A model generated the notes under the pieces. It did not search any database. It was not told where the DNA came from and saw only the letters and a list, made by a program, of their open reading frames with translations. The position numbers and the translations under genes are program-made. A stretch of 51,676 nucleotides of DNA, from the IMG/VR virus record IMGVR_UViG_3300009183_000012, positions 1 through 51,676 of that record; one strand, given 5' to 3'. Numbering within the stretch: the first letter of the stretch is position 1; each line of letters starts with the position of its first letter. This stretch comes from a virus (lineage: Duplodnaviria; Caudoviricetes). This document shows positions 1 through 51,676 of the stretch, piece after piece.

Positions 1-123
1 ATTGGCTCGAAACGCCATCAGGCATGGATTGGCAGTGGGAACCGGAGCGGCTGACGGTGAGTCGCGCAAGTATTGACGCGGCTATGAAGGAGGATGCGAA
101 ATGAACACACCCACCGAGGCGCA
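1..123. repeat. Terminal overlap, identical to 51554-51676 (circular assembly)
   Basis: The 123-nt string ATTGGCTCGAAACG...CCGAGGCGCA occurs at both window ends; ORF 51103..51657 and the ATG at 101 continue across the join. Confidence 0.95.
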
Positions 124-466
124 CCTTGATTTGGCGCTGCAAATAGCCGAGGCGCTTGCGCGTAGCGGAAACGTCGCTGCCGCTGAACTCATCGCCGATA
201 GCGAGGCGAGGGCTATTGCGAAGCAAGTCGAGGCGCTCGCAATTCTAACTCTGCGCTGGGATAAGGTGGAAAAGGAGCGGGACCAGCTCCGCGCCCGCGC
301 CGAACGCGCCGAGGCCGAACTCGCCAAGGAGCGGGCGCGGTTGGAGTGGCTGGAAAAGCGTGGACCGTGGGAGTCATGGAACGTGCCCTGCGGAGAAGCA
401 GAGATCACACTCCGGGGACCTATCCGCGCCGCCATCGACGCGGCGATGCGGGAGGAAACCAAATGA
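101..466 (+). CDS. Coiled-coil mosaic paralogue 3 (RAERAEAELA..ERARL / RAAIDAAM family)
   Basis: SD AAGGAGG before ATG; ATGA-coupled; shares modules with 50477..51106 and 51103..51657. Confidence 0.8.
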   Translation: MNTPTEAHLDLALQIAEALARSGNVAAAELIADSEARAIAKQVEALAILTLRWDKVEKERDQLRARAERAEAELAKERARLEWLEKRGPWESWNVPCGEAEITLRGPIRAAIDAAMREETK

Positions 467-726
467 GCACCGACCGCACCGCATACTGGCGCGAATACGC
501 CCGCAAGAACGCCGCGAAGCGCAAGGCGACCAAGGCCGCGTATCGCGCGCGCAACAAAGAAAAAATCGCGGCTTACAAACGCGCCTACCGGGCAGGGCAT
601 CCAAGCAGCTCTACCCCCCGCAAACCCCGTATCCAAAAACCCAAGACCACTGAAGCGAAGACCGAGGCACTTATCTCCCTCAAGGAGAGGTTTGCCGCTT
701 TTCGGGCTTCCCGACAATCTCCATGA
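463..726 (+). CDS. Basic helical hypothetical protein (87 aa), possibly nucleic-acid binding
   Basis: ATG 463 overlaps the upstream stop and follows GGAGG; Y/R/K-rich helix. Confidence 0.7.
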   Translation: MSTDRTAYWREYARKNAAKRKATKAAYRARNKEKIAAYKRAYRAGHPSSSTPRKPRIQKPKTTEAKTEALISLKERFAAFRASRQSP

Positions 727-860
727 GTCCTGCCGCGCATCTCAACCTCCGCATCTTCCTAGTGTGTGCCACGCTCGTCAGCTGCCTCTACCTCTGGGGC
801 AAGCCCAAGGCAATGGACGTCACGCTAAAGATCTCGCTTCCGCCAAAGGCCAGTCCGTAA
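723..860 (+). CDS. Small membrane peptide (45 aa), missing from the ORF track
   Basis: ATGA-coupled; MSPAAHLNLRIFLVCATLVSCLYLWGKPK... has one hydrophobic segment; converges on the late block. Confidence 0.55.
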   Translation: MSPAAHLNLRIFLVCATLVSCLYLWGKPKAMDVTLKISLPPKASP

Positions 861-862
861 CT

Positions 863-1120
863 TCAGCAGTCCCAAGCCTTGCGCGACCAGTAATTAGCCG
901 AGAGTTTGCCGTCGCCGCCCTTGATCCCACCACTGCGAGCGCAGTACGACGCCTTGTTGGCCGACTGGTTTTTCTTGATCGGCATCTTGGGATCGCCGAA
1001 ACGCACCAGCTTCACCTTGTTGCCGACCTTGGCCAGCACCGCTGATTTCTTCGCCGCACCCGGGGTGCGCTTGGGCTGGTTGTACGCATCGAAGATCGTG
1101 CCTCGGTAGTTGATGCTCAT
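863..1120 (-). CDS. Small basic conserved phage protein
   Basis: KLVRFGD...SYCARS...SANYWSRKAWDC resembles a widespread aquatic-phage family; last gene of the late block. Confidence 0.7.
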   Translation of the reverse strand: MSINYRGTIFDAYNQPKRTPGAAKKSAVLAKVGNKVKLVRFGDPKMPIKKNQSANKASYCARSGGIKGGDGKLSANYWSRKAWDC

Positions 1121-1126
1121 GGTGAG

Positions 1127-1297
1127 TTACTCCTCAAGGTTTCCGGACTTCCACTGTTTACGCCAGCGCCAAAGCAAGAAGGCGATGCCGAGCAGCGACC
1201 CTACGAGTGCGGCAACCTCGTTGATTTGAGCCAGCGAGACCATTGCAATCGTTGGTGTTGCGGCGGTCAGGAAGGCTTTCGTGTTGTCGAGGCTCAT
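1127..1297 (-). CDS. Holin-like small membrane protein (56 aa)
   Basis: ATG 1297 is coupled to the upstream stop; hydrophobic segment followed by basic WRWRKQWK tail. Confidence 0.55.
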   Translation of the reverse strand: MSLDNTKAFLTAATPTIAMVSLAQINEVAALVGSLLGIAFLLWRWRKQWKSGNLEE

Positions 1298-1731
1298 TTT
1301 GATTTGTTGTATCGTGCTCCGACCCACCAGAAGATCAGGGTCCACGCCCCAAATTGAATCTCTGGTGACATCGTGGTGCGAACTTCAGGAGTTGCGGAGA
1401 AATAAACCGAGGTCAAGAAAATGAATCCTGCCCACGTCAACCCGGGGCGGGTGAACTGGCGGAAGGCATCGACAAGCACGTAAATGGATCCGGCCCATGG
1501 CCACGTACCAACAGGGATTACCAAAGTATTGTCCCCCGTTTTCTGAGAGGCGGTGAACGCATTCCATGCAGCCTCTTTCTCTGCTGCTGCAAGCTTGGCG
1601 TTGAGCAGCATGATCTCGACTTCAGCATCCTTCTTCTTGCGCCACGTCTCAAAGAAGCTGGTGCCCAAGTGTAGCAGGGAACCAACTACGCCACCACTCG
1701 CAGCATTGAAAAGAATGTCGGTCAGGTTCAT
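1294..1731 (-). CDS. Putative 3-TM holin-like protein
   Basis: N-terminal GG-rich helix, charged linker, 'RQFTRPGLTW' and 'FWW.GAR' ending typical of GTA-type 3TM holins. Confidence 0.6.
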   Translation of the reverse strand: MNLTDILFNAASGGVVGSLLHLGTSFFETWRKKKDAEVEIMLLNAKLAAAEKEAAWNAFTASQKTGDNTLVIPVGTWPWAGSIYVLVDAFRQFTRPGLTWAGFIFLTSVYFSATPEVRTTMSPEIQFGAWTLIFWWVGARYNKSK

Positions 1732-2210
1732 GGTAGAATAGGCTGCCAAACGTACGTCCGTGCAACAATCCCTACAAAGTTACTCGCTGTCACCCGCTCA
1801 CCGCTTTCGGAATACCTGTTTGACAGTCCCGTCATGACCCATCCATCGCCGTCGATCTTGGCGGCTTGGTGTATCACGTTACGTCCAGCCCAGTTTGGGG
1901 TGTAGATGCAGAGGGCACCCGAGGTGATGTCCGTGTAGCGGGCATCGGGGGCAAGGATGACCAGAGCGCACACCGTCCGGAGTGGGTCAGCCCCAGCTGG
2001 AGCCGCCGGGATGTAGGGAGCCATGCTGCCAGTCCCCAGCACCACGACAGCCGTGGGACCGGCAAGCGCCCACGCCTCATTCTCTGAAGCAACTACGATG
2101 CGCAGTGGCAGACCCCGCTCAAGCATCCAGCTGTTCTTCTTAGACACGAACAGCAGGGCGGCAATCGCCGTCAGGCCCAGCAGGATGAAGAGCGTGAGGC
2201 GGGAGTTCAT
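1728..2210 (-). CDS. Membrane-anchored S26/S24 (signal peptidase I-like) serine peptidase
   Basis: N-terminal TM, GTGSMAP (catalytic Ser), VIHQ (His), TGLSN (GDNN-like box), V...N.VG.V ending. Confidence 0.65.
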   Translation of the reverse strand: MNSRLTLFILLGLTAIAALLFVSKKNSWMLERGLPLRIVVASENEAWALAGPTAVVVLGTGSMAPYIPAAPAGADPLRTVCALVILAPDARYTDITSGALCIYTPNWAGRNVIHQAAKIDGDGWVMTGLSNRYSESGERVTASNFVGIVARTYVWQPILP

Positions 2211-5200
2211 GGCTTCTTCTCCAGCAGGCGTCTATGGACTTCCATCTCCAAGAGGGTTCCCCGGTCCACGACTCCACGTTCCACCAACTGCCGGAGTACT
2301 TTCTTCTTTCCTTCAGGGGTCTTCATCTTGTCCATGGCCGCATTGGCGTAGGCTGCCCTGCTCTCCTGAGATAGGCGGCGGGCTGCCCGGTCCACGTCAG
2401 TAGTCCCGGCGGTCTCATCCTTCAAGGCTTGGAGAACCGCACGACCATTGGACTCGGGATCTTCTTTGACGAAATTCAGAACCTCGGCGGGCCAACTCTC
2501 CGTGCCTTTCCGTTTGACCAGATCCTTGAGCTTCCGGTCCCGTTCGATGTACTGGTCAGCGTCACTGGTGCGGAGCTTGTCCAGCATGTCCCAAGACTCC
2601 TCGTTGGCGACACTGGGGCCAGAGAAGAACCGGGACAGGATTGGATTCGATTTGCGCGGATCCACTCCTTCGGGGGTTTTCTTCATCAGCTGAGTCAAGG
2701 CACCACCGGTCAAGTTCTCGGTAAGCCTCTCCAGTTGCAGCGGGCTGCGGAAGCTGGCACCAAAACTCTGGGGGACTGCCGCAGCTGCCCTCTTGAAAAA
2801 CTCCGGAGTGGCATCGGTGTACTGTTCTTGCGGAGAAGCATTCTGCAAATTGCGCGGAACTGTCGGCTGGTGCCGGAAGGTGTTTCTCCCCGAAGCAAAC
2901 TCCACGACGGCTTTTACTGCTGGGTTAACTCCCGATACCACCGACTCTGCCCTCTGCTCAACAGTATCGCCGGAGATGGGGAAGGGGCTAAGACCTTCCA
3001 AGAAATTCTCTCCCGCTCGGGCCAATGCCTGTGGGTCTTTGGTCTTAGAGAAATTCAGACCGCCCTCTACCAGATTGGCCATCTGAGAGTAGATGTCGAA
3101 TTTGGGGGCTCGGTAGTACTGGCGGACCATTTGACCCTTGGAGTTTTCCCGGTAGAACGGCTGCCCATTGTCGTCGTAGCGAGGGATGTTCAAGTACGCC
3201 ATCTTCTCAAACTTGGACAGCGAGTTGTAATCCTGCTCATTCTCTGGTCTCTGGTTCATAAACCAGATGTAGGTTGTTGGGATGCCCACCATCAGCGTCA
3301 GCTTGCTTGCGGCAATGGCTGCTTCCTTTGGCCCTCCGGAACGTCCGATCAGCCTGCGCATGTCTGCGGTCTGACCTTGGAGACGGGCGTTGTAGAACAT
3401 GAAGAGCGCATTCAGTTCGCGACCAATGTTGCCCGCCTTGGCGAAGTCCGGACTGCCGACGTAGTTTCGAACTTCGTAGGCGACACGCTCCAGTGCTTCC
3501 TTCTGGGCCTTGCCCGTCAGGTTGTTCAGATTCTCCGACCGGGCCACGCGACGGTAGCCCGTCATCTTGGTGGTCTCCTCCAAGACGTTGCCGATCTTGG
3601 CGGCAGTATCTATGATCGACTCCACCGGGATGCCCAAGAGACGGGCTATGGGGGCGTGATTGCCTGCTTGGGCAGCCCTCATGTAGGGGTTATCCCTCAG
3701 GTTGGAGGACATGGTGGATCCAGCAGCTCCGCTCGCCAAGTACTCCTTCGACAGGCTGGTGTTGTACCCGAACGGCTTCAGGAGCGACGAACCCAAGCCT
3801 TCCAAATAGTCCAACGGGAACTGGACGAGGTCGTCTACACTGCGCACTCCCGCCTTCGACATGACAGTCATCCGGAATTGATCTCGGAGATGATTGAACG
3901 TCTGGAATGCGACGAGGGCTGTCGTCGCGCCCACCCTCAATCCAGTGGACAGAGTTTTGAGCGCCCCGGTGTAGACCCCCAACTGGGCCGGGTTCAGACC
4001 CTTGAGGGATTTTGCAATCTCTGGAGTGACTGCCAGATTTTGGACGAGCCCATCTTTGGAATACGACACCGTCTCCCATCCGCTCGGAGCCTTGGTGTTG
4101 GGGGCAAGCCTGCGAACGAAAGCCCCATTGGTGTCGAGCGGAGCCAGATCGGCGAAGTCCGCCATCATCATGTTCTTCTCCGCCAGCATCTGTGCCCGGA
4201 GTTTGTTCTCTGCCGCCGCGACCATCATGTCGCCGAGCTTCAGTTCTTGATCCGTCACTCCGGACACGGCTTTGGTAAATGGGACTGACGATCCCATCGA
4301 AGTAGAAGTGCCCTTTCCTTCCATGCCTCCGGAATCGTACAAGTGCTTCATCACTTTGAACGGCGCGTAGAACCCGTTGTCGGCCTTGATCTGGTTGTAC
4401 TGCTTTTGGTTCATCAGGCCCGATGCCATCACCAGACGCAGGTTGTCGTCGGCATCTTTCTGATACGCATTGGTGAAAGCCTCCAACCTCTGCCACTTGT
4501 CCGGACCCAGCAAAGCTTCATGATCCCGCAACAGGCGTTGCGCATCCGCGATCTCGTAGTCCAACACTTCGCGTGAAGCCTTGTCCAAACCAGCCGCTTG
4601 GTTCTTGGCTTGGGTGGTGAGCCGGTCGACCGTTCGCTTGTTGAACAGGTAGACGTTCAGGTCCGACGGCTCCACGTCTTTCAGGAGATCTTTGCGCAGC
4701 TTCAGGAGCGGTTCAAACGCTACCTCCGCCTTGCCTGCCGCACCCGCGACCAGACTGAACCGGTCGCCCATGGGCAGGTCAGGCCGGGAACCGCGCAGCT
4801 TCTCCTCTACTCGCGTGATCTCGTGGAGGGCATTCTGAAATTCCGAGATGACCTTGCCCGGGAACCGTTTGACGATTTCCGCCGTTGTGACGGCGTCAGG
4901 AGCATGTTCGAACATCTTCCGCTGACCTTCTATGGTAATGGTCTTGGCCGATGTCGGGCCGATGGGCGTCTTGGGTTTCGTGACTATGGCCGAAATTGCC
5001 CGACGTGCCACTGAAGGTGCCAGTCCTCCAGCCGCTGCCCATTTCAATGCATTCGCCAGACGCTCCTCGGGAGAAGCTTTGCGGTCTTCGGAAAAGCCGT
5101 AGGCAAATCCGCCCGCCGCACCTCCGAGGTTGGCCAAGAGAGGATTATAGGCAAACCCTGAAATGCTAGAGCTTCGTGGGTTGAACTGGCCAGAGCCTCC

Positions 5201-8200
5201 AGTGGCGTTCGACTTGTTCCCGAGTGCAGAGCGCCAGTCGGTAAACTCCTCGGGCAGGAGCGCAGTCTTCTGAGCCGCGAATGGGCGGTCTTTGGCCGGG
5301 ATGTTTTTGTTGACTCCGTTCTCGTAGTTCTGGGCTCCGAAATTGACCCATGAGTTTTGACCTCTGGTCTCACTCGACAACGCCCGCTGGGCTTCCGGAC
5401 TGAACATCTGGGAGTGCTTGATCCAAGCGTTCTCCTCGCCCCGGGGGCCGAACTGATAGTCTTCGGCGGCATGTCCAAACAGGTCGTGAACTGCTCGAAG
5501 TTTGTCGTTGGTGGTAAAACCGGTTTTAGGATCAACTGCATTGAGGAATGGATGCGGATCGCCACCTTGAAAGAAGTAGATGTGGTTGTTGTCCCGAACA
5601 TCTTTCACCATCTCGCGGGAGTTGGCGTAGGGCTGACCTTCTTTAGTCCACGGCTCAAACTTTATGCCGAGATTATTGACGGCGAAGTCCCATTGGTCTG
5701 CCACCTCTTTTGCGAGAGCCTCATACGCCTTGATGGTCTCGGGAGACCGACTAACTTCCGGCAGTTCGTCGTAAGCTTTAGCAATCCTTTGAGCCAGACT
5801 CTCGTCTACCGGAACGTAATGGCCATGCTGAATCGGCTTCTGACCCGATTGGGCGTTGTAGTCGTCGGCAATTCTCCTTACTGCTTCGTTGGGTTGGCGG
5901 CTGCCAGTTTTCGCGCCTGTTCTGGCGTCCACCCCCGAGGACGGCGATAGAACTCCTCCTCCGCCTTGCCTGACGCCGGGCGCGTAGCGGTCGAAGGCTT
6001 GTTCAAGGATCGTGCGGTACTGCCCGCGAAGACCATCGAGCTGCTGTACTTTTGAGCCGATTCCTCGTCGGTTAAGAATCTCAAGGTATGCTTGCCCTTT
6101 TTGATTGCGGGACCAGTCGTTGGCATAGGCGGTGATTCTGGTTGTGGGGCTGTCGACGTCAAGAGCGACATTGCGGACGTCAGCCCAAGTAGTCAGTCTA
6201 TCAAAGATCTGCTGCACCTTTTTTTCGGTGAATGCTTTGGGCGTGAAATTGCTGTCCGCATCGACGATGAGTGCCTCATTCCCGCCGGGAAGTTGATGCA
6301 CTGAAAAGCCGCTGAGTTTGGCGTCGTCAGCCAAAGAAGAAATTTCTGCGCTGTTAAACGGAGATCCATCGCTCTTTTTGAAACGGATGGACCGCGAGTT
6401 TTTGCCGCCGACGCCAAACGTAGCAGACATGGTAGCCGCTTGTTCAGAGGCGTGGGCCAGAGCGACTGCGAAGAGGTCAATGGCTTCGGTACTCCCCAAA
6501 AGCTCTATCGCAACCGATGGCGCAGGCTGGCCCCCGAAGATGCCGTCCCCCATGGAAATCTTTCGTACTCGCAGTGAGCCCCCGACCATGTCGGCGATCA
6601 TCGGTACTGCCTGCTCAAGCACGTCCTTAGTGATCGCTTGCTGAGTAGGGTACGGGAGTTGACCAAAGGATGGCAGGGTATTCCGAAGCCCCGCACCCGA
6701 ACTGTAATTGACCTCGGCATAGACGCGCCCGGTATTTTTCGCGAGGGCGCTTTCAACGCTCTCCTCGGGGAGACCGTACTGGCGCAGGGTACGCATCCAT
6801 CCAACAGCCTGTACCTCGGAAGGAGTCCAGTTGCCACCCTTCCACTGCTTCTCGTTGAGGTCTCTCGTAAGAGCGTTGCCCCACTCCGAAATCCCTTCGT
6901 AGCGCGGGCCGGAAGGACTGCCCGTCTGGTCGATGTTGAGCCCGAATGGCTTCATGCCCTCTGCCGTCACCCAAACTCGCGTCGGGACCTGAGAGATTTC
7001 AGTGCCTTTTTGAAGCGTTTTTGTCCGGGTGACCTTTATCGCGACTGGCTTGCCCGCGATGAAGAGGTTACCCTCGTCGGCCTTTTTCTTGAGGCGGGAA
7101 AGGGTCTGGTGGTCAACGTGGCCAGAGTCGCGCCCAGTGTGGACGTCGGCTACGAAGGGTTCGCCACCTCGGGCGTCTCCGCCCATATATGAACGCACGC
7201 GCCGCATGAAGCCCGCGTCCACGAAGTCGGTGAGTTTGGCTCCAAATCCCTTACTCTGCACCTGTTGAGTGAGCACCCCTTCAATTTTTTTGTCGGCCAA
7301 TCCACCCTTCTTGCCCACACCGATTCCAGCAAGACGGTCTTCCACCTTGAAGACATTACCGAGTGCTGCGCCGGGGCTGACATTCTGCTGCGCTGCAAGC
7401 CAAGCCATCATCATGGTAGGCGCTCGCTTCTCCCCAAAAGTAGAGACGAATTTCTGGTTCAGTTCACTGTACCAATTCCTGAACGTGGAGATATCAGCGT
7501 CGTTCAACCACTTCTCAGTTTCGGAAGCCCATGTCCCGAACGGTTTGCCGCCGAAATTCTTGTCCGCACCCACCGCAATCGGCCTTCCCTGCAAGTCCTC
7601 AAACTCGACAAGCGCATTTTTCGCGGTGCCGGTGCCGGGACGTTTCCCGAGTTTCATCCGCAAATTTTCTGCCGTGTCCCCCACGGAGGCGCGAAGAAAT
7701 TCTTCCGGCGTCTTCAGCACCGACGGGGAGTTGGACTTATCCCACAAGTCTTCCAGATGCGGCCTAACAGCTTCACCAAACTCCTTGGACATGAGCCCGC
7801 TCCAGTTGTCGTAGTCCTTGGCTCCCTTGGCCAGCAACTGGGCACCTTTGACTGAGACAGCCGCAGCCAATTCCGGATCGAGGAAAGCATTCGAGCTGAC
7901 TCGGCCTCCTCTGAAGGCACGCCGGATGACGCCATCGGCCCAGCCGTCGGCATCTTGCATCTGCTGCGCCTGCGCAGACAGCTGTACGGCGGGTGGCGGC
8001 TCGACGGGTGGAAGCTCACGGGCAAAAGCCTCTGCCTGCACGCGGGCCGGGTCGGGAATCTGCTCGGGAGCTGCACCCTGACGCGCCCGAATAGCCCGTT
8101 CCAGATCGCCCTGAGCCACCGACTGGACGGCAGCTTGGTCTTCAAACGCTTGCGCCGAAAACTCCGCGTTGCGCCCTGCGATGGGCGAAGCCTGACGACG

Positions 8201-9304
8201 TAGTGCTTCTTCGGATTCAGCGATTACTGGCCCAAATGCTTCGGCGCGAGCTAGTCCAAGATTGGATGGTCCAGCAGGAGGCGAGACAGGCTGTGGAGGC
8301 ATGTTCTGCTCCAAGATCTCCGCAGACCGTTGAGCAGACAAAGCAGCCTCAAGATCTGATTGAGCAGTTGGTCTTACGGTGACGACGGCTGGCTTCTCAA
8401 TCTCCCGAGCGGCTGCCAAAGCTTGGTCGATGAGAGGATCTCTCGGCTCGGCCTGCAAGATGGCCACCGCTTCACTCGGAGTCTTGCCTCGGATCTTGGC
8501 CCAGACCGACGGGATGGATTTCTCCAAAGCCCCGAAAACTCCGCCAAAAGCACTCCCGATCAAAGCTGATGCCCCCAATTCCTTAAAGCTGAAGTCCTCG
8601 TTTGCAGGTCGGTCTATTACCTGTTCTGCCACGTTCTGACCGGCTGCCATCACTGCGCCTTGGAGACCACGAGTCATCGCGTAGTTCGCCGCATCCTGAG
8701 CAAACTCGCCGGGGAGCTTTTCCGCTAGGCTCCTTTGAAGCCCCGGTCCAAGAACGTCTCGGGCAGCACTGGGGTTGGGGATGTTCTTCAGCACTGCACG
8801 GCTCGGAAGATCCGTGACTGGCCTCAACGCCTTGACCGGTGCAGGCACAATGCCGCCGAGAACTACGGACGCGCCGAACCGACCCTTCTTCAGCTTGAAG
8901 TCTTCGTCCCCTCCACCCTCACGGGCGTATTCCCGCAGTTGAGTCCAATAGTCCGCCAGACCACCGGCAATGGCACCTCCGGCCTTCCCTCCGGTAGCCG
9001 CTCCGGCGATTGCACCCGGCCCGGTAGGAGCGGTGGCGAGTCCGCCAGCCACTCCGCCTGCGATACTGCCAGCCATGGGCACGCCCACGTTGACGGCGAA
9101 GTCCGTCCAACTCCCGCCGGGAGCTTGGAGAGACCACAGAACCGCTTCAGGGAAGCCCTGCTTGCGGAGCTTCTCAATGCCCCTCTCGGTCAACGCAGCC
9201 TGCTCCTCGTCGGAGCGGGGTGGTCCGAGATCTGAGAACGCGAACGGAGTCTTCGGCCCGAGGTCGGAGAAAGCGAACGAGGTGGGGTCGTTTGGTGCGG
9301 CCAT
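2207..9304 (-). CDS. Large polyvalent internal virion/ejection protein (2365 aa) with LPD38-like C-terminus
   Basis: Position at end of structural block; internal zincin-like RAVHDLFGH..GEENAW..ETRGQNSW domain; C-terminal DF...G....LN.L..FYNA..QG and E...G.NTF...P.VP motifs like LPD38. Confidence 0.75.
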   Translation of the reverse strand: MAAPNDPTSFAFSDLGPKTPFAFSDLGPPRSDEEQAALTERGIEKLRKQGFPEAVLWSLQAPGGSWTDFAVNVGVPMAGSIAGGVAGGLATAPTGPGAIAGAATGGKAGGAIAGGLADYWTQLREYAREGGGDEDFKLKKGRFGASVVLGGIVPAPVKALRPVTDLPSRAVLKNIPNPSAARDVLGPGLQRSLAEKLPGEFAQDAANYAMTRGLQGAVMAAGQNVAEQVIDRPANEDFSFKELGASALIGSAFGGVFGALEKSIPSVWAKIRGKTPSEAVAILQAEPRDPLIDQALAAAREIEKPAVVTVRPTAQSDLEAALSAQRSAEILEQNMPPQPVSPPAGPSNLGLARAEAFGPVIAESEEALRRQASPIAGRNAEFSAQAFEDQAAVQSVAQGDLERAIRARQGAAPEQIPDPARVQAEAFARELPPVEPPPAVQLSAQAQQMQDADGWADGVIRRAFRGGRVSSNAFLDPELAAAVSVKGAQLLAKGAKDYDNWSGLMSKEFGEAVRPHLEDLWDKSNSPSVLKTPEEFLRASVGDTAENLRMKLGKRPGTGTAKNALVEFEDLQGRPIAVGADKNFGGKPFGTWASETEKWLNDADISTFRNWYSELNQKFVSTFGEKRAPTMMMAWLAAQQNVSPGAALGNVFKVEDRLAGIGVGKKGGLADKKIEGVLTQQVQSKGFGAKLTDFVDAGFMRRVRSYMGGDARGGEPFVADVHTGRDSGHVDHQTLSRLKKKADEGNLFIAGKPVAIKVTRTKTLQKGTEISQVPTRVWVTAEGMKPFGLNIDQTGSPSGPRYEGISEWGNALTRDLNEKQWKGGNWTPSEVQAVGWMRTLRQYGLPEESVESALAKNTGRVYAEVNYSSGAGLRNTLPSFGQLPYPTQQAITKDVLEQAVPMIADMVGGSLRVRKISMGDGIFGGQPAPSVAIELLGSTEAIDLFAVALAHASEQAATMSATFGVGGKNSRSIRFKKSDGSPFNSAEISSLADDAKLSGFSVHQLPGGNEALIVDADSNFTPKAFTEKKVQQIFDRLTTWADVRNVALDVDSPTTRITAYANDWSRNQKGQAYLEILNRRGIGSKVQQLDGLRGQYRTILEQAFDRYAPGVRQGGGGVLSPSSGVDARTGAKTGSRQPNEAVRRIADDYNAQSGQKPIQHGHYVPVDESLAQRIAKAYDELPEVSRSPETIKAYEALAKEVADQWDFAVNNLGIKFEPWTKEGQPYANSREMVKDVRDNNHIYFFQGGDPHPFLNAVDPKTGFTTNDKLRAVHDLFGHAAEDYQFGPRGEENAWIKHSQMFSPEAQRALSSETRGQNSWVNFGAQNYENGVNKNIPAKDRPFAAQKTALLPEEFTDWRSALGNKSNATGGSGQFNPRSSSISGFAYNPLLANLGGAAGGFAYGFSEDRKASPEERLANALKWAAAGGLAPSVARRAISAIVTKPKTPIGPTSAKTITIEGQRKMFEHAPDAVTTAEIVKRFPGKVISEFQNALHEITRVEEKLRGSRPDLPMGDRFSLVAGAAGKAEVAFEPLLKLRKDLLKDVEPSDLNVYLFNKRTVDRLTTQAKNQAAGLDKASREVLDYEIADAQRLLRDHEALLGPDKWQRLEAFTNAYQKDADDNLRLVMASGLMNQKQYNQIKADNGFYAPFKVMKHLYDSGGMEGKGTSTSMGSSVPFTKAVSGVTDQELKLGDMMVAAAENKLRAQMLAEKNMMMADFADLAPLDTNGAFVRRLAPNTKAPSGWETVSYSKDGLVQNLAVTPEIAKSLKGLNPAQLGVYTGALKTLSTGLRVGATTALVAFQTFNHLRDQFRMTVMSKAGVRSVDDLVQFPLDYLEGLGSSLLKPFGYNTSLSKEYLASGAAGSTMSSNLRDNPYMRAAQAGNHAPIARLLGIPVESIIDTAAKIGNVLEETTKMTGYRRVARSENLNNLTGKAQKEALERVAYEVRNYVGSPDFAKAGNIGRELNALFMFYNARLQGQTADMRRLIGRSGGPKEAAIAASKLTLMVGIPTTYIWFMNQRPENEQDYNSLSKFEKMAYLNIPRYDDNGQPFYRENSKGQMVRQYYRAPKFDIYSQMANLVEGGLNFSKTKDPQALARAGENFLEGLSPFPISGDTVEQRAESVVSGVNPAVKAVVEFASGRNTFRHQPTVPRNLQNASPQEQYTDATPEFFKRAAAAVPQSFGASFRSPLQLERLTENLTGGALTQLMKKTPEGVDPRKSNPILSRFFSGPSVANEESWDMLDKLRTSDADQYIERDRKLKDLVKRKGTESWPAEVLNFVKEDPESNGRAVLQALKDETAGTTDVDRAARRLSQESRAAYANAAMDKMKTPEGKKKVLRQLVERGVVDRGTLLEMEVHRRLLEKKP

Positions 9305-10737
9305 TATAGAACCGTCCCACCCATATCCATAGCTTTCTTGACATTCTTATCAAGGACCAGACCCACATTGCCGTTAGTGTCCATCATGTAAACGGACCCC
9401 TTTGGTGCGGGAGGGAGACCCGGATTTGTGGAAGCTTTCGGCGTGACTGCGGCACCACGGGCTGCGGCAGCGGGCGTTTGCGTGGAAGCAGCTCCAGTCT
9501 TTGACTTCTCAGCTGCGTCTCTCTCTACACGCTCATTCAGCATTCTCTCAAATGCCGCCGCTTGGCTTTCCGGTGGGGTACCAGCTTTGACAAAGAAGTC
9601 CTTAATGTATTTAATTTGCTCATCTCTAGTGATCCATCCCTCGTCGTAGGCCCGCCGCATGCTCGCTACAATGGGACTAGGATCAGAGCCAAGCTTGGCC
9701 GCCCGTATTTCCAGCAAGACACCTTGAAGTTCGTTCTTAACCCTCTGATTCTCAGCTGCGGCAGTTGCCTTATTAGCTGCGGCGGTTGCGACCAAGTCCC
9801 TGCCAGTGAGATTGACCATTTGCTCGTCCGTCAGGTTGATGCCCTGTGCAATCATCTGCCCCAAACTGGTGCCCTCAAGAGCTTCGGCCCTACGCTTGAT
9901 CCGGTCTGCCGCTTGGGTCGTCAACACGCCAGCCCCTCCCATGTTGCTTGCCACGGGGACGTTGCCCATCTTGTTTTCCAAGACGTTGACGTTTGGTGTA
10001 GGAGTCGCAGTGCCCGAGCGTAAGGGACTGTTGGGTACGTCGATGGATGGCGGCGGAACGGGAAGGGTGAACGGATTACCCGAGGTGACTGGGGCTGTGA
10101 TTGGGGCTGGGAGTGGGGCTGGACGGAGCACGTCCTTGTAACCGCCCAACGAAGCCGGTCCTGCTGGGGGGGCGTCGGGTAACTGACGAACAACCGCCGC
10201 ATTGAGAGTACCGGCAGTGTCCATAGTCCTCCGCATGTTTTCGACTGTTGCGGCGTTCCGGTTGAACTGCTCTTGGGTTCGGGCGGCAGCCGCTTGCTGA
10301 CGAGCATTCTCCGCCTGTGCGATACTGCTGGCCTGCTGGGCTATGGTACTCTGCTGTTTCATCTGCTCCATCTGCGCAGTCCGAAACGCCCGCTGCTGCT
10401 TGTCTTCCTCGGTCTTGATGTAGCTGCGGGCAAATCCCCCGAGCAGCGATGCCTCCCGCGCACCAAGACTGCCTTCCTTGTTGAGCTTGAGATACGCTTT
10501 GACCACGTCGGAAGGCAGTGTGGCCCGCTGCTCCTCGTCGGCGAGCAACGCTTTCAACGACTCGCTGTTGGCCACCGCCGCACCGAAATCAGCAATGGAG
10601 GTGTCCGCGATTTGCTTGTTCTGCTCGTAGGTTTTGATGCCCGCATTGAAGCCTTCGAGCAGGCTGTTGATGCCTCTGGTCATGCCTTGGGCACGGATCT
10701 GCCCGCTGATGTCAGATACGCCGGGATTGTAGGCCAT
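9304..10737 (-). CDS. Putative ejection (internal virion) protein
   Basis: Helical Q/A-rich protein with Pro-rich linker between the nozzle and the large ejection protein. Confidence 0.6.
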   Translation of the reverse strand: MAYNPGVSDISGQIRAQGMTRGINSLLEGFNAGIKTYEQNKQIADTSIADFGAAVANSESLKALLADEEQRATLPSDVVKAYLKLNKEGSLGAREASLLGGFARSYIKTEEDKQQRAFRTAQMEQMKQQSTIAQQASSIAQAENARQQAAAARTQEQFNRNAATVENMRRTMDTAGTLNAAVVRQLPDAPPAGPASLGGYKDVLRPAPLPAPITAPVTSGNPFTLPVPPPSIDVPNSPLRSGTATPTPNVNVLENKMGNVPVASNMGGAGVLTTQAADRIKRRAEALEGTSLGQMIAQGINLTDEQMVNLTGRDLVATAAANKATAAAENQRVKNELQGVLLEIRAAKLGSDPSPIVASMRRAYDEGWITRDEQIKYIKDFFVKAGTPPESQAAAFERMLNERVERDAAEKSKTGAASTQTPAAAARGAAVTPKASTNPGLPPAPKGSVYMMDTNGNVGLVLDKNVKKAMDMGGTVL

Positions 10738-10743
10738 GGTGGT

Positions 10744-11622
10744 TTAGATTTGGGAGCGACCAAAGAAGGCGTTCATGTCGTTGAACCGCCCACCGGTATT
10801 ACGGAGTTGTGGACTGCCGACGCCATATTTGCCAGCTTGTTTCGGAGAATAACTTGGCTGCCCTCCGTAGGTCGGAGCGTTGGCCACGCCGTAAGTCGGT
10901 GCGGGTTGGGGCGGAGACCCGTAGGTTGGCGCGGCTTGGAACGGAGACCCGTAGGTTGGTGCGGCTTGGAACGGAGACCGGTAGAGCTGTGCGGGTTGGG
11001 GCGAGGGCCGGTAGATCGGTGCGGGTTGGCGCGAGGGCATGTATGCCGTGTTGACTGGGGAGGACTGACGCGGGGGCGTGTAGACTGGTGCGGGCTGGGG
11101 CGATGGTCGGTACTCCATCGTGCGGGGGACGTTGACCGGTGGGGGCGTGTAGACTGGTGCGGGCTGGGGCGATGGTCGGTAATCCATCGTGCGTGGGCCA
11201 GTGCCGGAATCGCCTCCGGCGTAGTTAATGCCGTAGAAATTCGGGCTGCCTCCGGGGTAGTTAATGTTGTCGGGATTGACGCCACCGTATCTGGGGTTGT
11301 CGGGAACGTAGTTAGTGCCGTCCGGATTGACGCCACCGTATCTGGTGTTGTCGGGGACGAAACGAGTGCCGTCGGGATTGATGCTCCCAGCCTCAGACAA
11401 ACGGCTCAAGTCAAAGCCGTCGAAATTCGGGCGGGGGAGTCCCCTAAGACGTGCAGCATCTTGGGGGGTCATCATTTGTGGACGGTACTCCGCCTGCTCC
11501 GCTTCGGGGGTGGCTGCCGTCATGCGCGGGCCAGTGCCGAAATCGCCTCCGCGCAGTTGTCCAGACGAGCGTTGAGTGGCCAAGAACTGTTGGATCTTTT
11601 CGAAATCTTGTGGCGTGTTCAT
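10744..11622 (-). CDS. Pro/Tyr/Gly-rich low-complexity repeat protein
   Basis: Fills the gap in the late operon; repeats PDNTRYGGVNPD, YRPSPQPAP, YGSPFQAAPT. Confidence 0.65.
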   Translation of the reverse strand: MNTPQDFEKIQQFLATQRSSGQLRGGDFGTGPRMTAATPEAEQAEYRPQMMTPQDAARLRGLPRPNFDGFDLSRLSEAGSINPDGTRFVPDNTRYGGVNPDGTNYVPDNPRYGGVNPDNINYPGGSPNFYGINYAGGDSGTGPRTMDYRPSPQPAPVYTPPPVNVPRTMEYRPSPQPAPVYTPPRQSSPVNTAYMPSRQPAPIYRPSPQPAQLYRSPFQAAPTYGSPFQAAPTYGSPPQPAPTYGVANAPTYGGQPSYSPKQAGKYGVGSPQLRNTGGRFNDMNAFFGRSQI

Positions 11623-11640
11623 TGTAATAGTGGTTTGGGT

Positions 11641-14124
11641 TTAGCCTCCGAAGACCCATCTCAGTCCGTTCCAGATGGCTCCAGCGTTTTGCATCGCGGC
11701 AGCGGTAAGGCCATACATGCCAGCCTGTCTTGCCGCCTCGACAGAAGCCGCGTTGTTGGCAGCCGAAATACTCGCCGCCGTTGCCGCATTGGCGTTGAAG
11801 TCGTAGATGTTGTTGGGGTATTCGCCCACCGGGTTGAAGGTCTTCCGCACGTAGTCCTGCGTGCTACCCGCTTGGTTCGCAGCTTGGCCGTAGAGCGCCG
11901 CATTGGTGCCGTAGTTCTGGGTCTGCATCCCGTACTGGTTGCCCAGAATGGCAGCCTGAGGATCGAAGACGTTGGCCATCTCCATGGCGGTCGCCTGCTG
12001 AAGATTGCCGTAACTCTGTTGTACCTTGGCCCGCGCCTCGGCCTCACGTTGGCGGGCCAGAGAGTCGCGGTTCAGGATCTCCGACCCTACCGCACCACGA
12101 CTGTTCACCAGACCACGGGCAGACCACGCTTCACGGGCTGCCTGCTGGGAGTTGCGGACGTCCTCGGGCGATAGTTGCTTGGCCTCGGCCATGCGGAGAG
12201 CATCCATGTCTCGACCAAGGCCCGCTGAAGCCTCCTTGCTGAATTGGCCGAGATTGCCGTAGAGCTGCGAGTTGAGGGTCTGGCGGTTGAGCAGAGCCTC
12301 GCCTCCCAGTCGGTTCACATCGGCCAGATTGGCTTCCCGCAATGCCCGGTTGGATGCGATGGTCTGAGCACTGGCAGCTGCCGTGTTGGCGGCATTCGTG
12401 CCCCGCATCCGATTTGAGACCTTGTCGAAAGCGTCTAAGTCTGCATCGGTGTAATCGTCAAGGGCGTCGCCATACACCTGTTTCAGCGCATCTCGTCGGG
12501 CCTTGAATGCAGCAGTAGTCTTGCCTAGCTCGGTATCTAAATCTCGTTGGCCGGGTGTTATGGTTGGCATGGTAAAAGGGTTTGTAGGAGTGGCTGGAGT
12601 GGTGGGAATAACGGGTGTAGTGCCGCCGCCACCCCCGCCGCCGCCGACGACGACACAGACGCCAGCAGCATTGCGCTCTTGGCCTGCTGGGCAAGGGTCA
12701 GTAGGCGGCGGTCGCTCGATAGCGGGAATCGTCGTCGCACCTCCCGGAGCCGGAAAAGTAACTGGCACTACCACGTTAGGCGGCGGTTGCTCGATAGGGG
12801 GAATCGTCTTCGCGCCTCCCGAAGGCGGAAAAGTAACTGGCGTTACCACGTTGGTGGTAGTCGGCGTCTGAGTTGCGACTGCCTTTGCGGCATCCTCTGC
12901 TTTTTGCTCCGGAGTCCGCGTGTCGAATGGCCCCATGTCCCCGGGTTTAGGGGGTCCGGAATTGGCAGCCCCCGTCGATATGACCAATGGGCCGGAGTTC
13001 GGCGTCTGAGTTGCGACTGCCTTTGCGGCATCCTCTGCTTTTTGCTCCGGAGTCCTCTGGTCGAATGGCCCCATGTCCCCGGGTTTAGGAGGTCCGGAAT
13101 TGGGAGTCTCCGTCGAGATGACCAATGGGCCGGAGTTCGGCGTCTGGGCTGCGGCTGCCGCGTCTGCCGCTCTTTGCTCTGGAGTCCTCTGGTCGAATGG
13201 CCCCATGTCCCCGGGTTTAGGGGGTCCGGAATTGGGAGCCCCACCAGTCAATATGCCCAATGGGACGGTGCTCGGCGTCTGGGTTTGGGCAGCTGCGGCT
13301 GCGGCTGCGGCTGCGGCTTCGGCATCCAGCTGGGCCTGTACTTCGGGCGATGCCCCCGCTGCCTTTGCTGCTTCGGCTGCGTCCCTAGCTCGTGTTGCCG
13401 CTGTCGCATTGGCGGCTACGGCTCCGGTAATGATCAATCCAGTGATCGGATCAACCGGGAGAGGAGTGATGGAGATGTTGCCATTTCCCGTACCGAAGAT
13501 GCCCTCTCCGATATTCGTGATGACGTTGCGGGCACCGGTTATAGGATCGCTGACGATTTGCCCTATTCCTGTGGCAGCAGAGCCTATGACGTCGATGGGG
13601 TTGCCGATTGTAATGGGGGGCGGTCTCCCCTTAGCGACCATATCGGCAATCTCCTTCTCCGCCTTTGCATCAGCAGCAGCTTTTTCTCTCGCTTCGTATT
13701 CGGCTCTTTCACGGGCTTCGAACTCCGCAGTTCCTACAACGTTAGGGTCTTTGTTGATCGGGATGATCAAGCTCGGGTTTCCGATGGTGACAGCATTCGG
13801 TGGAGAGAAGATGTTTGGACCTGAGCTGCCGCCATCACCCTCGCCATCGCCATCGCCCTCGCCTGCACCGCTGCCTGCACCGCTGCCTGCATCACCGCCT
13901 CCGAGACGTGTTAAGGGTACGAAGAAAGGGTCCATTACGATGGTGCCGTCACCCTCCGCTTCTTTTGATTTTGCCAGACGTGCTTTCTCTTCCTCGATAT
14001 CTGCCAGACGTTTATCTTCCAGCAGGCGTGCTTTCTCTTCCTCGATAGCTGCCAGACGCTCTTTTTCGTCCTCCTCGTAGGGGTCGAGGATCTCTCCTGC
14101 GTAGTATTTTTGCCAGTTGGGCAT
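11641..14124 (-). CDS. Putative ejection/pilot protein with long disordered repeat region
   Basis: Probable start ATG 14124 (MPNWQ); C-terminal Q/A/N-rich helical domain with ARGL..S.GAVG.E motif; 3 x ~120-bp internal repeats. Confidence 0.65.
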   Translation of the reverse strand: MPNWQKYYAGEILDPYEEDEKERLAAIEEEKARLLEDKRLADIEEEKARLAKSKEAEGDGTIVMDPFFVPLTRLGGGDAGSGAGSGAGEGDGDGEGDGGSSGPNIFSPPNAVTIGNPSLIIPINKDPNVVGTAEFEARERAEYEAREKAAADAKAEKEIADMVAKGRPPPITIGNPIDVIGSAATGIGQIVSDPITGARNVITNIGEGIFGTGNGNISITPLPVDPITGLIITGAVAANATAATRARDAAEAAKAAGASPEVQAQLDAEAAAAAAAAAAQTQTPSTVPLGILTGGAPNSGPPKPGDMGPFDQRTPEQRAADAAAAAQTPNSGPLVISTETPNSGPPKPGDMGPFDQRTPEQKAEDAAKAVATQTPNSGPLVISTGAANSGPPKPGDMGPFDTRTPEQKAEDAAKAVATQTPTTTNVVTPVTFPPSGGAKTIPPIEQPPPNVVVPVTFPAPGGATTIPAIERPPPTDPCPAGQERNAAGVCVVVGGGGGGGGTTPVIPTTPATPTNPFTMPTITPGQRDLDTELGKTTAAFKARRDALKQVYGDALDDYTDADLDAFDKVSNRMRGTNAANTAAASAQTIASNRALREANLADVNRLGGEALLNRQTLNSQLYGNLGQFSKEASAGLGRDMDALRMAEAKQLSPEDVRNSQQAAREAWSARGLVNSRGAVGSEILNRDSLARQREAEARAKVQQSYGNLQQATAMEMANVFDPQAAILGNQYGMQTQNYGTNAALYGQAANQAGSTQDYVRKTFNPVGEYPNNIYDFNANAATAASISAANNAASVEAARQAGMYGLTAAAMQNAGAIWNGLRWVFGG

Positions 14125-14125
14125 G

Positions 14126-14824
14126 TTAGGAAGTGACGCCCTTGATGACTGCGAAACTAAGGACCAATGCCTCAGAAAGGGAGCCAGCGGTTTGATTGTT
14201 TGTGATGTACAATGTCGCAGCGCCTGCACCGCAGGAAACATTGAACACGTAAGCTCCGATAGTGCCGCCTGACTTGTGATTGATAATCACTACATCTGTA
14301 GCGGCAATCTTACTGTTAGTCCAAACAGCTGAAACGACGGTTGCATGGCCCAATGAATCTGCGGCAGTGGTGATCTGACCACACATAGCGTTCAAAGTGA
14401 ACGCAGTAGCCTTGCTGGTCGCTTGAGTTACAGTGCCCCCGGCACCCGTGTAAAAGCCCAGACCGGTGACCGTCGTATCCACAGCTTCGAAGTTGCCAGC
14501 ACCGGCAGTAGAACGAGCAAGGAACGTGTTGTTGCCCGCCGCTGCGACAACTTTGGCAAGAGTCACTGCATTATTCGCGAGCTTGCCCGTCGTCACTCCA
14601 AGGTCGTTGATCTTGGCAGTGGTAACCGCGAGGTCGTTGATCTTGGCGGTGGTAACCGCGAGGTCCGCAAGTTTGCTGGTGATGATCGAGCCATCCGCAA
14701 TGGTCGTCGCAATCACCTCGTTGTTCCCAAGTGTCACGGAGGGCGTGCTCAACAGGTTGAGCTTGGTGAAGGTGATCGGGTCGGTGGTCCCCGTGAAGGT
14801 GTAGCCGGGTGATACAGATGGCAT
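14126..14824 (-). CDS. Tail/needle-like fibre protein
   Basis: 10-aa repeats (KINDLAVTTA) and a C-terminal beta-rich domain. Confidence 0.6.
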   Translation of the reverse strand: MPSVSPGYTFTGTTDPITFTKLNLLSTPSVTLGNNEVIATTIADGSIITSKLADLAVTTAKINDLAVTTAKINDLGVTTGKLANNAVTLAKVVAAAGNNTFLARSTAGAGNFEAVDTTVTGLGFYTGAGGTVTQATSKATAFTLNAMCGQITTAADSLGHATVVSAVWTNSKIAATDVVIINHKSGGTIGAYVFNVSCGAGAATLYITNNQTAGSLSEALVLSFAVIKGVTS

Positions 14825-14835
14825 GGTGGTAAGTG

Positions 14836-17403
14836 TTAGACTTGGACGAGACTGCTCCGTTGGCCAGTGTGATTCTCAAAGCCGATCCCGCGAATTTTAA
14901 TGATCCCCGTGGTGTTGGTGATGTTGAGCCATGAGAGTCTCCCCTGTCGCCGGGTGATAATGGGGAACCGATAGTCCTGCGTCATCTCCGGCTGGAAGCC
15001 CGTACCGCATTGCAGTCCGGTGATGGGCAATCCCGGCGTCGACCCTGCGGCCAAGGGGCCAGTGGAGTAGTCCTTCCGGTAGGCCCGGTTGAAGTCGTCG
15101 TTGACGTTGGTCTGGTCGTAGGTCGAGTCGTTGAACAACCAGCTCTCTGCCCGGGTATAGGTCTGGTCGGTCAGAATGGTGGAGCTTTCCGAGGCTCCAT
15201 CGGTGTAGGTGGTGACGCTGAAATCCGGGCGATTGGTGCCAAGGTCGACCCACATGCGTCGTTGGGTGGCGTTGTTGCCCTCAAAGTTGTAGGCCCGGGA
15301 GGTCAGCGAAGTGGCGATGTCTGCCACATTCGTCCCGCTGATGTCGTTCTGCCCCTCGCCGGTCACAAAGATCTGCCCATCCTCAGTGATGGCGTGCAGT
15401 CGTTGCGGCCCGAGATAGTTCGCGACGGCCCAGCCTTGAATACCCATGGAGAAGGAGGACGCAAAATTCCATTCCCCAAACCAGTTCTCGGTGACGAAAT
15501 TGTAGACAAGGACGGTGTTGCAGAAGACCGCATTATCGAGGGGGACTGCCACGAACAGCTTGTTGTCGAAATAGGCCATGCTCACCTTGTAGCCGTAGTC
15601 CCAATTCACCCGCTTGAGGAGGCTGGAGATGTTGCGCGAAAGAGGCAGGGTCTTGTGCTGGACCGAATTGTTGGTGGCGGTCAGCGTGATGAGGTTGATG
15701 TTGCGGTCGCTCATGTAGACCACGTCGGGTCCGACCGAGACCACTGAGTTGATGCCGATGCACCCGACCTGCCGCGTTATCTCCGTAACGGTTACATCGT
15801 CCAAAGCCCCTTGCACGTTTTGCAGGACCAAGATGGACTTGTTCTTGAAGACGAGAAGGCTGTTCTCTCCAAACGGATACGTCCTTACCAGATAGTCGGA
15901 CGACCCCTTGTTCAGGTTGAAGTTGTTGGCGAGGTCGTCGTAGGTGTTGAAGTCCAGCGTGTCCGACGCCGCGACTTCGTCCTTCCCGTCGATCACCCAC
16001 AACCGGTCTTGATAGTAGGTGGCCTGACTGCTGTTGGGGATATTTGAGAATCCGGGCAACGGAGTCGGGGTGGGGACGGCGACAAACGTCGTGTTCCAAT
16101 CCCCGTTCCAGTAGATCGGTGCCTCATCCGGGCCACGGAACAGGTAGACGAGATTGTTGCACTGGACGATGGTAGACTGGTTTGAGACCGTGAAGGAGCC
16201 CAGTGAGATGGTGTGGGGGGCTCTGCCGTTGGCGTAGAATCCCACCGAGGTATTGCCCACCAGCATGATCCACTGAGAGCCCGGGTCCGTCTGGTCGGAG
16301 TAGACCCCTGAGGCCCAGACCGTGACGGCGTAAGAGGTCATCACTTGCGTGCCCGGAGCACCGGAGTCATCGGAGACTGCGACGAAAAGCCCGTTCCCGT
16401 AAGTGACCGCAGCCCATGTTGGACCGGCAGCCCCGACCCGTGACTGCCAGTCGGTGCCATTGTAGGAGGTCATCACGCCGTATCCGCTTGAAGCCAGCGA
16501 AACTGCCACGAACCGGTCGTACCCGAAGGTCACCGATTTATATCCGTCATTGTCGGGCGTGGTGCGGGCGGTCCATGTAATGCCGTCGGGCGAGGACATT
16601 GCCCGCTGACTCCCAAAGTCACCCACGGCCACGAATATGCCATCTCCGTAGGCGACACTCTGCCAGTTCGATGCGGCGGCAGTTCGCGAAGTCCATGTGA
16701 TGCCGTCGTTCGAAGTTGCCGCCACCCCATTCCCGCCACTTCCGCCGACAGCGACAAAAAGTCCGTTCCCGTAAGTGACGTCTGTCCAGAGGGAAAATGC
16801 CAAAGACGTACTGGATGCCCATGTAATGCCGTCAGTCGAATACATCGACCGCGCAGCCCCACCTTGAGCCACTGCAACGAAACGCCCTGCGCCATAGGTC
16901 ACCGCGATCCAGCTACTGTCTGCGGCAGAGACTCGGCTCGTCCATGTGATACCGTCGGGCGAAGTCATCACCCGGTCGCCAACACCTGAGGTAGATACCG
17001 CAACAAAAAGACCTTCGCCAAAGGTGACCGAAAACCAAAAGTTTGTAGTAGCGGGAGTGCGGGCGGTCCAAGTGCTCCCGTCGGGCGAGGACATCACCCG
17101 AGTTCCCAGTGGCTCTACCGCTACAAAGGTGCCGTTGCCGTAGGCCACGGATTGCCAATAACCATTCTGAGCTGATTGCGAGATCCAAGCACTGTCGAAC
17201 GGAGCCGCACCCAAGCTGGGGAGGCAGACAAACCCGCCACGGGTGACGGCGTCCTGCGTGGTGAAGTCCATGTTGACCGCTGACTGGACTTGGCCGGGAC
17301 CGATGTTCTCCGGTGCGTCCCAGTCGTTAGACCCTATGAGCGAACGATCCCCCTCGATGAGAGGGGGATCGTCGGCCTGTCCATAGGAGCGATAGCGGTT
17401 CAT
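14836..17403 (-). CDS. Tail nozzle / DNA stabilisation protein (P22 gp10 / T7 gp12-like) with inserted beta-propeller
   Basis: YQDRLWV, LLVFKNKSI, VGCIG..SV, DNKLFVAVP..VLVYNF..W motifs; about seven W..V.YG.G.FVAV repeats inserted. Confidence 0.75.
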   Translation of the reverse strand: MNRYRSYGQADDPPLIEGDRSLIGSNDWDAPENIGPGQVQSAVNMDFTTQDAVTRGGFVCLPSLGAAPFDSAWISQSAQNGYWQSVAYGNGTFVAVEPLGTRVMSSPDGSTWTARTPATTNFWFSVTFGEGLFVAVSTSGVGDRVMTSPDGITWTSRVSAADSSWIAVTYGAGRFVAVAQGGAARSMYSTDGITWASSTSLAFSLWTDVTYGNGLFVAVGGSGGNGVAATSNDGITWTSRTAAASNWQSVAYGDGIFVAVGDFGSQRAMSSPDGITWTARTTPDNDGYKSVTFGYDRFVAVSLASSGYGVMTSYNGTDWQSRVGAAGPTWAAVTYGNGLFVAVSDDSGAPGTQVMTSYAVTVWASGVYSDQTDPGSQWIMLVGNTSVGFYANGRAPHTISLGSFTVSNQSTIVQCNNLVYLFRGPDEAPIYWNGDWNTTFVAVPTPTPLPGFSNIPNSSQATYYQDRLWVIDGKDEVAASDTLDFNTYDDLANNFNLNKGSSDYLVRTYPFGENSLLVFKNKSILVLQNVQGALDDVTVTEITRQVGCIGINSVVSVGPDVVYMSDRNINLITLTATNNSVQHKTLPLSRNISSLLKRVNWDYGYKVSMAYFDNKLFVAVPLDNAVFCNTVLVYNFVTENWFGEWNFASSFSMGIQGWAVANYLGPQRLHAITEDGQIFVTGEGQNDISGTNVADIATSLTSRAYNFEGNNATQRRMWVDLGTNRPDFSVTTYTDGASESSTILTDQTYTRAESWLFNDSTYDQTNVNDDFNRAYRKDYSTGPLAAGSTPGLPITGLQCGTGFQPEMTQDYRFPIITRRQGRLSWLNITNTTGIIKIRGIGFENHTGQRSSLVQV

Positions 17404-17414
17404 GGGTTACCCCA

Positions 17415-17567
17415 TCAGGACTTGGCGAGATTAACCCGGATGGCCTCAATCTCCTTTTTGACGGAGTCGATCTCTTCCTTCGCTTTCGCCAGCTCGTTGA
17501 TGAGCAGGTTCACGTTCGTCTGGGCGAGTTCGATGGCGATGGCTGATTTGTATTCGTTGGTCGTCAT
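17415..17567 (-). CDS. Small coiled-coil protein (50 aa), missing from the ORF track
   Basis: MTTNEYKSAIAIELAQTNVNLLINELAKAKEEIDSVKKEIEAIRVNLAKS fills the gap after the fibre genes. Confidence 0.6.
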   Translation of the reverse strand: MTTNEYKSAIAIELAQTNVNLLINELAKAKEEIDSVKKEIEAIRVNLAKS

Positions 17568-17577
17568 GGTTAGATAT

Positions 17578-17910
17578 TCAGGCTTGCGTCAGACCGAGGT
17601 TGGTCGCGAGGCAGGCGAGCTGATACGCTTCGTCGGGGTTGGTGCGACCCCAGTTGGCCCACTGCGCAGCGGTCATGGCCTCGTTACCAGAGGTCAGCGT
17701 GGTCGTGGAGTAAACCGCCTCAACCGCAGGCACCTCAGGGGTGTCGTCGGTGGCCGGGATGGCGGGCGTGGCCGGGGTGACGAGTTGGCGGTCGGAGAGT
17801 TGCCAGAAGTAATTCGGGCAACCCGAGTCATCCACGGGGCCAACGCCACGGATTTCGAGCGTGTTGGCGGTGGAGGGAAAAACTTTGACGGGGACGATGG
17901 GAGTTTGCAT
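17578..17910 (-). CDS. Tail-fibre associated/chaperone-like protein
   Basis: Directly after the fibre gene; acidic Pro-rich insert. Confidence 0.55.
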   Translation of the reverse strand: MQTPIVPVKVFPSTANTLEIRGVGPVDDSGCPNYFWQLSDRQLVTPATPAIPATDDTPEVPAVEAVYSTTTLTSGNEAMTAAQWANWGRTNPDEAYQLACLATNLGLTQA

Positions 17911-17919
17911 GGTGAGTGA

Positions 17920-18876
17920 TTAGACGAGGACGGGAACGCGATACGTGGTCCCGGTGGAATCTTGGATTGTGACGTATCCGGTCCCGACAACAGCGCCGGC
18001 GACGTAGGCGTTCGCGAGGCGAAGCGCGCCCGAAAGAATCGTTCGCTGCGACGTGTCGAGGGTAAGGGCGGTGGTGCCGTTGGATACAAGGTCAATGGAA
18101 CCGGCGCTTAAAAGCCTGACCTCACAACTGCCTCCAGAAACATTTGCAAGGCTAACGTAACCAGCAGTTCCCATATTTAGGGCAGCAGTAGTCTGCGTGC
18201 CGCCGAATCTAAGAAGTCCTGCGGAATTGCGGTGAATGGATGTGTCAGTGGAGAACACAATTCCGTTGGTTGCTGCGGTCGTGGTGCCTGCTCCGCCAAG
18301 TTGCAGGAGTGCGCCGTAGTCGGTGGTGGTGCCGAGGAGAAAACGTCCGTCGGTTGCTGTAAACCTAGCTTTTTCAACTGAATTAACGTTGAAGGAGATA
18401 AAACGACTCGCGGCGAGTGTGTTGATATAAAGGCCTAAACCGTTGTATCCAATTTGAAAATCTCCGTTAGCGTAGGTCGTTCCGCCGATGCCGATTCCGG
18501 CGACCGCCGAGAGAACCAGATTTCCAGACACAAGAGTGGTTTGCCCCGTCCCGCTCGGCGTCAGCGTGATGTTTTGGTTGGTGCCGAGCGCAAACAAAGC
18601 AAGACCACCGCCCGCGCCAACGTTGCTAATGTATCCCGCGTTAATCCCGCCGGGAATAAACGTCGTTCCAGTGCTGGACATCTGTAACGCATCGACACCG
18701 TTCGAAGAAAAACGAACATTTCCCGATGACGAACGATAAAACCCCGTGTCCGTATCCGCCGCAAAACTAATGCTCGGCGCGGCGGCGGTGCCGTCGGCAA
18801 AGAGGCCGATGCCTCCGATGGTGTTGTAGGCGGTCCCGCCACCGCTACCCAGAACAGACGGGTGATTGGAGAGCAT
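17920..18876 (-). CDS. Tail fibre / spike protein
   Basis: F.DGTAAAPSISF..D.DTG.Y motif and G/T/S-rich beta repeats. Confidence 0.7.
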   Translation of the reverse strand: MLSNHPSVLGSGGGTAYNTIGGIGLFADGTAAAPSISFAADTDTGFYRSSSGNVRFSSNGVDALQMSSTGTTFIPGGINAGYISNVGAGGGLALFALGTNQNITLTPSGTGQTTLVSGNLVLSAVAGIGIGGTTYANGDFQIGYNGLGLYINTLAASRFISFNVNSVEKARFTATDGRFLLGTTTDYGALLQLGGAGTTTAATNGIVFSTDTSIHRNSAGLLRFGGTQTTAALNMGTAGYVSLANVSGGSCEVRLLSAGSIDLVSNGTTALTLDTSQRTILSGALRLANAYVAGAVVGTGYVTIQDSTGTTYRVPVLV

Positions 18877-18877
18877 G

Positions 18878-19219
18878 TTAGGATTGGAGGGCTGACGAGA
18901 AGATCACTGCGTCAGCAGTTGCGGTAGAACTGCGGATAAACTTGGAGGCGTTGAACTGCGAGACAGCCCAAGTGTAGGCACTGCCCGGGTAGAGGAGGTG
19001 TCCCACGGTGCTCGTCGGATCGGTGCCGTCCCAGCGGACTCGCACCGAATCGGTCTGCACGTCGAAGGTGACGTAGTTGACCCCATTGACGGCAGGGGAT
19101 GCGGTGTAACCGGCAGGGGCTACCGCAGCGGTAGAGACCGTGAGTGATTGGCTGGCGACCGGAGACCCGGCGACCATGGCACGAAAGGGGTAGGAGACGT
19201 TGGCAGTGGAGAAGCTCAT
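18878..19219 (-). CDS. Small structural protein
   Basis: Beta-rich, VRVRWDGTDPTSTVGH motif common in virion proteins. Confidence 0.6.
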   Translation of the reverse strand: MSFSTANVSYPFRAMVAGSPVASQSLTVSTAAVAPAGYTASPAVNGVNYVTFDVQTDSVRVRWDGTDPTSTVGHLLYPGSAYTWAVSQFNASKFIRSSTATADAVIFSSALQS

Positions 19220-19220
19220 G

Positions 19221-20549
19221 TTAGTAGGCGGGTCGAGAGGTTAAGTGGCTTTGGACCTTCATCGGAGAGATGGAGTTCATCTGGCGTTCGATCACGTCAA
19301 ACTGGTCGCCCATCTTCCCCTCTGCAATACTGTAAGCGGCTTGAGCCTTGTCCATCTGACCATCAGCAATCAGCCAATCGCCGTAGGATTGATAGGTGCA
19401 AAATTGCAGGAACACCTCGTAGAACGGAATGACCTCCCAGCTGGTTGGGGTGGTGGTGGGACTCTGACCAGCGGTCGTGGCCACGATGCACTTGTAGAAA
19501 TCCCCGTAGCCTGCGGTGCTGGTGAAGTAGACTTGCTGGTCGACAGTGTAGGTGCTGGTCGCGCTGTAAACGTCGCCAGAATAGGTGGGAGCGGTCTTGC
19601 GGTAGTAGATGTAGACCGGGTTGCTGGGTGGGGCACCGTAGAGATTGTTCTGGGCTACACCGTTGTTGTAGACGACGTACTGATACGGCGTCCCGTTGAT
19701 AATCTGAATGCCTTGTGGCAACAGGTTGTAGCCAAACTGAGAAGGGAAATTGCTGGCGAAGGGAGAGCATGGCCAGACGTTGAAGACGACGTCGATGGTG
19801 GATTCTCCCGTCTGATCCCACTCCAGAATGAGATCTTGAACAGGGGTGTTGCTGGTCTGTTGCACCAACGCGCCCCAGAAATACGCACCCTTGGCGGTGT
19901 CCCCTGCATAGGAAAGGGTGGAGCCATCGGACGACAGTTGCAGCGTGACCGATCCGCTAGACGTGGCAGCCACGTTGGCGGTGAACGTCGCTTGGCAGAG
20001 CCAAAAACCGTTGGGCTGCTGGGCAATCGTGGTGGTGGTGAAGTTGGTCGCCGTGCCCACCACTCCGGTCGTCGTGTTGAAGAACGCCGTGTAGGTGGTG
20101 ACTCCATCCGTGACCGACAGGTACTGGAATGCCCGACCATTGGGGCGAGCGTAGAACGAGACCGTATAACTGGTCGACGGGAAGAAGTTAGTGACCGTCT
20201 GCACCACCTTGTGGGCAGAGTTGGCCGCAGTCTCCATCAGCTTCGTGGCAGTTACATTCCCATCTGCTGGGTTCGATACGCTGTTCGCGGTGGCTGTCAC
20301 CGCCGTAGCCGTCCAGACCGAGGTCTTGGACAGGTTGTTGGGGTAGGTCAGACGGTTCCCGAGAAATCGTGCCTCACCGTAAGGGCAGATCTCCATCCAC
20401 TGCCCGTCGCCCCACATCTTCGACAGTGCGGAGTTGAATGCCGCGTTGGCGGTCGCCGCAATCTCTGTCGTCAGTCGGGACGTGGGGATCCCCACCAACG
20501 AAGACCAGTTCGTCAGGAACGTAGAGTAGTGACTGACGAGACGGGCCAT
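19221..20549 (-). CDS. Head-tail adaptor (tail tubular A-like) with inserted spike/carbohydrate-binding-like domains
   Basis: Helical N- and C-termini (YGDWL.ADGQMDKA); central T-rich beta domain; CBM5/12-like YSATSTY..DQQVY..FYKC..W segment. Confidence 0.6.
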   Translation of the reverse strand: MARLVSHYSTFLTNWSSLVGIPTSRLTTEIAATANAAFNSALSKMWGDGQWMEICPYGEARFLGNRLTYPNNLSKTSVWTATAVTATANSVSNPADGNVTATKLMETAANSAHKVVQTVTNFFPSTSYTVSFYARPNGRAFQYLSVTDGVTTYTAFFNTTTGVVGTATNFTTTTIAQQPNGFWLCQATFTANVAATSSGSVTLQLSSDGSTLSYAGDTAKGAYFWGALVQQTSNTPVQDLILEWDQTGESTIDVVFNVWPCSPFASNFPSQFGYNLLPQGIQIINGTPYQYVVYNNGVAQNNLYGAPPSNPVYIYYRKTAPTYSGDVYSATSTYTVDQQVYFTSTAGYGDFYKCIVATTAGQSPTTTPTSWEVIPFYEVFLQFCTYQSYGDWLIADGQMDKAQAAYSIAEGKMGDQFDVIERQMNSISPMKVQSHLTSRPAY

Positions 20550-20553
20550 GGGG

Positions 20554-21192
20554 TTACCGCATCCCCATCGGGCGTGAAGGATTGAACAGGTCCAAGAGAG
20601 ACACCGGAGACTTCTTCTTCTTGTCGGTGATGTTCTCGGTGTCGGCAGGAGCGGGGCGATACTGCTTGTGACGCTTCAGCAGGAGTGCAGACCATTCCGA
20701 GATGTCGCCTTTGATCCGCTTCTTCTCGGCGTCGTCTTTGGCCTCGGACAGTTGGTCGCGCAGGAACTTCAGATGCTCCATGCCATCCTTGACCGCATCG
20801 TCATTGGATTTGTCGAGGTCTTCGTCTCCATAACGCTCGCCCGTCTCGATGGACTTGGACTTTTTATCTTTAGCTATGAGGGCATCCGCGATCTCAATAC
20901 TTTCGTCACTGAGCCCTTCGTTCTCTGGGAGCTTTCGCTTCTTCCCGATCACGGTGAACTTGGTCACTGGGATGCCCTCGACTACGCCACCGTCTTCGCC
21001 TTCGTCGAGTAGGTCGTCATCCTTAGCCAGCCGCTTGCTGGTCACGGTGAACTTGGTCATCGGGACGCCATCGACTACGCCGCCGTCTTCGCCTTCGTCG
21101 AGCATGCCCTCGCCCATGCCGTCCTCCTCGCACTCAGGGCAGATCTTTCCACGTTTCTTACACTCGGCACAATGGTTGGATTTTGGTTTCAT
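20554..21192 (-). CDS. Acidic hypothetical protein with N-terminal CxxC..CxxC and a 93-bp duplication
   Basis: ORF fits the operon; two copies of LDEGEDGGVV.G.P.TKFTV..K. Confidence 0.6.
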   Translation of the reverse strand: MKPKSNHCAECKKRGKICPECEEDGMGEGMLDEGEDGGVVDGVPMTKFTVTSKRLAKDDDLLDEGEDGGVVEGIPVTKFTVIGKKRKLPENEGLSDESIEIADALIAKDKKSKSIETGERYGDEDLDKSNDDAVKDGMEHLKFLRDQLSEAKDDAEKKRIKGDISEWSALLLKRHKQYRPAPADTENITDKKKKSPVSLLDLFNPSRPMGMR

Positions 21193-21194
21193 GA

Positions 21195-21560
21195 TCAGAC
21201 AGGTTTACCGTTGATGAAGGTTTTGCCGTGGCGGAAATCGCCTTTGCGACGGGGGCGATAGCCCGGGGCGCACAGTTCAGGGTTGTCCTTGAGGAGGTCG
21301 TCGATCCAGTTCTCTTCATGGCCTCGCTCGGCGAAGCAGCGGAAGTACAGGCGACGGTCCATGCTGGTGATCCTTTGGCCGAGGGTGTCGATCTGTATCG
21401 AGCCTGCCTGCCTCATCACCCGTGACAGTTTCTCTTGCCGCAGTTGGGCAGCGACCTTCTCCGCAGGCACATGCCCCCGGATCTCGGCCTCAAACTCGTC
21501 CAAGAATGATTGTGGGAGGCCGGTAATCAGGTCTCCACTTCCGGTGGCTTCGTAAGACAT
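21195..21560 (-). CDS. Hypothetical protein
   Basis: ATG 21560 immediately after the terminator; typical post-capsid small gene (..LLKDNPEL..). Confidence 0.65.
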   Translation of the reverse strand: MSYEATGSGDLITGLPQSFLDEFEAEIRGHVPAEKVAAQLRQEKLSRVMRQAGSIQIDTLGQRITSMDRRLYFRCFAERGHEENWIDDLLKDNPELCAPGYRPRRKGDFRHGKTFINGKPV

Positions 21561-21596
21561 AAAAAGGGTGGGGCACATGGCTAGGCCATGTGCCCC
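21561..21596 (-). terminator. Intrinsic terminator after the capsid/decoration genes
   Basis: Minus strand GGGGCACATGGC-CTA-GCCATGTGCCCC followed by ACCCTTTTT. Confidence 0.7.
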
Positions 21597-21613
21597 TCAC
21601 ACTCAACTGCCAA

Positions 21614-22081
21614 TTACGGCAGGAGAGCGGTATTGACGAGGTTCAGGTAGATGTCCAACTGACCCGCCGTGAGTGCAGCAGGACCGCCCGTGCCCGCAGC
21701 CGTGAAGGTCGCGACAAGGTTGCGGGAAGCCGTACCCGTGGTGTTCGTCAGGACCGCAGTGCCTACCGTCTGGTTCAAGAACGCCGCCGTGAGGAGGGTC
21801 GTGGACGAGGTGAGCGCAGCGGTGGACGAGGTGGTGCCGACAATGATGGTCGCCGCAGTGATACCAGTGAAAGCCGTCGTGATGTTGACACCAGCTTTGT
21901 CGATATACCACTTGGCCGGGGTCGCGCCCAACGTCATCGTGACGGTGTCGCTGGCCCCAGTGCCGTAGAGGATGTCGGTCGAGAGCACGCGGAAGCGTGC
22001 GTTGTAGCCGGTCGCCGAAACCTCTTGTTCAGAGAGGGGGGTGACGCGGGTGGGCGAGATCGTGATTGCTGTATCAGCCAT
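21614..22081 (-). CDS. Putative capsid decoration/cement protein
   Basis: T/A/G-rich beta protein directly after the major capsid gene. Confidence 0.55.
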   Translation of the reverse strand: MADTAITISPTRVTPLSEQEVSATGYNARFRVLSTDILYGTGASDTVTMTLGATPAKWYIDKAGVNITTAFTGITAATIIVGTTSSTAALTSSTTLLTAAFLNQTVGTAVLTNTTGTASRNLVATFTAAGTGGPAALTAGQLDIYLNLVNTALLP

Positions 22082-22108
22082 GGTGTGGGTTCTCCTTTAG
22101 GTTAAGTG

Positions 22109-23116
22109 TTAGCTGGATCCGGCGAATTTGCCGAGACCGCGAGGATTCTTGACCAGCAGCAAGAGAGCCGACTGGACAAGGCCGCGACGGCCACCACCCT
22201 GATTCTCAAGCTCCATCGAGTCGACGCCGAGCATGGTGCCGATGCCGACCAGCTGGGGGTCGATGACGTAGCCACGGGCCATCTGCTGATTGGTCGTGGT
22301 CGTGACCGCCGAACCGTCCAACAGGCCGTTGAACATGTCGGGGATGATCGTCACGGTGTGGAACGAGCCTTTGTAGACCGAGACATCGAGGTCGATGCGG
22401 TTACTGGCAGCGTCTTGGGAGACCTGATAGGTCTTGGTCGTGCCCGAGGCACCCTCAACACGTTGGAACGTGTTGATGGCGGTCATCAGGTTAGGGCCAG
22501 CGAACAGCGAGTAGGCGCGACGTCCACCGTTCTGGGTGAAGATCGAGCGGAACACGCCGTTGAAGGTGGCTTCCGTGAGGGAAGCCGTCGCCGTGGCGTC
22601 GATGTTGCCGGACGGCGTGAGGAACGCCGTGGGGACAGGATTCACGGTCTGAGCCGTGGACTGGATCCACTTGCCAAGGCCACGGGTCTTGTAAGGCAGG
22701 AGACCGGTGTCGGCCTGCATGTCGTTGTCGGAACCGATGGCGGCTTCGATGGAGCGTTTCAGCTCGCGCATCGCCTTCACCTTGGAGTTCGCGACTTCAC
22801 CGTCGGTGCCCGCCGGGTCGGAGGCTTCTTGGAGGTCCGAGACCATCCAAGGACGCCAGAACTTCTGGATGTAGTTGCCGAAGCGGGCGCGGTTGGCGGC
22901 TTCGTTGTTGAACGCATTGACGTCTTGGCCTTCCAAGACACCTGCGAAATCAACATTGGCGAGAGTGTCAGCCTGCCACGTTTGGTAGGTGTTGGTGACT
23001 TTGGTCGTCTTCGCGAACGAAGACGTCTTTGGGCAATCCTCGGGTTCAAGGATTGTGAGGAAGTTCGTGAGAGCTTCGCGATCTCCGGATACGTTGTATG
23101 ATGTTGCTAGAGCCAT
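22109..23116 (-). CDS. Major capsid protein (SU10/DUF5309-like)
   Basis: GDREALTN.L....PED.P, W..D.L, EG.D, NYIQKF, K.MRELKR.IE, RGLGKWI motifs. Confidence 0.85.
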   Translation of the reverse strand: MALATSYNVSGDREALTNFLTILEPEDCPKTSSFAKTTKVTNTYQTWQADTLANVDFAGVLEGQDVNAFNNEAANRARFGNYIQKFWRPWMVSDLQEASDPAGTDGEVANSKVKAMRELKRSIEAAIGSDNDMQADTGLLPYKTRGLGKWIQSTAQTVNPVPTAFLTPSGNIDATATASLTEATFNGVFRSIFTQNGGRRAYSLFAGPNLMTAINTFQRVEGASGTTKTYQVSQDAASNRIDLDVSVYKGSFHTVTIIPDMFNGLLDGSAVTTTTNQQMARGYVIDPQLVGIGTMLGVDSMELENQGGGRRGLVQSALLLLVKNPRGLGKFAGSS

Positions 23117-23122
23117 GGTGGT

Positions 23123-24301
23123 TTATCGAGATTTTCTAAGTTGTTCGTGTCGTAAAAGGAGGCTTTGCGCGTCTGCCGAATTGATCCCGCCCTTGCTTAC
23201 CATTTTCGCCATCTCTGCGGAGAGTTTGCCACGTTCACCATTTGCTGCCGGTTGCCGAACTGCTGAAGCCGATCCAGAGGATACCACTGCCTGATCGCTG
23301 CTCGGCTTATTGGCCGGTGCTTTGGGTTTGGTCTTGGCTGCCGCAGCTGCGTCCTCCGCTAGTGCGCGGAGACCTCGGATCTGCACCCCGAGAATGTACT
23401 CCGCCTGAGGCATCGACATGATCGTTGCCAGTGCGGGGTTTTTGCGGGCTGCTTCGGCAATCTTGTATTCAGGAGAACTGGTGTCGGTGAGGAAGGGGAA
23501 CTGGATGTGCGCTTGTCGGGTCGACTCGATTCGGGTGGCAATGAATTGCTCTCGCTTCGGAATGTGATCTTCCAAAGTTGCCCGGGCTTGGCGTCGTTGA
23601 CTGATGAGATCTGCCTTCGTATAGGAGACATCCCCTATATTGTGGTAGGTCACTTCGCGCTCGTCTCCAGTTACTGGGTCGACCACGGTGCTTACATTCC
23701 ACCGTGATGGATCTTCCAAGACTTCTTCGACGTACCGTAGGGCATCTTTCGCCGTCTTCTTCAGATCGGCCAGTGCGGCTGGATCATTGAAGCCTGACAG
23801 CGGTTCAGAGGCTACTACGATTGGCGGGGGTGGTGGCGTGGGCGGCGCAGCCGGTTGGCTGTTGAGCTTGGCTTCCACTTCCCTGAGCTTGGCTTTGGTC
23901 TCCTCCATCTGCGCTTGAATTGCAGAGGTCTTGGCCAATTCCTTGCGCAGTCGTCGGTTAAAGATCTCCTGTTGTTCGGGAGTGAACGAATGGGTTTGAG
24001 AAGGAACGGGGTCGGCCTCCGTCGTGGGAGTCTCGGTGGCAACCTCAGTCGTCTCGGATGCTGGAGTCTCTTCCGTGGTGGCTGTTAATTCGGGAGCCTG
24101 CTCGGCCCTCGCTGTCGGAGTTTCTTGGGTCTCAGTGGAAGTATCTTCCGCAGCTTGTCGGGTTGGCGATGGCGAAGATGCTTTGCTGGCCGAGGCCAAC
24201 ATCATCATCGCTGCCGCACCCGTAGAGATATTTTCCGACCCGGACTTTGACGCATCACCTGTAGAAGCTGGTGAAGAAGCTTGAGAAGTTTCTGACGACA
24301 T
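23123..24301 (-). CDS. Capsid scaffolding protein
   Basis: Acidic disordered N-terminus plus coiled coil, between portal and capsid genes. Confidence 0.7.
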   Translation of the reverse strand: MSSETSQASSPASTGDASKSGSENISTGAAAMMMLASASKASSPSPTRQAAEDTSTETQETPTARAEQAPELTATTEETPASETTEVATETPTTEADPVPSQTHSFTPEQQEIFNRRLRKELAKTSAIQAQMEETKAKLREVEAKLNSQPAAPPTPPPPPIVVASEPLSGFNDPAALADLKKTAKDALRYVEEVLEDPSRWNVSTVVDPVTGDEREVTYHNIGDVSYTKADLISQRRQARATLEDHIPKREQFIATRIESTRQAHIQFPFLTDTSSPEYKIAEAARKNPALATIMSMPQAEYILGVQIRGLRALAEDAAAAAKTKPKAPANKPSSDQAVVSSGSASAVRQPAANGERGKLSAEMAKMVSKGGINSADAQSLLLRHEQLRKSR

Positions 24302-24402
24302 GTTTTACGTAAACAAGAACCGTTGTCTAACATCCTGACGCATGGCTGAAGTGCCAAGAACCATAGCCAAGTCCTAAAACTGGTTTCAGGTCAACAACAA
24401 AA

Positions 24403-24663
24403 TTACAGCGCCGCTTCTTCTGCCGCCCGGTTCAATGCTTCCTGATACAGGGATAGGATTGATTCGTAGCTGGCGATCTCTCCGATGCAAGCCAGTGTGG
24501 CCCGCTCATTGACGATCACATTGCCATCGCAAAGGTTGGACACCGCAGCCTCGCGCATGGACCGAACCTCCGCCATGAACTCGGCGAAGCGGGTATCCTT
24601 GGCCAGCCCGAGGAGGGCATTCTGCAACCGCTTCTGGGCTTTGACTGAGTCTTGAGGAGGCAT
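24403..24663 (-). CDS. Small helical protein after portal
   Basis: Conserved position; 86-aa helical ORF. Confidence 0.65.
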   Translation of the reverse strand: MPPQDSVKAQKRLQNALLGLAKDTRFAEFMAEVRSMREAAVSNLCDGNVIVNERATLACIGEIASYESILSLYQEALNRAAEEAAL

Positions 24664-24664
24664 A

Positions 24665-26782
24665 TTAGACCGCTCCTAAACGCCCGATCCGGGCATTGTT
24701 GCGCTGGGTTTTCTGAAATTCCGCCTGCTTCATCAATTTCTCGATGCGCTTGCCGAAGGGATCCTGCGGGTTCTGCATCTTGGCTTGGACCGTGGGGTCT
24801 CCCTGAAGGTAGTTCTGGATGACTGAGAGGGCGAGATCTGGGGGCGTGCCCGGACTCAGGTCTTGGTCGATGCCTGAGTACACCTTGGTCAGCATGTCCT
24901 GCACGTCGCCGGATGCCCGCTGCTGGCCTACCTCTTTGGGGTCCAAGATCATCTCAGCGATGGTCGGGTCGATGGCGTTGACCATGACTTGCAGCCACTC
25001 AGAGTAGTTGACCATGCCTTCACGGTCGCCCGTGGCTACGATCTTGGCGATCTGCTCCAGCTTGGCGAAGGTCTGGTCAGGGCTCATGCTGTCGACCGAG
25101 AACCGCAACACGAAGTCGAACTGCTCATCCTCCTCGCCCTTGCGGAACTCGACGGGGTCTACTTGCTTCAGGCCGACCACCCGGTAGTAGGTCTCCTCTT
25201 TGCCGAACTGCTTGAAGAGCTGCCAGCACTGGAGATAGACCTTGTTCCACCCGATGAGGAACTCGTCGGCCTCGTCCTGCGTCAGCAGGGGGGTGTAGGT
25301 CGGGTCGCTTGAATTGGTGGCAAACCCGAGATAGCCGTTGAAGTCGGACTTCAACTCCTTGTAGCTGGCCTCAGTACTGGGAGAGTAGGAGGGGGTGGTG
25401 CCGAAATGGTACTCACCGGGCCGACGTTCCGCGATACGCGCACCCGCACCCCACCGCAAGGGCGGACGCCCTTGGGGGTACATGAGTGGGGGCATGATCT
25501 GCATCGAGGCGTTGTCGATCAGCGAGTCCTTGTGGACCTTGATCTGCTGCTGCAACGGCTTGCCCGGTTCTGGAATGCCCCGGGAGTCGTGCAGTTTGCG
25601 GGACAGATGCTCCCGGCGGAAGATGGTGAAAGGGTACTGGCCATGGGCGTAGCCCAGCAGTCCCGTCTTGGCGTAGCCCTCATGGCTGCCGTCCGGACCC
25701 ATCTTGGGGTTGAAGATGGTCAGGTAAATGCCCGCGTTGCCGTCCTCGTCGGACAGCCGTTGATAGGCGAACACCACTCCGATGAGGTTGGTGAACTGGC
25801 TGCTCTGGAAGGTGAACGAGCGACCCATCGGTTGGTTGTACTCGTTCTGGGTGTTGGTGATTAACTGCCCACGGCAGGTGGTGATCGCCGCCTCGACCCA
25901 TGCCTCGTCCCAGCCGGAGGTATTGACGAAGCCCCGCAGCTGCTCGGCGGTGTAGTACTCCACGCGGAACATGGCCGAGCAGGTCTCCGGATCGGTAGAC
26001 TCAGCCGGGATGAAAAGGTTCTGATTGAGGTTGAATGCCCGAATGACCGGTCGGGACTTCTTGCGTGAGACGGTAGGGACGGTGGTCGTCTGGGATTTGC
26101 GCAACTCGGCCAGCATCTTCTTCGCCTTGGCCCGGGAGCACTGGTACAGGCTGACAAAGATCTCGACCAGCTGGTCCTCACCCTCGGTGGAGTAGAGGAC
26201 GGCAGTGAGGTCGGCCTCGGGGGACTGGGCCTGAAGTTGTTCCAGTGTGACGGTGGTGAGGATTCGCTCCTGACTCTCCTCCCAGAAAGTGCCGATGGCC
26301 CCAATACCCTGTTCTTGGACAAAGTTGGCCAGCAGCTTGACCTCCCGAGCGACTTCGGGGATCTGGGTCTGGACCATCCAGCGCATGAAATTGGCCACCG
26401 TCTTGGCCCGCTTGATGTCGTTGCCTTCGACCGGAGTGGCTGAAATGCCTGCCCGTCGAAACGCCATGCACAGCATGGCCACCTTCTTGATGATCGCTTC
26501 GTCAGTCAGGAAGACCTGAAGATCCGACGCCCCGTCCCATGGAGTGGGGTCGATCTTGGATCCCTCACGGGCGTGCTTCTTTCCATCGGCACTCTGACCG
26601 GACCACAGGGCGTAGCGGGTATTGAAATTCTCCTCACACTGGTCGAAGAAACCTTGCAGGTTGGCCAGCGTCGTATTGAACGTCTTGGACAAGAGCGCAT
26701 GATCCGGCCCGTCGTTACCAGCGGGGGCGAGTTGCAGACCGGCATCGGCCTGACCATCAGTAGTGCCCGAATAAGAACTCAT
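24665..26782 (-). CDS. Portal protein
   Basis: 705 aa directly after terL; PWDGASD, SRGIPE...Q..IK...D...DN.S....PP motifs. Confidence 0.8.
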   Translation of the reverse strand: MSSYSGTTDGQADAGLQLAPAGNDGPDHALLSKTFNTTLANLQGFFDQCEENFNTRYALWSGQSADGKKHAREGSKIDPTPWDGASDLQVFLTDEAIIKKVAMLCMAFRRAGISATPVEGNDIKRAKTVANFMRWMVQTQIPEVAREVKLLANFVQEQGIGAIGTFWEESQERILTTVTLEQLQAQSPEADLTAVLYSTEGEDQLVEIFVSLYQCSRAKAKKMLAELRKSQTTTVPTVSRKKSRPVIRAFNLNQNLFIPAESTDPETCSAMFRVEYYTAEQLRGFVNTSGWDEAWVEAAITTCRGQLITNTQNEYNQPMGRSFTFQSSQFTNLIGVVFAYQRLSDEDGNAGIYLTIFNPKMGPDGSHEGYAKTGLLGYAHGQYPFTIFRREHLSRKLHDSRGIPEPGKPLQQQIKVHKDSLIDNASMQIMPPLMYPQGRPPLRWGAGARIAERRPGEYHFGTTPSYSPSTEASYKELKSDFNGYLGFATNSSDPTYTPLLTQDEADEFLIGWNKVYLQCWQLFKQFGKEETYYRVVGLKQVDPVEFRKGEEDEQFDFVLRFSVDSMSPDQTFAKLEQIAKIVATGDREGMVNYSEWLQVMVNAIDPTIAEMILDPKEVGQQRASGDVQDMLTKVYSGIDQDLSPGTPPDLALSVIQNYLQGDPTVQAKMQNPQDPFGKRIEKLMKQAEFQKTQRNNARIGRLGAV

Positions 26783-26824
26783 ACGTTTTTAGCAGGTAGG
26801 TTGCAGGGCGGTCATAAGGCAAGT

Positions 26825-28507
26825 CTAATATACGCCCGTCCGGTTGCGATCCTCGGTGACGGGAGGGACATACTCGCACCCACCTTTGCGCAGGTAGCGA
26901 AGGCAGTCGACGAAGTCCTTGGTGTGCTCCTTGCCTCCCAGTTTGCCGGTGTACTCCTGCATGGCGTAGATGAAGTTCTCGCAACGGTCGGACACGTAGA
27001 GGCGGGGGGAGTTCAGGCTGTCGATGGGCTTCTTGGTATCATAGGCCAACAGGTTGGTGATAAGTTGGATGCCGTCCTCGATCTCACCCCGGTCTGACTC
27101 CGAGACCGCTGCGGGGGCTGGGATCATGCTGATGCCGCAGTCGTCCAAGTCCGAGATGATGGTGGTTGCTCCCCGGTCCTTGGTCTGGCGCTCGGCGGCT
27201 CCCATGCGTGGGTCGATGAACCGCTCAAAGATCTTCTCCGTCCCCTCGGCATCCTTGATGAGGCTGACGTAGCCCTTGATGTCCAAGCCGATCCCCTTCT
27301 GGGCCGGACCCTCCTTGTCCCCGGGGAGCGCCCAGTCGCCGTAGCTGACGTCGGGCCACTCCCGGTAGACCCACCACGTCCCGCGCACGTCGATGGCCAC
27401 CCACAGCATGCACCAGTTCTTGGACCCGCCCAAGTCGATGGCCATGTAGCGGGTGATGGGGTAGGGGATCTCGCCTCCCTTGGCATTGAACTTGGGCTTC
27501 AGCCATGGGAGGTCGTCGTGAGAGACCACGTTGACGTCCCGGCTGAAGAGGGGGAAAGCTGAGCTGACCGACTTGGTCGGTACTCCGTAGGCGCGGGCGA
27601 GGATGACCTCCCGGCTCTCCGAGCCGTAGAGCTTCATGAACTCCGTAATATCTGTAAATGGGTTGTCCTCGGTCCAAGCGTAGTGGATGCAGCAGGATCC
27701 CACCGACAGGCTCTCCTGCATGACCGGCAGATTGGCCATGATCTTGGGGTGGTTGCAGAAGCGGGTCTTGAGGGTGCGGGTCTTGGCGAGGATCTTTTCG
27801 ATGGTCTCGTTCCAACCGTCGACGACGGTGTAGGTCAGCAGCATCCGGCCATGGTAGGTGCCCAGTCGCCCCATGCGGATCGTCTCAAACAGGTCGTAGG
27901 GAATTTTTTCATCGGCCCAGACGAAGTGAGCCTTGATGCCTTCGATGATCTGGCTGTTCTGAGAGAACTGGGCGAAGTTGTAAAATTTTATGGAGCCGCC
28001 CCTCCGGTAGCCCTTGGAGGGTGGGAGGATGGCAATCGAGTCGGTGAAGCCGTTCTTCTGCGAGTATTGAAGGCTGTGATACGTACCCTTTTTCGTGGAC
28101 ACATTGCGCAGGTTCTCCGGCAGGGACTCGTAGACGAAGCGTTGCTGGTCGTCGATTGACCGTCGGTCGGAGATGTGAAAGCCGTAGACCTCGGCCTCGG
28201 GGATGGTCGAGGCAGCCCAGACCGTCATGCGTGCGCCGAGCGTGGTCTTCGAACTTTGGTTGCCCCCCAGAAGTACGTGGACGTTGTAGTGCGGCCAAGC
28301 GTCCATCACCTGATCCCAGACCGGGGGTGCCCAGCCCCAGCCCACGGGATTCTCCTGCATCTTGGCCTCGACCATCTTGCGATGGGAGACGTACTGCCGG
28401 AGTTCCGCATCGGACATCGCGGCCAGTTGCTCCGGTTTTAACGGTGGCACCCACGGTACGCCGAACCGGGGCTGGAACTTGTCGGCGTATTGAATGCTGG
28501 AGGCCAT
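26825..28507 (-). CDS. terL: Terminase large subunit
   Basis: Walker A GGNQSSKT, Walker B WADE, coupling LTYT, nuclease AIDLGG..NW and KDFVDCLRY; probable start ATG 28507. Confidence 0.9.
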   Translation of the reverse strand: MASSIQYADKFQPRFGVPWVPPLKPEQLAAMSDAELRQYVSHRKMVEAKMQENPVGWGWAPPVWDQVMDAWPHYNVHVLLGGNQSSKTTLGARMTVWAASTIPEAEVYGFHISDRRSIDDQQRFVYESLPENLRNVSTKKGTYHSLQYSQKNGFTDSIAILPPSKGYRRGGSIKFYNFAQFSQNSQIIEGIKAHFVWADEKIPYDLFETIRMGRLGTYHGRMLLTYTVVDGWNETIEKILAKTRTLKTRFCNHPKIMANLPVMQESLSVGSCCIHYAWTEDNPFTDITEFMKLYGSESREVILARAYGVPTKSVSSAFPLFSRDVNVVSHDDLPWLKPKFNAKGGEIPYPITRYMAIDLGGSKNWCMLWVAIDVRGTWWVYREWPDVSYGDWALPGDKEGPAQKGIGLDIKGYVSLIKDAEGTEKIFERFIDPRMGAAERQTKDRGATTIISDLDDCGISMIPAPAAVSESDRGEIEDGIQLITNLLAYDTKKPIDSLNSPRLYVSDRCENFIYAMQEYTGKLGGKEHTKDFVDCLRYLRKGGCEYVPPVTEDRNRTGVY

Positions 28508-28519
28508 CGGGTTTAGCTG

Positions 28520-28550
28520 TTGACAATGTTGCAAAATGCAACATTGTCAA
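28520..28550. promoter_or_regulatory. Perfect 14-bp inverted repeat with TTGACA on both strands (divergent promoter/operator)
   Basis: TTGACAATGTTGCA-AAA-TGCAACATTGTCAA between the divergent ATGs at 28507 and 28559. Confidence 0.75.
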
Positions 28551-28558
28551 GTTCTTCA

Positions 28559-28720
28559 ATGGCCAAGACCCCCAAACTGAGACAGGTACGGATCGCCAAG
28601 GATGTAGAACCCTTGATGCTTGCCGCCATGTTGGAGAGTTCCCGGTCTGCGCCCGCTGAAGTAAACCATGTCCTCCGTAAAACATATCTTGCCCGACGCC
28701 TCCGTCTACGACCGCGTTGA
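28559..28720 (+). CDS. Arc/ribbon-helix-helix-like regulator (53 aa)
   Basis: QVRI beta strand, helix, SRS...EVN..LR pattern. Confidence 0.55.
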   Translation: MAKTPKLRQVRIAKDVEPLMLAAMLESSRSAPAEVNHVLRKTYLARRLRLRPR

Positions 28721-29315
28721 AGATCTGAAGCTGCCGTTCGACGGCCAGACTTTCCCCTCCGCGCTCTCGCCGGTCTTTGATGATCTCGTCGGGAAGTTGA
28801 AGGCCAAGGTGGTCATTGAGGTCGGCTCGCACAAAGGCGGATCGGCAGTGCGTTGGGCCGGGGCCATGGGGGCGGAGGGGAAACTCTACTGCGTCGACAC
28901 TTGGCTGGAGTCTGCGGAGGCAGTCCTGAACAACTCCCAGACGTACACCATCCTCCGCCAGAACGGTCATCCCATGACCTACTGGCAGTTCCTGACGAAC
29001 ATGAAGTCCCGTGGCCTGCAAGACCGGGTGGTGCCCATCGTCAACACCTCTGCCGAAGGGGCCATCCTGCTGGGTGCTGCGGAGGTGGTGGCTGACATCA
29101 TCTACGTCGACGCCTCGCACACTTTTCGGGCAGCCTATCAGGACATCTGCGACTACTGGCCGTTGCTGCGCAAGGGTGGGGTGATGCTGGTCGATGACCT
29201 GACAACCTATCCTGACGTGTACGCGGCCATGCTGCGGTTCGTATCCGAGCAAGGTCTGTGGAGCAGCTTTGAAGCTGTCGACAACAACACCTTCGGTCTG
29301 CTGACCAAGCCATGA
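28668..29315 (+). CDS. Class I SAM-dependent methyltransferase (Methyltransf_24-like)
   Basis: IEVGSHKGGS, CVDTW, DIIYVDASH, D...YWPLLRKGG..L.DD. Confidence 0.85.
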   Translation: MSSVKHILPDASVYDRVEDLKLPFDGQTFPSALSPVFDDLVGKLKAKVVIEVGSHKGGSAVRWAGAMGAEGKLYCVDTWLESAEAVLNNSQTYTILRQNGHPMTYWQFLTNMKSRGLQDRVVPIVNTSAEGAILLGAAEVVADIIYVDASHTFRAAYQDICDYWPLLRKGGVMLVDDLTTYPDVYAAMLRFVSEQGLWSSFEAVDNNTFGLLTKP

Positions 29316-29575
29316 ATTGCCAGACGTTGCAGTTAATCGTGACCTACGCCGGGGACATCACCGAGCGAGTGATCGAAAGCGGTGTTTCAGACCCCTCCCA
29401 GATCCGGCTCAACGCCTCGGGCAACACTGAACAGGTGTGTGCTGGTCTCATCCATCCCCACATGGACCCCATGCTGGTCATTGAGATTATGGGGGAAGAT
29501 CTTTTGAATGATGCCCGGAAAAACGGTGAGGTTCTTTCCCACCGCTGGGTCACCCACCAACATATCCAACCATGA
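29312..29575 (+). CDS. Hypothetical protein
   Basis: ATGA-coupled in operon. Confidence 0.6.
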   Translation: MNCQTLQLIVTYAGDITERVIESGVSDPSQIRLNASGNTEQVCAGLIHPHMDPMLVIEIMGEDLLNDARKNGEVLSHRWVTHQHIQP

Positions 29576-29859
29576 GCCAAACCATCCAAGCCCGTTCGAT
29601 CAAGATTCTCCCCAGTCAGACGCTGGATCTGCCGCTGCATTGCAAGCTGCTCGACGTCCATCTGGACATCCGCCACAACAACTGCCTCCTGTGGACCTTG
29701 GAGGACAAGGAGCGGACAACGGAGAAAGTGGACATCATTATGCTTACGGTGGATCAAACGCTCACTCCCGAGAACGCCCGGTATGTGGGCAACTTCAAGG
29801 GCAATGCCGGGGTGTGGCAGGTCTTCGCGTTGCGGGCTTCGGAGAAACTCTTCGCATGA
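29572..29859 (+). CDS. Hypothetical protein
   Basis: ATGA-coupled; beta-rich small phage family (LW..D....YVG...VW.VF). Confidence 0.6.
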   Translation: MSQTIQARSIKILPSQTLDLPLHCKLLDVHLDIRHNNCLLWTLEDKERTTEKVDIIMLTVDQTLTPENARYVGNFKGNAGVWQVFALRASEKLFA

Positions 29860-30080
29860 ACTCCCGTAAAGACTTCGTCAAATTGTCCACGGGTGACATC
29901 ATCCCCGTCAGTCAACTCCACGGCGTGGTGATTGCGAAGAAGTGGCTCTGGCTGAAAATGCAGTGGTCGTTCCGCGTGACCATCACCATGGCCGCCGCGA
30001 CTTACAGCATCGGGTTCTCCTCCCGAAAAGGGGCAGAAGATTTTTCGGATGAAGTTTTCCTCGCTTTGACCGCACCATGA
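29856..30080 (+). CDS. Hypothetical protein
   Basis: ATGA-coupled start at 29856. Confidence 0.55.
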   Translation: MNSRKDFVKLSTGDIIPVSQLHGVVIAKKWLWLKMQWSFRVTITMAAATYSIGFSSRKGAEDFSDEVFLALTAP

Positions 30081-30874
30081 AAAAACGTGTCCTCGTCTCC
30101 TGCTCCGCCAAAGGTGGAGTCCCTTACTACTGGTTCTCGTCCTACGATCAGATGATGCGGATGGACCATCCCGACTACTCGTTTGAGTTCGTGATGGAGT
30201 CGGGCAACTCGGCCATCAGCATTTCCCGCAACATCGCGGCAGCCTCGGCCATTGAGCAGGGCTACTGGAAGCTGGTCCAGATCGACAAGGACCAGTTCTG
30301 GAACCCGTCCCAGTTGGTGGCCTTGGTGTCCCGTGACGAGGACATTGTGGCTGCGCCCTACGTGAAGAAGAAGAGTGGGCCGGTCTCGTGGCTGATCGTG
30401 AAGACGCCCGGTGCCGAGGTCCGTGAGGACGGACTGCTCCAGTGCGACTTCGTCGGCACGGGCATGCTGTCCACCTCAGTGTCGGCCTTGCAGCACATGG
30501 TCGACTTCTTCCCCGAGCGCAGGTTCGACTACGAGGATGAGAGCGGGAAGACCAAGTCCATGACCGAGCTATTCCCCATTGGGCTGGTGGGTCCGAACAC
30601 CCCGGAGGGGAAGCTGGCCCGGATGGCCTTGGCCGGTACTTTCCGCGAGATGCAGGACATCCTGCACACCGACATCGAGGGAGGAGGAGGGGCCAGACTG
30701 CTGGGCGAGGACTACGGCTTCTGCCATCTGGCCCGCAAGTCCGGACTCAAGCTGTGGTGCGACACCCGTCAAGTGGTGGGCCATGTGGGCGACGTCGTGT
30801 ACCCGATCACCCCTGAAGCTCTCAGTTCTCCCGCTTCCATCCCGACCCACTCTCTCTGCCTCGACAGCTACTAA
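30077..30874 (+). CDS. GT-A fold glycosyltransferase-like protein
   Basis: SRNIAA, IDKD (DxD), DIVAAPY.KK, VGTGML, GEDYGFC..AR..G.K.W.D...VGHVG. Confidence 0.7.
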   Translation: MKKRVLVSCSAKGGVPYYWFSSYDQMMRMDHPDYSFEFVMESGNSAISISRNIAAASAIEQGYWKLVQIDKDQFWNPSQLVALVSRDEDIVAAPYVKKKSGPVSWLIVKTPGAEVREDGLLQCDFVGTGMLSTSVSALQHMVDFFPERRFDYEDESGKTKSMTELFPIGLVGPNTPEGKLARMALAGTFREMQDILHTDIEGGGGARLLGEDYGFCHLARKSGLKLWCDTRQVVGHVGDVVYPITPEALSSPASIPTHSLCLDSY

Positions 30875-30881
30875 AACCCCC

Positions 30882-31367
30882 ATGCCTAAACACACTCCAG
30901 AACAGCTTGCAGCAAAGAGGCGTTTGGCGAAACAGAAGTCCGCTGTTCGCACTGCCATGATCGAAGGGGATCTGGCCTTGGCCAAGTCCATCGCGGCCAA
31001 GGAGGGCTTTGACCTCCAAGACGCCCGACTGCCCCTGATCTACAACAACCCCTCGGAACCGTTCTTCGCGGCTCTGGATCTCGGGGAAGATGAGGCAGTG
31101 GCAGTGGCAGAGGTGGAGGTGGAGGTGGCAGAGGTGAAGGAGGTGGTGCTGGAGAACGGGTGGCCGGTGGAGTGCGAGGCCGAGGTCTGGGGTCTATGCA
31201 CCAACGCCAGTCTGATCATCGTGAAGCTCGACGACGGGCGGAAGGTGTCCCTGCAAAAGACCCGGGGTCTCCCTTACCGCACCCGGGACCGGATAGCGGT
31301 CAAGCTGTCCAAGTCTTTGGGAGACCCCCTCTACGTCGAACTGCCAAGGGCTACGACTGCGTTCTAA
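30882..31367 (+). CDS. Hypothetical protein
   Basis: ATG 30882; acidic A/V/E linker; convergent with the terS candidate. Confidence 0.6.
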   Translation: MPKHTPEQLAAKRRLAKQKSAVRTAMIEGDLALAKSIAAKEGFDLQDARLPLIYNNPSEPFFAALDLGEDEAVAVAEVEVEVAEVKEVVLENGWPVECEAEVWGLCTNASLIIVKLDDGRKVSLQKTRGLPYRTRDRIAVKLSKSLGDPLYVELPRATTAF

Positions 31368-31861
31368 ATAACGTCGAGGTCGATGACCTTCTTCTCTCCT
31401 CTCAAAGAGGAGAGAAGCTCCTCCCGGCTCATGTCGCCGTAGTTGTTGATCTGGACGCTCAGGTTGCCCTGAGAGGGCTTGGAGTTCATGGCTGCCAGCT
31501 TGTCCACCGAGATGGCCAGTGTCATGTTGAGGTCGCTCAACTTCTGTCCGCCCTCGGCCAGTTTCTCCTGAATACGGTCTACGGCCATGTCGGCCAGAGA
31601 ACGCAGACGTTCGGAGAACAGAGCCTGAAACTCTTCGGCAGATGCCCCTACCACTCGTTGGATCATGGCCCGATCATCCCCGGTAATGGGCTTACATGTC
31701 GAGCCTGTTCGTGGGACCGACTTACCAGCGATAGCCCGCTCGGCAAATTCGTCGATGACGGCATCCAGTTCGTAGGTTCTTTTCTGCGCCTTCCTTTGGG
31801 CAGAGAGGTTTGGGTTGCCCCCTTTAAGGCCGTTCAGTCGATTGATTTCGCTGCGGGTCAT
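31364..31861 (-). CDS. terS: Putative terminase small subunit
   Basis: Helical 165 aa; LAISVDK, SVQINN, MSREELL..L, VID C-terminus typical of terS-like proteins; same strand as terL. Confidence 0.5.
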   Translation of the reverse strand: MTRSEINRLNGLKGGNPNLSAQRKAQKRTYELDAVIDEFAERAIAGKSVPRTGSTCKPITGDDRAMIQRVVGASAEEFQALFSERLRSLADMAVDRIQEKLAEGGQKLSDLNMTLAISVDKLAAMNSKPSQGNLSVQINNYGDMSREELLSSLRGEKKVIDLDVI

Positions 31862-32193
31862 ATGGGTGAGTCTTTGTCGGCCAGTAAGCGGGAGATCCGG
31901 TCGTCTTTCAACGCATTTCCCAGTTTGGCCAGTCGCTCGGATTCGGTGACCGCTGCCAAGGCTTTGGTCAGGGATTGGACTTGGGTGATGGCCTCTTGCA
32001 GTTTGGACTCGGTAATCTTGAATTGGGCCAGCTCTTCGCGCAGAACCTTGCAGCGTTCCCGGTAGCGGGCGGTCACCCCCTTCATCAGGGACAGTCGGAT
32101 GATCTCGCGGTCTTTCGAGGCGAGCTTGCTGTGCAGTTCGTCGAAACGCTGCTGCCACTCGGCAACGGTCTTATCAAATTCTTCGTCGTTCAT
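31858..32193 (-). CDS. Coiled-coil hypothetical protein
   Basis: ATG 32193, ATGA-coupled on both sides. Confidence 0.6.
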   Translation of the reverse strand: MNDEEFDKTVAEWQQRFDELHSKLASKDREIIRLSLMKGVTARYRERCKVLREELAQFKITESKLQEAITQVQSLTKALAAVTESERLAKLGNALKDDRISRLLADKDSPI

Positions 32194-32585
32194 ATATGGG
32201 TCTTGATGGCTTTGGCTCTGCGTTCCTTGATCAGGTGTGGTAGGCATAAAGTGCGATTGGGGGCTGCGGGCTGGCTGCATTGGCGGCAGATTCCCTGTTG
32301 TGACCGGCGAAGGGACCAGAGGAGCTTGGCCTCCAGTCGGGCCTGTGCGATAGCGGTGTGCTGGTGGCAGTGACGCCTGCCCTTGACGGCGCACTGGCCA
32401 CAGATGACGCATAGGCCCATTGCGACCCTTTCCGCCCTCTTCAGGGCAGAAGCACGCCTCCGTTCCGCGCTTCGCGCAGAATGGATAGGGCACAGGGTCT
32501 GGCCGGGGATCACTGCTCCATTGCAGTGGGTGCAGAGGTTAAGGGCTTTGTGCTCCATTCTCCACTGAGCTTTCGATTTCGCCAT
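32190..32585 (-). CDS. Triple CxxC-x9-CxxH zinc-finger protein
   Basis: CTHC..CPIH, CVIC..CHQH, CRQC..CLPH separated by basic helices. Confidence 0.7.
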   Translation of the reverse strand: MAKSKAQWRMEHKALNLCTHCNGAVIPGQTLCPIHSARSAERRRASALKRAERVAMGLCVICGQCAVKGRRHCHQHTAIAQARLEAKLLWSLRRSQQGICRQCSQPAAPNRTLCLPHLIKERRAKAIKTHI

Positions 32586-32625
32586 GCGTTCACCAGATCG
32601 GGGGGCGTTGGCCGAGTCAAGAGTT

Positions 32626-32826
32626 TTCCCAATAAAAATGGGGGATCTCCCGCAAAACTCCGCCTATAATCAAGTATTATGCTTTTCGGGCTGTATATAT
32701 ATTTTTTATTATTATTTCTATAATTTATCTCGCGTGTAAAGTAAATCAAATAAAATAAAATACGGTAAACAATAAATCCCGTAATCTGGCGGAGTTTTCC
32801 GGCAGCTCCCCCATTCTACTTGGGAA
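32626..32826. other. AT-rich core flanked by 39-bp imperfect inverted repeats (candidate origin)
   Basis: Arms 32626-32664 and 32788-32826; core is strongly AT-rich in a GC-rich genome. Confidence 0.6.
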
Positions 32827-32841
32827 TATCTGACCGGCCCT

Positions 32842-32905
32842 GAACTGGGGGAAGACCTACTCCGAACTGGGGGAAGACCTACTCCGAACTGGGGGAAGAC
32901 CTACT
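32842..32905. repeat. Three tandem 22-bp iteron-like repeats
   Basis: GAACTGGGGGAAGACCTACTCC x2 plus a 20-bp third copy. Confidence 0.9.
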
Positions 32906-33116
32906 GTAAAATTCGATTTGGGGGTTCCAATGGATAATAAGAATTGCGCGAGCGCCCGCGCCTGACCCCCTCCCCCCCTCCCTGCTCCAGATCTGGTGCC
33001 TCGCTCCACCCGAATACCGGTCTCCCGCCGTGCCCCCACGGTCTCGTATCCGCTCCCCGCATACACGCAGCGCAACCCCATGCGGCACAAGCACTTCCGC
33101 AGACAGCTAGGACCGA

Positions 33117-33144
33117 ACTTAACATAATCACCATTGTACGTTAC
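33117..33144 (-). other. dif-like XerC/XerD recombination site
   Basis: Minus strand GTAACGTACAA-TGGTGA-TTATGTTAAGT; XerD arm 10/11 to E. coli TTATGTTAAAT; 11-6-11 geometry. Confidence 0.7.
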
Positions 33145-33184
33145 CGGAGCGCAGACGAGTGCGGCGCAGGCACTTACGCAAACA

Positions 33185-33591
33185 GGCACCCGGCACCCGG
33201 CGACTGCGGCACCCGGCACCCGGCACCCGGCGGCACCCGGCTCCGGCGGCACCCGGCTCCGGCGGTCGACGGCGGAATCCGGCGACTAGGAAACGATTCC
33301 TGCTAGTTGAAACCCATTCTCAATAACTTACGTAAGTCGCTCCCAGATCAACTTCCCCACGTCCCCACGTCCCCACGTCCCCACGTCCCCACGTCACCCG
33401 TCACCCGTCGCCGGATCCCGTCGCCCCACGTCACCCATCACCCGTCACCCGTCACCCGTCGCCCCACTTGCGTAAGTCGCCCCACTGCCCCACGTCACCC
33501 GTCACCCGTCGCCCCACTGCCCCACCGCCCCACGTCACCCGTCACCCGTCACCCGTCACCCACCAGCCCACCAGCCCACCAGCCCACCAGC
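33185..33591. repeat. Polar arrays of short repeats (GGCACCC x7, CCCCACGT x5, about ten GTCACCC, CCACCAGC x4)
   Basis: Read directly; all are C-rich on + and G-rich on -. Confidence 0.9.
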
Positions 33592-33645
33592 CCACTTCCT
33601 CACGTCACTCCACTGCCCGCCCCAACTGGTAACCGCGCCTCGAAA

Positions 33646-33661
33646 TGTTCCACATGGAACA
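33646..33661. promoter_or_regulatory. parS-like palindrome
   Basis: TGTTCCACATGGAACA, 15/16 to the parS variant TGTTCCACGTGGAACA. Confidence 0.65.
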
Positions 33662-34065
33662 ATTTCTAACTTCATGCACCGCATGCACTTACGTAAGTCA
33701 CTTACGTAAGTTACTGCGGCACAGTAACTTAGCACCGGCGTTTCCTGCCCTTTTAAGCCCACTCTAATACGTTTTCTGTCCCTGCTCTGAAATCGCGCAA
33801 GTCGCTAGTCCATCAGCGACTTCCGCATTTATGACACGGCAACCCTCTACCCATACCGCCACCGACCCCCTCAGGCCCGCAAATCGAAAGGAAACGGCCT
33901 TAGAATCGATTTCACCTAAGTCGTTCTTTCGCAACACTTTGGTGAGATCGGACTCTCCACACTATATATAGGAAAAATCCCACGCCCCCAAAGCTTATGA
34001 CACACAGAGATTACAGAATCTGTCACTTTGTTGTCGACACCTACCAATACCTGTTTCAGGGTGAC

Positions 34066-34452
34066 GTCGTTGGTGACGGGGACGGTAGCAGAGGCGGGGG
34101 GCGCGGCCCTCCAAATCTCCCCCCTCGGCCCCGACCTGACGGCCCCGAAAACCGCGCTACGTCGCGGTGGGTGATGGTGGGCCAAGCGCAAAGGAGGTGA
34201 CCGACTGCATGGGCTAACGCCCCTGCGACTGGTCTCGATCCCCCGCCCCGACCGTCTCGGTCGAAGTAGCTGCCCCCGGCAACCGCGTTCCAACCAACGC
34301 ACCGGGGGACGTACAGGTCATCCCCCCGCCTGCTGCGCATCGCTCACCGAAACCACGATCCTGACCGACGTGGAGGACCAGTGAGCAGGAACACCAAGTG
34401 GGTGTTTCCTACAGTGACCACGCCCCGCGTGGACCCTGTTGGAAGCACCCAC
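34066..34452 (+). ncRNA. Candidate structured leader/ncRNA of the early operon
   Basis: No convincing ORF; at least five successive hairpins; possible promoter TCGACA-17bp-CAGGGT at 34034-34062. Confidence 0.4.
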
Positions 34453-34475
34453 GCTTCACCCAACCAACCAAAAAC

Positions 34476-34757
34476 ATGTCTGCCGATCACATCGCCTCGC
34501 TCTGCGCTCGCTGCGATAGCGCCAGCGCCAACGCCTCCGCCTCCCTCGCCCAACTCGCAGCCCAGACCGGGCCACGCAACCGGGCCAAGTGGCGGCGCGA
34601 ACATGTCCTCCGCGTCGGCCAGCTCGACCGCGCTGCCCTCGCCCTCGCCCTCGCCCTTTGGGTCCAGCCTCACGCCGAGGACCCGCTGCCCGCCTCCTAC
34701 CGCCAGTACGCAACCACCATCCACGGCTATGCCGTCAAGCACCTCAACGTCCTCTAA
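34476..34757 (+). CDS. Early hypothetical protein (93 aa)
   Basis: CA-rich leader then ATG 34476; C-ending codon bias. Confidence 0.65.
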   Translation: MSADHIASLCARCDSASANASASLAQLAAQTGPRNRAKWRREHVLRVGQLDRAALALALALWVQPHAEDPLPASYRQYATTIHGYAVKHLNVL

Positions 34758-34758
34758 C

Positions 34759-35094
34759 ATGTCCAAACTCATCCTCCCCCGGATCCACCTCGGTGGCACC
34801 GGCCCCACCACGCTCATCGCCGATTACTCCGCTGCCATCGCGGCGTTGCAGGAAGCCCTCCGCCTGCTCGGCGAGAGCTACCACGACCGCGACTACTACC
34901 TCCTCGGTCAGGATATCCACCGCGAGGCTCGTGGTCAGCACGTCGAACGCTGCGCCGCCATCGGCGGCGTGATCGCCGCCCTCCGAGCCATGCAAGACCA
35001 CGCTGCCGACGAGCGCGACGCCCGCGACGGCATTGCCCGGGCGTGGCTCGACGCTGACGCCGACGACCACCACGCCCGCACCCGCCAACCCTAA
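34759..35094 (+). CDS. Early conserved phage protein (P.IHL.GT...RDYY family)
   Basis: ATG 34759; LPRIHLGGT and HDRDYY motifs. Confidence 0.7.
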   Translation: MSKLILPRIHLGGTGPTTLIADYSAAIAALQEALRLLGESYHDRDYYLLGQDIHREARGQHVERCAAIGGVIAALRAMQDHAADERDARDGIARAWLDADADDHHARTRQP

Positions 35095-35147
35095 GGACGA
35101 AACGCCCCCACCGGGCGTCTCGGCGTTTCGCGCCGACTGACGAGTCC
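35095..35147 (+). ncRNA. Type II hammerhead ribozyme
   Basis: GGAC-GAAA-CGCCC(CCACC)GGGCG-UC^-UCGGCG(UUUCG)CGCCGA-CUGACGA-GUCC: complete core and three paired stems. Confidence 0.9.
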
Positions 35148-35178
35148 AGCCGCCTCACCTGTTCCACCTGTTCCTCCC

Positions 35179-36213
35179 ATGTCCTCCTCCTCCCGCCTCA
35201 CCCAACTCCTCAACGCCAACCGCCGCGTCCTCCTCGTAGGTCCGCCCGGTTGTGCCAAAACCGCTCGCGTCGCCGCCGCCGCCCTCGACTGCAACCGCAA
35301 GCTCATCGTCTTCCGTTCCGCCCTCGCCGAGAGGGTGGACCTCGGTGGGTGCTACGTCCCCAACCAAGCCAAGGGCGTCACGGAATCGCTCCCGCTGCAA
35401 CTCCTCTGGGACTTGCGGCACACCACCGTCCCCACCCTGCTCTTCCTCGACGACCTCGGGCAGGCCCCCGTCGACGTGCAGGCTGCAGCGATGGCCCTGT
35501 TTGACGACGGTGCCATCAGCAAGTCGGTCGTGATCTGGGGTGCCACCAATCGACCCGGCGACAAGGCCGGTGTGACCTCGCTCTGCGAGCCGCTGCGCTC
35601 GCGGTTCCACGTTGCATTTGCGATTGCAACGCCCCAGACCGAAAACAAGACCGACGGCCCGACCTACGTCGCCCCGTGGCGCGATGAGGTCGATGCGTGG
35701 GCCGCGTGGGCGAACGAGCAGGGCTTCGCCCCTGAGCTCGTCGCGTGGCACCGGTCCACGACCGGGCGTACGTTGTACGCTTGGAAGCCCGCCGCCGACC
35801 CGGCCACCCGCATGCCCGACTTCCGCAGCTGGGAAACGGTCGGTCACCTCTGGGAGGCGGGTCTCCGCGACTTCGACACGATCAGCGCCGCAATCGGCAA
35901 GGCTGCCGCCGCAGAGTTCCTCGCCTTCGCCGCCCTCGCCGACCAGCTGCCCACTCCACAACAGGTGTGGATGGACCCGCACGGTGCCACGGTGCCGACC
36001 GAACCGGCGGCGCAGTACCTGATCGCCTCCATGCTCGGTCGGGCGGCGGAGGCCAAGTTCGCGCCGCAGCTGGTCACGTACCTGTCCCGCCTGCCCCGCG
36101 TGATGGGTGCCTACTGCGCAAAGGACGCCTTCGCCCGCCTCGGTGCCAAACTCGTCGCCAACAAGGCATGGCAGGAGTGGTGGGTCGCCAACCAAGCCCT
36201 GTTCACTGCCTGA
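35179..36213 (+). CDS. MoxR-like AAA+ ATPase
   Basis: Walker A GPPGCAKT, Walker B LLFLDD, GATNR, EPLRSRF, P.FRSWE. Confidence 0.85.
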   Translation: MSSSSRLTQLLNANRRVLLVGPPGCAKTARVAAAALDCNRKLIVFRSALAERVDLGGCYVPNQAKGVTESLPLQLLWDLRHTTVPTLLFLDDLGQAPVDVQAAAMALFDDGAISKSVVIWGATNRPGDKAGVTSLCEPLRSRFHVAFAIATPQTENKTDGPTYVAPWRDEVDAWAAWANEQGFAPELVAWHRSTTGRTLYAWKPAADPATRMPDFRSWETVGHLWEAGLRDFDTISAAIGKAAAAEFLAFAALADQLPTPQQVWMDPHGATVPTEPAAQYLIASMLGRAAEAKFAPQLVTYLSRLPRVMGAYCAKDAFARLGAKLVANKAWQEWWVANQALFTA

Positions 36214-36223
36214 TAGCTCACCG

Positions 36224-36252
36224 ACCTACCACCCTGCCGCAGGGTGGTGGGT
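36224..36252 (+). promoter_or_regulatory. Intergenic 13-bp hairpin (processing/attenuation)
   Basis: ACCTACCACCCTG-CCG-CAGGGTGGTGGGT. Confidence 0.5.
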
Positions 36253-36299
36253 TGCCTTAGCTCTCAACTCAACTCAACCAACCAACAACAGGTATCACC

Positions 36300-37082
36300 A
36301 TGAAACTCAGTTCCCGCGCAGTTATCGCAGTCCTCAACGTCGGTGCATGGCGCGTCGTCAAACGCCATGCCGCCGAGACCGCAGTCGAGAACGCTCGGCA
36401 CGGTCTCACCAACGAAGCCCGCGTCGACGTCAAGATCTGCGCCCACCATGCCTTGGAATCCATCGCCGAGCTTCATTCTGAAGCTCGGCTTGAGCACTAT
36501 CGGCTCACGCTCCCCTGCGCAGACAAGGGTTTGCGCCTCCTCCCTGCCGCCCGACAGTTCGAACACAGTGAGATCATGAAGGACTTCGCCGCCCGCATCC
36601 AGCAGCTGGTGACGACGTTCCTTGCGGACTACGACACCGTCCGCACCGACGCCCCGGCTCGGCTCAACGGCCTCTACGTCGCCGCCCATTGGCCAACGCA
36701 CGAGGTGGTTGAGTCCAAGTTCTACTTCACCACCCGCTACCTCCCGGTGCCCGACGTCGGGCAGTGGGCCGAGTGGCTGGAAGAGGCGTCGGCCTGCGCC
36801 CAAGATGAACTGCGCGAGCGTCTCGCCGATGCCGTCGTCAAGGTCGCGCAGAAGTTGCGCGACCCCAAGGCAATCTTCCGCGACACCCTCGTGTCCAACC
36901 TGACCGAGATCCTCGCCCTCGTCCCCGACCTCAACCTCGCCGACGACCCGGTCATCGCCGACCTCGCTCGCCAAGCGGGTGACCTCGTCGAGCACGACGC
37001 CGACACCCTGCGCGATGACCCCATCGCTCGCGCTAACACGGCGTCCCGCGCCAATGAAATCTGCACCATGTTCTCCCTGTAA
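36300..37082 (+). CDS. DUF3150-like helical protein associated with the AAA/VWA pair
   Basis: HY..TLP..D.G.RLLP, Y....WP....V..KF, IFRDTLV.N...L....P.LN..DDP. Confidence 0.6.
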   Translation: MKLSSRAVIAVLNVGAWRVVKRHAAETAVENARHGLTNEARVDVKICAHHALESIAELHSEARLEHYRLTLPCADKGLRLLPAARQFEHSEIMKDFAARIQQLVTTFLADYDTVRTDAPARLNGLYVAAHWPTHEVVESKFYFTTRYLPVPDVGQWAEWLEEASACAQDELRERLADAVVKVAQKLRDPKAIFRDTLVSNLTEILALVPDLNLADDPVIADLARQAGDLVEHDADTLRDDPIARANTASRANEICTMFSL

Positions 37083-37094
37083 ACCTGTTTTACC

Positions 37095-38300
37095 ATGTCC
37101 ACCACACCCATCGCTATCGACAAAGCCCGCTACTGGGCGCTCACCACTCCGCACGCTGCCTTCTACGGCAGCCTCGCCTCCAACTTGGTCGACGTCATGG
37201 ACCCCTCGGTCCAGACCGCTGCGACCGACGGCAAGGTCATCCGCTGGAGTCCGGAGTTCGTCGCCTCCCTCACGCCGGAGGAGGTGCGCTTCGTGCTCCT
37301 GCACGAGACCCTCCACTGCGCCCACAACCACTTCGACCGCTTGCCCATTACCCCCGAGGGTAACGAGGCAGGCGACTACGCGATCAACGCCGTCCTCGAA
37401 AAGGTCGCCGGGATCACGATGCCCAAGGGTGGGCTGCGCGACACCAAGTACGACGGTCTCGCGGAGGAGGAAATCCTCGCCGCCCTCCGCCGCAAGCCGC
37501 AGCCCAAGCCGCAGGATGGCCAGCCCGGCCAGCCCGGCCAGCCCGACCCCAACGGCCAGCCCGACCAGCCCGACCCCAACGGCCAGCCCGACCCCGGTGG
37601 CTGCGGCGGGTTTGGCCCGCCTGCACCCTCTGCCCCGCCTGCCCCCGGCAAGGCCGCGCCGCAGACGATGGCGGAGAAATGGACGCAGGCCATCGTGCAG
37701 GCCGACATGGCCGCACGCAGCCTCGGCAAAGGCAATGCGCCCGCCGAGATGCAGCGCATCATCGACGCCGCGACCGCTGCGGCCAAGCTCAACTGGAAAG
37801 ACGAGACCGCGGACTTCCTCAAGTCCAGCATCGCGACCCGCAACGATTGGACCCGCTCGGCCCGCCGGTTCGCGGGTGCTCCCGTGATCTATCCCCGCCG
37901 CCGGGTCGACTCGACCGGTCTCGTGGTGTTCGTCCGCGACACGTCGGGCAGCGTCGACGACAAGCTCACGGCGCAGTTCACGGCGCTCATCGCGCAGTGC
38001 TGCGGCGACCTGAACTGTGAGGCTCTGGTCATGGACTGCGACACGATCATCCACGCCGAGTATCGCCTCGCACCCGGCGAGGAAGCGCCCCTGCACGCCA
38101 AGGGCGGCGGAGGCACCGACTTCCGCGAGCCCTTCGCCCGCGTCGCGGAGCTGGTCGAGTCGGGCGAGAACGTCGCCGGTCTGGTCTACCTGACAGACCT
38201 CTGCGGTGACGAACCCGACACGGTCGACGTCTCGACCCTGTGGTTGTCCACGACCAAGTCGGTCGCCCGCACTGGTCACACGGTCCACGTCGACCTGTGA
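37095..38300 (+). CDS. DUF2201-like metallopeptidase plus VWA domain protein
   Basis: TAATDG, HETLH (HExxH), N.A.D..IN, MIDAS DTSGS, GGGGTDF, YLTD. Confidence 0.85.
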   Translation: MSTTPIAIDKARYWALTTPHAAFYGSLASNLVDVMDPSVQTAATDGKVIRWSPEFVASLTPEEVRFVLLHETLHCAHNHFDRLPITPEGNEAGDYAINAVLEKVAGITMPKGGLRDTKYDGLAEEEILAALRRKPQPKPQDGQPGQPGQPDPNGQPDQPDPNGQPDPGGCGGFGPPAPSAPPAPGKAAPQTMAEKWTQAIVQADMAARSLGKGNAPAEMQRIIDAATAAAKLNWKDETADFLKSSIATRNDWTRSARRFAGAPVIYPRRRVDSTGLVVFVRDTSGSVDDKLTAQFTALIAQCCGDLNCEALVMDCDTIIHAEYRLAPGEEAPLHAKGGGGTDFREPFARVAELVESGENVAGLVYLTDLCGDEPDTVDVSTLWLSTTKSVARTGHTVHVDL

Positions 38301-38307
38301 CCCACCA

Positions 38308-38331
38308 CCACCCTCCCTCGGGGGAGGGTGG
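38308..38331 (+). promoter_or_regulatory. Intergenic 10-bp hairpin upstream of the Gly-X array
   Basis: CCACCCTCCC-TCGG-GGGAGGGTGG. Confidence 0.5.
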
Positions 38332-38339
38332 CCCCTTTC

Positions 38340-38645
38340 ATGACCACGATCAACGGCAACGGCATCGGCATCGGCTACGGCTACGGCAACGGCTACGGCA
38401 ACGGCTACGGCGACGGCTACGGCGACGGCGACGGCAACGGCTACGGCGACGGCTACGGCGACGGCGACGGCGACGGCTCCGGCAACGGCTACGGCTACGG
38501 CTCCGGCTCCGGCTACGGCTACGGCTACGGCATCGGCATCGGCGACGGCTACGGCTGCGGCATCGGCGACGGCTACGGCTGCGGCGACGGCGTCTTCGCC
38601 CGACGCGCCGACGACCCATTGCAGGCACTCACCACCCTCTCATGA
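38340..38645 (+). CDS. Gly-X repeat protein 1 (101 aa)
   Basis: MTTING-(GX)n-GVFARRADDPLQALTTLS. Confidence 0.8.
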   Translation: MTTINGNGIGIGYGYGNGYGNGYGDGYGDGDGNGYGDGYGDGDGDGSGNGYGYGSGSGYGYGYGIGIGDGYGCGIGDGYGCGDGVFARRADDPLQALTTLS

Positions 38646-38881
38646 CGACGATCAAAGGCGACGGCATCGGCTACGGCTCCGGCTACGGCTACAACAACGG
38701 CGACGGCTACGGCTACGGCTACGGCTCCGGCTACGGCTACGGCTACGGCATCGGCAACGGCGACGGCTACGGCGACGGCTCCGGCGACGGCTACGGCATC
38801 GGCGACGGCTACGGTGACGGCGACGGCGTCTTCGCCCGACGCGCCGACGACCCATTGCAGGCACTCACCACTCTCTCATGA
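38642..38881 (+). CDS. Gly-X repeat protein 2 (79 aa)
   Basis: ATGA-coupled; same N- and C-terminal caps. Confidence 0.8.
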   Translation: MTTIKGDGIGYGSGYGYNNGDGYGYGYGSGYGYGYGIGNGDGYGDGSGDGYGIGDGYGDGDGVFARRADDPLQALTTLS

Positions 38882-39257
38882 CGACGATCAAAGGCGACGG
38901 CTACGGCTACGGCTCCGGCTACGGCTACAACAACGGCGACGGCTACGGCTACGGCATCGGCTCCGGCTCCGGCTCCGGCTACGGCAACGGCAACGGCTAC
39001 GGCTACGGCATCGGCATCGGCTACGGCAACGGCAACGGCTACGGCTACGGCATCGGCAACGGCTACGGCGACGGCGACGGCTACGGCTACGGCCATGGCT
39101 ACGGCTACGGCGACGGCTACGGCTCCGGCTACGGCAACGGCTCCGGCTCCGGCTCCGGCTCCGGCAACGGCGACGGCTCCGGCAACGGCAACGGCCAAGG
39201 CACCGGAGTCTTCGCCCGACGCGCCGACGACCCATTGCAGGCGCTCACCACCCTTTC

Positions 39258-39261
<4 letters not shown>
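38878..39261 (+). CDS. Gly-X repeat protein 3 (127 aa)
   Basis: ATGA-coupled; same caps. Confidence 0.8.
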
Positions 39262-39563
<302 letters not shown>

Positions 39564-39594
39564 CAAACAACAACAACCAAAAACAGATATCACC

Positions 39595-39861
39595 ATGAGC
39601 AACATCATCACCCCCGGCTGGCACATCGTCGTCGTCGACAGCGGCTTCGTCTTCTGCGGCGACTGCATCCACAACGAGGATACCCTCGTCATCACCAACG
39701 TCAAACAACTCCGCCAGTGGGGCACGACCCGTGGCCTCGGCGAGTTGGTCAACGGACCCACGACCAAGACCGTCATCGACCCGATCCCGTCGGTCATCGT
39801 GCCCCGCGCCCGCGTGATCTTCACGATCCCCGTGAACGACAAGAAATGGAGCAAGGCATGA
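39595..39861 (+). CDS. DUF6948-like small beta-barrel protein (88 aa)
   Basis: IVV.D.GFVF.G ... R.WGTT.GLGEL..GP...T.ID. Confidence 0.65.
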   Translation: MSNIITPGWHIVVVDSGFVFCGDCIHNEDTLVITNVKQLRQWGTTRGLGELVNGPTTKTVIDPIPSVIVPRARVIFTIPVNDKKWSKA

Positions 39862-40134
39862 TCACCACGTACTGGGTCACCCCCACGAAAGGGAACCTTG
39901 GTAGCGGCACCTTGCGCAAGCAGCGGGGGGTACCGCCACATCGTGTCCCGACCGGTGCTGATCTGGGACGACTCCACCACGCCCCCCACGCTGCTGCGCC
40001 AACAGCAGCCGTGGAAGGCCGTGAGTGCTGGCGCACCCATGCACCCCTTCTTCCTCCACCGCGACAAACTTTATCGCGTGCCGTCTATCACTGAACCCTG
40101 CATCGCCGAACTCGTCTTCGATCATCAACCGTAA
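39858..40134 (+). pseudogene. Hypothetical gene split by a +1 shift at a G6 run (39925-39930)
   Basis: ATGA-coupled start in one frame; C-ending codon bias continues in the +1 frame after GGGGGG. Confidence 0.5.
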
Positions 40135-40139
40135 CCACC

Positions 40140-40721
40140 ATGTCCATCTACATCACTCCCGAAATTCAGAAAGCCCTCACCGACCTCGGCTGGCCCGAAG
40201 TTCCCGATGCCCGTCTCAGCACTTACGTTCACCACCGCTCCACCAGCGAGCCTTCGATCTACGTGCGAGCGGTCAAACGTCGTGGCTATGGGCACCCAAC
40301 CAGTCCCACCAAGTTCGTCGTGGGCTGCGACTACAAAGACGCTATCGGCGTCGACGCGATCAAACCCCACACCGTCAACATCGAAGCGACCAAGTGGGTG
40401 CAGTCGCTGTTCCGCTGGCACACCACCGCGACGTTCAAGCTGGTCGAGATCCGCGCCAAGCATGCCGAGCGCGACCGTGAGACGAAGCGCAAGAACTCTC
40501 GCCGCGAAGCTCACGCCGAGGAACTCAAGGCGATTACCGGCGACACCGGCTGCCTTGTGGCCGGTGGCGTAGCCGACGACGGCAGCTATACCAGTATCCG
40601 GTTAAACCTGACACTGATCAACAAGCTCAATGAGCGACTCGCTTACCAGCCGATTGCCGCTGCGGCGAAACGTGGAGGGGAGTTGATCACGCTCCTCAAG
40701 GAGCACGGCTTCCTGACGTGA
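40140..40721 (+). CDS. Hypothetical protein
   Basis: 193-aa ORF with early-gene codon bias. Confidence 0.7.
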   Translation: MSIYITPEIQKALTDLGWPEVPDARLSTYVHHRSTSEPSIYVRAVKRRGYGHPTSPTKFVVGCDYKDAIGVDAIKPHTVNIEATKWVQSLFRWHTTATFKLVEIRAKHAERDRETKRKNSRREAHAEELKAITGDTGCLVAGGVADDGSYTSIRLNLTLINKLNERLAYQPIAAAAKRGGELITLLKEHGFLT

Positions 40722-40748
40722 GATAGTTCAAGGCAGGTATTGTAGGCA

Positions 40749-40770
40749 TTGACACGAACGCGAGTTCGTG
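40749..40770 (+). promoter_or_regulatory. TTGACA -35 box overlapped by inverted repeat CACGAAC-gcga-GTTCGTG
   Basis: Upstream of the primase operon. Confidence 0.45.
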
Positions 40771-40789
40771 ATCGTGGTGCCACCCTGCA

Positions 40790-40921
40790 ATGACTCCCTC
40801 TCAACTTGCCGCCGCCCTTGGACGATTGTCCAAAGGCAAAAAGAAAACCCTGTCGAAGGCCGAGATCGCCCGACGGACCAAGCGATTGGCCGAAGCGCGG
40901 AAGTTGAGGTGGTCCAAATGA
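40790..40921 (+). CDS. Small basic peptide (43 aa), missing from the ORF track
   Basis: MTPSQLAAALGRLSKGKKKTLSKAEIARRTKRLAEARKLRWSK; its stop overlaps the primase ATG. Confidence 0.6.
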   Translation: MTPSQLAAALGRLSKGKKKTLSKAEIARRTKRLAEARKLRWSK

Positions 40922-43362
40922 GCGCCCGCTACTTCAGCGGACTCGCCAGCCACCTCGGACAGGTCCACGAGTTGCCCCACCAGACCTTCGCAGAGCTGGT
41001 CGAGGCAACCGTGGCCAAGCCGGTGCAGCTGGCACTCACTCGGCCCCAGATGTTCGCCCTGCCCGACAAGGCGCAGAACGAAGCCAAGCGCACTGCCTAT
41101 CTGGTGCCAGCGGTCTTCAAGACCAACCCCTCACCCCGCCAGACTGACGCGGCAACACACTGCAACCTGTTATTCGTCGACATCGACGACGGAGCAGAGA
41201 CGCAACGCATCCTCAACGTCGGACCCGCCACCCTGTTGGGGGATCTCGCCGCCGTGGTGTGGCACACTGCCCGCTCGACCCCCGACAAGCCCCGCCTCCG
41301 CGTCATGGTCTCAACCGAGAATCTGCCGGTCACCCAGTACGCCCGGGCAGTGACCGCACTGGCGGGACTGCTCGGCATGAGTTCAGTCACCCACGAATCC
41401 AAGGTTGCCGTCCAACCCATGTATGTCCCGGTTCAATACGCGGGAGATGCGACCACCCCGCTGGTCTATGACAACCCGGATGGCACCAGCTTCGACCACG
41501 CCACCCTTGCGGCACTCGACAATCTGCGCTCGGCCAATCCCCCCGCGCCGGAGGATGCCGACTTGGGCGACATCGAATACCTCCGTGCCCCGGTCGAGGA
41601 TATCACGACCGAGGAGATCACCGAAGCACTGACCAAGCTTGACGCCTCCTGCTCCATGCAGGCGTGGGTCGAGGTTGGCATGGGTCTCAAGCACCAGTTC
41701 GGACCCGCCGGTCTCGCCCTGTGGGACCAGTGGTCTGCCACCTCCGACAAATACCCGGGCCGGGAGGAGTTGCAGAAACGCTGGGACTCCTTCGCCGCTT
41801 CGCCCGCAGGGCGCGTCCCCATCACCATCCGCAGCATCATCCACGCTGCCACCGAGAACGGCTGGGACAACCGAGCCCTTGCCTCCCGCCTCTTTGAGAC
41901 CACCCGGGAATGGATCAGGTCCGACCAACGCTCCTCCGAGGAACTGCTCGACCAAGGGGGCAAGCGCATAGCCAAACTGGATACGATGATCGGAGCCTTG
42001 GAGCGCAAGGTTCTCCTCTCCGATCTCCACTCTGCGACCAAGGCCCGTGGGCTGCGTGGACCCACGGTGCAAGACCTGTCGCGTGAGGTGCAGCGATTGA
42101 CCCAGACCGCCACCCGTGCCGCCAGCAGTGCCCCACCTTGGACGGTCGGCATCGCTTTCCTCACTGCCCCCAACCTGTTTTACCGTTACCTCGACCGTCG
42201 CAAAATGCGGGGCGAGGTGGTCGACCTCATCTACCGCAGCCCCGACCCGACCCAGATGACCCGGCAATACCTCGTCCACGACGTGGGCATCCCCGTGGTG
42301 GAGAATCTGCGTTACGCACCCTCCGAGAGGAAACGTCTGTTCTCCTCTGGTGGCGTGCCGTATCTCAATACCTACTTCCCCTCCTTCGCCCCGCCCGATG
42401 CCAGTCAGTCGGTCTTGGCAGGCACACACTGGGAGGAGCATGCGATTAACCTTATGGGTGCAGACTATTGGGTCACCCTCACCGACTGGCTGGCTTACCA
42501 AGTGCAGCACCCCGGCAAGAAGATCCGCTGGGCACCCGTCATCCAGTCTGCGGTAGGCGGGGGCAAAGGGCTGGTTGCCCACGTCGCGACCCTTGTCTTG
42601 GGCAGCCCCAACGTGCAACGGCTCGCAGCCGAACATGTCTTGGAAGGCAGCCACAACGGCTGGGCTGCCAACTTTCAACTCACCGTCTTGGACGAAGTCC
42701 GCATCATCGGAGCCAACCAGCACCGGGTCATGGACAAGCTCAAGCCCTGCATCTCGGACGACTCCATCTCAGTGCGTCAGATCTATGAGCCGGTGATGAC
42801 GACGCCTAACGTCACCAACTACATCTTGTTCACCAACTATCACGACTCGCTCGCAGTCCATGACGAGGACCGTCGCTACTTCGTCGTCAACAGTCCTCTC
42901 AAGGACCGGCAGGCGATCCTTCGCTTGGGTTCCGACTACTTCGACCGCATGTACTCCACCTTCGCAGCCAACGCAGGCGGACTGCGGCACTTCTTTGAGA
43001 ACTGGAAGATCTCCCCCACGTTCAAGCCCGAGGGTCGGGCACCCATCACTCCGTTCCTCGGTGCCCTCGCCAAGCAGACGGCTTCGCCTCTGTCCCGTGC
43101 CGTGAGCGAGGCATTGGAGGATGAACCCACCCCACTGGTGCGCCGTGACCTCGTGTCCCTGACGGAACTACGGCAATCCCTCCCCTCGCACCGACTGCCA
43201 GCCTTCACCGATCAAGGTTTGTCCGGCATCCTGAGGGACAAGGGCTTCACCGATCTCGGTCGGCATCCCCTGAACGGCGAACGGCACTCGCTCTGGACGA
43301 CGAGAGACGAGCCATTGGCTGTCACCCTTGGCCACGCGCAGGCGCGACTCGATCTTTTCTGA
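40918..43362 (+). CDS. Primase-helicase (PrimPol-like + PriCT-2 + SF3/DUF5906-like)
   Basis: FVDIDD and WHT..S..P.LRV; W.EVGMGLK..LWDQWS..KY; Walker A GGGKG, VLDE, FTN..D....DRRYFV; probable start 40918. Confidence 0.85.
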   Translation: MSARYFSGLASHLGQVHELPHQTFAELVEATVAKPVQLALTRPQMFALPDKAQNEAKRTAYLVPAVFKTNPSPRQTDAATHCNLLFVDIDDGAETQRILNVGPATLLGDLAAVVWHTARSTPDKPRLRVMVSTENLPVTQYARAVTALAGLLGMSSVTHESKVAVQPMYVPVQYAGDATTPLVYDNPDGTSFDHATLAALDNLRSANPPAPEDADLGDIEYLRAPVEDITTEEITEALTKLDASCSMQAWVEVGMGLKHQFGPAGLALWDQWSATSDKYPGREELQKRWDSFAASPAGRVPITIRSIIHAATENGWDNRALASRLFETTREWIRSDQRSSEELLDQGGKRIAKLDTMIGALERKVLLSDLHSATKARGLRGPTVQDLSREVQRLTQTATRAASSAPPWTVGIAFLTAPNLFYRYLDRRKMRGEVVDLIYRSPDPTQMTRQYLVHDVGIPVVENLRYAPSERKRLFSSGGVPYLNTYFPSFAPPDASQSVLAGTHWEEHAINLMGADYWVTLTDWLAYQVQHPGKKIRWAPVIQSAVGGGKGLVAHVATLVLGSPNVQRLAAEHVLEGSHNGWAANFQLTVLDEVRIIGANQHRVMDKLKPCISDDSISVRQIYEPVMTTPNVTNYILFTNYHDSLAVHDEDRRYFVVNSPLKDRQAILRLGSDYFDRMYSTFAANAGGLRHFFENWKISPTFKPEGRAPITPFLGALAKQTASPLSRAVSEALEDEPTPLVRRDLVSLTELRQSLPSHRLPAFTDQGLSGILRDKGFTDLGRHPLNGERHSLWTTRDEPLAVTLGHAQARLDLF

Positions 43363-43420
43363 GATTGCGGCTTGACGCATCAACGATAACTGTTTTAGTC
43401 CCCAACAACCCAACCACCTC

Positions 43421-43561
43421 ATGAAAAAACAACCCTACTGCCGGTTCCCCATCGCTGTTCAGCCCCACCTCAAACTCGGAGCTTCGACCATCCTCATCTC
43501 CATCGCCATCGGCGTGGCGTTGGGGATCGGCTTCGTGCTCATCCTCACGTCCCTATCATGA
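43421..43561 (+). CDS. Small membrane protein (46 aa)
   Basis: CA-rich leader; C-terminal TM segment. Confidence 0.55.
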   Translation: MKKQPYCRFPIAVQPHLKLGASTILISIAIGVALGIGFVLILTSLS

Positions 43562-43713
43562 ACACGGTCATCGTCATCGTGGCACTGCTGGCAGTGCTTG
43601 TCCTCCCGGCCCGCATCGTGAGAGCGATGCGCCATGACTACTTCGCCCGGGGCTACGGCATGAGCCCATGCAAGCGGGCCATGCTCGCCCTCCGCAATAT
43701 CTTTTCCCTGTAA
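43558..43713 (+). CDS. Small membrane protein (51 aa)
   Basis: ATGA-coupled; N-terminal TM segment. Confidence 0.5.
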   Translation: MNTVIVIVALLAVLVLPARIVRAMRHDYFARGYGMSPCKRAMLALRNIFSL

Positions 43714-43737
43714 GTACAACCATAAACCAGTATACCT

Positions 43738-44151
43738 ATGTCACTAGAAACTGAAATCGCCAGCCTCACCCTTGCGGTGCAGGCTTTGACCAAAGCTCTC
43801 GCCTCCCAGCAGACCGCGCCCGTCGAGGCTACGCAGGAAGCCCCCGCCCCCGCCCCCGAGCCGGTCAAGGCCAAGCCCGCCAAGGTCGCCAAGCCCGCCA
43901 AGGTCGAAGCCCCGGCCCCTGAGCCCATCGTCGAGCCCACGCCCGAGCCCGTCGCTGCCGCCGAGCCTGCCCCGGCCAAGAAGTACACCGTGCAGGACAT
44001 CCGCACCCTCGCCCAACAAGCCTTGGACGACGGCAAGCTGGCCGGAGTCGTGGCGATCAACAAGGAGTTCGGCCTGAAGAAGATCTCCGAAGCGACCGAG
44101 GACAAGTTCGCCGACATCATCGCCCGCCTGACCACCCTCGTCCATGGGTAA
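43738..44151 (+). CDS. Pro/Ala-linker protein preceding DUF2800
   Basis: MSLE..I..L N-terminus, PAPEP linker, FG.KKISE C-terminus; conserved APSE-like module position. Confidence 0.7.
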   Translation: MSLETEIASLTLAVQALTKALASQQTAPVEATQEAPAPAPEPVKAKPAKVAKPAKVEAPAPEPIVEPTPEPVAAAEPAPAKKYTVQDIRTLAQQALDDGKLAGVVAINKEFGLKKISEATEDKFADIIARLTTLVHG

Positions 44152-45280
44152 GATCGACATCGGAGCCTCCTCGGCTCATCGGTGGACAGTCTGCACCGCA
44201 TCGCCGCAGTTCATCCTCGACCACGAGGATGACCTCCCGTCTGACCGGTCCAGTTACGCCGACGAGGGCACTCTCGCCCATGCCGTAGCTGCCAACATCC
44301 TGCTCAACCAGCCTATTCCAACTGGGCTGTCGGACGAACTTGTCGGCTACGTCAACGGCTACGTTGCTCACGTCCAATCGCACGGTGGCAAGCTGGCGGT
44401 GGAGACCAAGCTGCCGCTGTTCTACATGCCAGACCGCAACGGCATTGTCGATGCGGCAAGTTCGACGCCTGACGCCATCTACATCGACGACCTCAAGTAT
44501 GGGGTCGGGGTGTCGGTGGACGCACAGGACAACGAACAGCTGGCCATCTACGGCGAGTCAATCATCCGCCAGTGGGAGCAGGCGATCACGTTCAAGCCCG
44601 ACCACCGCATCCACCTCACCATCTACCAACCCCGTGACCGCAACAACCCAGAACCTGTTCGCACATGGGTGCTGACTCGTCGTGAGTTGGCGGAGTTGGC
44701 TGGCTGGATCGAGGGCAAGGCGGAGGAAGTCATGTCAGGCAAGGGGGTGTTCAAGGTATCGGACAAGGGGTGCCGGTTCTGCAAGGCCAAGGGGCTTTGC
44801 TCTGCCTACGCAAACCAAGGTCTGGTCGCACTGCCCGAGGCTGCCCGCGTGATCGAACTGCCGGATGCGAGTACGCTCCCCCGCTCCGAGCGGGTCAAAG
44901 TCTTGGCTGCCAAGAAAGTTCTCATCGACTGGCTGGAAGCAGTCGAGGACCAAGAGGTATCTGAACTGATGGCTGGCGCAGACCCGCAGGGGTTCAAGCT
45001 GGTCAGCGGGAAGAGCAACCGTGTGTGGTCGGATCCCGACTCCGCTCAGAAGCTGCTCTCCCTGCACCTCAATTTAGACGTAACGAGGCCGAGAGCAGAC
45101 CTCATTTCGCCCCACAAGGCGGAACAAGCTCTCAAAAACAAAGAGTTGTCGAAGCGTTTCCAGACGCGCCTTCACTCGCTCATCACAAAGCCGGAGGGGA
45201 GACCCACGTTGGTCGCCGAAAGCGACCCACGACCGGCACTACTGCTAGAAACCACGTTCGACAACCTCGACGTAATATAA
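44144..45280 (+). CDS. DUF2800 PD-(D/E)xK (Cas4-like) exonuclease
   Basis: ASSAHRW..C..S, ADEGTLAH, GIVD, DLKYG.G..V, QL..Y, CRFCKAK..C. Confidence 0.85.
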   Translation: MGKIDIGASSAHRWTVCTASPQFILDHEDDLPSDRSSYADEGTLAHAVAANILLNQPIPTGLSDELVGYVNGYVAHVQSHGGKLAVETKLPLFYMPDRNGIVDAASSTPDAIYIDDLKYGVGVSVDAQDNEQLAIYGESIIRQWEQAITFKPDHRIHLTIYQPRDRNNPEPVRTWVLTRRELAELAGWIEGKAEEVMSGKGVFKVSDKGCRFCKAKGLCSAYANQGLVALPEAARVIELPDASTLPRSERVKVLAAKKVLIDWLEAVEDQEVSELMAGADPQGFKLVSGKSNRVWSDPDSAQKLLSLHLNLDVTRPRADLISPHKAEQALKNKELSKRFQTRLHSLITKPEGRPTLVAESDPRPALLLETTFDNLDVI

Positions 45281-45282
45281 CC

Positions 45283-45816
45283 ATGGATACTAATACTAAT
45301 GTCAAGCTCACCAACGTGAGGCTTTCGTTCCCGTCCCTGTTCTCCGCCCGCAAGTTCGCGCCGACCGATGCCAAGGGATCGTTCTCCGCTGCGCTGATCC
45401 TCGACAAGAAGGTCAACGCCAAAGACATCGCCGCCGTCAAGGCTGCCATCGCTTCGGTCGTCGCGACCGACTTCAAGGGCAAGGCTCCCAGCAAGACCTG
45501 TCTGCGCGACGGCGCGGAGAAGTCTGACACCGACGGCTACGGCGACGGGGTCATGTTCATCTCCGCCCGCAGTGACAAGCGCCCACAGGTTGTGGGTCGT
45601 GACCTCACGCCCCTCACCGAGGAAGACGGCAAGCCCTACGCGGGCTGCTACATCAACGCCACCATCCAGATCTGGGGACAGGACAACCAGTATGGGAAGC
45701 GCATCAACGCCAAGCTGCGGTGTGTGCAGTTCTACAAGGACGGGGAGACGTTCGGCGAGGCCCCGATCAACATCGAGCAGGAGTTCAGCGTCATCACTGA
45801 CGACGACGTCCTTTGA
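45283..45816 (+). CDS. DUF2815 ssDNA-binding protein
   Basis: VRLSFP.LF, LRDG, YAGCYINA, VQFYKDGE.FG, acidic tail; start 45283. Confidence 0.85.
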   Translation: MDTNTNVKLTNVRLSFPSLFSARKFAPTDAKGSFSAALILDKKVNAKDIAAVKAAIASVVATDFKGKAPSKTCLRDGAEKSDTDGYGDGVMFISARSDKRPQVVGRDLTPLTEEDGKPYAGCYINATIQIWGQDNQYGKRINAKLRCVQFYKDGETFGEAPINIEQEFSVITDDDVL

Positions 45817-45821
45817 TCAAC

Positions 45822-46007
45822 ATGAGCACCAACCCGATCCAGCGGGCCAGTGCCTTGGCCAAAATGTTAGACTCCGATCCCGTTGTGGCAGCCCAGATCA
45901 AGGAGCACATTCCGGTCATCCGACTGCTGCAACTTCTTGAGATCACCGAGGAAGATCTCGTGAAGGCGATGCAGCTGGCAGCACCAGAAAACGAGCAGGA
46001 CAGTTAG
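45822..46007 (+). CDS. Hypothetical protein
   Basis: Short helical ORF in operon. Confidence 0.5.
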   Translation: MSTNPIQRASALAKMLDSDPVVAAQIKEHIPVIRLLQLLEITEEDLVKAMQLAAPENEQDS

Positions 46008-46050
46008 ACCCTCAAGCCCCGTGTGGAAACACACGGGGCACAATTTTCCC

Positions 46051-48018
46051 ATGAAAGTATGCCTAGATTTCGAGACCCGTAGCCGTGCAGATCTCACCTC
46101 CGTGGGTGCCCACCGCTACGGTTGCGATCCATCCACCGAGGTGTTCATGGCCGCAGTCTCCGACCTTGAAGACGAGTACGCCCCGGTCTACCTGTGGATC
46201 AACCCCAAGTTCGCAGACGCTGGCGTCACGTCGGACATCGAGGCCCTGCCGTTTGTCCGGGCTGCGACCGAGGTCCATGCCCACAACGCCCCCTTTGAGC
46301 AGGCGATTTGCAGTGGTACGGGAATGCTGCCCGAGATCGGCCTCAACAAATGGCGTTGCACCGCAGCCATGGCCCGCATTGCCGCGCTGCCTGACTCGCT
46401 GGAGAAATGCGGCGAGGCTCTCGATATCTCCAACAAGAAGGACAAGCTGGGCAAAGACCTCATCAAGTTTTTCTCGCTGCCGCAGGAAGACGGAACCTTC
46501 AATGAACCCCGCGAGCACCGGCGGGAGTGGGCACAGTTCTGCGAGTACTGCCGCCAAGACGTGCGGGCAGAGAAGGAGATTCATAATCGCCTGAAAACCC
46601 GTTTCAGTTTGGTTGGAGCCAATCTGGACACGTTCCAATTCACGCTCCGTCTCAACGACACGGGGGTGCCGGTCAATATGACTGCCCTGCGCAACGCCCA
46701 GAGCATTCTCACCGAGGTGGAGACCGAGGCTGGGGCAGAGTTCTTCCAGTTGACCAAGCTCAACATCACCCAGCGGGCCAAGATCCTTGCACTGTTGCAG
46801 GCTGGCGGATTGCAGATCGACGACATGCAGGGCGACACGTTGCAGACAGCTCTTGCCGAGCAATTCATGACCCCCGCCATCCGCCGGGTGCTGGAACTGT
46901 ACTGCCAGTTGTCATACGCTGCGACCAAGAAGATCACGTCCATGTTGAACTGGGCCTGCCCCGACGACCGACTCCATGGAGTGTTCAAGTTCTACGGCGC
47001 GGGCACGGGTCGCTGGACTGCTGGCGGACCACAGGTGCAGAACGCGAAGAAGCCTTCCAAGGAGATGCGCCCCATCGTGGCTGATGCCTTTGCCTATGTC
47101 GCCAAGGGAGGCACGGCAGAGGGTCTGCGGGCAGTCTATGGAGAACCCATTGAGGTGCTCTCCTCCTGCATCCGGCAGTTCATCCAATCACCTGACGGTC
47201 AGTTGTTGGATGGAGACTACAACGCCATCGAGGCACGCATCGCCTGCTGGGTAGCCGGTGAGACTGTGGCCTTGGACGAGTATCGCCGTGGTGTGGACCG
47301 CTACCGGACCATGGCGGCAGAGATCTACTCGGTCCGCGTCACCGACGTCACCAAGGACCAGCGGGAGGTGGGCAAGCGGGCGATCCTCGGGCTGGGTTAC
47401 GGCATGGGGTCGGAGAAATTCCGGAGTTCCTGCCGGGATCTTTACGGCATCATCCTTAGCGACCAACTGGCTGAAGACGCCAAGCATGCTTTCCGGAACA
47501 CCCATCCTAAGATGGTCTCCTGTTGGAAAGCTTTGGACCGGGCCATACGCTATGCGGTGGGAGGCAGGTCAACCTTCACTGCGGGGGATGGGGACATGAT
47601 CTCCATCTGGAAGGAAGAGGCTGCCGGAATCCCCTATCTCTTTGTCCGCCTGCCCTCGGGTCGCCGCTTGGCCTATCCCCATCCCAAGGTGGAAGACGAC
47701 CCGAAGTTCGGCACCCAATTCACCTACTGGGGGGCGCTCCCCGGCTCGACCCAATGGGGCAGAGTGAAACTTTATGGGGCAAAGCTGTTTGAAAATATCT
47801 GCCAAGCCATTGCCGCAGACATCATGTCCCATGGAGCGAGAGTGGCCGAGTCGAGGTGGATGCTGCCGTTCGCCCTGATCCACGATCAGGCGCTGGCTGT
47901 CGCGCTCCCCAACCAGAACCCGTCAGATTTCTCCACTGCCCTCGCCTCCTCGCCTTCATGGGCGGAAGGTTTGCCACTCAAGGTCGAGGCCCATTTCGCA
48001 CCCTATTATTCCAAATGA
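46051..48018 (+). CDS. Family A DNA polymerase (APSE-like) with 3'-5' exonuclease
   Basis: LDFETRS, AHNAPFE, YC.QDV, GAGTGRW, DYNAIEAR, GK..ILGLGYG, ENICQA.A.D, IHDQ. Confidence 0.9.
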   Translation: MKVCLDFETRSRADLTSVGAHRYGCDPSTEVFMAAVSDLEDEYAPVYLWINPKFADAGVTSDIEALPFVRAATEVHAHNAPFEQAICSGTGMLPEIGLNKWRCTAAMARIAALPDSLEKCGEALDISNKKDKLGKDLIKFFSLPQEDGTFNEPREHRREWAQFCEYCRQDVRAEKEIHNRLKTRFSLVGANLDTFQFTLRLNDTGVPVNMTALRNAQSILTEVETEAGAEFFQLTKLNITQRAKILALLQAGGLQIDDMQGDTLQTALAEQFMTPAIRRVLELYCQLSYAATKKITSMLNWACPDDRLHGVFKFYGAGTGRWTAGGPQVQNAKKPSKEMRPIVADAFAYVAKGGTAEGLRAVYGEPIEVLSSCIRQFIQSPDGQLLDGDYNAIEARIACWVAGETVALDEYRRGVDRYRTMAAEIYSVRVTDVTKDQREVGKRAILGLGYGMGSEKFRSSCRDLYGIILSDQLAEDAKHAFRNTHPKMVSCWKALDRAIRYAVGGRSTFTAGDGDMISIWKEEAAGIPYLFVRLPSGRRLAYPHPKVEDDPKFGTQFTYWGALPGSTQWGRVKLYGAKLFENICQAIAADIMSHGARVAESRWMLPFALIHDQALAVALPNQNPSDFSTALASSPSWAEGLPLKVEAHFAPYYSK

Positions 48019-48287
48019 AAATACCCACCAAATATCAGATTTTTGAGGACACTGTGGAAATCTTGGACAAAGACGTCGAACGTCTGTCCTCCTGCATCGG
48101 AGGATGGAACCGGCTGCATGAACTGTTCATGCTGGGCGGCGTCAACGAGCCCGATCTCAAACGTCTTGTCGTCATGGAGCTAATGGGCAAGCAGCGCAAA
48201 CCCCTGCTCGCCCGCCTGCTGGGTCGGCTGGCCAAGCTGGATCGCCAACGCTACACCCGGCGCATTGATCAGGTCATCAACCTGTGA
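48015..48287 (+). CDS. Hypothetical protein
   Basis: ATGA-coupled start at 48015. Confidence 0.6.
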   Translation: MKIPTKYQIFEDTVEILDKDVERLSSCIGGWNRLHELFMLGGVNEPDLKRLVVMELMGKQRKPLLARLLGRLAKLDRQRYTRRIDQVINL

Positions 48288-48568
48288 TGACCGAAGCCCA
48301 ACTGGAACGCAAGGTGGTGGAGTTCTGCCATGAGTATAAGCTCCTCACCTACAAGTTCTCCTCCCCCGCCCACCGAGGAGTGCCTGACCGCGTCATCCTT
48401 TACCACGGTCGCGCCCTCTTCCTTGAACTGAAACGCCCCGGCAAGAAGCCCACCAAGCTGCAAGAGCGGGAACTGGGGCAGCTGCGGGCCTCGGGTTGCG
48501 CCGCCGACTGGGCCGACAACTTGGAGACTGCCCGTAATATCATCCTCAAATTCGCCGTCTCCACATGA
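48284..48568 (+). CDS. VRR-NUC nuclease
   Basis: E..LE, KF.SP..RGVPDR, FLELKRPG..PT.LQ. Confidence 0.85.
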   Translation: MMTEAQLERKVVEFCHEYKLLTYKFSSPAHRGVPDRVILYHGRALFLELKRPGKKPTKLQERELGQLRASGCAADWADNLETARNIILKFAVST

Positions 48569-49878
48569 TCTTAAAACTTGAGCCCTACCAAGTCCAACTA
48601 CGCGACTTCCTATTGTCCCATGATCGTGCCTACACCAACGTGGGATTGGGATTGGGCAAGACGGCATCCACGTTGGATGCACTCAACCACCTGTTCATGG
48701 ATGGTGCCATCAGTTCTGCGCTGGTGGTGGCTCCGCTTCGCGTGGCTCGGATGACTTGGCCCAACGAGATCCGCAAGTGGGGTCAGTTCCAGTGGATGAA
48801 GTCCGAGATCCTTGCAGGCAAGCCCCCCTCTGGGAAAGCCCAGATCTACCTCATCAACTACGAACGGCTGGCGCAGTTAAAGTCTCTGGACTTCTGCGAC
48901 GTGGTCATCTTCGACGAGATCACCAAGGCCAAGAACCCCAACAGTCTTCGCATCAAGGCCATCCGCCCCTTGTTCAAGCATCATCGTCGTTGGGGTCTGA
49001 CGGGGACACCTCGCCCCAACTCCCTGCTGGAGTTGTTCGCCCAAGTGCGGCTGATCGACGACGGCGTGAGACTGGGCCGAACGTTCAGTGGATACCGGGA
49101 TGGCTACTTTTTCCCGACCGACTACATGCGCTACAACTGGGAGCCCAAGGCAGGGTCAGAGGCTAGGGTCTACGCCAAGCTGTCCGACATCACCATCACA
49201 CTCCGCAGCAGCGACCACCTCAACGTGCCAGACACCATCTTAGAGGACGTCGAGGTATGCCTCCCACCCAAGGCCCGAAAGGCTTATGACACTTTGGAGA
49301 AAGAGTTCCTCATCGTCCTCCGCAAAGAGGTGATCGCCCGCAACGCTGCCACCCTCGCAGGCAAGCTGCACCAGATCGCGGGGGGCAACATCTACAACGA
49401 GGCAGGCGAGCCGGAAGAACTGCACGACGCCAAGCTTGTCGCCCTGAAGGCGCTGATCAAACGCGCCCCCACCGAAAGAGTGTTGGTTGCTTGCCAGTAC
49501 ATCCACGAACGGGAGCGGGTCTGCAAAGCCTTCCCGCAAGCGGTTAATGCGGCCAAGTTCAAGGGCGACATCGAGCAGACGTGGAACTCGGGATCAATCC
49601 CCATGCTTGTGGCCGATCCCCGGTCACTGGGCCACGGTCTCAACCTGCAACAGGGCGGCAGGACAATCATCTGGTACAGTCCGACGTGGAGCCGGGAACT
49701 CTACGATCAGTTCAACGCCCGCGTGGCCCGCAAAGGCCAAGCCACTCAGCCCCTCCTCTATCGCATCATCGCCACCGACACCATTGACGAGGCCATCGTC
49801 GCCACCCTCCGCGAACGAGGGGACGCCCAGCATGAGATGTCCCGCGTCATGGCCAATTACCTTAACCTGAACCCATGA
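48565..49878 (+). CDS. SNF2-family helicase
   Basis: GLGKT, IFDE, LTGTP..N, GHGLNLQ.GG, QFNARVAR.GQ. Confidence 0.9.
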   Translation: MILKLEPYQVQLRDFLLSHDRAYTNVGLGLGKTASTLDALNHLFMDGAISSALVVAPLRVARMTWPNEIRKWGQFQWMKSEILAGKPPSGKAQIYLINYERLAQLKSLDFCDVVIFDEITKAKNPNSLRIKAIRPLFKHHRRWGLTGTPRPNSLLELFAQVRLIDDGVRLGRTFSGYRDGYFFPTDYMRYNWEPKAGSEARVYAKLSDITITLRSSDHLNVPDTILEDVEVCLPPKARKAYDTLEKEFLIVLRKEVIARNAATLAGKLHQIAGGNIYNEAGEPEELHDAKLVALKALIKRAPTERVLVACQYIHERERVCKAFPQAVNAAKFKGDIEQTWNSGSIPMLVADPRSLGHGLNLQQGGRTIIWYSPTWSRELYDQFNARVARKGQATQPLLYRIIATDTIDEAIVATLRERGDAQHEMSRVMANYLNLNP

Positions 49879-50480
49879 ATAAATCCATCCCCCAACACCT
49901 CTACGGCTTGGTCGACCAAGGCATCTTGCGCGGTTCGATCAAGGAGACCGGAGAACATGAACGCTGCGTGATGTTTGGCGTGACCTCTATCCCCTCACGC
50001 GCCCTCCACTTCTCGATCCTTTGCGAATCCGGTGCGCAGTGGGCGCGGATACCGCTGCACAAGCTACGGCATGAGAAGCCCACCTCCGGGCAAGTTCACG
50101 ACCTCCCCCAACTGCAATCGTGGGACTGTCACGGCTGGGACTTTTGCGTGACCCAGTACGAGTATCTGCGAGAGATGAACTGCCAGTACAAGACTCGCGA
50201 CGGAGTCATGATCCCGGCCAAGTACTGGTTCACTTTGGACCACACCGATAACGGCTACAGTCAGTATCCGCCAGAGCACAAATGTTACCACGTCCTGTTG
50301 CTGGATGATGGCTCAGGCCAGATCGCCGCTCAACCCAACAACCGAATCTTGTGGCGTGACGACAGTTTTGTACGCCCCAACCCTGCACAGATTTCAGAAT
50401 ACCGAGTGATGCCCGCAAAAACGTGGCACGCAGAAGTGGGCCGCAATGCGGACCTAACAAAGATAACCCAAGAAACATGA
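49875..50480 (+). CDS. Conserved hypothetical phage protein
   Basis: ATGA-coupled; Q.WDC, EHKCYHVL.L..GQIAAQPNNR motifs. Confidence 0.7.
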   Translation: MNKSIPQHLYGLVDQGILRGSIKETGEHERCVMFGVTSIPSRALHFSILCESGAQWARIPLHKLRHEKPTSGQVHDLPQLQSWDCHGWDFCVTQYEYLREMNCQYKTRDGVMIPAKYWFTLDHTDNGYSQYPPEHKCYHVLLLDDGSGQIAAQPNNRILWRDDSFVRPNPAQISEYRVMPAKTWHAEVGRNADLTKITQET

Positions 50481-51106
50481 ATACACCAATCACAGTTTGC
50501 CCAAACTTCGCTCGCAAGCTGGAGCGCGAACTCGCCGCACTCTCCGCCGAGCGCGACCAACTCCGCGCCCTTCTGGTTTACGCCGATCAGATTTTAGACG
50601 ACATCGACACCTGCTCGGATGCTCACAAGCCAATGTATTCAAGTTACTCACAAAACGTGTTTAAGTTGTGCATAAAGGGTAGAGATTCTCGCCGCGCTGC
50701 CATCGCCGACAGCGAGGCTCGTGCGTGCGACCAACTCCGCGCCGAGGTGAAATTGTTGAGCGAGTGGCAACAAGGCGTTATCGAAAACGCGAGAGCGCAC
50801 CACGCAGAACGCAAAGATGCCAACGCCCGCGCCGAACGCGCCGAGGCGGAGCTTGCTGACCATAAGACCGCTCTGGAAATCGCCAACCGTTCCGCCGACG
50901 AGCAAATGCGCTACAAGCGCGAAGCCGAGGCCGAACTCGCCACCGAGCGGGCGCGGTTGGATGCCGTGGTAGCTAACTGCTGGGCGGTTCATTCGGAGGG
51001 CGGGAGTTCGTTCTCGGTATTTAGCAACGTATGCGGCGACTACATCGCGACGGCACAGACCTACCGCGCTGCCATCGACGCGGCGATGAAGGAGGAAACC
51101 AAATGA
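50477..51106 (+). CDS. Coiled-coil mosaic paralogue 1
   Basis: ATG 50477; shared modules LERELA, IADSEARA, DQLRAEV, RAERAEAE, ATERARLD, RAAIDAAM. Confidence 0.75.
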   Translation: MNTPITVCPNFARKLERELAALSAERDQLRALLVYADQILDDIDTCSDAHKPMYSSYSQNVFKLCIKGRDSRRAAIADSEARACDQLRAEVKLLSEWQQGVIENARAHHAERKDANARAERAEAELADHKTALEIANRSADEQMRYKREAEAELATERARLDAVVANCWAVHSEGGSSFSVFSNVCGDYIATAQTYRAAIDAAMKEETK

Positions 51107-51657
51107 GCACACCGACACCACGGACGGACGCCGCTTGGGCGGCATCGTTTTCACCGGAAAAACCCGGCTTTAATATGCGCGACCTCGCCAGCACGCTGGA
51201 GCGCGAACTTGCGGACCAAGCTGCACGATTTCACGACGAGCTTGCTCGCAGGCAGGAAACGGTGAGAGCAAACAACAAGTTAAACAAAAAGGAACTCGAT
51301 CAACTCCGCGCCGAGGTGGAGCGGTTGAAGACCGCCCTTTCAAAGTCCTGCGACGACGAGCGCGAAATGTCCATCAGTGAAGGACCGGCGCACGGCGTCT
51401 GCGGATTGGCCGTAGAACTGATGACCCGCGCCGAACGCGCCGAGGCCGAGGTGGCGAGACTCAAGGCGGACGGAGCTGCAAGTGCGTTCATTGATATGGC
51501 TTGCCGTGCATCGCACGCCGAGGCTGAACTCGCCACCGAGCGGGCGCGGCTGGATTGGCTCGAAACGCCATCAGGCATGGATTGGCAGTGGGAACCGGAG
51601 CGGCTGACGGTGAGTCGCGCAAGTATTGACGCGGCTATGAAGGAGGATGCGAAATGA
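51103..51657 (+). CDS. Coiled-coil mosaic paralogue 2
   Basis: ATG 51103 after AAGGAGG; same modules. Confidence 0.75.
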   Translation: MSTPTPRTDAAWAASFSPEKPGFNMRDLASTLERELADQAARFHDELARRQETVRANNKLNKKELDQLRAEVERLKTALSKSCDDEREMSISEGPAHGVCGLAVELMTRAERAEAEVARLKADGAASAFIDMACRASHAEAELATERARLDWLETPSGMDWQWEPERLTVSRASIDAAMKEDAK

Positions 51658-51676
51658 ACACACCCACCGAGGCGCA
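51554..51676. repeat. Terminal overlap, identical to 1-123
   Basis: Direct sequence identity. Confidence 0.95.

What the first reader, a model, noticed from the sequence alone, without database searches (positions are those of the whole stretch)
33100..33830. Candidate host-chromosome mimicry cassette: dif, Chi-like arrays and parS within ~600 bp, with no cognate phage proteins
Seen: a dif-like site (33117-33144), polar G-rich arrays with four GCTGGTGG, a parS-like palindrome (33646-33661) and repeated ACTTACGTAAGT palindromes cluster in one non-coding stretch; I find no Xer, integrase, ParA/B or anti-RecBCD gene. Known: XerCD acts at dif, ParB loads at parS and recruits SMC, and Chi tames RecBCD. 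Inference: the phage uses cis-only signals to be treated as chromosome (protected on entry, resolved or integrated by XerCD, segregated by ParB/SMC), which could allow an integrase-free carrier state.
Basis: partly seen in the sequence, partly recalled or inferred. Interest (0 to 1): 0.85.

Follow-up and report, generated by a model that had tools for sequence, protein, structure and literature searches.

The report
Host dif look-alike in a tailed phage
A non-coding stretch of this freshwater phage carries a 28-bp copy-cat of the bacterial chromosome's dif recombination site, one member of a site family found in many unrelated tailed phages, plus a near-copy of the host centromere site; the "Chi arrays" are just fast-changing microsatellites.

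Summary
The window is a complete 51.7-kb metagenomic phage genome with no integrase, resolvase, ParA, ParB or Gam.

**dif-like site (33117-33144, minus strand).** It looked marginal alone, but it belongs to a large family. Of 78 IMG/VR loci retrieved only through a small-terminase protein, 75 scored at least 17/22 and the other three were also recognisable. The XerD-type arm is invariant. The arms are 20-21/22 identical to single-copy dif sites of one bacterial family, the type published for Rhodoferax. The central hexamer differs systematically from the host's.

**parS-like palindrome (33646-33661).** It is one base from a genuine parS variant of those bacteria. It is identical in the one relative that covers it and absent at the equivalent position of another.

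**GCTGGTGG x4.** This is one 8-bp microsatellite. Relatives carry other units and copy numbers, and there is no genome-wide Chi or KOPS polarity.

**Best reading.** A cis-only Xer site lets host XerCD recombine phage copies (circle closure or multimer resolution). No evidence of integration at dif was found.

**Noticed nearby.** A roughly 430-nt structured RNA candidate with strong covariation lies at 34046-34475.

The parts
32711..32790 (.). AT-rich left edge of the non-coding region, with a sigma-70-like promoter match on the minus strand (32740-32711) facing the small zinc-finger-like ORF 32190-32585
   Evidence: 10/12 match; WRC-like, 27.3 bits, below the 28.6 cut-off
32842..32905 (+). 22-bp direct repeat, 2.9 exact copies (GAACTGGGGGAAGACCTACTCC)
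33117..33144 (-). dif-like 28-mer with 11-6-11 layout: GTAACGTACAA TGGTGA TTATGTTAAGT. Proposed host XerC/XerD recombination site
   Evidence: It lies 163 nt from the cumulative GC-skew maximum
33185..33265 (.). Imperfect 7-10 bp microsatellites (GGCACCC / CGGCACCCGG units)
33326..33337 (.). Palindromic box ACTTACGTAAGT, copy 1. Related half-boxes ACTTACGCAA / ACTTCCGCA lie at about 33093, 33172 and 33819
33354..33395 (.). (TCCCCACG)5.2 exact microsatellite; G-quadruplex-type motif on the minus strand
33392..33561 (.). About 24 imperfect copies of CGTCACC mixed with CGCCCCAC units. Contains box copy 2 (ACTTGCGTAAGT, 33466-33477)
33559..33595 (-). (CCCACCAG)4.6 microsatellite, which reads as four GCTGGTGG on the minus strand.
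   Evidence: Relatives carry different units
33646..33661 (.). parS-like palindrome TGTTCCACATGGAACA
   Evidence: Identical in L007, absent at the equivalent position of L008
33687..33711 (.). Two adjacent exact ACTTACGTAAGT boxes, 13 bp apart
33675..33940 (.). Unique non-coding block, about 71% identical in L007 and L008
34046..34475 (+). Conserved structured-RNA candidate directly upstream of the early genes (strand not settled)
   Evidence: No Rfam family at E<=1

Best explanation
The finding lies in a 1.3-kb non-coding control region (32750-34040). The region sits between a leftward small gene and the rightward early/replication genes of a complete, integrase-free tailed phage.

Its one element with a clear identity is the 28-bp site at 33117-33144. 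This is a phage copy of the host's dif: an XerD-type arm identical to the host type, an XerC-type arm, and a 6-bp centre.

Proposed mechanism (inferred, not shown). Host XerC/XerD bind the site and recombine two phage copies. This either closes terminally redundant virion DNA into a circle or reduces replicating multimers to monomers, as Cre-lox does for P1 and cer/psi do for plasmids. The phage-specific central hexamer would keep the site from recombining productively with the chromosomal dif.

The neighbouring palindrome at 33646-33661 may load host ParB; this is weaker. The ACTTACG(C/T)AA boxes are repeated binding sites for an unidentified protein.

The G/C-skewed arrays, including the 'Chi' array, are hypervariable microsatellites. 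They show no sequence-specific host mimicry.
For: Family.
- A scan of IMG/VR with the window/L007 pattern gave 30 loci. Of these, 21 end in AAGT and 4 in TAGT beyond the pattern, which completes an ACTT...AAGT 28-mer.
- Most of them share no detectable protein similarity with the window. Only L176 shares a terminase, portal and capsid module, at 28-34% identity.

Retrieval independent of the pattern.
- 80 loci were found through a small-terminase protein and 78 were evaluable. 75 have a site scoring >=17/22 lying 103-258 nt after terS, and the other 3 are also recognisable.
- Among the 28 distinct 28-mers, TTATGT(T/A)AAGT is invariant apart from position 24. The inner XerC-arm ACAA is nearly invariant, and the middle of that arm varies.
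- This is the variability profile that PMC2731167 describes for dif in the passages I read.

Host match.
- In 61 genomes of one unnamed bacterial family, 7 have exactly one site each, with 0 control hits. Examples are ACTTCATACGA TGTATA TTATGTTAAGT and ACTTTATACGA TGTATA TTATGTTAAAT.
- This is the dif type listed for Rhodoferax ferrireducens in PMC2731167.
- Phage arms match these at 20-21/22, but phage centres are mostly (T/C)G(T/A)CCA.
- G403's site scores 20/22 against a generic beta-proteobacterial dif, a score that none of 200 shuffles reached (null maximum 18).

No own recombinase. PF00589 is absent from the window and from complete genomes G403 and G404. PF00239 is absent from the window.

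Position.
- The site follows terS in at least two lineages whose terS-position proteins show no detectable similarity. One is Sf6-like, with L187, L193 and L177 only 30-35% identical to each other. The other is an unrecognised HTH-type ORF in L174/L176.
- This is where a site would fall inside the terminal redundancy.

One bacterial element. In G581 a phage-type site (ACAA CATCCA TTATGTAAAGT) has the same XerD-arm variant as that genome's own dif. It lies on another contig, beside a primase and XRE-type genes.

The window's own site.
- It scores 18/22 against the family arms, reached by 1 of 300 shuffles.
- It is conserved in L007.
- It lies 163 nt from the cumulative GC-skew maximum. The G404 site lies 82 nt from its maximum.
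Against: - The window's own XerC-type arm is poor: 5/11 to generic dif and 7/11 to the family arm. Alone the site is not above chance.
- The 18/22 family score is partly circular, because the first pattern came from this site.
- The host of the window phage is not identified.
- Two closer relatives that share the ATPase and the structured RNA have no such site, so it is dispensable. These are the records of L009 (100% complete) and L004 (93%).
- GenBank relatives of the group-B terminase lack it near their terminase genes.
- The constant position next to terS would also fit a packaging signal.
- In G403 the site is 4.2 kb from the skew maximum.
- In the window no terS was recognised, and the site is 4.6 kb from the large terminase gene.
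- Xer recombination away from the division septum usually needs accessory factors. None was identified here.
- No binding or recombination was tested.
Confidence: 0.5

Rival explanations
1. Integrase-free lysogeny. The 28-mer is an attP of the IMEX kind, and host XerCD integrate the phage at the chromosomal dif.
For: - The arms match host dif while the phage has no recombinase of its own.
- The commonest phage centres (TGTCCA, TGACCA) share the first bases with host TGTATA and differ on the XerD side. I recall that layout from CTX-type attP sites.
- The IMEX classes are described in PMC5357621 (passages read).
- The L007 contig ends 3 nt from the site. This could be an assembly branch point.
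Against: - No integrated copy was found. None of 17 genome-contig hits to an 18-mer of the linked RNA is real.
- In 61 family genomes the 7 with a site have only one, all with the host centre.
- In 401 family genomes only 1 has a phage-type centre, and it is not next to that genome's dif.
- Gene content is that of a lytic phage: PolA, primase, helicase, exonuclease, and no repressor recognised.
- These are samples, so absence is not shown.
Confidence: 0.15
2. Packaging signal. The 28-mer is a pac/cos element recognised by terminase, and its likeness to dif is a coincidence.
For: - It lies 103-258 nt after terS in 75 of 78 loci. It overlaps the stop codon of the terS-position ORF in L174/L176.
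- Several contigs end near it: L185 at 15 nt, L197 at 83 nt, L007 at 3 nt.
Against: - The same site follows terS-position genes that are only 30-35% identical or not detectably related.
- It is also found where no terS is recognised, in the window, G404 and the G581 element.
- Two unlike half-sites, the 6-bp spacing and 20-21/22 identity to bacterial dif arms are hard to obtain by chance.
- Contig ends fall outside the site at varying distances, not inside it.
Confidence: 0.12
3. An ordinary phage origin or early-control region. Boxes, palindromes and arrays bind phage proteins only, and the dif-like and parS-like motifs in this window are decayed or inert.
For: - The repeated ACTTACG(C/T)AA boxes are the most conserved repeated element in the window's clade, at 2-8 copies per upstream region.
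- Relatives L009/L004 have other palindromes (TGAGACTGAGTCTCA type) and 12-bp iterons in the same place instead.
- The window's XerC-type arm is weak.
- In other lineages, clusters of DnaA-box matches adjoin the site: >=2 boxes within 400 nt in 23 of 29 loci. That suggests an origin context.
Against: - The dif-like and parS-like motifs are kept exactly in L007 while the sequence between them is replaced.
- Each reaches its score in only 1 of 300 shuffles.
Confidence: 0.15
4. Chi arrays, dif and parS all work together to make the phage pass as a chromosome.
For: - dif-like and parS-like motifs lie within 530 bp in one non-coding stretch.
- The G-rich strand of the arrays to the right of the site points towards it.
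Against: - The Chi octamer is not kept in any relative. Their units include CCCCGACA, CACCCCAG, CACCGCAG and CCCGAT.
- L007 has a G-rich array of the opposite polarity next to its site.
- There is no genome-wide Chi or KOPS bias.
- GCTGGTGG is the enteric Chi, and the likely host family is not enteric (inference).
Confidence: 0.05

Closest known systems
Plasmid Xer sites cer and psi (multimer resolution by host XerCD)
   Same: A cis-only site on an extrachromosomal replicon that borrows host XerC/XerD and encodes no recombinase. The abstract start of bioRxiv 10.64898/2026.02.23.706985 states that XerCD act at psi and cer to keep plasmids monomeric.
   Different: cer and psi need about 180 bp of accessory sequence that binds PepA with ArgR or ArcA; none was identified here. 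The carrier here is a tailed phage, and in most lineages the site sits next to terS.
IMEX elements (CTX, VGJ and TLC phages, gonococcal island, EludIMEX-1)
   Same: Mobile elements with a dif-like site and no integrase that exploit XerCD (PMC5357621, passages read).
   Different: Those are filamentous phages or islands found integrated at dif. Here the carriers are tailed phages of 37-52 kb. I found no copy integrated at dif, and the XerD-type arm, rather than the XerC-type arm, is the invariant one.
P1 Cre-lox
   Same: A site-specific recombination site used by a tailed phage to unlink replicated copies (PMC7192630 introduction). From my recall, it also cyclises terminally redundant DNA because lox lies near pac.
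   Different: P1 encodes its own recombinase. Here the enzyme would be the host's.
Chromosomal dif of Rhodoferax-type beta-proteobacteria
   Same: Same 11-6-11 layout, and the same XerD arm TTATGTTAAGT (PMC2731167 table).
   Different: The central hexamer differs (TGGTGA in the window, mostly xGxCCA in the family, against TGTATA). The window's outer XerC arm is also diverged.
Bacterial parS / ParB centromere
   Same: A 16-bp palindrome, 15/16 identical to TGTTCCACGTGGAACA found in a parS cluster of G443.
   Different: The central CG is CA. There is a single copy and no ParA or ParB gene, and it occurs in only two of the phage contigs examined.

Membership tests
Xer core recombination site (dif-type) | Two 11-bp arms in inverted orientation around a 6-bp centre | tested here: met
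   Window minus strand reads GTAACGTACAA TGGTGA TTATGTTAAGT. The whole phage family has the same layout.
Xer core recombination site (dif-type) | XerD-binding arm matching the host's dif | tested here: met
   11/11 to TTATGTTAAGT, the arm of single-copy sites in G457 and G446 and of Rhodoferax ferrireducens dif (PMC2731167). The host of this phage is itself inferred, not known.
Xer core recombination site (dif-type) | XerC-binding arm matching dif | tested here: inconclusive
   The window scores 5/11 to a generic beta-proteobacterial arm and 7/11 to the family arm. Family members reach 9-10/11.
Xer core recombination site (dif-type) | One site per replicon, at the cumulative GC-skew maximum | tested here: met
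   One site each in the window, G403 and G404. The skew maximum is 163 nt (window) and 82 nt (G404) from the site, but 4.2 kb away in G403. Module boundaries confound this measure.
Xer core recombination site (dif-type) | Binding and strand exchange by XerC/XerD | not testable with these tools
   Needs EMSA or a recombination assay.
IMEX (integrative element exploiting Xer) | Found integrated at chromosomal dif, flanked by two Xer sites | tested here: not met
   0 real hits among 17 genome contigs matches. The 7 of 61 family genomes with a site have a single site. 1 of 401 has a phage-type site, on a different contig from its dif. These are samples only.
IMEX (integrative element exploiting Xer) | No recombinase of its own | tested here: met
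parS centromere | 16-bp palindrome of the ParB consensus | tested here: inconclusive
   15/16 to a genuine variant, reached by 1 of 300 shuffles. The central CG is broken, and none of the clustered bacterial sites has that change.
parS centromere | Kept in relatives | tested here: inconclusive
   Identical in L007. Absent at the aligned position of L008. No copy within 2 mismatches in the upstream sequence held for L123, L124, L121 and L130.
Chi (RecBCD regulatory octamer) | Over-represented and polar along the genome | tested here: not met
   Outside the array, counts are 2 and 1 on the two strands of one arm and 1 and 1 on the other.
Chi (RecBCD regulatory octamer) | Sequence kept among relatives | tested here: not met
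   No GCTGGTGG in the upstream regions of 7 relatives. Array units differ.
cer/psi-type plasmid resolution site | Accessory sequences binding PepA/ArgR/ArcA beside the core | not tested
   No binding-site models were on hand.

The most novel reading that the evidence does not exclude
Tailed phages of freshwater Rhodoferax-type beta-proteobacteria run an integrase-free, partition-gene-free episomal (carrier) state entirely on borrowed host machinery. A dif mimic would serve XerCD, a parS mimic would serve ParB/SMC in this lineage, and DnaA-box clusters would serve DnaA in others. The phage genome would then be replicated, resolved and segregated like a mini-chromosome.
Probability: 0.12. Interest if true: 0.9.

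Novelty: new variant of a known kind. Interest (0 to 1): 0.7.

Why it matters
Host XerCD is known to be exploited by plasmids, filamentous phages, tailless double-jelly-roll phages, microviruses and genomic islands.

In three literature searches I found no report for tailed phages. I saw listings and abstract starts only, and supplements are closed.

Here a dif mimic turns up in every one of 78 loci retrieved through one terminase family. It is also present in at least three other lineages, including three complete genomes without any tyrosine recombinase. If XerCD act on it, a common step of tailed-phage DNA metabolism in freshwater bacteria would depend on a host recombinase. That step could be circle closure, multimer resolution or cryptic lysogeny.

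The arm sequence would then also be a cheap host-prediction marker for uncultured phages. The claim is directly testable with purified XerC/XerD and a two-site plasmid.

Tried and rejected
Searches and tests that led nowhere:
- DNA similarity of 32700-34400 to cultured phages: no match. The group-B site region also gave none.
- Rfam on 32000-35200 at E<=1: nothing for the repeat region or the structured block.
- tRNA scan: none.
- A 15-mer from a conserved block gave 82 viral loci. By contig name only two (L055, L077) are contigs of known relatives; the others were not checked individually.
- My first dif pattern had the wrong spacing and gave only 2 loci, a number consistent with chance. It was corrected.
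- Pfam and PHROGs gave no family for the ORFs flanking the region. No terS could be named in the window, and tblastn with four terS-type proteins gave only E>=0.1.
- KOPS, Chi and skewed-octamer analysis showed no polarity signal. The top skewed words come from the ACGGCT coding repeat.
- The order-level scan for the phage-type site matched 1 of 401 genomes.
- The look-up of sequencing runs listed 13 runs, all kept as contigs, with no RNA holder listed.
- One literature search with a recalled arm fragment matched 'exercise' papers only. The P1 cyclisation search gave no usable paper.

Ideas considered and dropped:
- Telomere-like ends: L007 has an array of the opposite polarity.
- The arrays as an assembly artefact: the same units recur in independent contigs with different copy numbers.

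I did not use structure prediction, complex prediction, the protein atlas or the large protein searches; none bore on a non-coding question.
Full report
**What the window is.** The 51,676-bp window is a whole IMG/VR virus record with matching ends, rated 100% complete.
- Structural genes lie on the minus strand from about 82 to 28534: major head protein 22109-23116, large terminase 26825-28534.
- A few plus-strand genes follow, including a methyltransferase at 28668-29315.
- Then comes a stretch without credible coding signal, 32750-34380.
- After it come plus-strand early and replication genes: AAA ATPase 35179-36213, DUF2201 protein, primase 40768-43362, DUF2800 exonuclease, family-A polymerase 46021-48018 and an SNF2 helicase.
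- The closest cultured polymerase is only 33.6% identical (Rhodoferax phage P26218). The non-coding DNA has no match among cultured phages.
- No tyrosine or serine recombinase, ParA, ParB or Gam is encoded.

**The observation.**
- The ACTTACGTAAGT boxes are clearly non-random: 4 against 0.42 expected.
- The four GCTGGTGG are one 8-bp tandem array, (CCCACCAG)4.6.
- On first tests the parS-like and dif-like motifs were each within chance. Their standing changed only with comparative data.

**Relatives of the window.** The ATPase retrieved seven IMG/VR relatives at 75-92% identity. An 18-mer of a conserved block retrieved more from metagenomes.
- One clade (window, L007, L008, L123, L124, L121, L130, L140) shares the same plan. 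Conserved unique blocks and 2-8 copies of an ACTTACG(C/T)AA box are interleaved with 6-10-bp microsatellites.
- The units differ between contigs: CCCCGACA, CACCCCAG, CACCGCAG, CCCGAT, GCGGTGGTCG. The same unit also varies in copy number. CCCCGACA has 14.2, 8.8, 2.8, 3.6 and 9.6 copies in five contigs.
- None of the relatives has GCTGGTGG in this region.
- The arrays hold 5 of the 9 minus-strand G-quadruplex-type motifs of the genome. L007 also has a G-rich array on the other strand.
- There is no Chi or KOPS polarity in the rest of the genome.
- So the 'Chi arrays' are hypervariable microsatellites, and their identity with the enteric Chi is best read as incidental.
- A second set of relatives (L003, L004, L009, L109) has a different upstream region, with 12-bp iterons, other palindromes and two small minus-strand genes.

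**The dif-like site.** L007 keeps ACTTAACATAAT, five variable bases and TTGTGCG, three bases from its contig end.

Published dif sites gave the comparison (PMC2731167; I read the table passages). Typical beta-proteobacterial dif is ACTTCGCATAA TGTATA TTATGTTAAAT. Rhodoferax ferrireducens has ACTTGATACGA TGTATA TTATGTTAAGT.

Read on the minus strand, the window site is GTAACGTACAA TGGTGA TTATGTTAAGT. Its XerD-type arm is identical to the Rhodoferax arm.

A scan of IMG/VR with the window/L007 pattern returned 30 loci.
- 25 of them extend the match to an ACTT...(A/T)AGT 28-mer.
- They come from lineages with GC 0.42-0.63, and most have no protein similarity to the window.
- L176 is a distant structural relative, with terminase 32% and portal 28% identical.

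That pattern forced the arms to match. I therefore repeated the retrieval through the adjacent small-terminase protein alone.
- 80 loci were returned and 78 were evaluable. 75 have a site of >=17/22 lying 103-258 nt after terS. The three low scorers still have a 9-11/11 XerD arm.
- Across 28 distinct sites the XerD arm is invariant except position 24. The inner XerC arm (ACAA) is nearly invariant, the middle of that arm varies, and the centre is mostly (T/C)G(T/A)CCA.
- This mirrors the variability the paper describes for dif: the XerD arm is best conserved, the inner parts are most conserved, positions 23-24 vary and position 25 is fixed.

**Match to bacteria.** A chance handle into the beta-proteobacterial part of the genome collection let me scan bacteria.
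- In 401 genomes of one order, one matched, G392.
- In 61 genomes of G392's family, seven have exactly one site each and the reversed-pattern control has none. All but one have the canonical centre TGTATA, for example ACTTCATACGA TGTATA TTATGTTAAGT (G457) and ACTTTATACGA TGTATA TTATGTTAAAT (G443).
- I take these to be the chromosomal dif sites. That is an inference from single copy, canonical centre and identity with the published Rhodoferax site.
- Phage sites such as ACTTTATACGA TGACCA TTATGTTAAGT or ACTTCATACAA CGTCCA TTATGTAAAGT match them at 21 of 22 arm positions, but never in the centre.
- Two different, conserved half-sites at fixed spacing argue for a heterodimeric host binder, XerC and XerD. 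So does their sharing across phage lineages that have no common neighbouring gene.

**What the site is for.** I looked for integration.
- An 18-mer of the window lineage's structured RNA found no real copy in 185,579 species' genomes: 17 hits, none confirmed.
- The seven family genomes with a site have no second site.
- Among 401 family genomes, one (G581) has a site with a phage-type centre. It lies 137 nt after a PriCT_2/Toprim/DUF927 primase gene and next to an XRE-type ORF, in a small island beside tamB. That genome's own dif is on another contig. Both G581 sites have the rarer arm TTATGTAAAGT, a single case of element-host co-variation.
- Three complete phage genomes with the site have no tyrosine recombinase.
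- The constant position just after terS is where a site would fall inside the terminal redundancy of the first packaged headful. It follows an Sf6-like TerS in one group, a phrog_1482 TerS in L177, and an unrecognised HTH-type ORF in L174/L176.
- From recall, this is the logic of lox next to pac in P1. The unlinking role of Cre is stated in PMC7192630.

I therefore favour recombination between phage copies, either circle closure or multimer resolution. The altered centre would insulate the site from the host dif. Integration of the IMEX kind (PMC5357621) stays a live rival. A packaging signal cannot be excluded on position alone.

In many of these other lineages, 2-5 DnaA-box matches lie within 120-400 nt of the site (>=2 boxes in 23 of 29 loci). 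The window has none in this region.

**Standing of the window's own site.**
- It scores 18/22 against the family arms, reached by 1 of 300 shuffles but partly circular.
- Its outer XerC arm has diverged.
- It sits 163 nt from the cumulative GC-skew maximum. The G404 site is 82 nt from its maximum. G404 also has a large non-coding region there with an 8-bp microsatellite. In G403 the distance is 4.2 kb.
- Two nearly complete closer relatives lack any such site. It is therefore an accessory element that comes and goes.

**The parS look-alike.**
- Five of the family genomes have small clusters of TGTT(T/C)CACGTG(G/A)AACA. G443 has TGTTCCACGTGGAACA.
- The window palindrome differs from that by one base, G to A in the central CG. 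15/16 is reached by 1 of 300 shuffles.
- It is kept with its flanks in L007 but is missing at the aligned position in L008. It is not seen near the site in the other lineages, apart from a one-mismatch consensus match in L180, 1.6 kb away.
- It is a real, constrained palindrome. Whether ParB binds it is open.

**Verdict.**
- The idea of cis-only mimicry of host chromosome signals is right for dif, with comparative support well beyond this window.
- It is open for parS.
- It is wrong for Chi.
- Entry protection, segregation and a carrier state are untested.
- I did not find Xer-site mimicry by tailed phages in the literature I could search (listings only). I rate this a new variant of a known kind.

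Noticed in passing
window 34046-34475 (plus strand assumed): A non-coding block of about 430 nt directly upstream of the first early gene is conserved in 17 distinct sequences at 60-99% identity. RNAalifold predicts 109 pairs. 40 of them have changes on both sides, and only 29 of 1839 cells are non-canonical. The reverse complement gives 31 and 42, so the strand is not settled. There is no Rfam family at E<=1. It looks like an undescribed large structured phage RNA.
   Followed up: partly
window 35095-35155 (+); L009 7904-7965 (+): Sub-threshold matches to the type II hammerhead ribozyme (RF02276) lie just upstream of the AAA ATPase gene in both phages, covering the full model length. Scores are 28.1 and 29.9 bits against a gathering score of 37.
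   Followed up: partly
L172-L200 and L209-L288 (IMG/VR loci): In a large group of freshwater phage contigs the dif-like site is followed by DnaA-box matches at fixed offsets of about 38, 79, 94 and 118 nt, between terS and the next gene. This could be a DnaA-dependent origin or a titration site.
   Followed up: partly
window 38353-39503: A 6-bp period (ACGGCT) runs for about 188 copies inside plus-strand coding sequence, a very long Gly/Tyr/Asn-type repeat. There is no family match.
   Followed up: no
window 32190-32585 (-): A small ORF facing away from the non-coding region has two weak WRC-type zinc-finger matches (27.3 bits, cut-off 28.6). L009 has a small Cys/His-rich ORF in a similar place (6055-6330, minus strand). 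It is a candidate binder of the repeated boxes.
   Followed up: no
window 9954 and 32954: The detrended cumulative GC skew has its minimum inside a block of co-oriented structural genes and its maximum at the non-coding region. The two are 23 kb apart on a 51.7-kb circle. Coding strands are C-rich on both arms.
   Followed up: no
G581:C5:1-11400 (L290): A small island in a bacterial genome beside tamB carries a Panacea-domain antitoxin, RadC, a PriCT_2/Toprim/DUF927 primase, XRE-type ORFs and a phage-type dif-like site. It looks like a satellite or integrative element using the same site family.
   Followed up: partly

Follow-up and report, generated by a model that had tools for sequence, protein, structure and literature searches.

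A type II hammerhead ribozyme motif at a gene boundary of an uncultured freshwater phage belongs to a widespread subfamily with a four-base-pair stem II

The locus and the anatomy of the motif

The window analysed here is the whole of a virus record of 51,676 bases, complete and with direct terminal repeats, from an uncultured freshwater phage. On its plus strand, at 35095-35147, a 53-nt type II hammerhead motif occupies an intercistronic gap (Table 1). Twenty-three listed sequencing runs contain the sequence; they are metagenomes, guessed to be of DNA, from freshwater and lake water with one from wastewater, and no RNA run is among those listed.

The head and terminase genes of the phage lie on the minus strand. 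Both the GC skew and the strand of the open reading frames (ORFs) switch at an AT-rich stretch at about 32600-33000, so that the ribozyme, which is in sense, sits about 2.1 kb inside the non-structural arm. The sequence-only reading had called the genes on either side "early"; judged by position, downstream of the strand switch and upstream of the replication genes, this label is plausible. The ORF upstream of the motif had no match in Pfam or PHROG, and a blastn search of 34381-36213 against a phage collection returned no match. For the protein at 37095-38300, phrog_1314 supplies the name "HNH endonuclease", which looks misleading in view of the DUF2201 and VWA-like domains that Pfam recognizes there.

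Table 1. Features at and around the ribozyme (positions in the window unless a related contig is named)
Feature	Position	Strand	Remarks
Upstream ORF	34381..35094	+	Longest frame 237 aa; its TAA at 35092-35094 abuts the ribozyme
Stem II 3' half, GGAC	35095..35098	+	Pairs with 35144-35147; C35098-G35144 is the 11.1-10.1 pair
Core G12 A13 A14	35099..35101	+	Invariant in 95/95 aligned rows, the bases being fixed by the search pattern
Stem III hairpin	35102..35118	+	From A15.1 (35102) to U16.1 (35118); 6 pairs; loop CCACC at 35108-35112
C17	35119	+	Predicted scissile bond 35119/35120, from the consensus position
Stem I hairpin	35120..35136	+	6 Watson-Crick pairs and a closing U.G pair; loop UUC
Core C3 U4 G5 A6 C7 G8 A9 (CUGACGA)	35137..35143	+	From alignment to the RF02276 consensus
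Stem II 5' half, GUCC	35144..35147	+	Followed by A35148
31-nt leader	35148..35178	+	G-poor, C/U-rich, without a Shine-Dalgarno sequence
AAA ATPase gene	35179..36213	+	PF00004, PF07728, phrog_1297; first gene past the ribozyme
DUF2201 putative metallopeptidase and VWA-like protein	37095-38300	+	Pfam; same downstream gene block
Primase	40768-43362	+	Pfam/PHROG
Exonuclease	44144-45280	+	Pfam/PHROG
DNA polymerase	46021-48018	+	Pfam/PHROG
Helicase	48565-49878	+	Pfam/PHROG
A/C-rich gene starts (examples)	36300, 37095, 40140; 9304-10737 (minus strand)		
GCCUC box, window	35148-35160		
GCCUC box, contig L003	2458-2471		
GCCUC box, contig L009	2047-2060 and 2458-2471		Two copies
GCCUC box, contig L004	1975-1990		

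Read from 5' to 3', the motif is ordered GGAC / GAA / A-CGCCC-CCACC-GGGCG-U / C / UCGGCG(U)-UUC-(G)CGCCGA / CUGACGA / GUCC. The core of the hammerhead class is present, with CUGACGA at 35137-43, GAA at 35099-101 and C, not G, at 35119. A rule for rejecting hammerhead candidates, given in a 2011 report (PMC3088659), turns on the core-adjacent pairs A15.1-U16.1, G10.1-C11.1 and N1.1-N2.1; all three are present here, as A35102-U35118, G35144-C35098 and U35120-A35136. Loops cap stems I and III, and both ends of the RNA come in by way of stem II, which is the type II permutation. The complete core, the three stems and the type II order, all described earlier from the letters of the window, were thus confirmed base for base. 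The motif was also correctly said to start right after the TAA at 35092-35094 and to end 31 nt before the ATG at 35179, and the cut predicted after C35119 falls on C17 of the consensus.

Most of the listed ATG starts in the genome are preceded by A/C-rich words (ACC, as in …AACCACC ATG and …CTAACC ATG) and few by GGAGG-like sequences, which suggests a host that would initiate translation largely without Shine-Dalgarno pairing. Since the genome apparently makes no use of Shine-Dalgarno sequences, the composition of the 31-nt leader is normal for this phage. A promoter and terminator scan of 29000-41000 gave counts near shuffle expectation and nothing at 35095-35147; the sigma-70 consensus used for it is uninformative here.

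Around the ribozyme the DNA is about 70% GC, and much of the remaining genome is about 57-61%. Across 34000-39400, most 400-bp windows contain 66-72% GC. Besides the ribozyme and the AAA ATPase gene, this block includes those for the DUF2201 protein and a Gly-rich repeat ORF, and its composition hints at a separately acquired module.

The motif in the window and its covarying subfamily

To locate hammerheads we scanned both strands of the 51,676-base window with a descriptor for types I, II and III, which needs the core words, the core-adjacent pairs, at least 4 bp in stems I and III and at least 3 bp in stem II. Exactly one site was returned, 35095-35147. In 100 dinucleotide-preserving shuffles of the whole window the descriptor found no site. 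The motif at 35095-35147 is not a product of chance.

Folded in isolation, the 53-mer has the hammerhead three-way junction as both its minimum-energy and its centroid structure (-23.6 kcal/mol, z = -2.0), and 10 of 200 shuffles fold at least equally well. In a 141-nt context the minimum-energy fold retains hairpins I and III and pairs GGAC elsewhere (z = 0.0). According to these folding models, the 4-bp stem II is thermodynamically marginal.

In a 251-base search, the Rfam model Hammerhead_II (RF02276) aligned to 35095-35155 end to end with 28.1 bits and E = 5.9e-4; calculated per genome, the same match has E = 2.9e-5. Because 28.1 bits is less than the gathering score of 37 bits, which is a database threshold and not a biochemical criterion, the default Rfam scan of the whole window was blank, with no match at gathering scores. 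A Hammerhead_II scan had been named in the sequence-only reading as a check. Its outcome was divided: the best match at the site is indeed Hammerhead_II, but it remains under the cut-off.

Two other low-scoring matches were discarded as noise. A second Hammerhead_II match at 10137-10199 (plus strand, 18.4 bits) is without the GAAA segment, contains several mispairs and lies inside a minus-strand ORF. An HDV-like match at 35000-35079 (minus strand) scored 18.8 bits (E = 1.2), where the cut-off is 50. A tRNA scan of the window gave no genes.

From the window copy we derived a family pattern consisting of GGACGAAAC, a gap, GTC, a gap and CTGANGAGTCC. Stem II is fixed in this pattern and no pairing is demanded in stems I and III. 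It matches at least 141 stretches of viral contigs, with two to five copies on many contigs, and at least 148 distinct sequences are listed from these matches. When parsed naively from the ends inward, 134 of the 148 listed sequences have at least five nested pairs in stem I and 134 of the 148 have at least five in stem III. The remaining 14 we took to be mis-parses of the regular expression, in which an earlier GTC within stem III was read as the cleavage triplet.

Covariation was assessed on a 95-row alignment made up of family members with regular stem and loop lengths (given as 92; three of 93 references belong to the clade described below) and the five clade copies. In this alignment 96.7% of the cells pair, a percentage that is inflated by design because rows were pre-selected for regular stems. 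Changes on both sides of a pair occur in 439 cells, compared to 145 ± 10 in shuffles, and none of 500 shuffles reached 439. Slid controls all dropped to 31-43% paired. Double changes affect all seven pairs of stem I and five of the seven pairs of stem III (12/14 together). This covariation shows selection of the motif as an RNA.

A covariance model, R1, was built from the same alignment and run on 100 family loci (L010-L109). It gave 131 matches, 12 of them outside the pattern. In five of these 12 copies the 4-bp stem II has changed on both strands and is still paired (AGAC/GUCU, GAAC/GUUC, GGUC/GACC twice, and GACC/GGUC). Applied to the window, R1 found a single site with 64.4 bits, a score that is not independent since the window copy is in the seed. 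The Rfam model, when run on 20 family loci, yielded 12 Hammerhead_II matches, all under the Rfam cut-off (best 33.6 bits). The pattern also occurs in 86 stretches of a species-representative genome set; by record title these belong to Actinomycetota, Acidobacteriota, Proteobacteria, Bacteroidota, Planctomycetota, Chloroflexota, Melainabacteria and one haloarchaeon.

Several features recur in these sequences. Among the 148 matches listed, an A precedes GGAC in 142 and an A follows GUCC in 109, and stem I is 7 bp long in 101 and 6 bp in 26. At the last position of stem I, at least 90% of the 95 aligned rows have a U, and 64 of the 95 form a U.G pair there. The window copy shares these features in A35094 (the final A of the TAA stop), A35148 and the U35126.G35130 pair.

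We also looked for the pseudoknot between loop I and the 3' tail. According to the 2011 report, most type II hammerheads have this contact, and rapid cleavage depends critically on it in many of them (PMC3088659); speed at physiological Mg2+ requires a tertiary contact. No such pseudoknot of at least 4 bp was found in the window, where the best complementary run was 1 nt (2 nt with a widened loop). Across the subfamily, complementarity between loop I and the tail equalled that of re-paired controls and there was no pseudoknot signal. As the type II features that can be tested on sequence are present, the low Rfam score and the missing pseudoknot point to a subfamily and not to a position outside the class. 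These comparisons place the window element inside the class, in what appears to be a pseudoknot-free subfamily with a 4-bp stem II.

A distinct tail was seen in part of the family. The exact complement of the core word CUGAN directly follows stem II in 26 of 134 family members among the matches listed, and UCAG lies just 3' of stem II in 27 of 134 of them, compared to 2.4% of control windows. The base opposite N7 covaries in these tails: it is A with U7 in 22 of 22 cases and G with C7 in four of five. Examples are L024, L033, L084 and L104. A tail of this kind would form a hairpin masking the catalytic core. It is absent from the window copy, whose tail is AGCCGCC.

Gene context and close relatives

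To describe the gene context of the family we used the 141 of the 148 listed sequences that have long enough flanks. An upstream ORF of at least 40 codons has its stop within -12 to +3 of the ribozyme, in sense, in 120 of these 141 listed matches (61 at 0 or +1). The corresponding controls gave 97 of 700 random positions and 26 of 141 in antisense. A downstream ORF starts within 80 nt, in sense, in 130 of the 141 listed (median 23 nt), compared to 398 of 700 random positions and 86 of 141 in antisense; this second control is a weak one, as GC-rich DNA often contains open frames.

Viral contigs related to the window were collected by similarity of the downstream AAA protein. Three of them (L003, L009, and L004) hold four further ribozyme copies, giving a clade of five copies with that of the window. 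L003 and L009 (AAA protein 92%) have a ribozyme in the same gap as the window. L009 carries a second copy 410 nt upstream, so that its two copies flank one 110-aa ORF (2072-2404), and both begin at, or just past, a stop codon. L004 (AAA protein 84%) has one copy, located one gene farther upstream, and is without a ribozyme in the gap homologous to that of the window. No ribozyme was found in the homologous gap of L005 to L008 (AAA protein 75-80%). For two of these loci, L006 and L008, model R1 found no copy anywhere in the corresponding contigs G004 and G005, records that are 77% and 60% complete. Because the ribozyme is patchy among relatives with the same gene order, this arrangement of genes can, on the evidence of these contigs, do without it.

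The core and stem II are identical in all five clade copies. Stem I, on the other hand, is UCGGCG/CGCCGA in the window and L003 and CAGUGC/GCACUG in L009 and L004, so that all six pairs are exchanged and still pair. The window and L003 have a common upstream gene (59% identity), and the part that they share starts near the Met codons at 34726 or 34756 of the window. L009 and L004 have other upstream genes; the ribozyme is therefore not tied to one upstream gene.

Two side observations were made on these copies. A GCCUC box lies 3-5 nt past GUCC in all five and is constant across the stem I variants (Table 1); no complementarity between this box and loop I was found. A single C in loop III is the one difference between the two L009 copies, and the ORFs before each share an RQAA(F/L)xAWD stretch (L009 1473-2404), which suggests that a gene-plus-ribozyme unit was duplicated in tandem.

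The homologous gaps of the relatives were also folded. That of L008 (2240-2290) contains a perfect 23-bp hairpin, with -61.7 kcal/mol and z = -7.8 for a 101-nt stretch. In L005 and L006 the gap contains a weak hairpin with a U run behind it, and no structure was found in the gaps of L004 and L007. The idea that a terminator replaces the ribozyme in the relatives is weakly supported, as the L005/L006 hairpin fails the terminator scan and the L004 and L007 gaps are empty.

Possible roles and comparison with known systems

The identification of the element as a type II hammerhead, made at the outset from the sequence, has gained strong support from the core, the topology, the compensatory changes in relatives and the large covarying family. 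Its motif, topology, sense orientation and intercistronic position were observed directly. Cleavage and the chemistry of the ends are extrapolated from the class. We consider it likely that the element is a genuine type II hammerhead within a plus-strand polycistronic non-structural transcript, which it would split by cutting after C35119. By analogy with its class, it probably cuts the long phage message at this gene boundary.

Under this model the transcribed 53 nt would fold into the three-way junction and cut themselves after C35119 by internal transesterification. This would leave the upstream message with a 2',3'-cyclic phosphate just past its terminal stem III hairpin. A 5'-OH would head the downstream message, which encodes the AAA ATPase, a 260-aa ORF, the DUF2201 protein and further products; this new end would lie 59 nt ahead of the AUG, where the stem I hairpin starts. 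The leader at 35148-35178 would serve as the 5' UTR of this 3' product, behind the stem I hairpin and the core remnant, and the decay of each transcript half, perhaps also its translation, would be independent of the other. Whether a 5'-OH protects an RNA or exposes it depends on the RNases of the host. The proposal of the sequence-only reading that cleavage uncouples the stability of the downstream transcript from the upstream genes, and any effect on the mRNA stability and expression of the AAA/DUF2201 block, is offered here as hypothesis only; uncoupling of this kind is the standard hypothesis for phage hammerheads (PMC3088659). A processing role fits the stop-to-start placement seen across the family.

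One could ask whether there is a ribozyme here at all, or only two GC-rich hairpins, terminator-like or protein-binding, that fell by chance beside core-like words. At about 70% GC around the site hairpins are common, and the Rfam score is under its cut-off; nevertheless we regard this as extremely unlikely, given that the descriptor found nothing in 100 shuffles of the whole window, that the core words stay in register in five of five clade copies while the stems vary, and that neither hairpin precedes a U run, the terminator scan being blank at 35095-35147. Another possibility is that the ribozyme is active and serves mainly to lower expression or to make a transcript end: the exposed 5'-OH would be degraded by a host 5'-3' exonuclease of the RNase J type, as happens to the product of the glmS ribozyme in Bacillus subtilis, or cleavage would define the upstream 3' end. 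The stable stem III hairpin at the end of the 5' product would suit such a role, and the 23-bp hairpin of L008 and the hairpin with U run of L005 and L006 hint at transcript punctuation in phages that have no hammerhead in this gap. We think this unlikely, however, as the terminator scan does not accept the L005 hairpin, the gaps of L004 and L007 are without structure, and the 3' product would start with the stable stem I hairpin, which is usually protective of 5' ends.

It could also be speculated that the element is a modular passenger, an intergenic cassette spread among phages by recombination or duplication that is able to fold and brings no specific benefit at this boundary. Its patchiness among close relatives would agree with this, as would the near-identical ribozymes before different genes (the AAA gene for the window and L003, different ORFs for L004 and the first copy of L009), the two L009 copies one C apart on either side of a small ORF, and the occurrence of the subfamily in 86 stretches from many bacterial phyla and one haloarchaeon. 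The genes flanked by such elements are not constant in the 2011 report either (PMC3088659). This is very unlikely, however: there is no known mobility mechanism for a 53-nt motif in a dsDNA phage, and the strict sense and stop-to-start placement (120 and 130 of 141 among the matches listed), together with the invariant core and the compensatory stems, argue for a role in the mRNA.

The pseudoknot-free subfamily might use another tertiary clamp, formed by A35094 and A35148 docking on the loop I uridine, and cleavage might be coupled to translation. We consider this quite unlikely. The features on which it draws are the 4-bp GGAC/GUCC stem II between conserved A's, the 6-7 bp stem I and the conserved U that closes loop I. 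In 61 of 141 family members among the matches listed, the ribozyme touches or overlaps the upstream stop codon, and because of this contact a ribosome terminating upstream would cover stem II and block folding. If this were true, cleavage would report whether the upstream cistron is translated.

Earlier publications already contain the arrangement, its phage context and the idea of transcript processing, and the window ribozyme is a clean, ordinary example that would not surprise a specialist. It adds a well-documented case to a functionally unsolved phenomenon, that of self-cleaving ribozymes between phage genes. The subfamily with a 4-bp GGAC/GUCC stem II and no pseudoknot is abundant in viral contigs and is also present in genomes from many phyla, and standard annotation misses it because its members lie under the Hammerhead_II cut-off. 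The clade, with one ribozyme at one boundary and relatives that are naturally without it, would be a simpler system than multi-copy arrays in which to study the effects of cleavage on the flanking messages.

Among engineered elements, RiboJ is a synthetic insulator that goes back to the hammerhead of a satellite RNA. In front of a coding sequence it removes upstream RNA, leaves a 5' hairpin and standardises downstream expression. The phage element resembles it in being a hammerhead before a coding sequence, and differs in being natural and of a different permutation.

The closest likeness in form is to the type II hammerheads of Perreault 2011 and RF02276, which have the same core and the same permutation, with stems I and III capped and stem II open. 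Stem II is 4 bp here, GGAC/GUCC with flanking conserved A's, whereas it is 2 bp in the Rfam RF02276 consensus. The pseudoknot between loop I and the 3' tail in the consensus of Perreault 2011 was not found in the window copy or in the subfamily. The 2011 report also describes hammerheads clustered among prophage genes, where they flank one gene or a short block and are proposed to process long phage transcripts (PMC3088659). The window copy occupies the same kind of place, in sense between phage genes, and has the same proposed processing role. The window has a single copy, L009 has two on either side of its 110-aa ORF, and many family contigs have two to five.

In Desulfovibrio vulgaris, cyPhyRNA-seq showed the activity of three type II hammerheads located near phage-like genes (Olzog et al. 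2021, PMC8782182). They cleave both in vivo and in vitro, and their cleavage leaves 2',3'-cyclic-phosphate and 5'-OH ends. They share the type II topology and the phage-like neighbourhood with the window copy and differ from it in organism and sequence. Finally, the HHphage variant of the haloviruses HF1 and HF2 lies 13 nt upstream of an early helicase gene, and a mapped transcript 5' end falls within 3 nt of its cleavage site, as given in the 2011 report (PMC3088659). Like the window element, it is a hammerhead closely upstream of the start of an ATPase-type gene in an early region. It is a core variant in an archaeal virus, on the other hand, whereas the core of the window copy is canonical and 31 nt separate the motif from the AUG.
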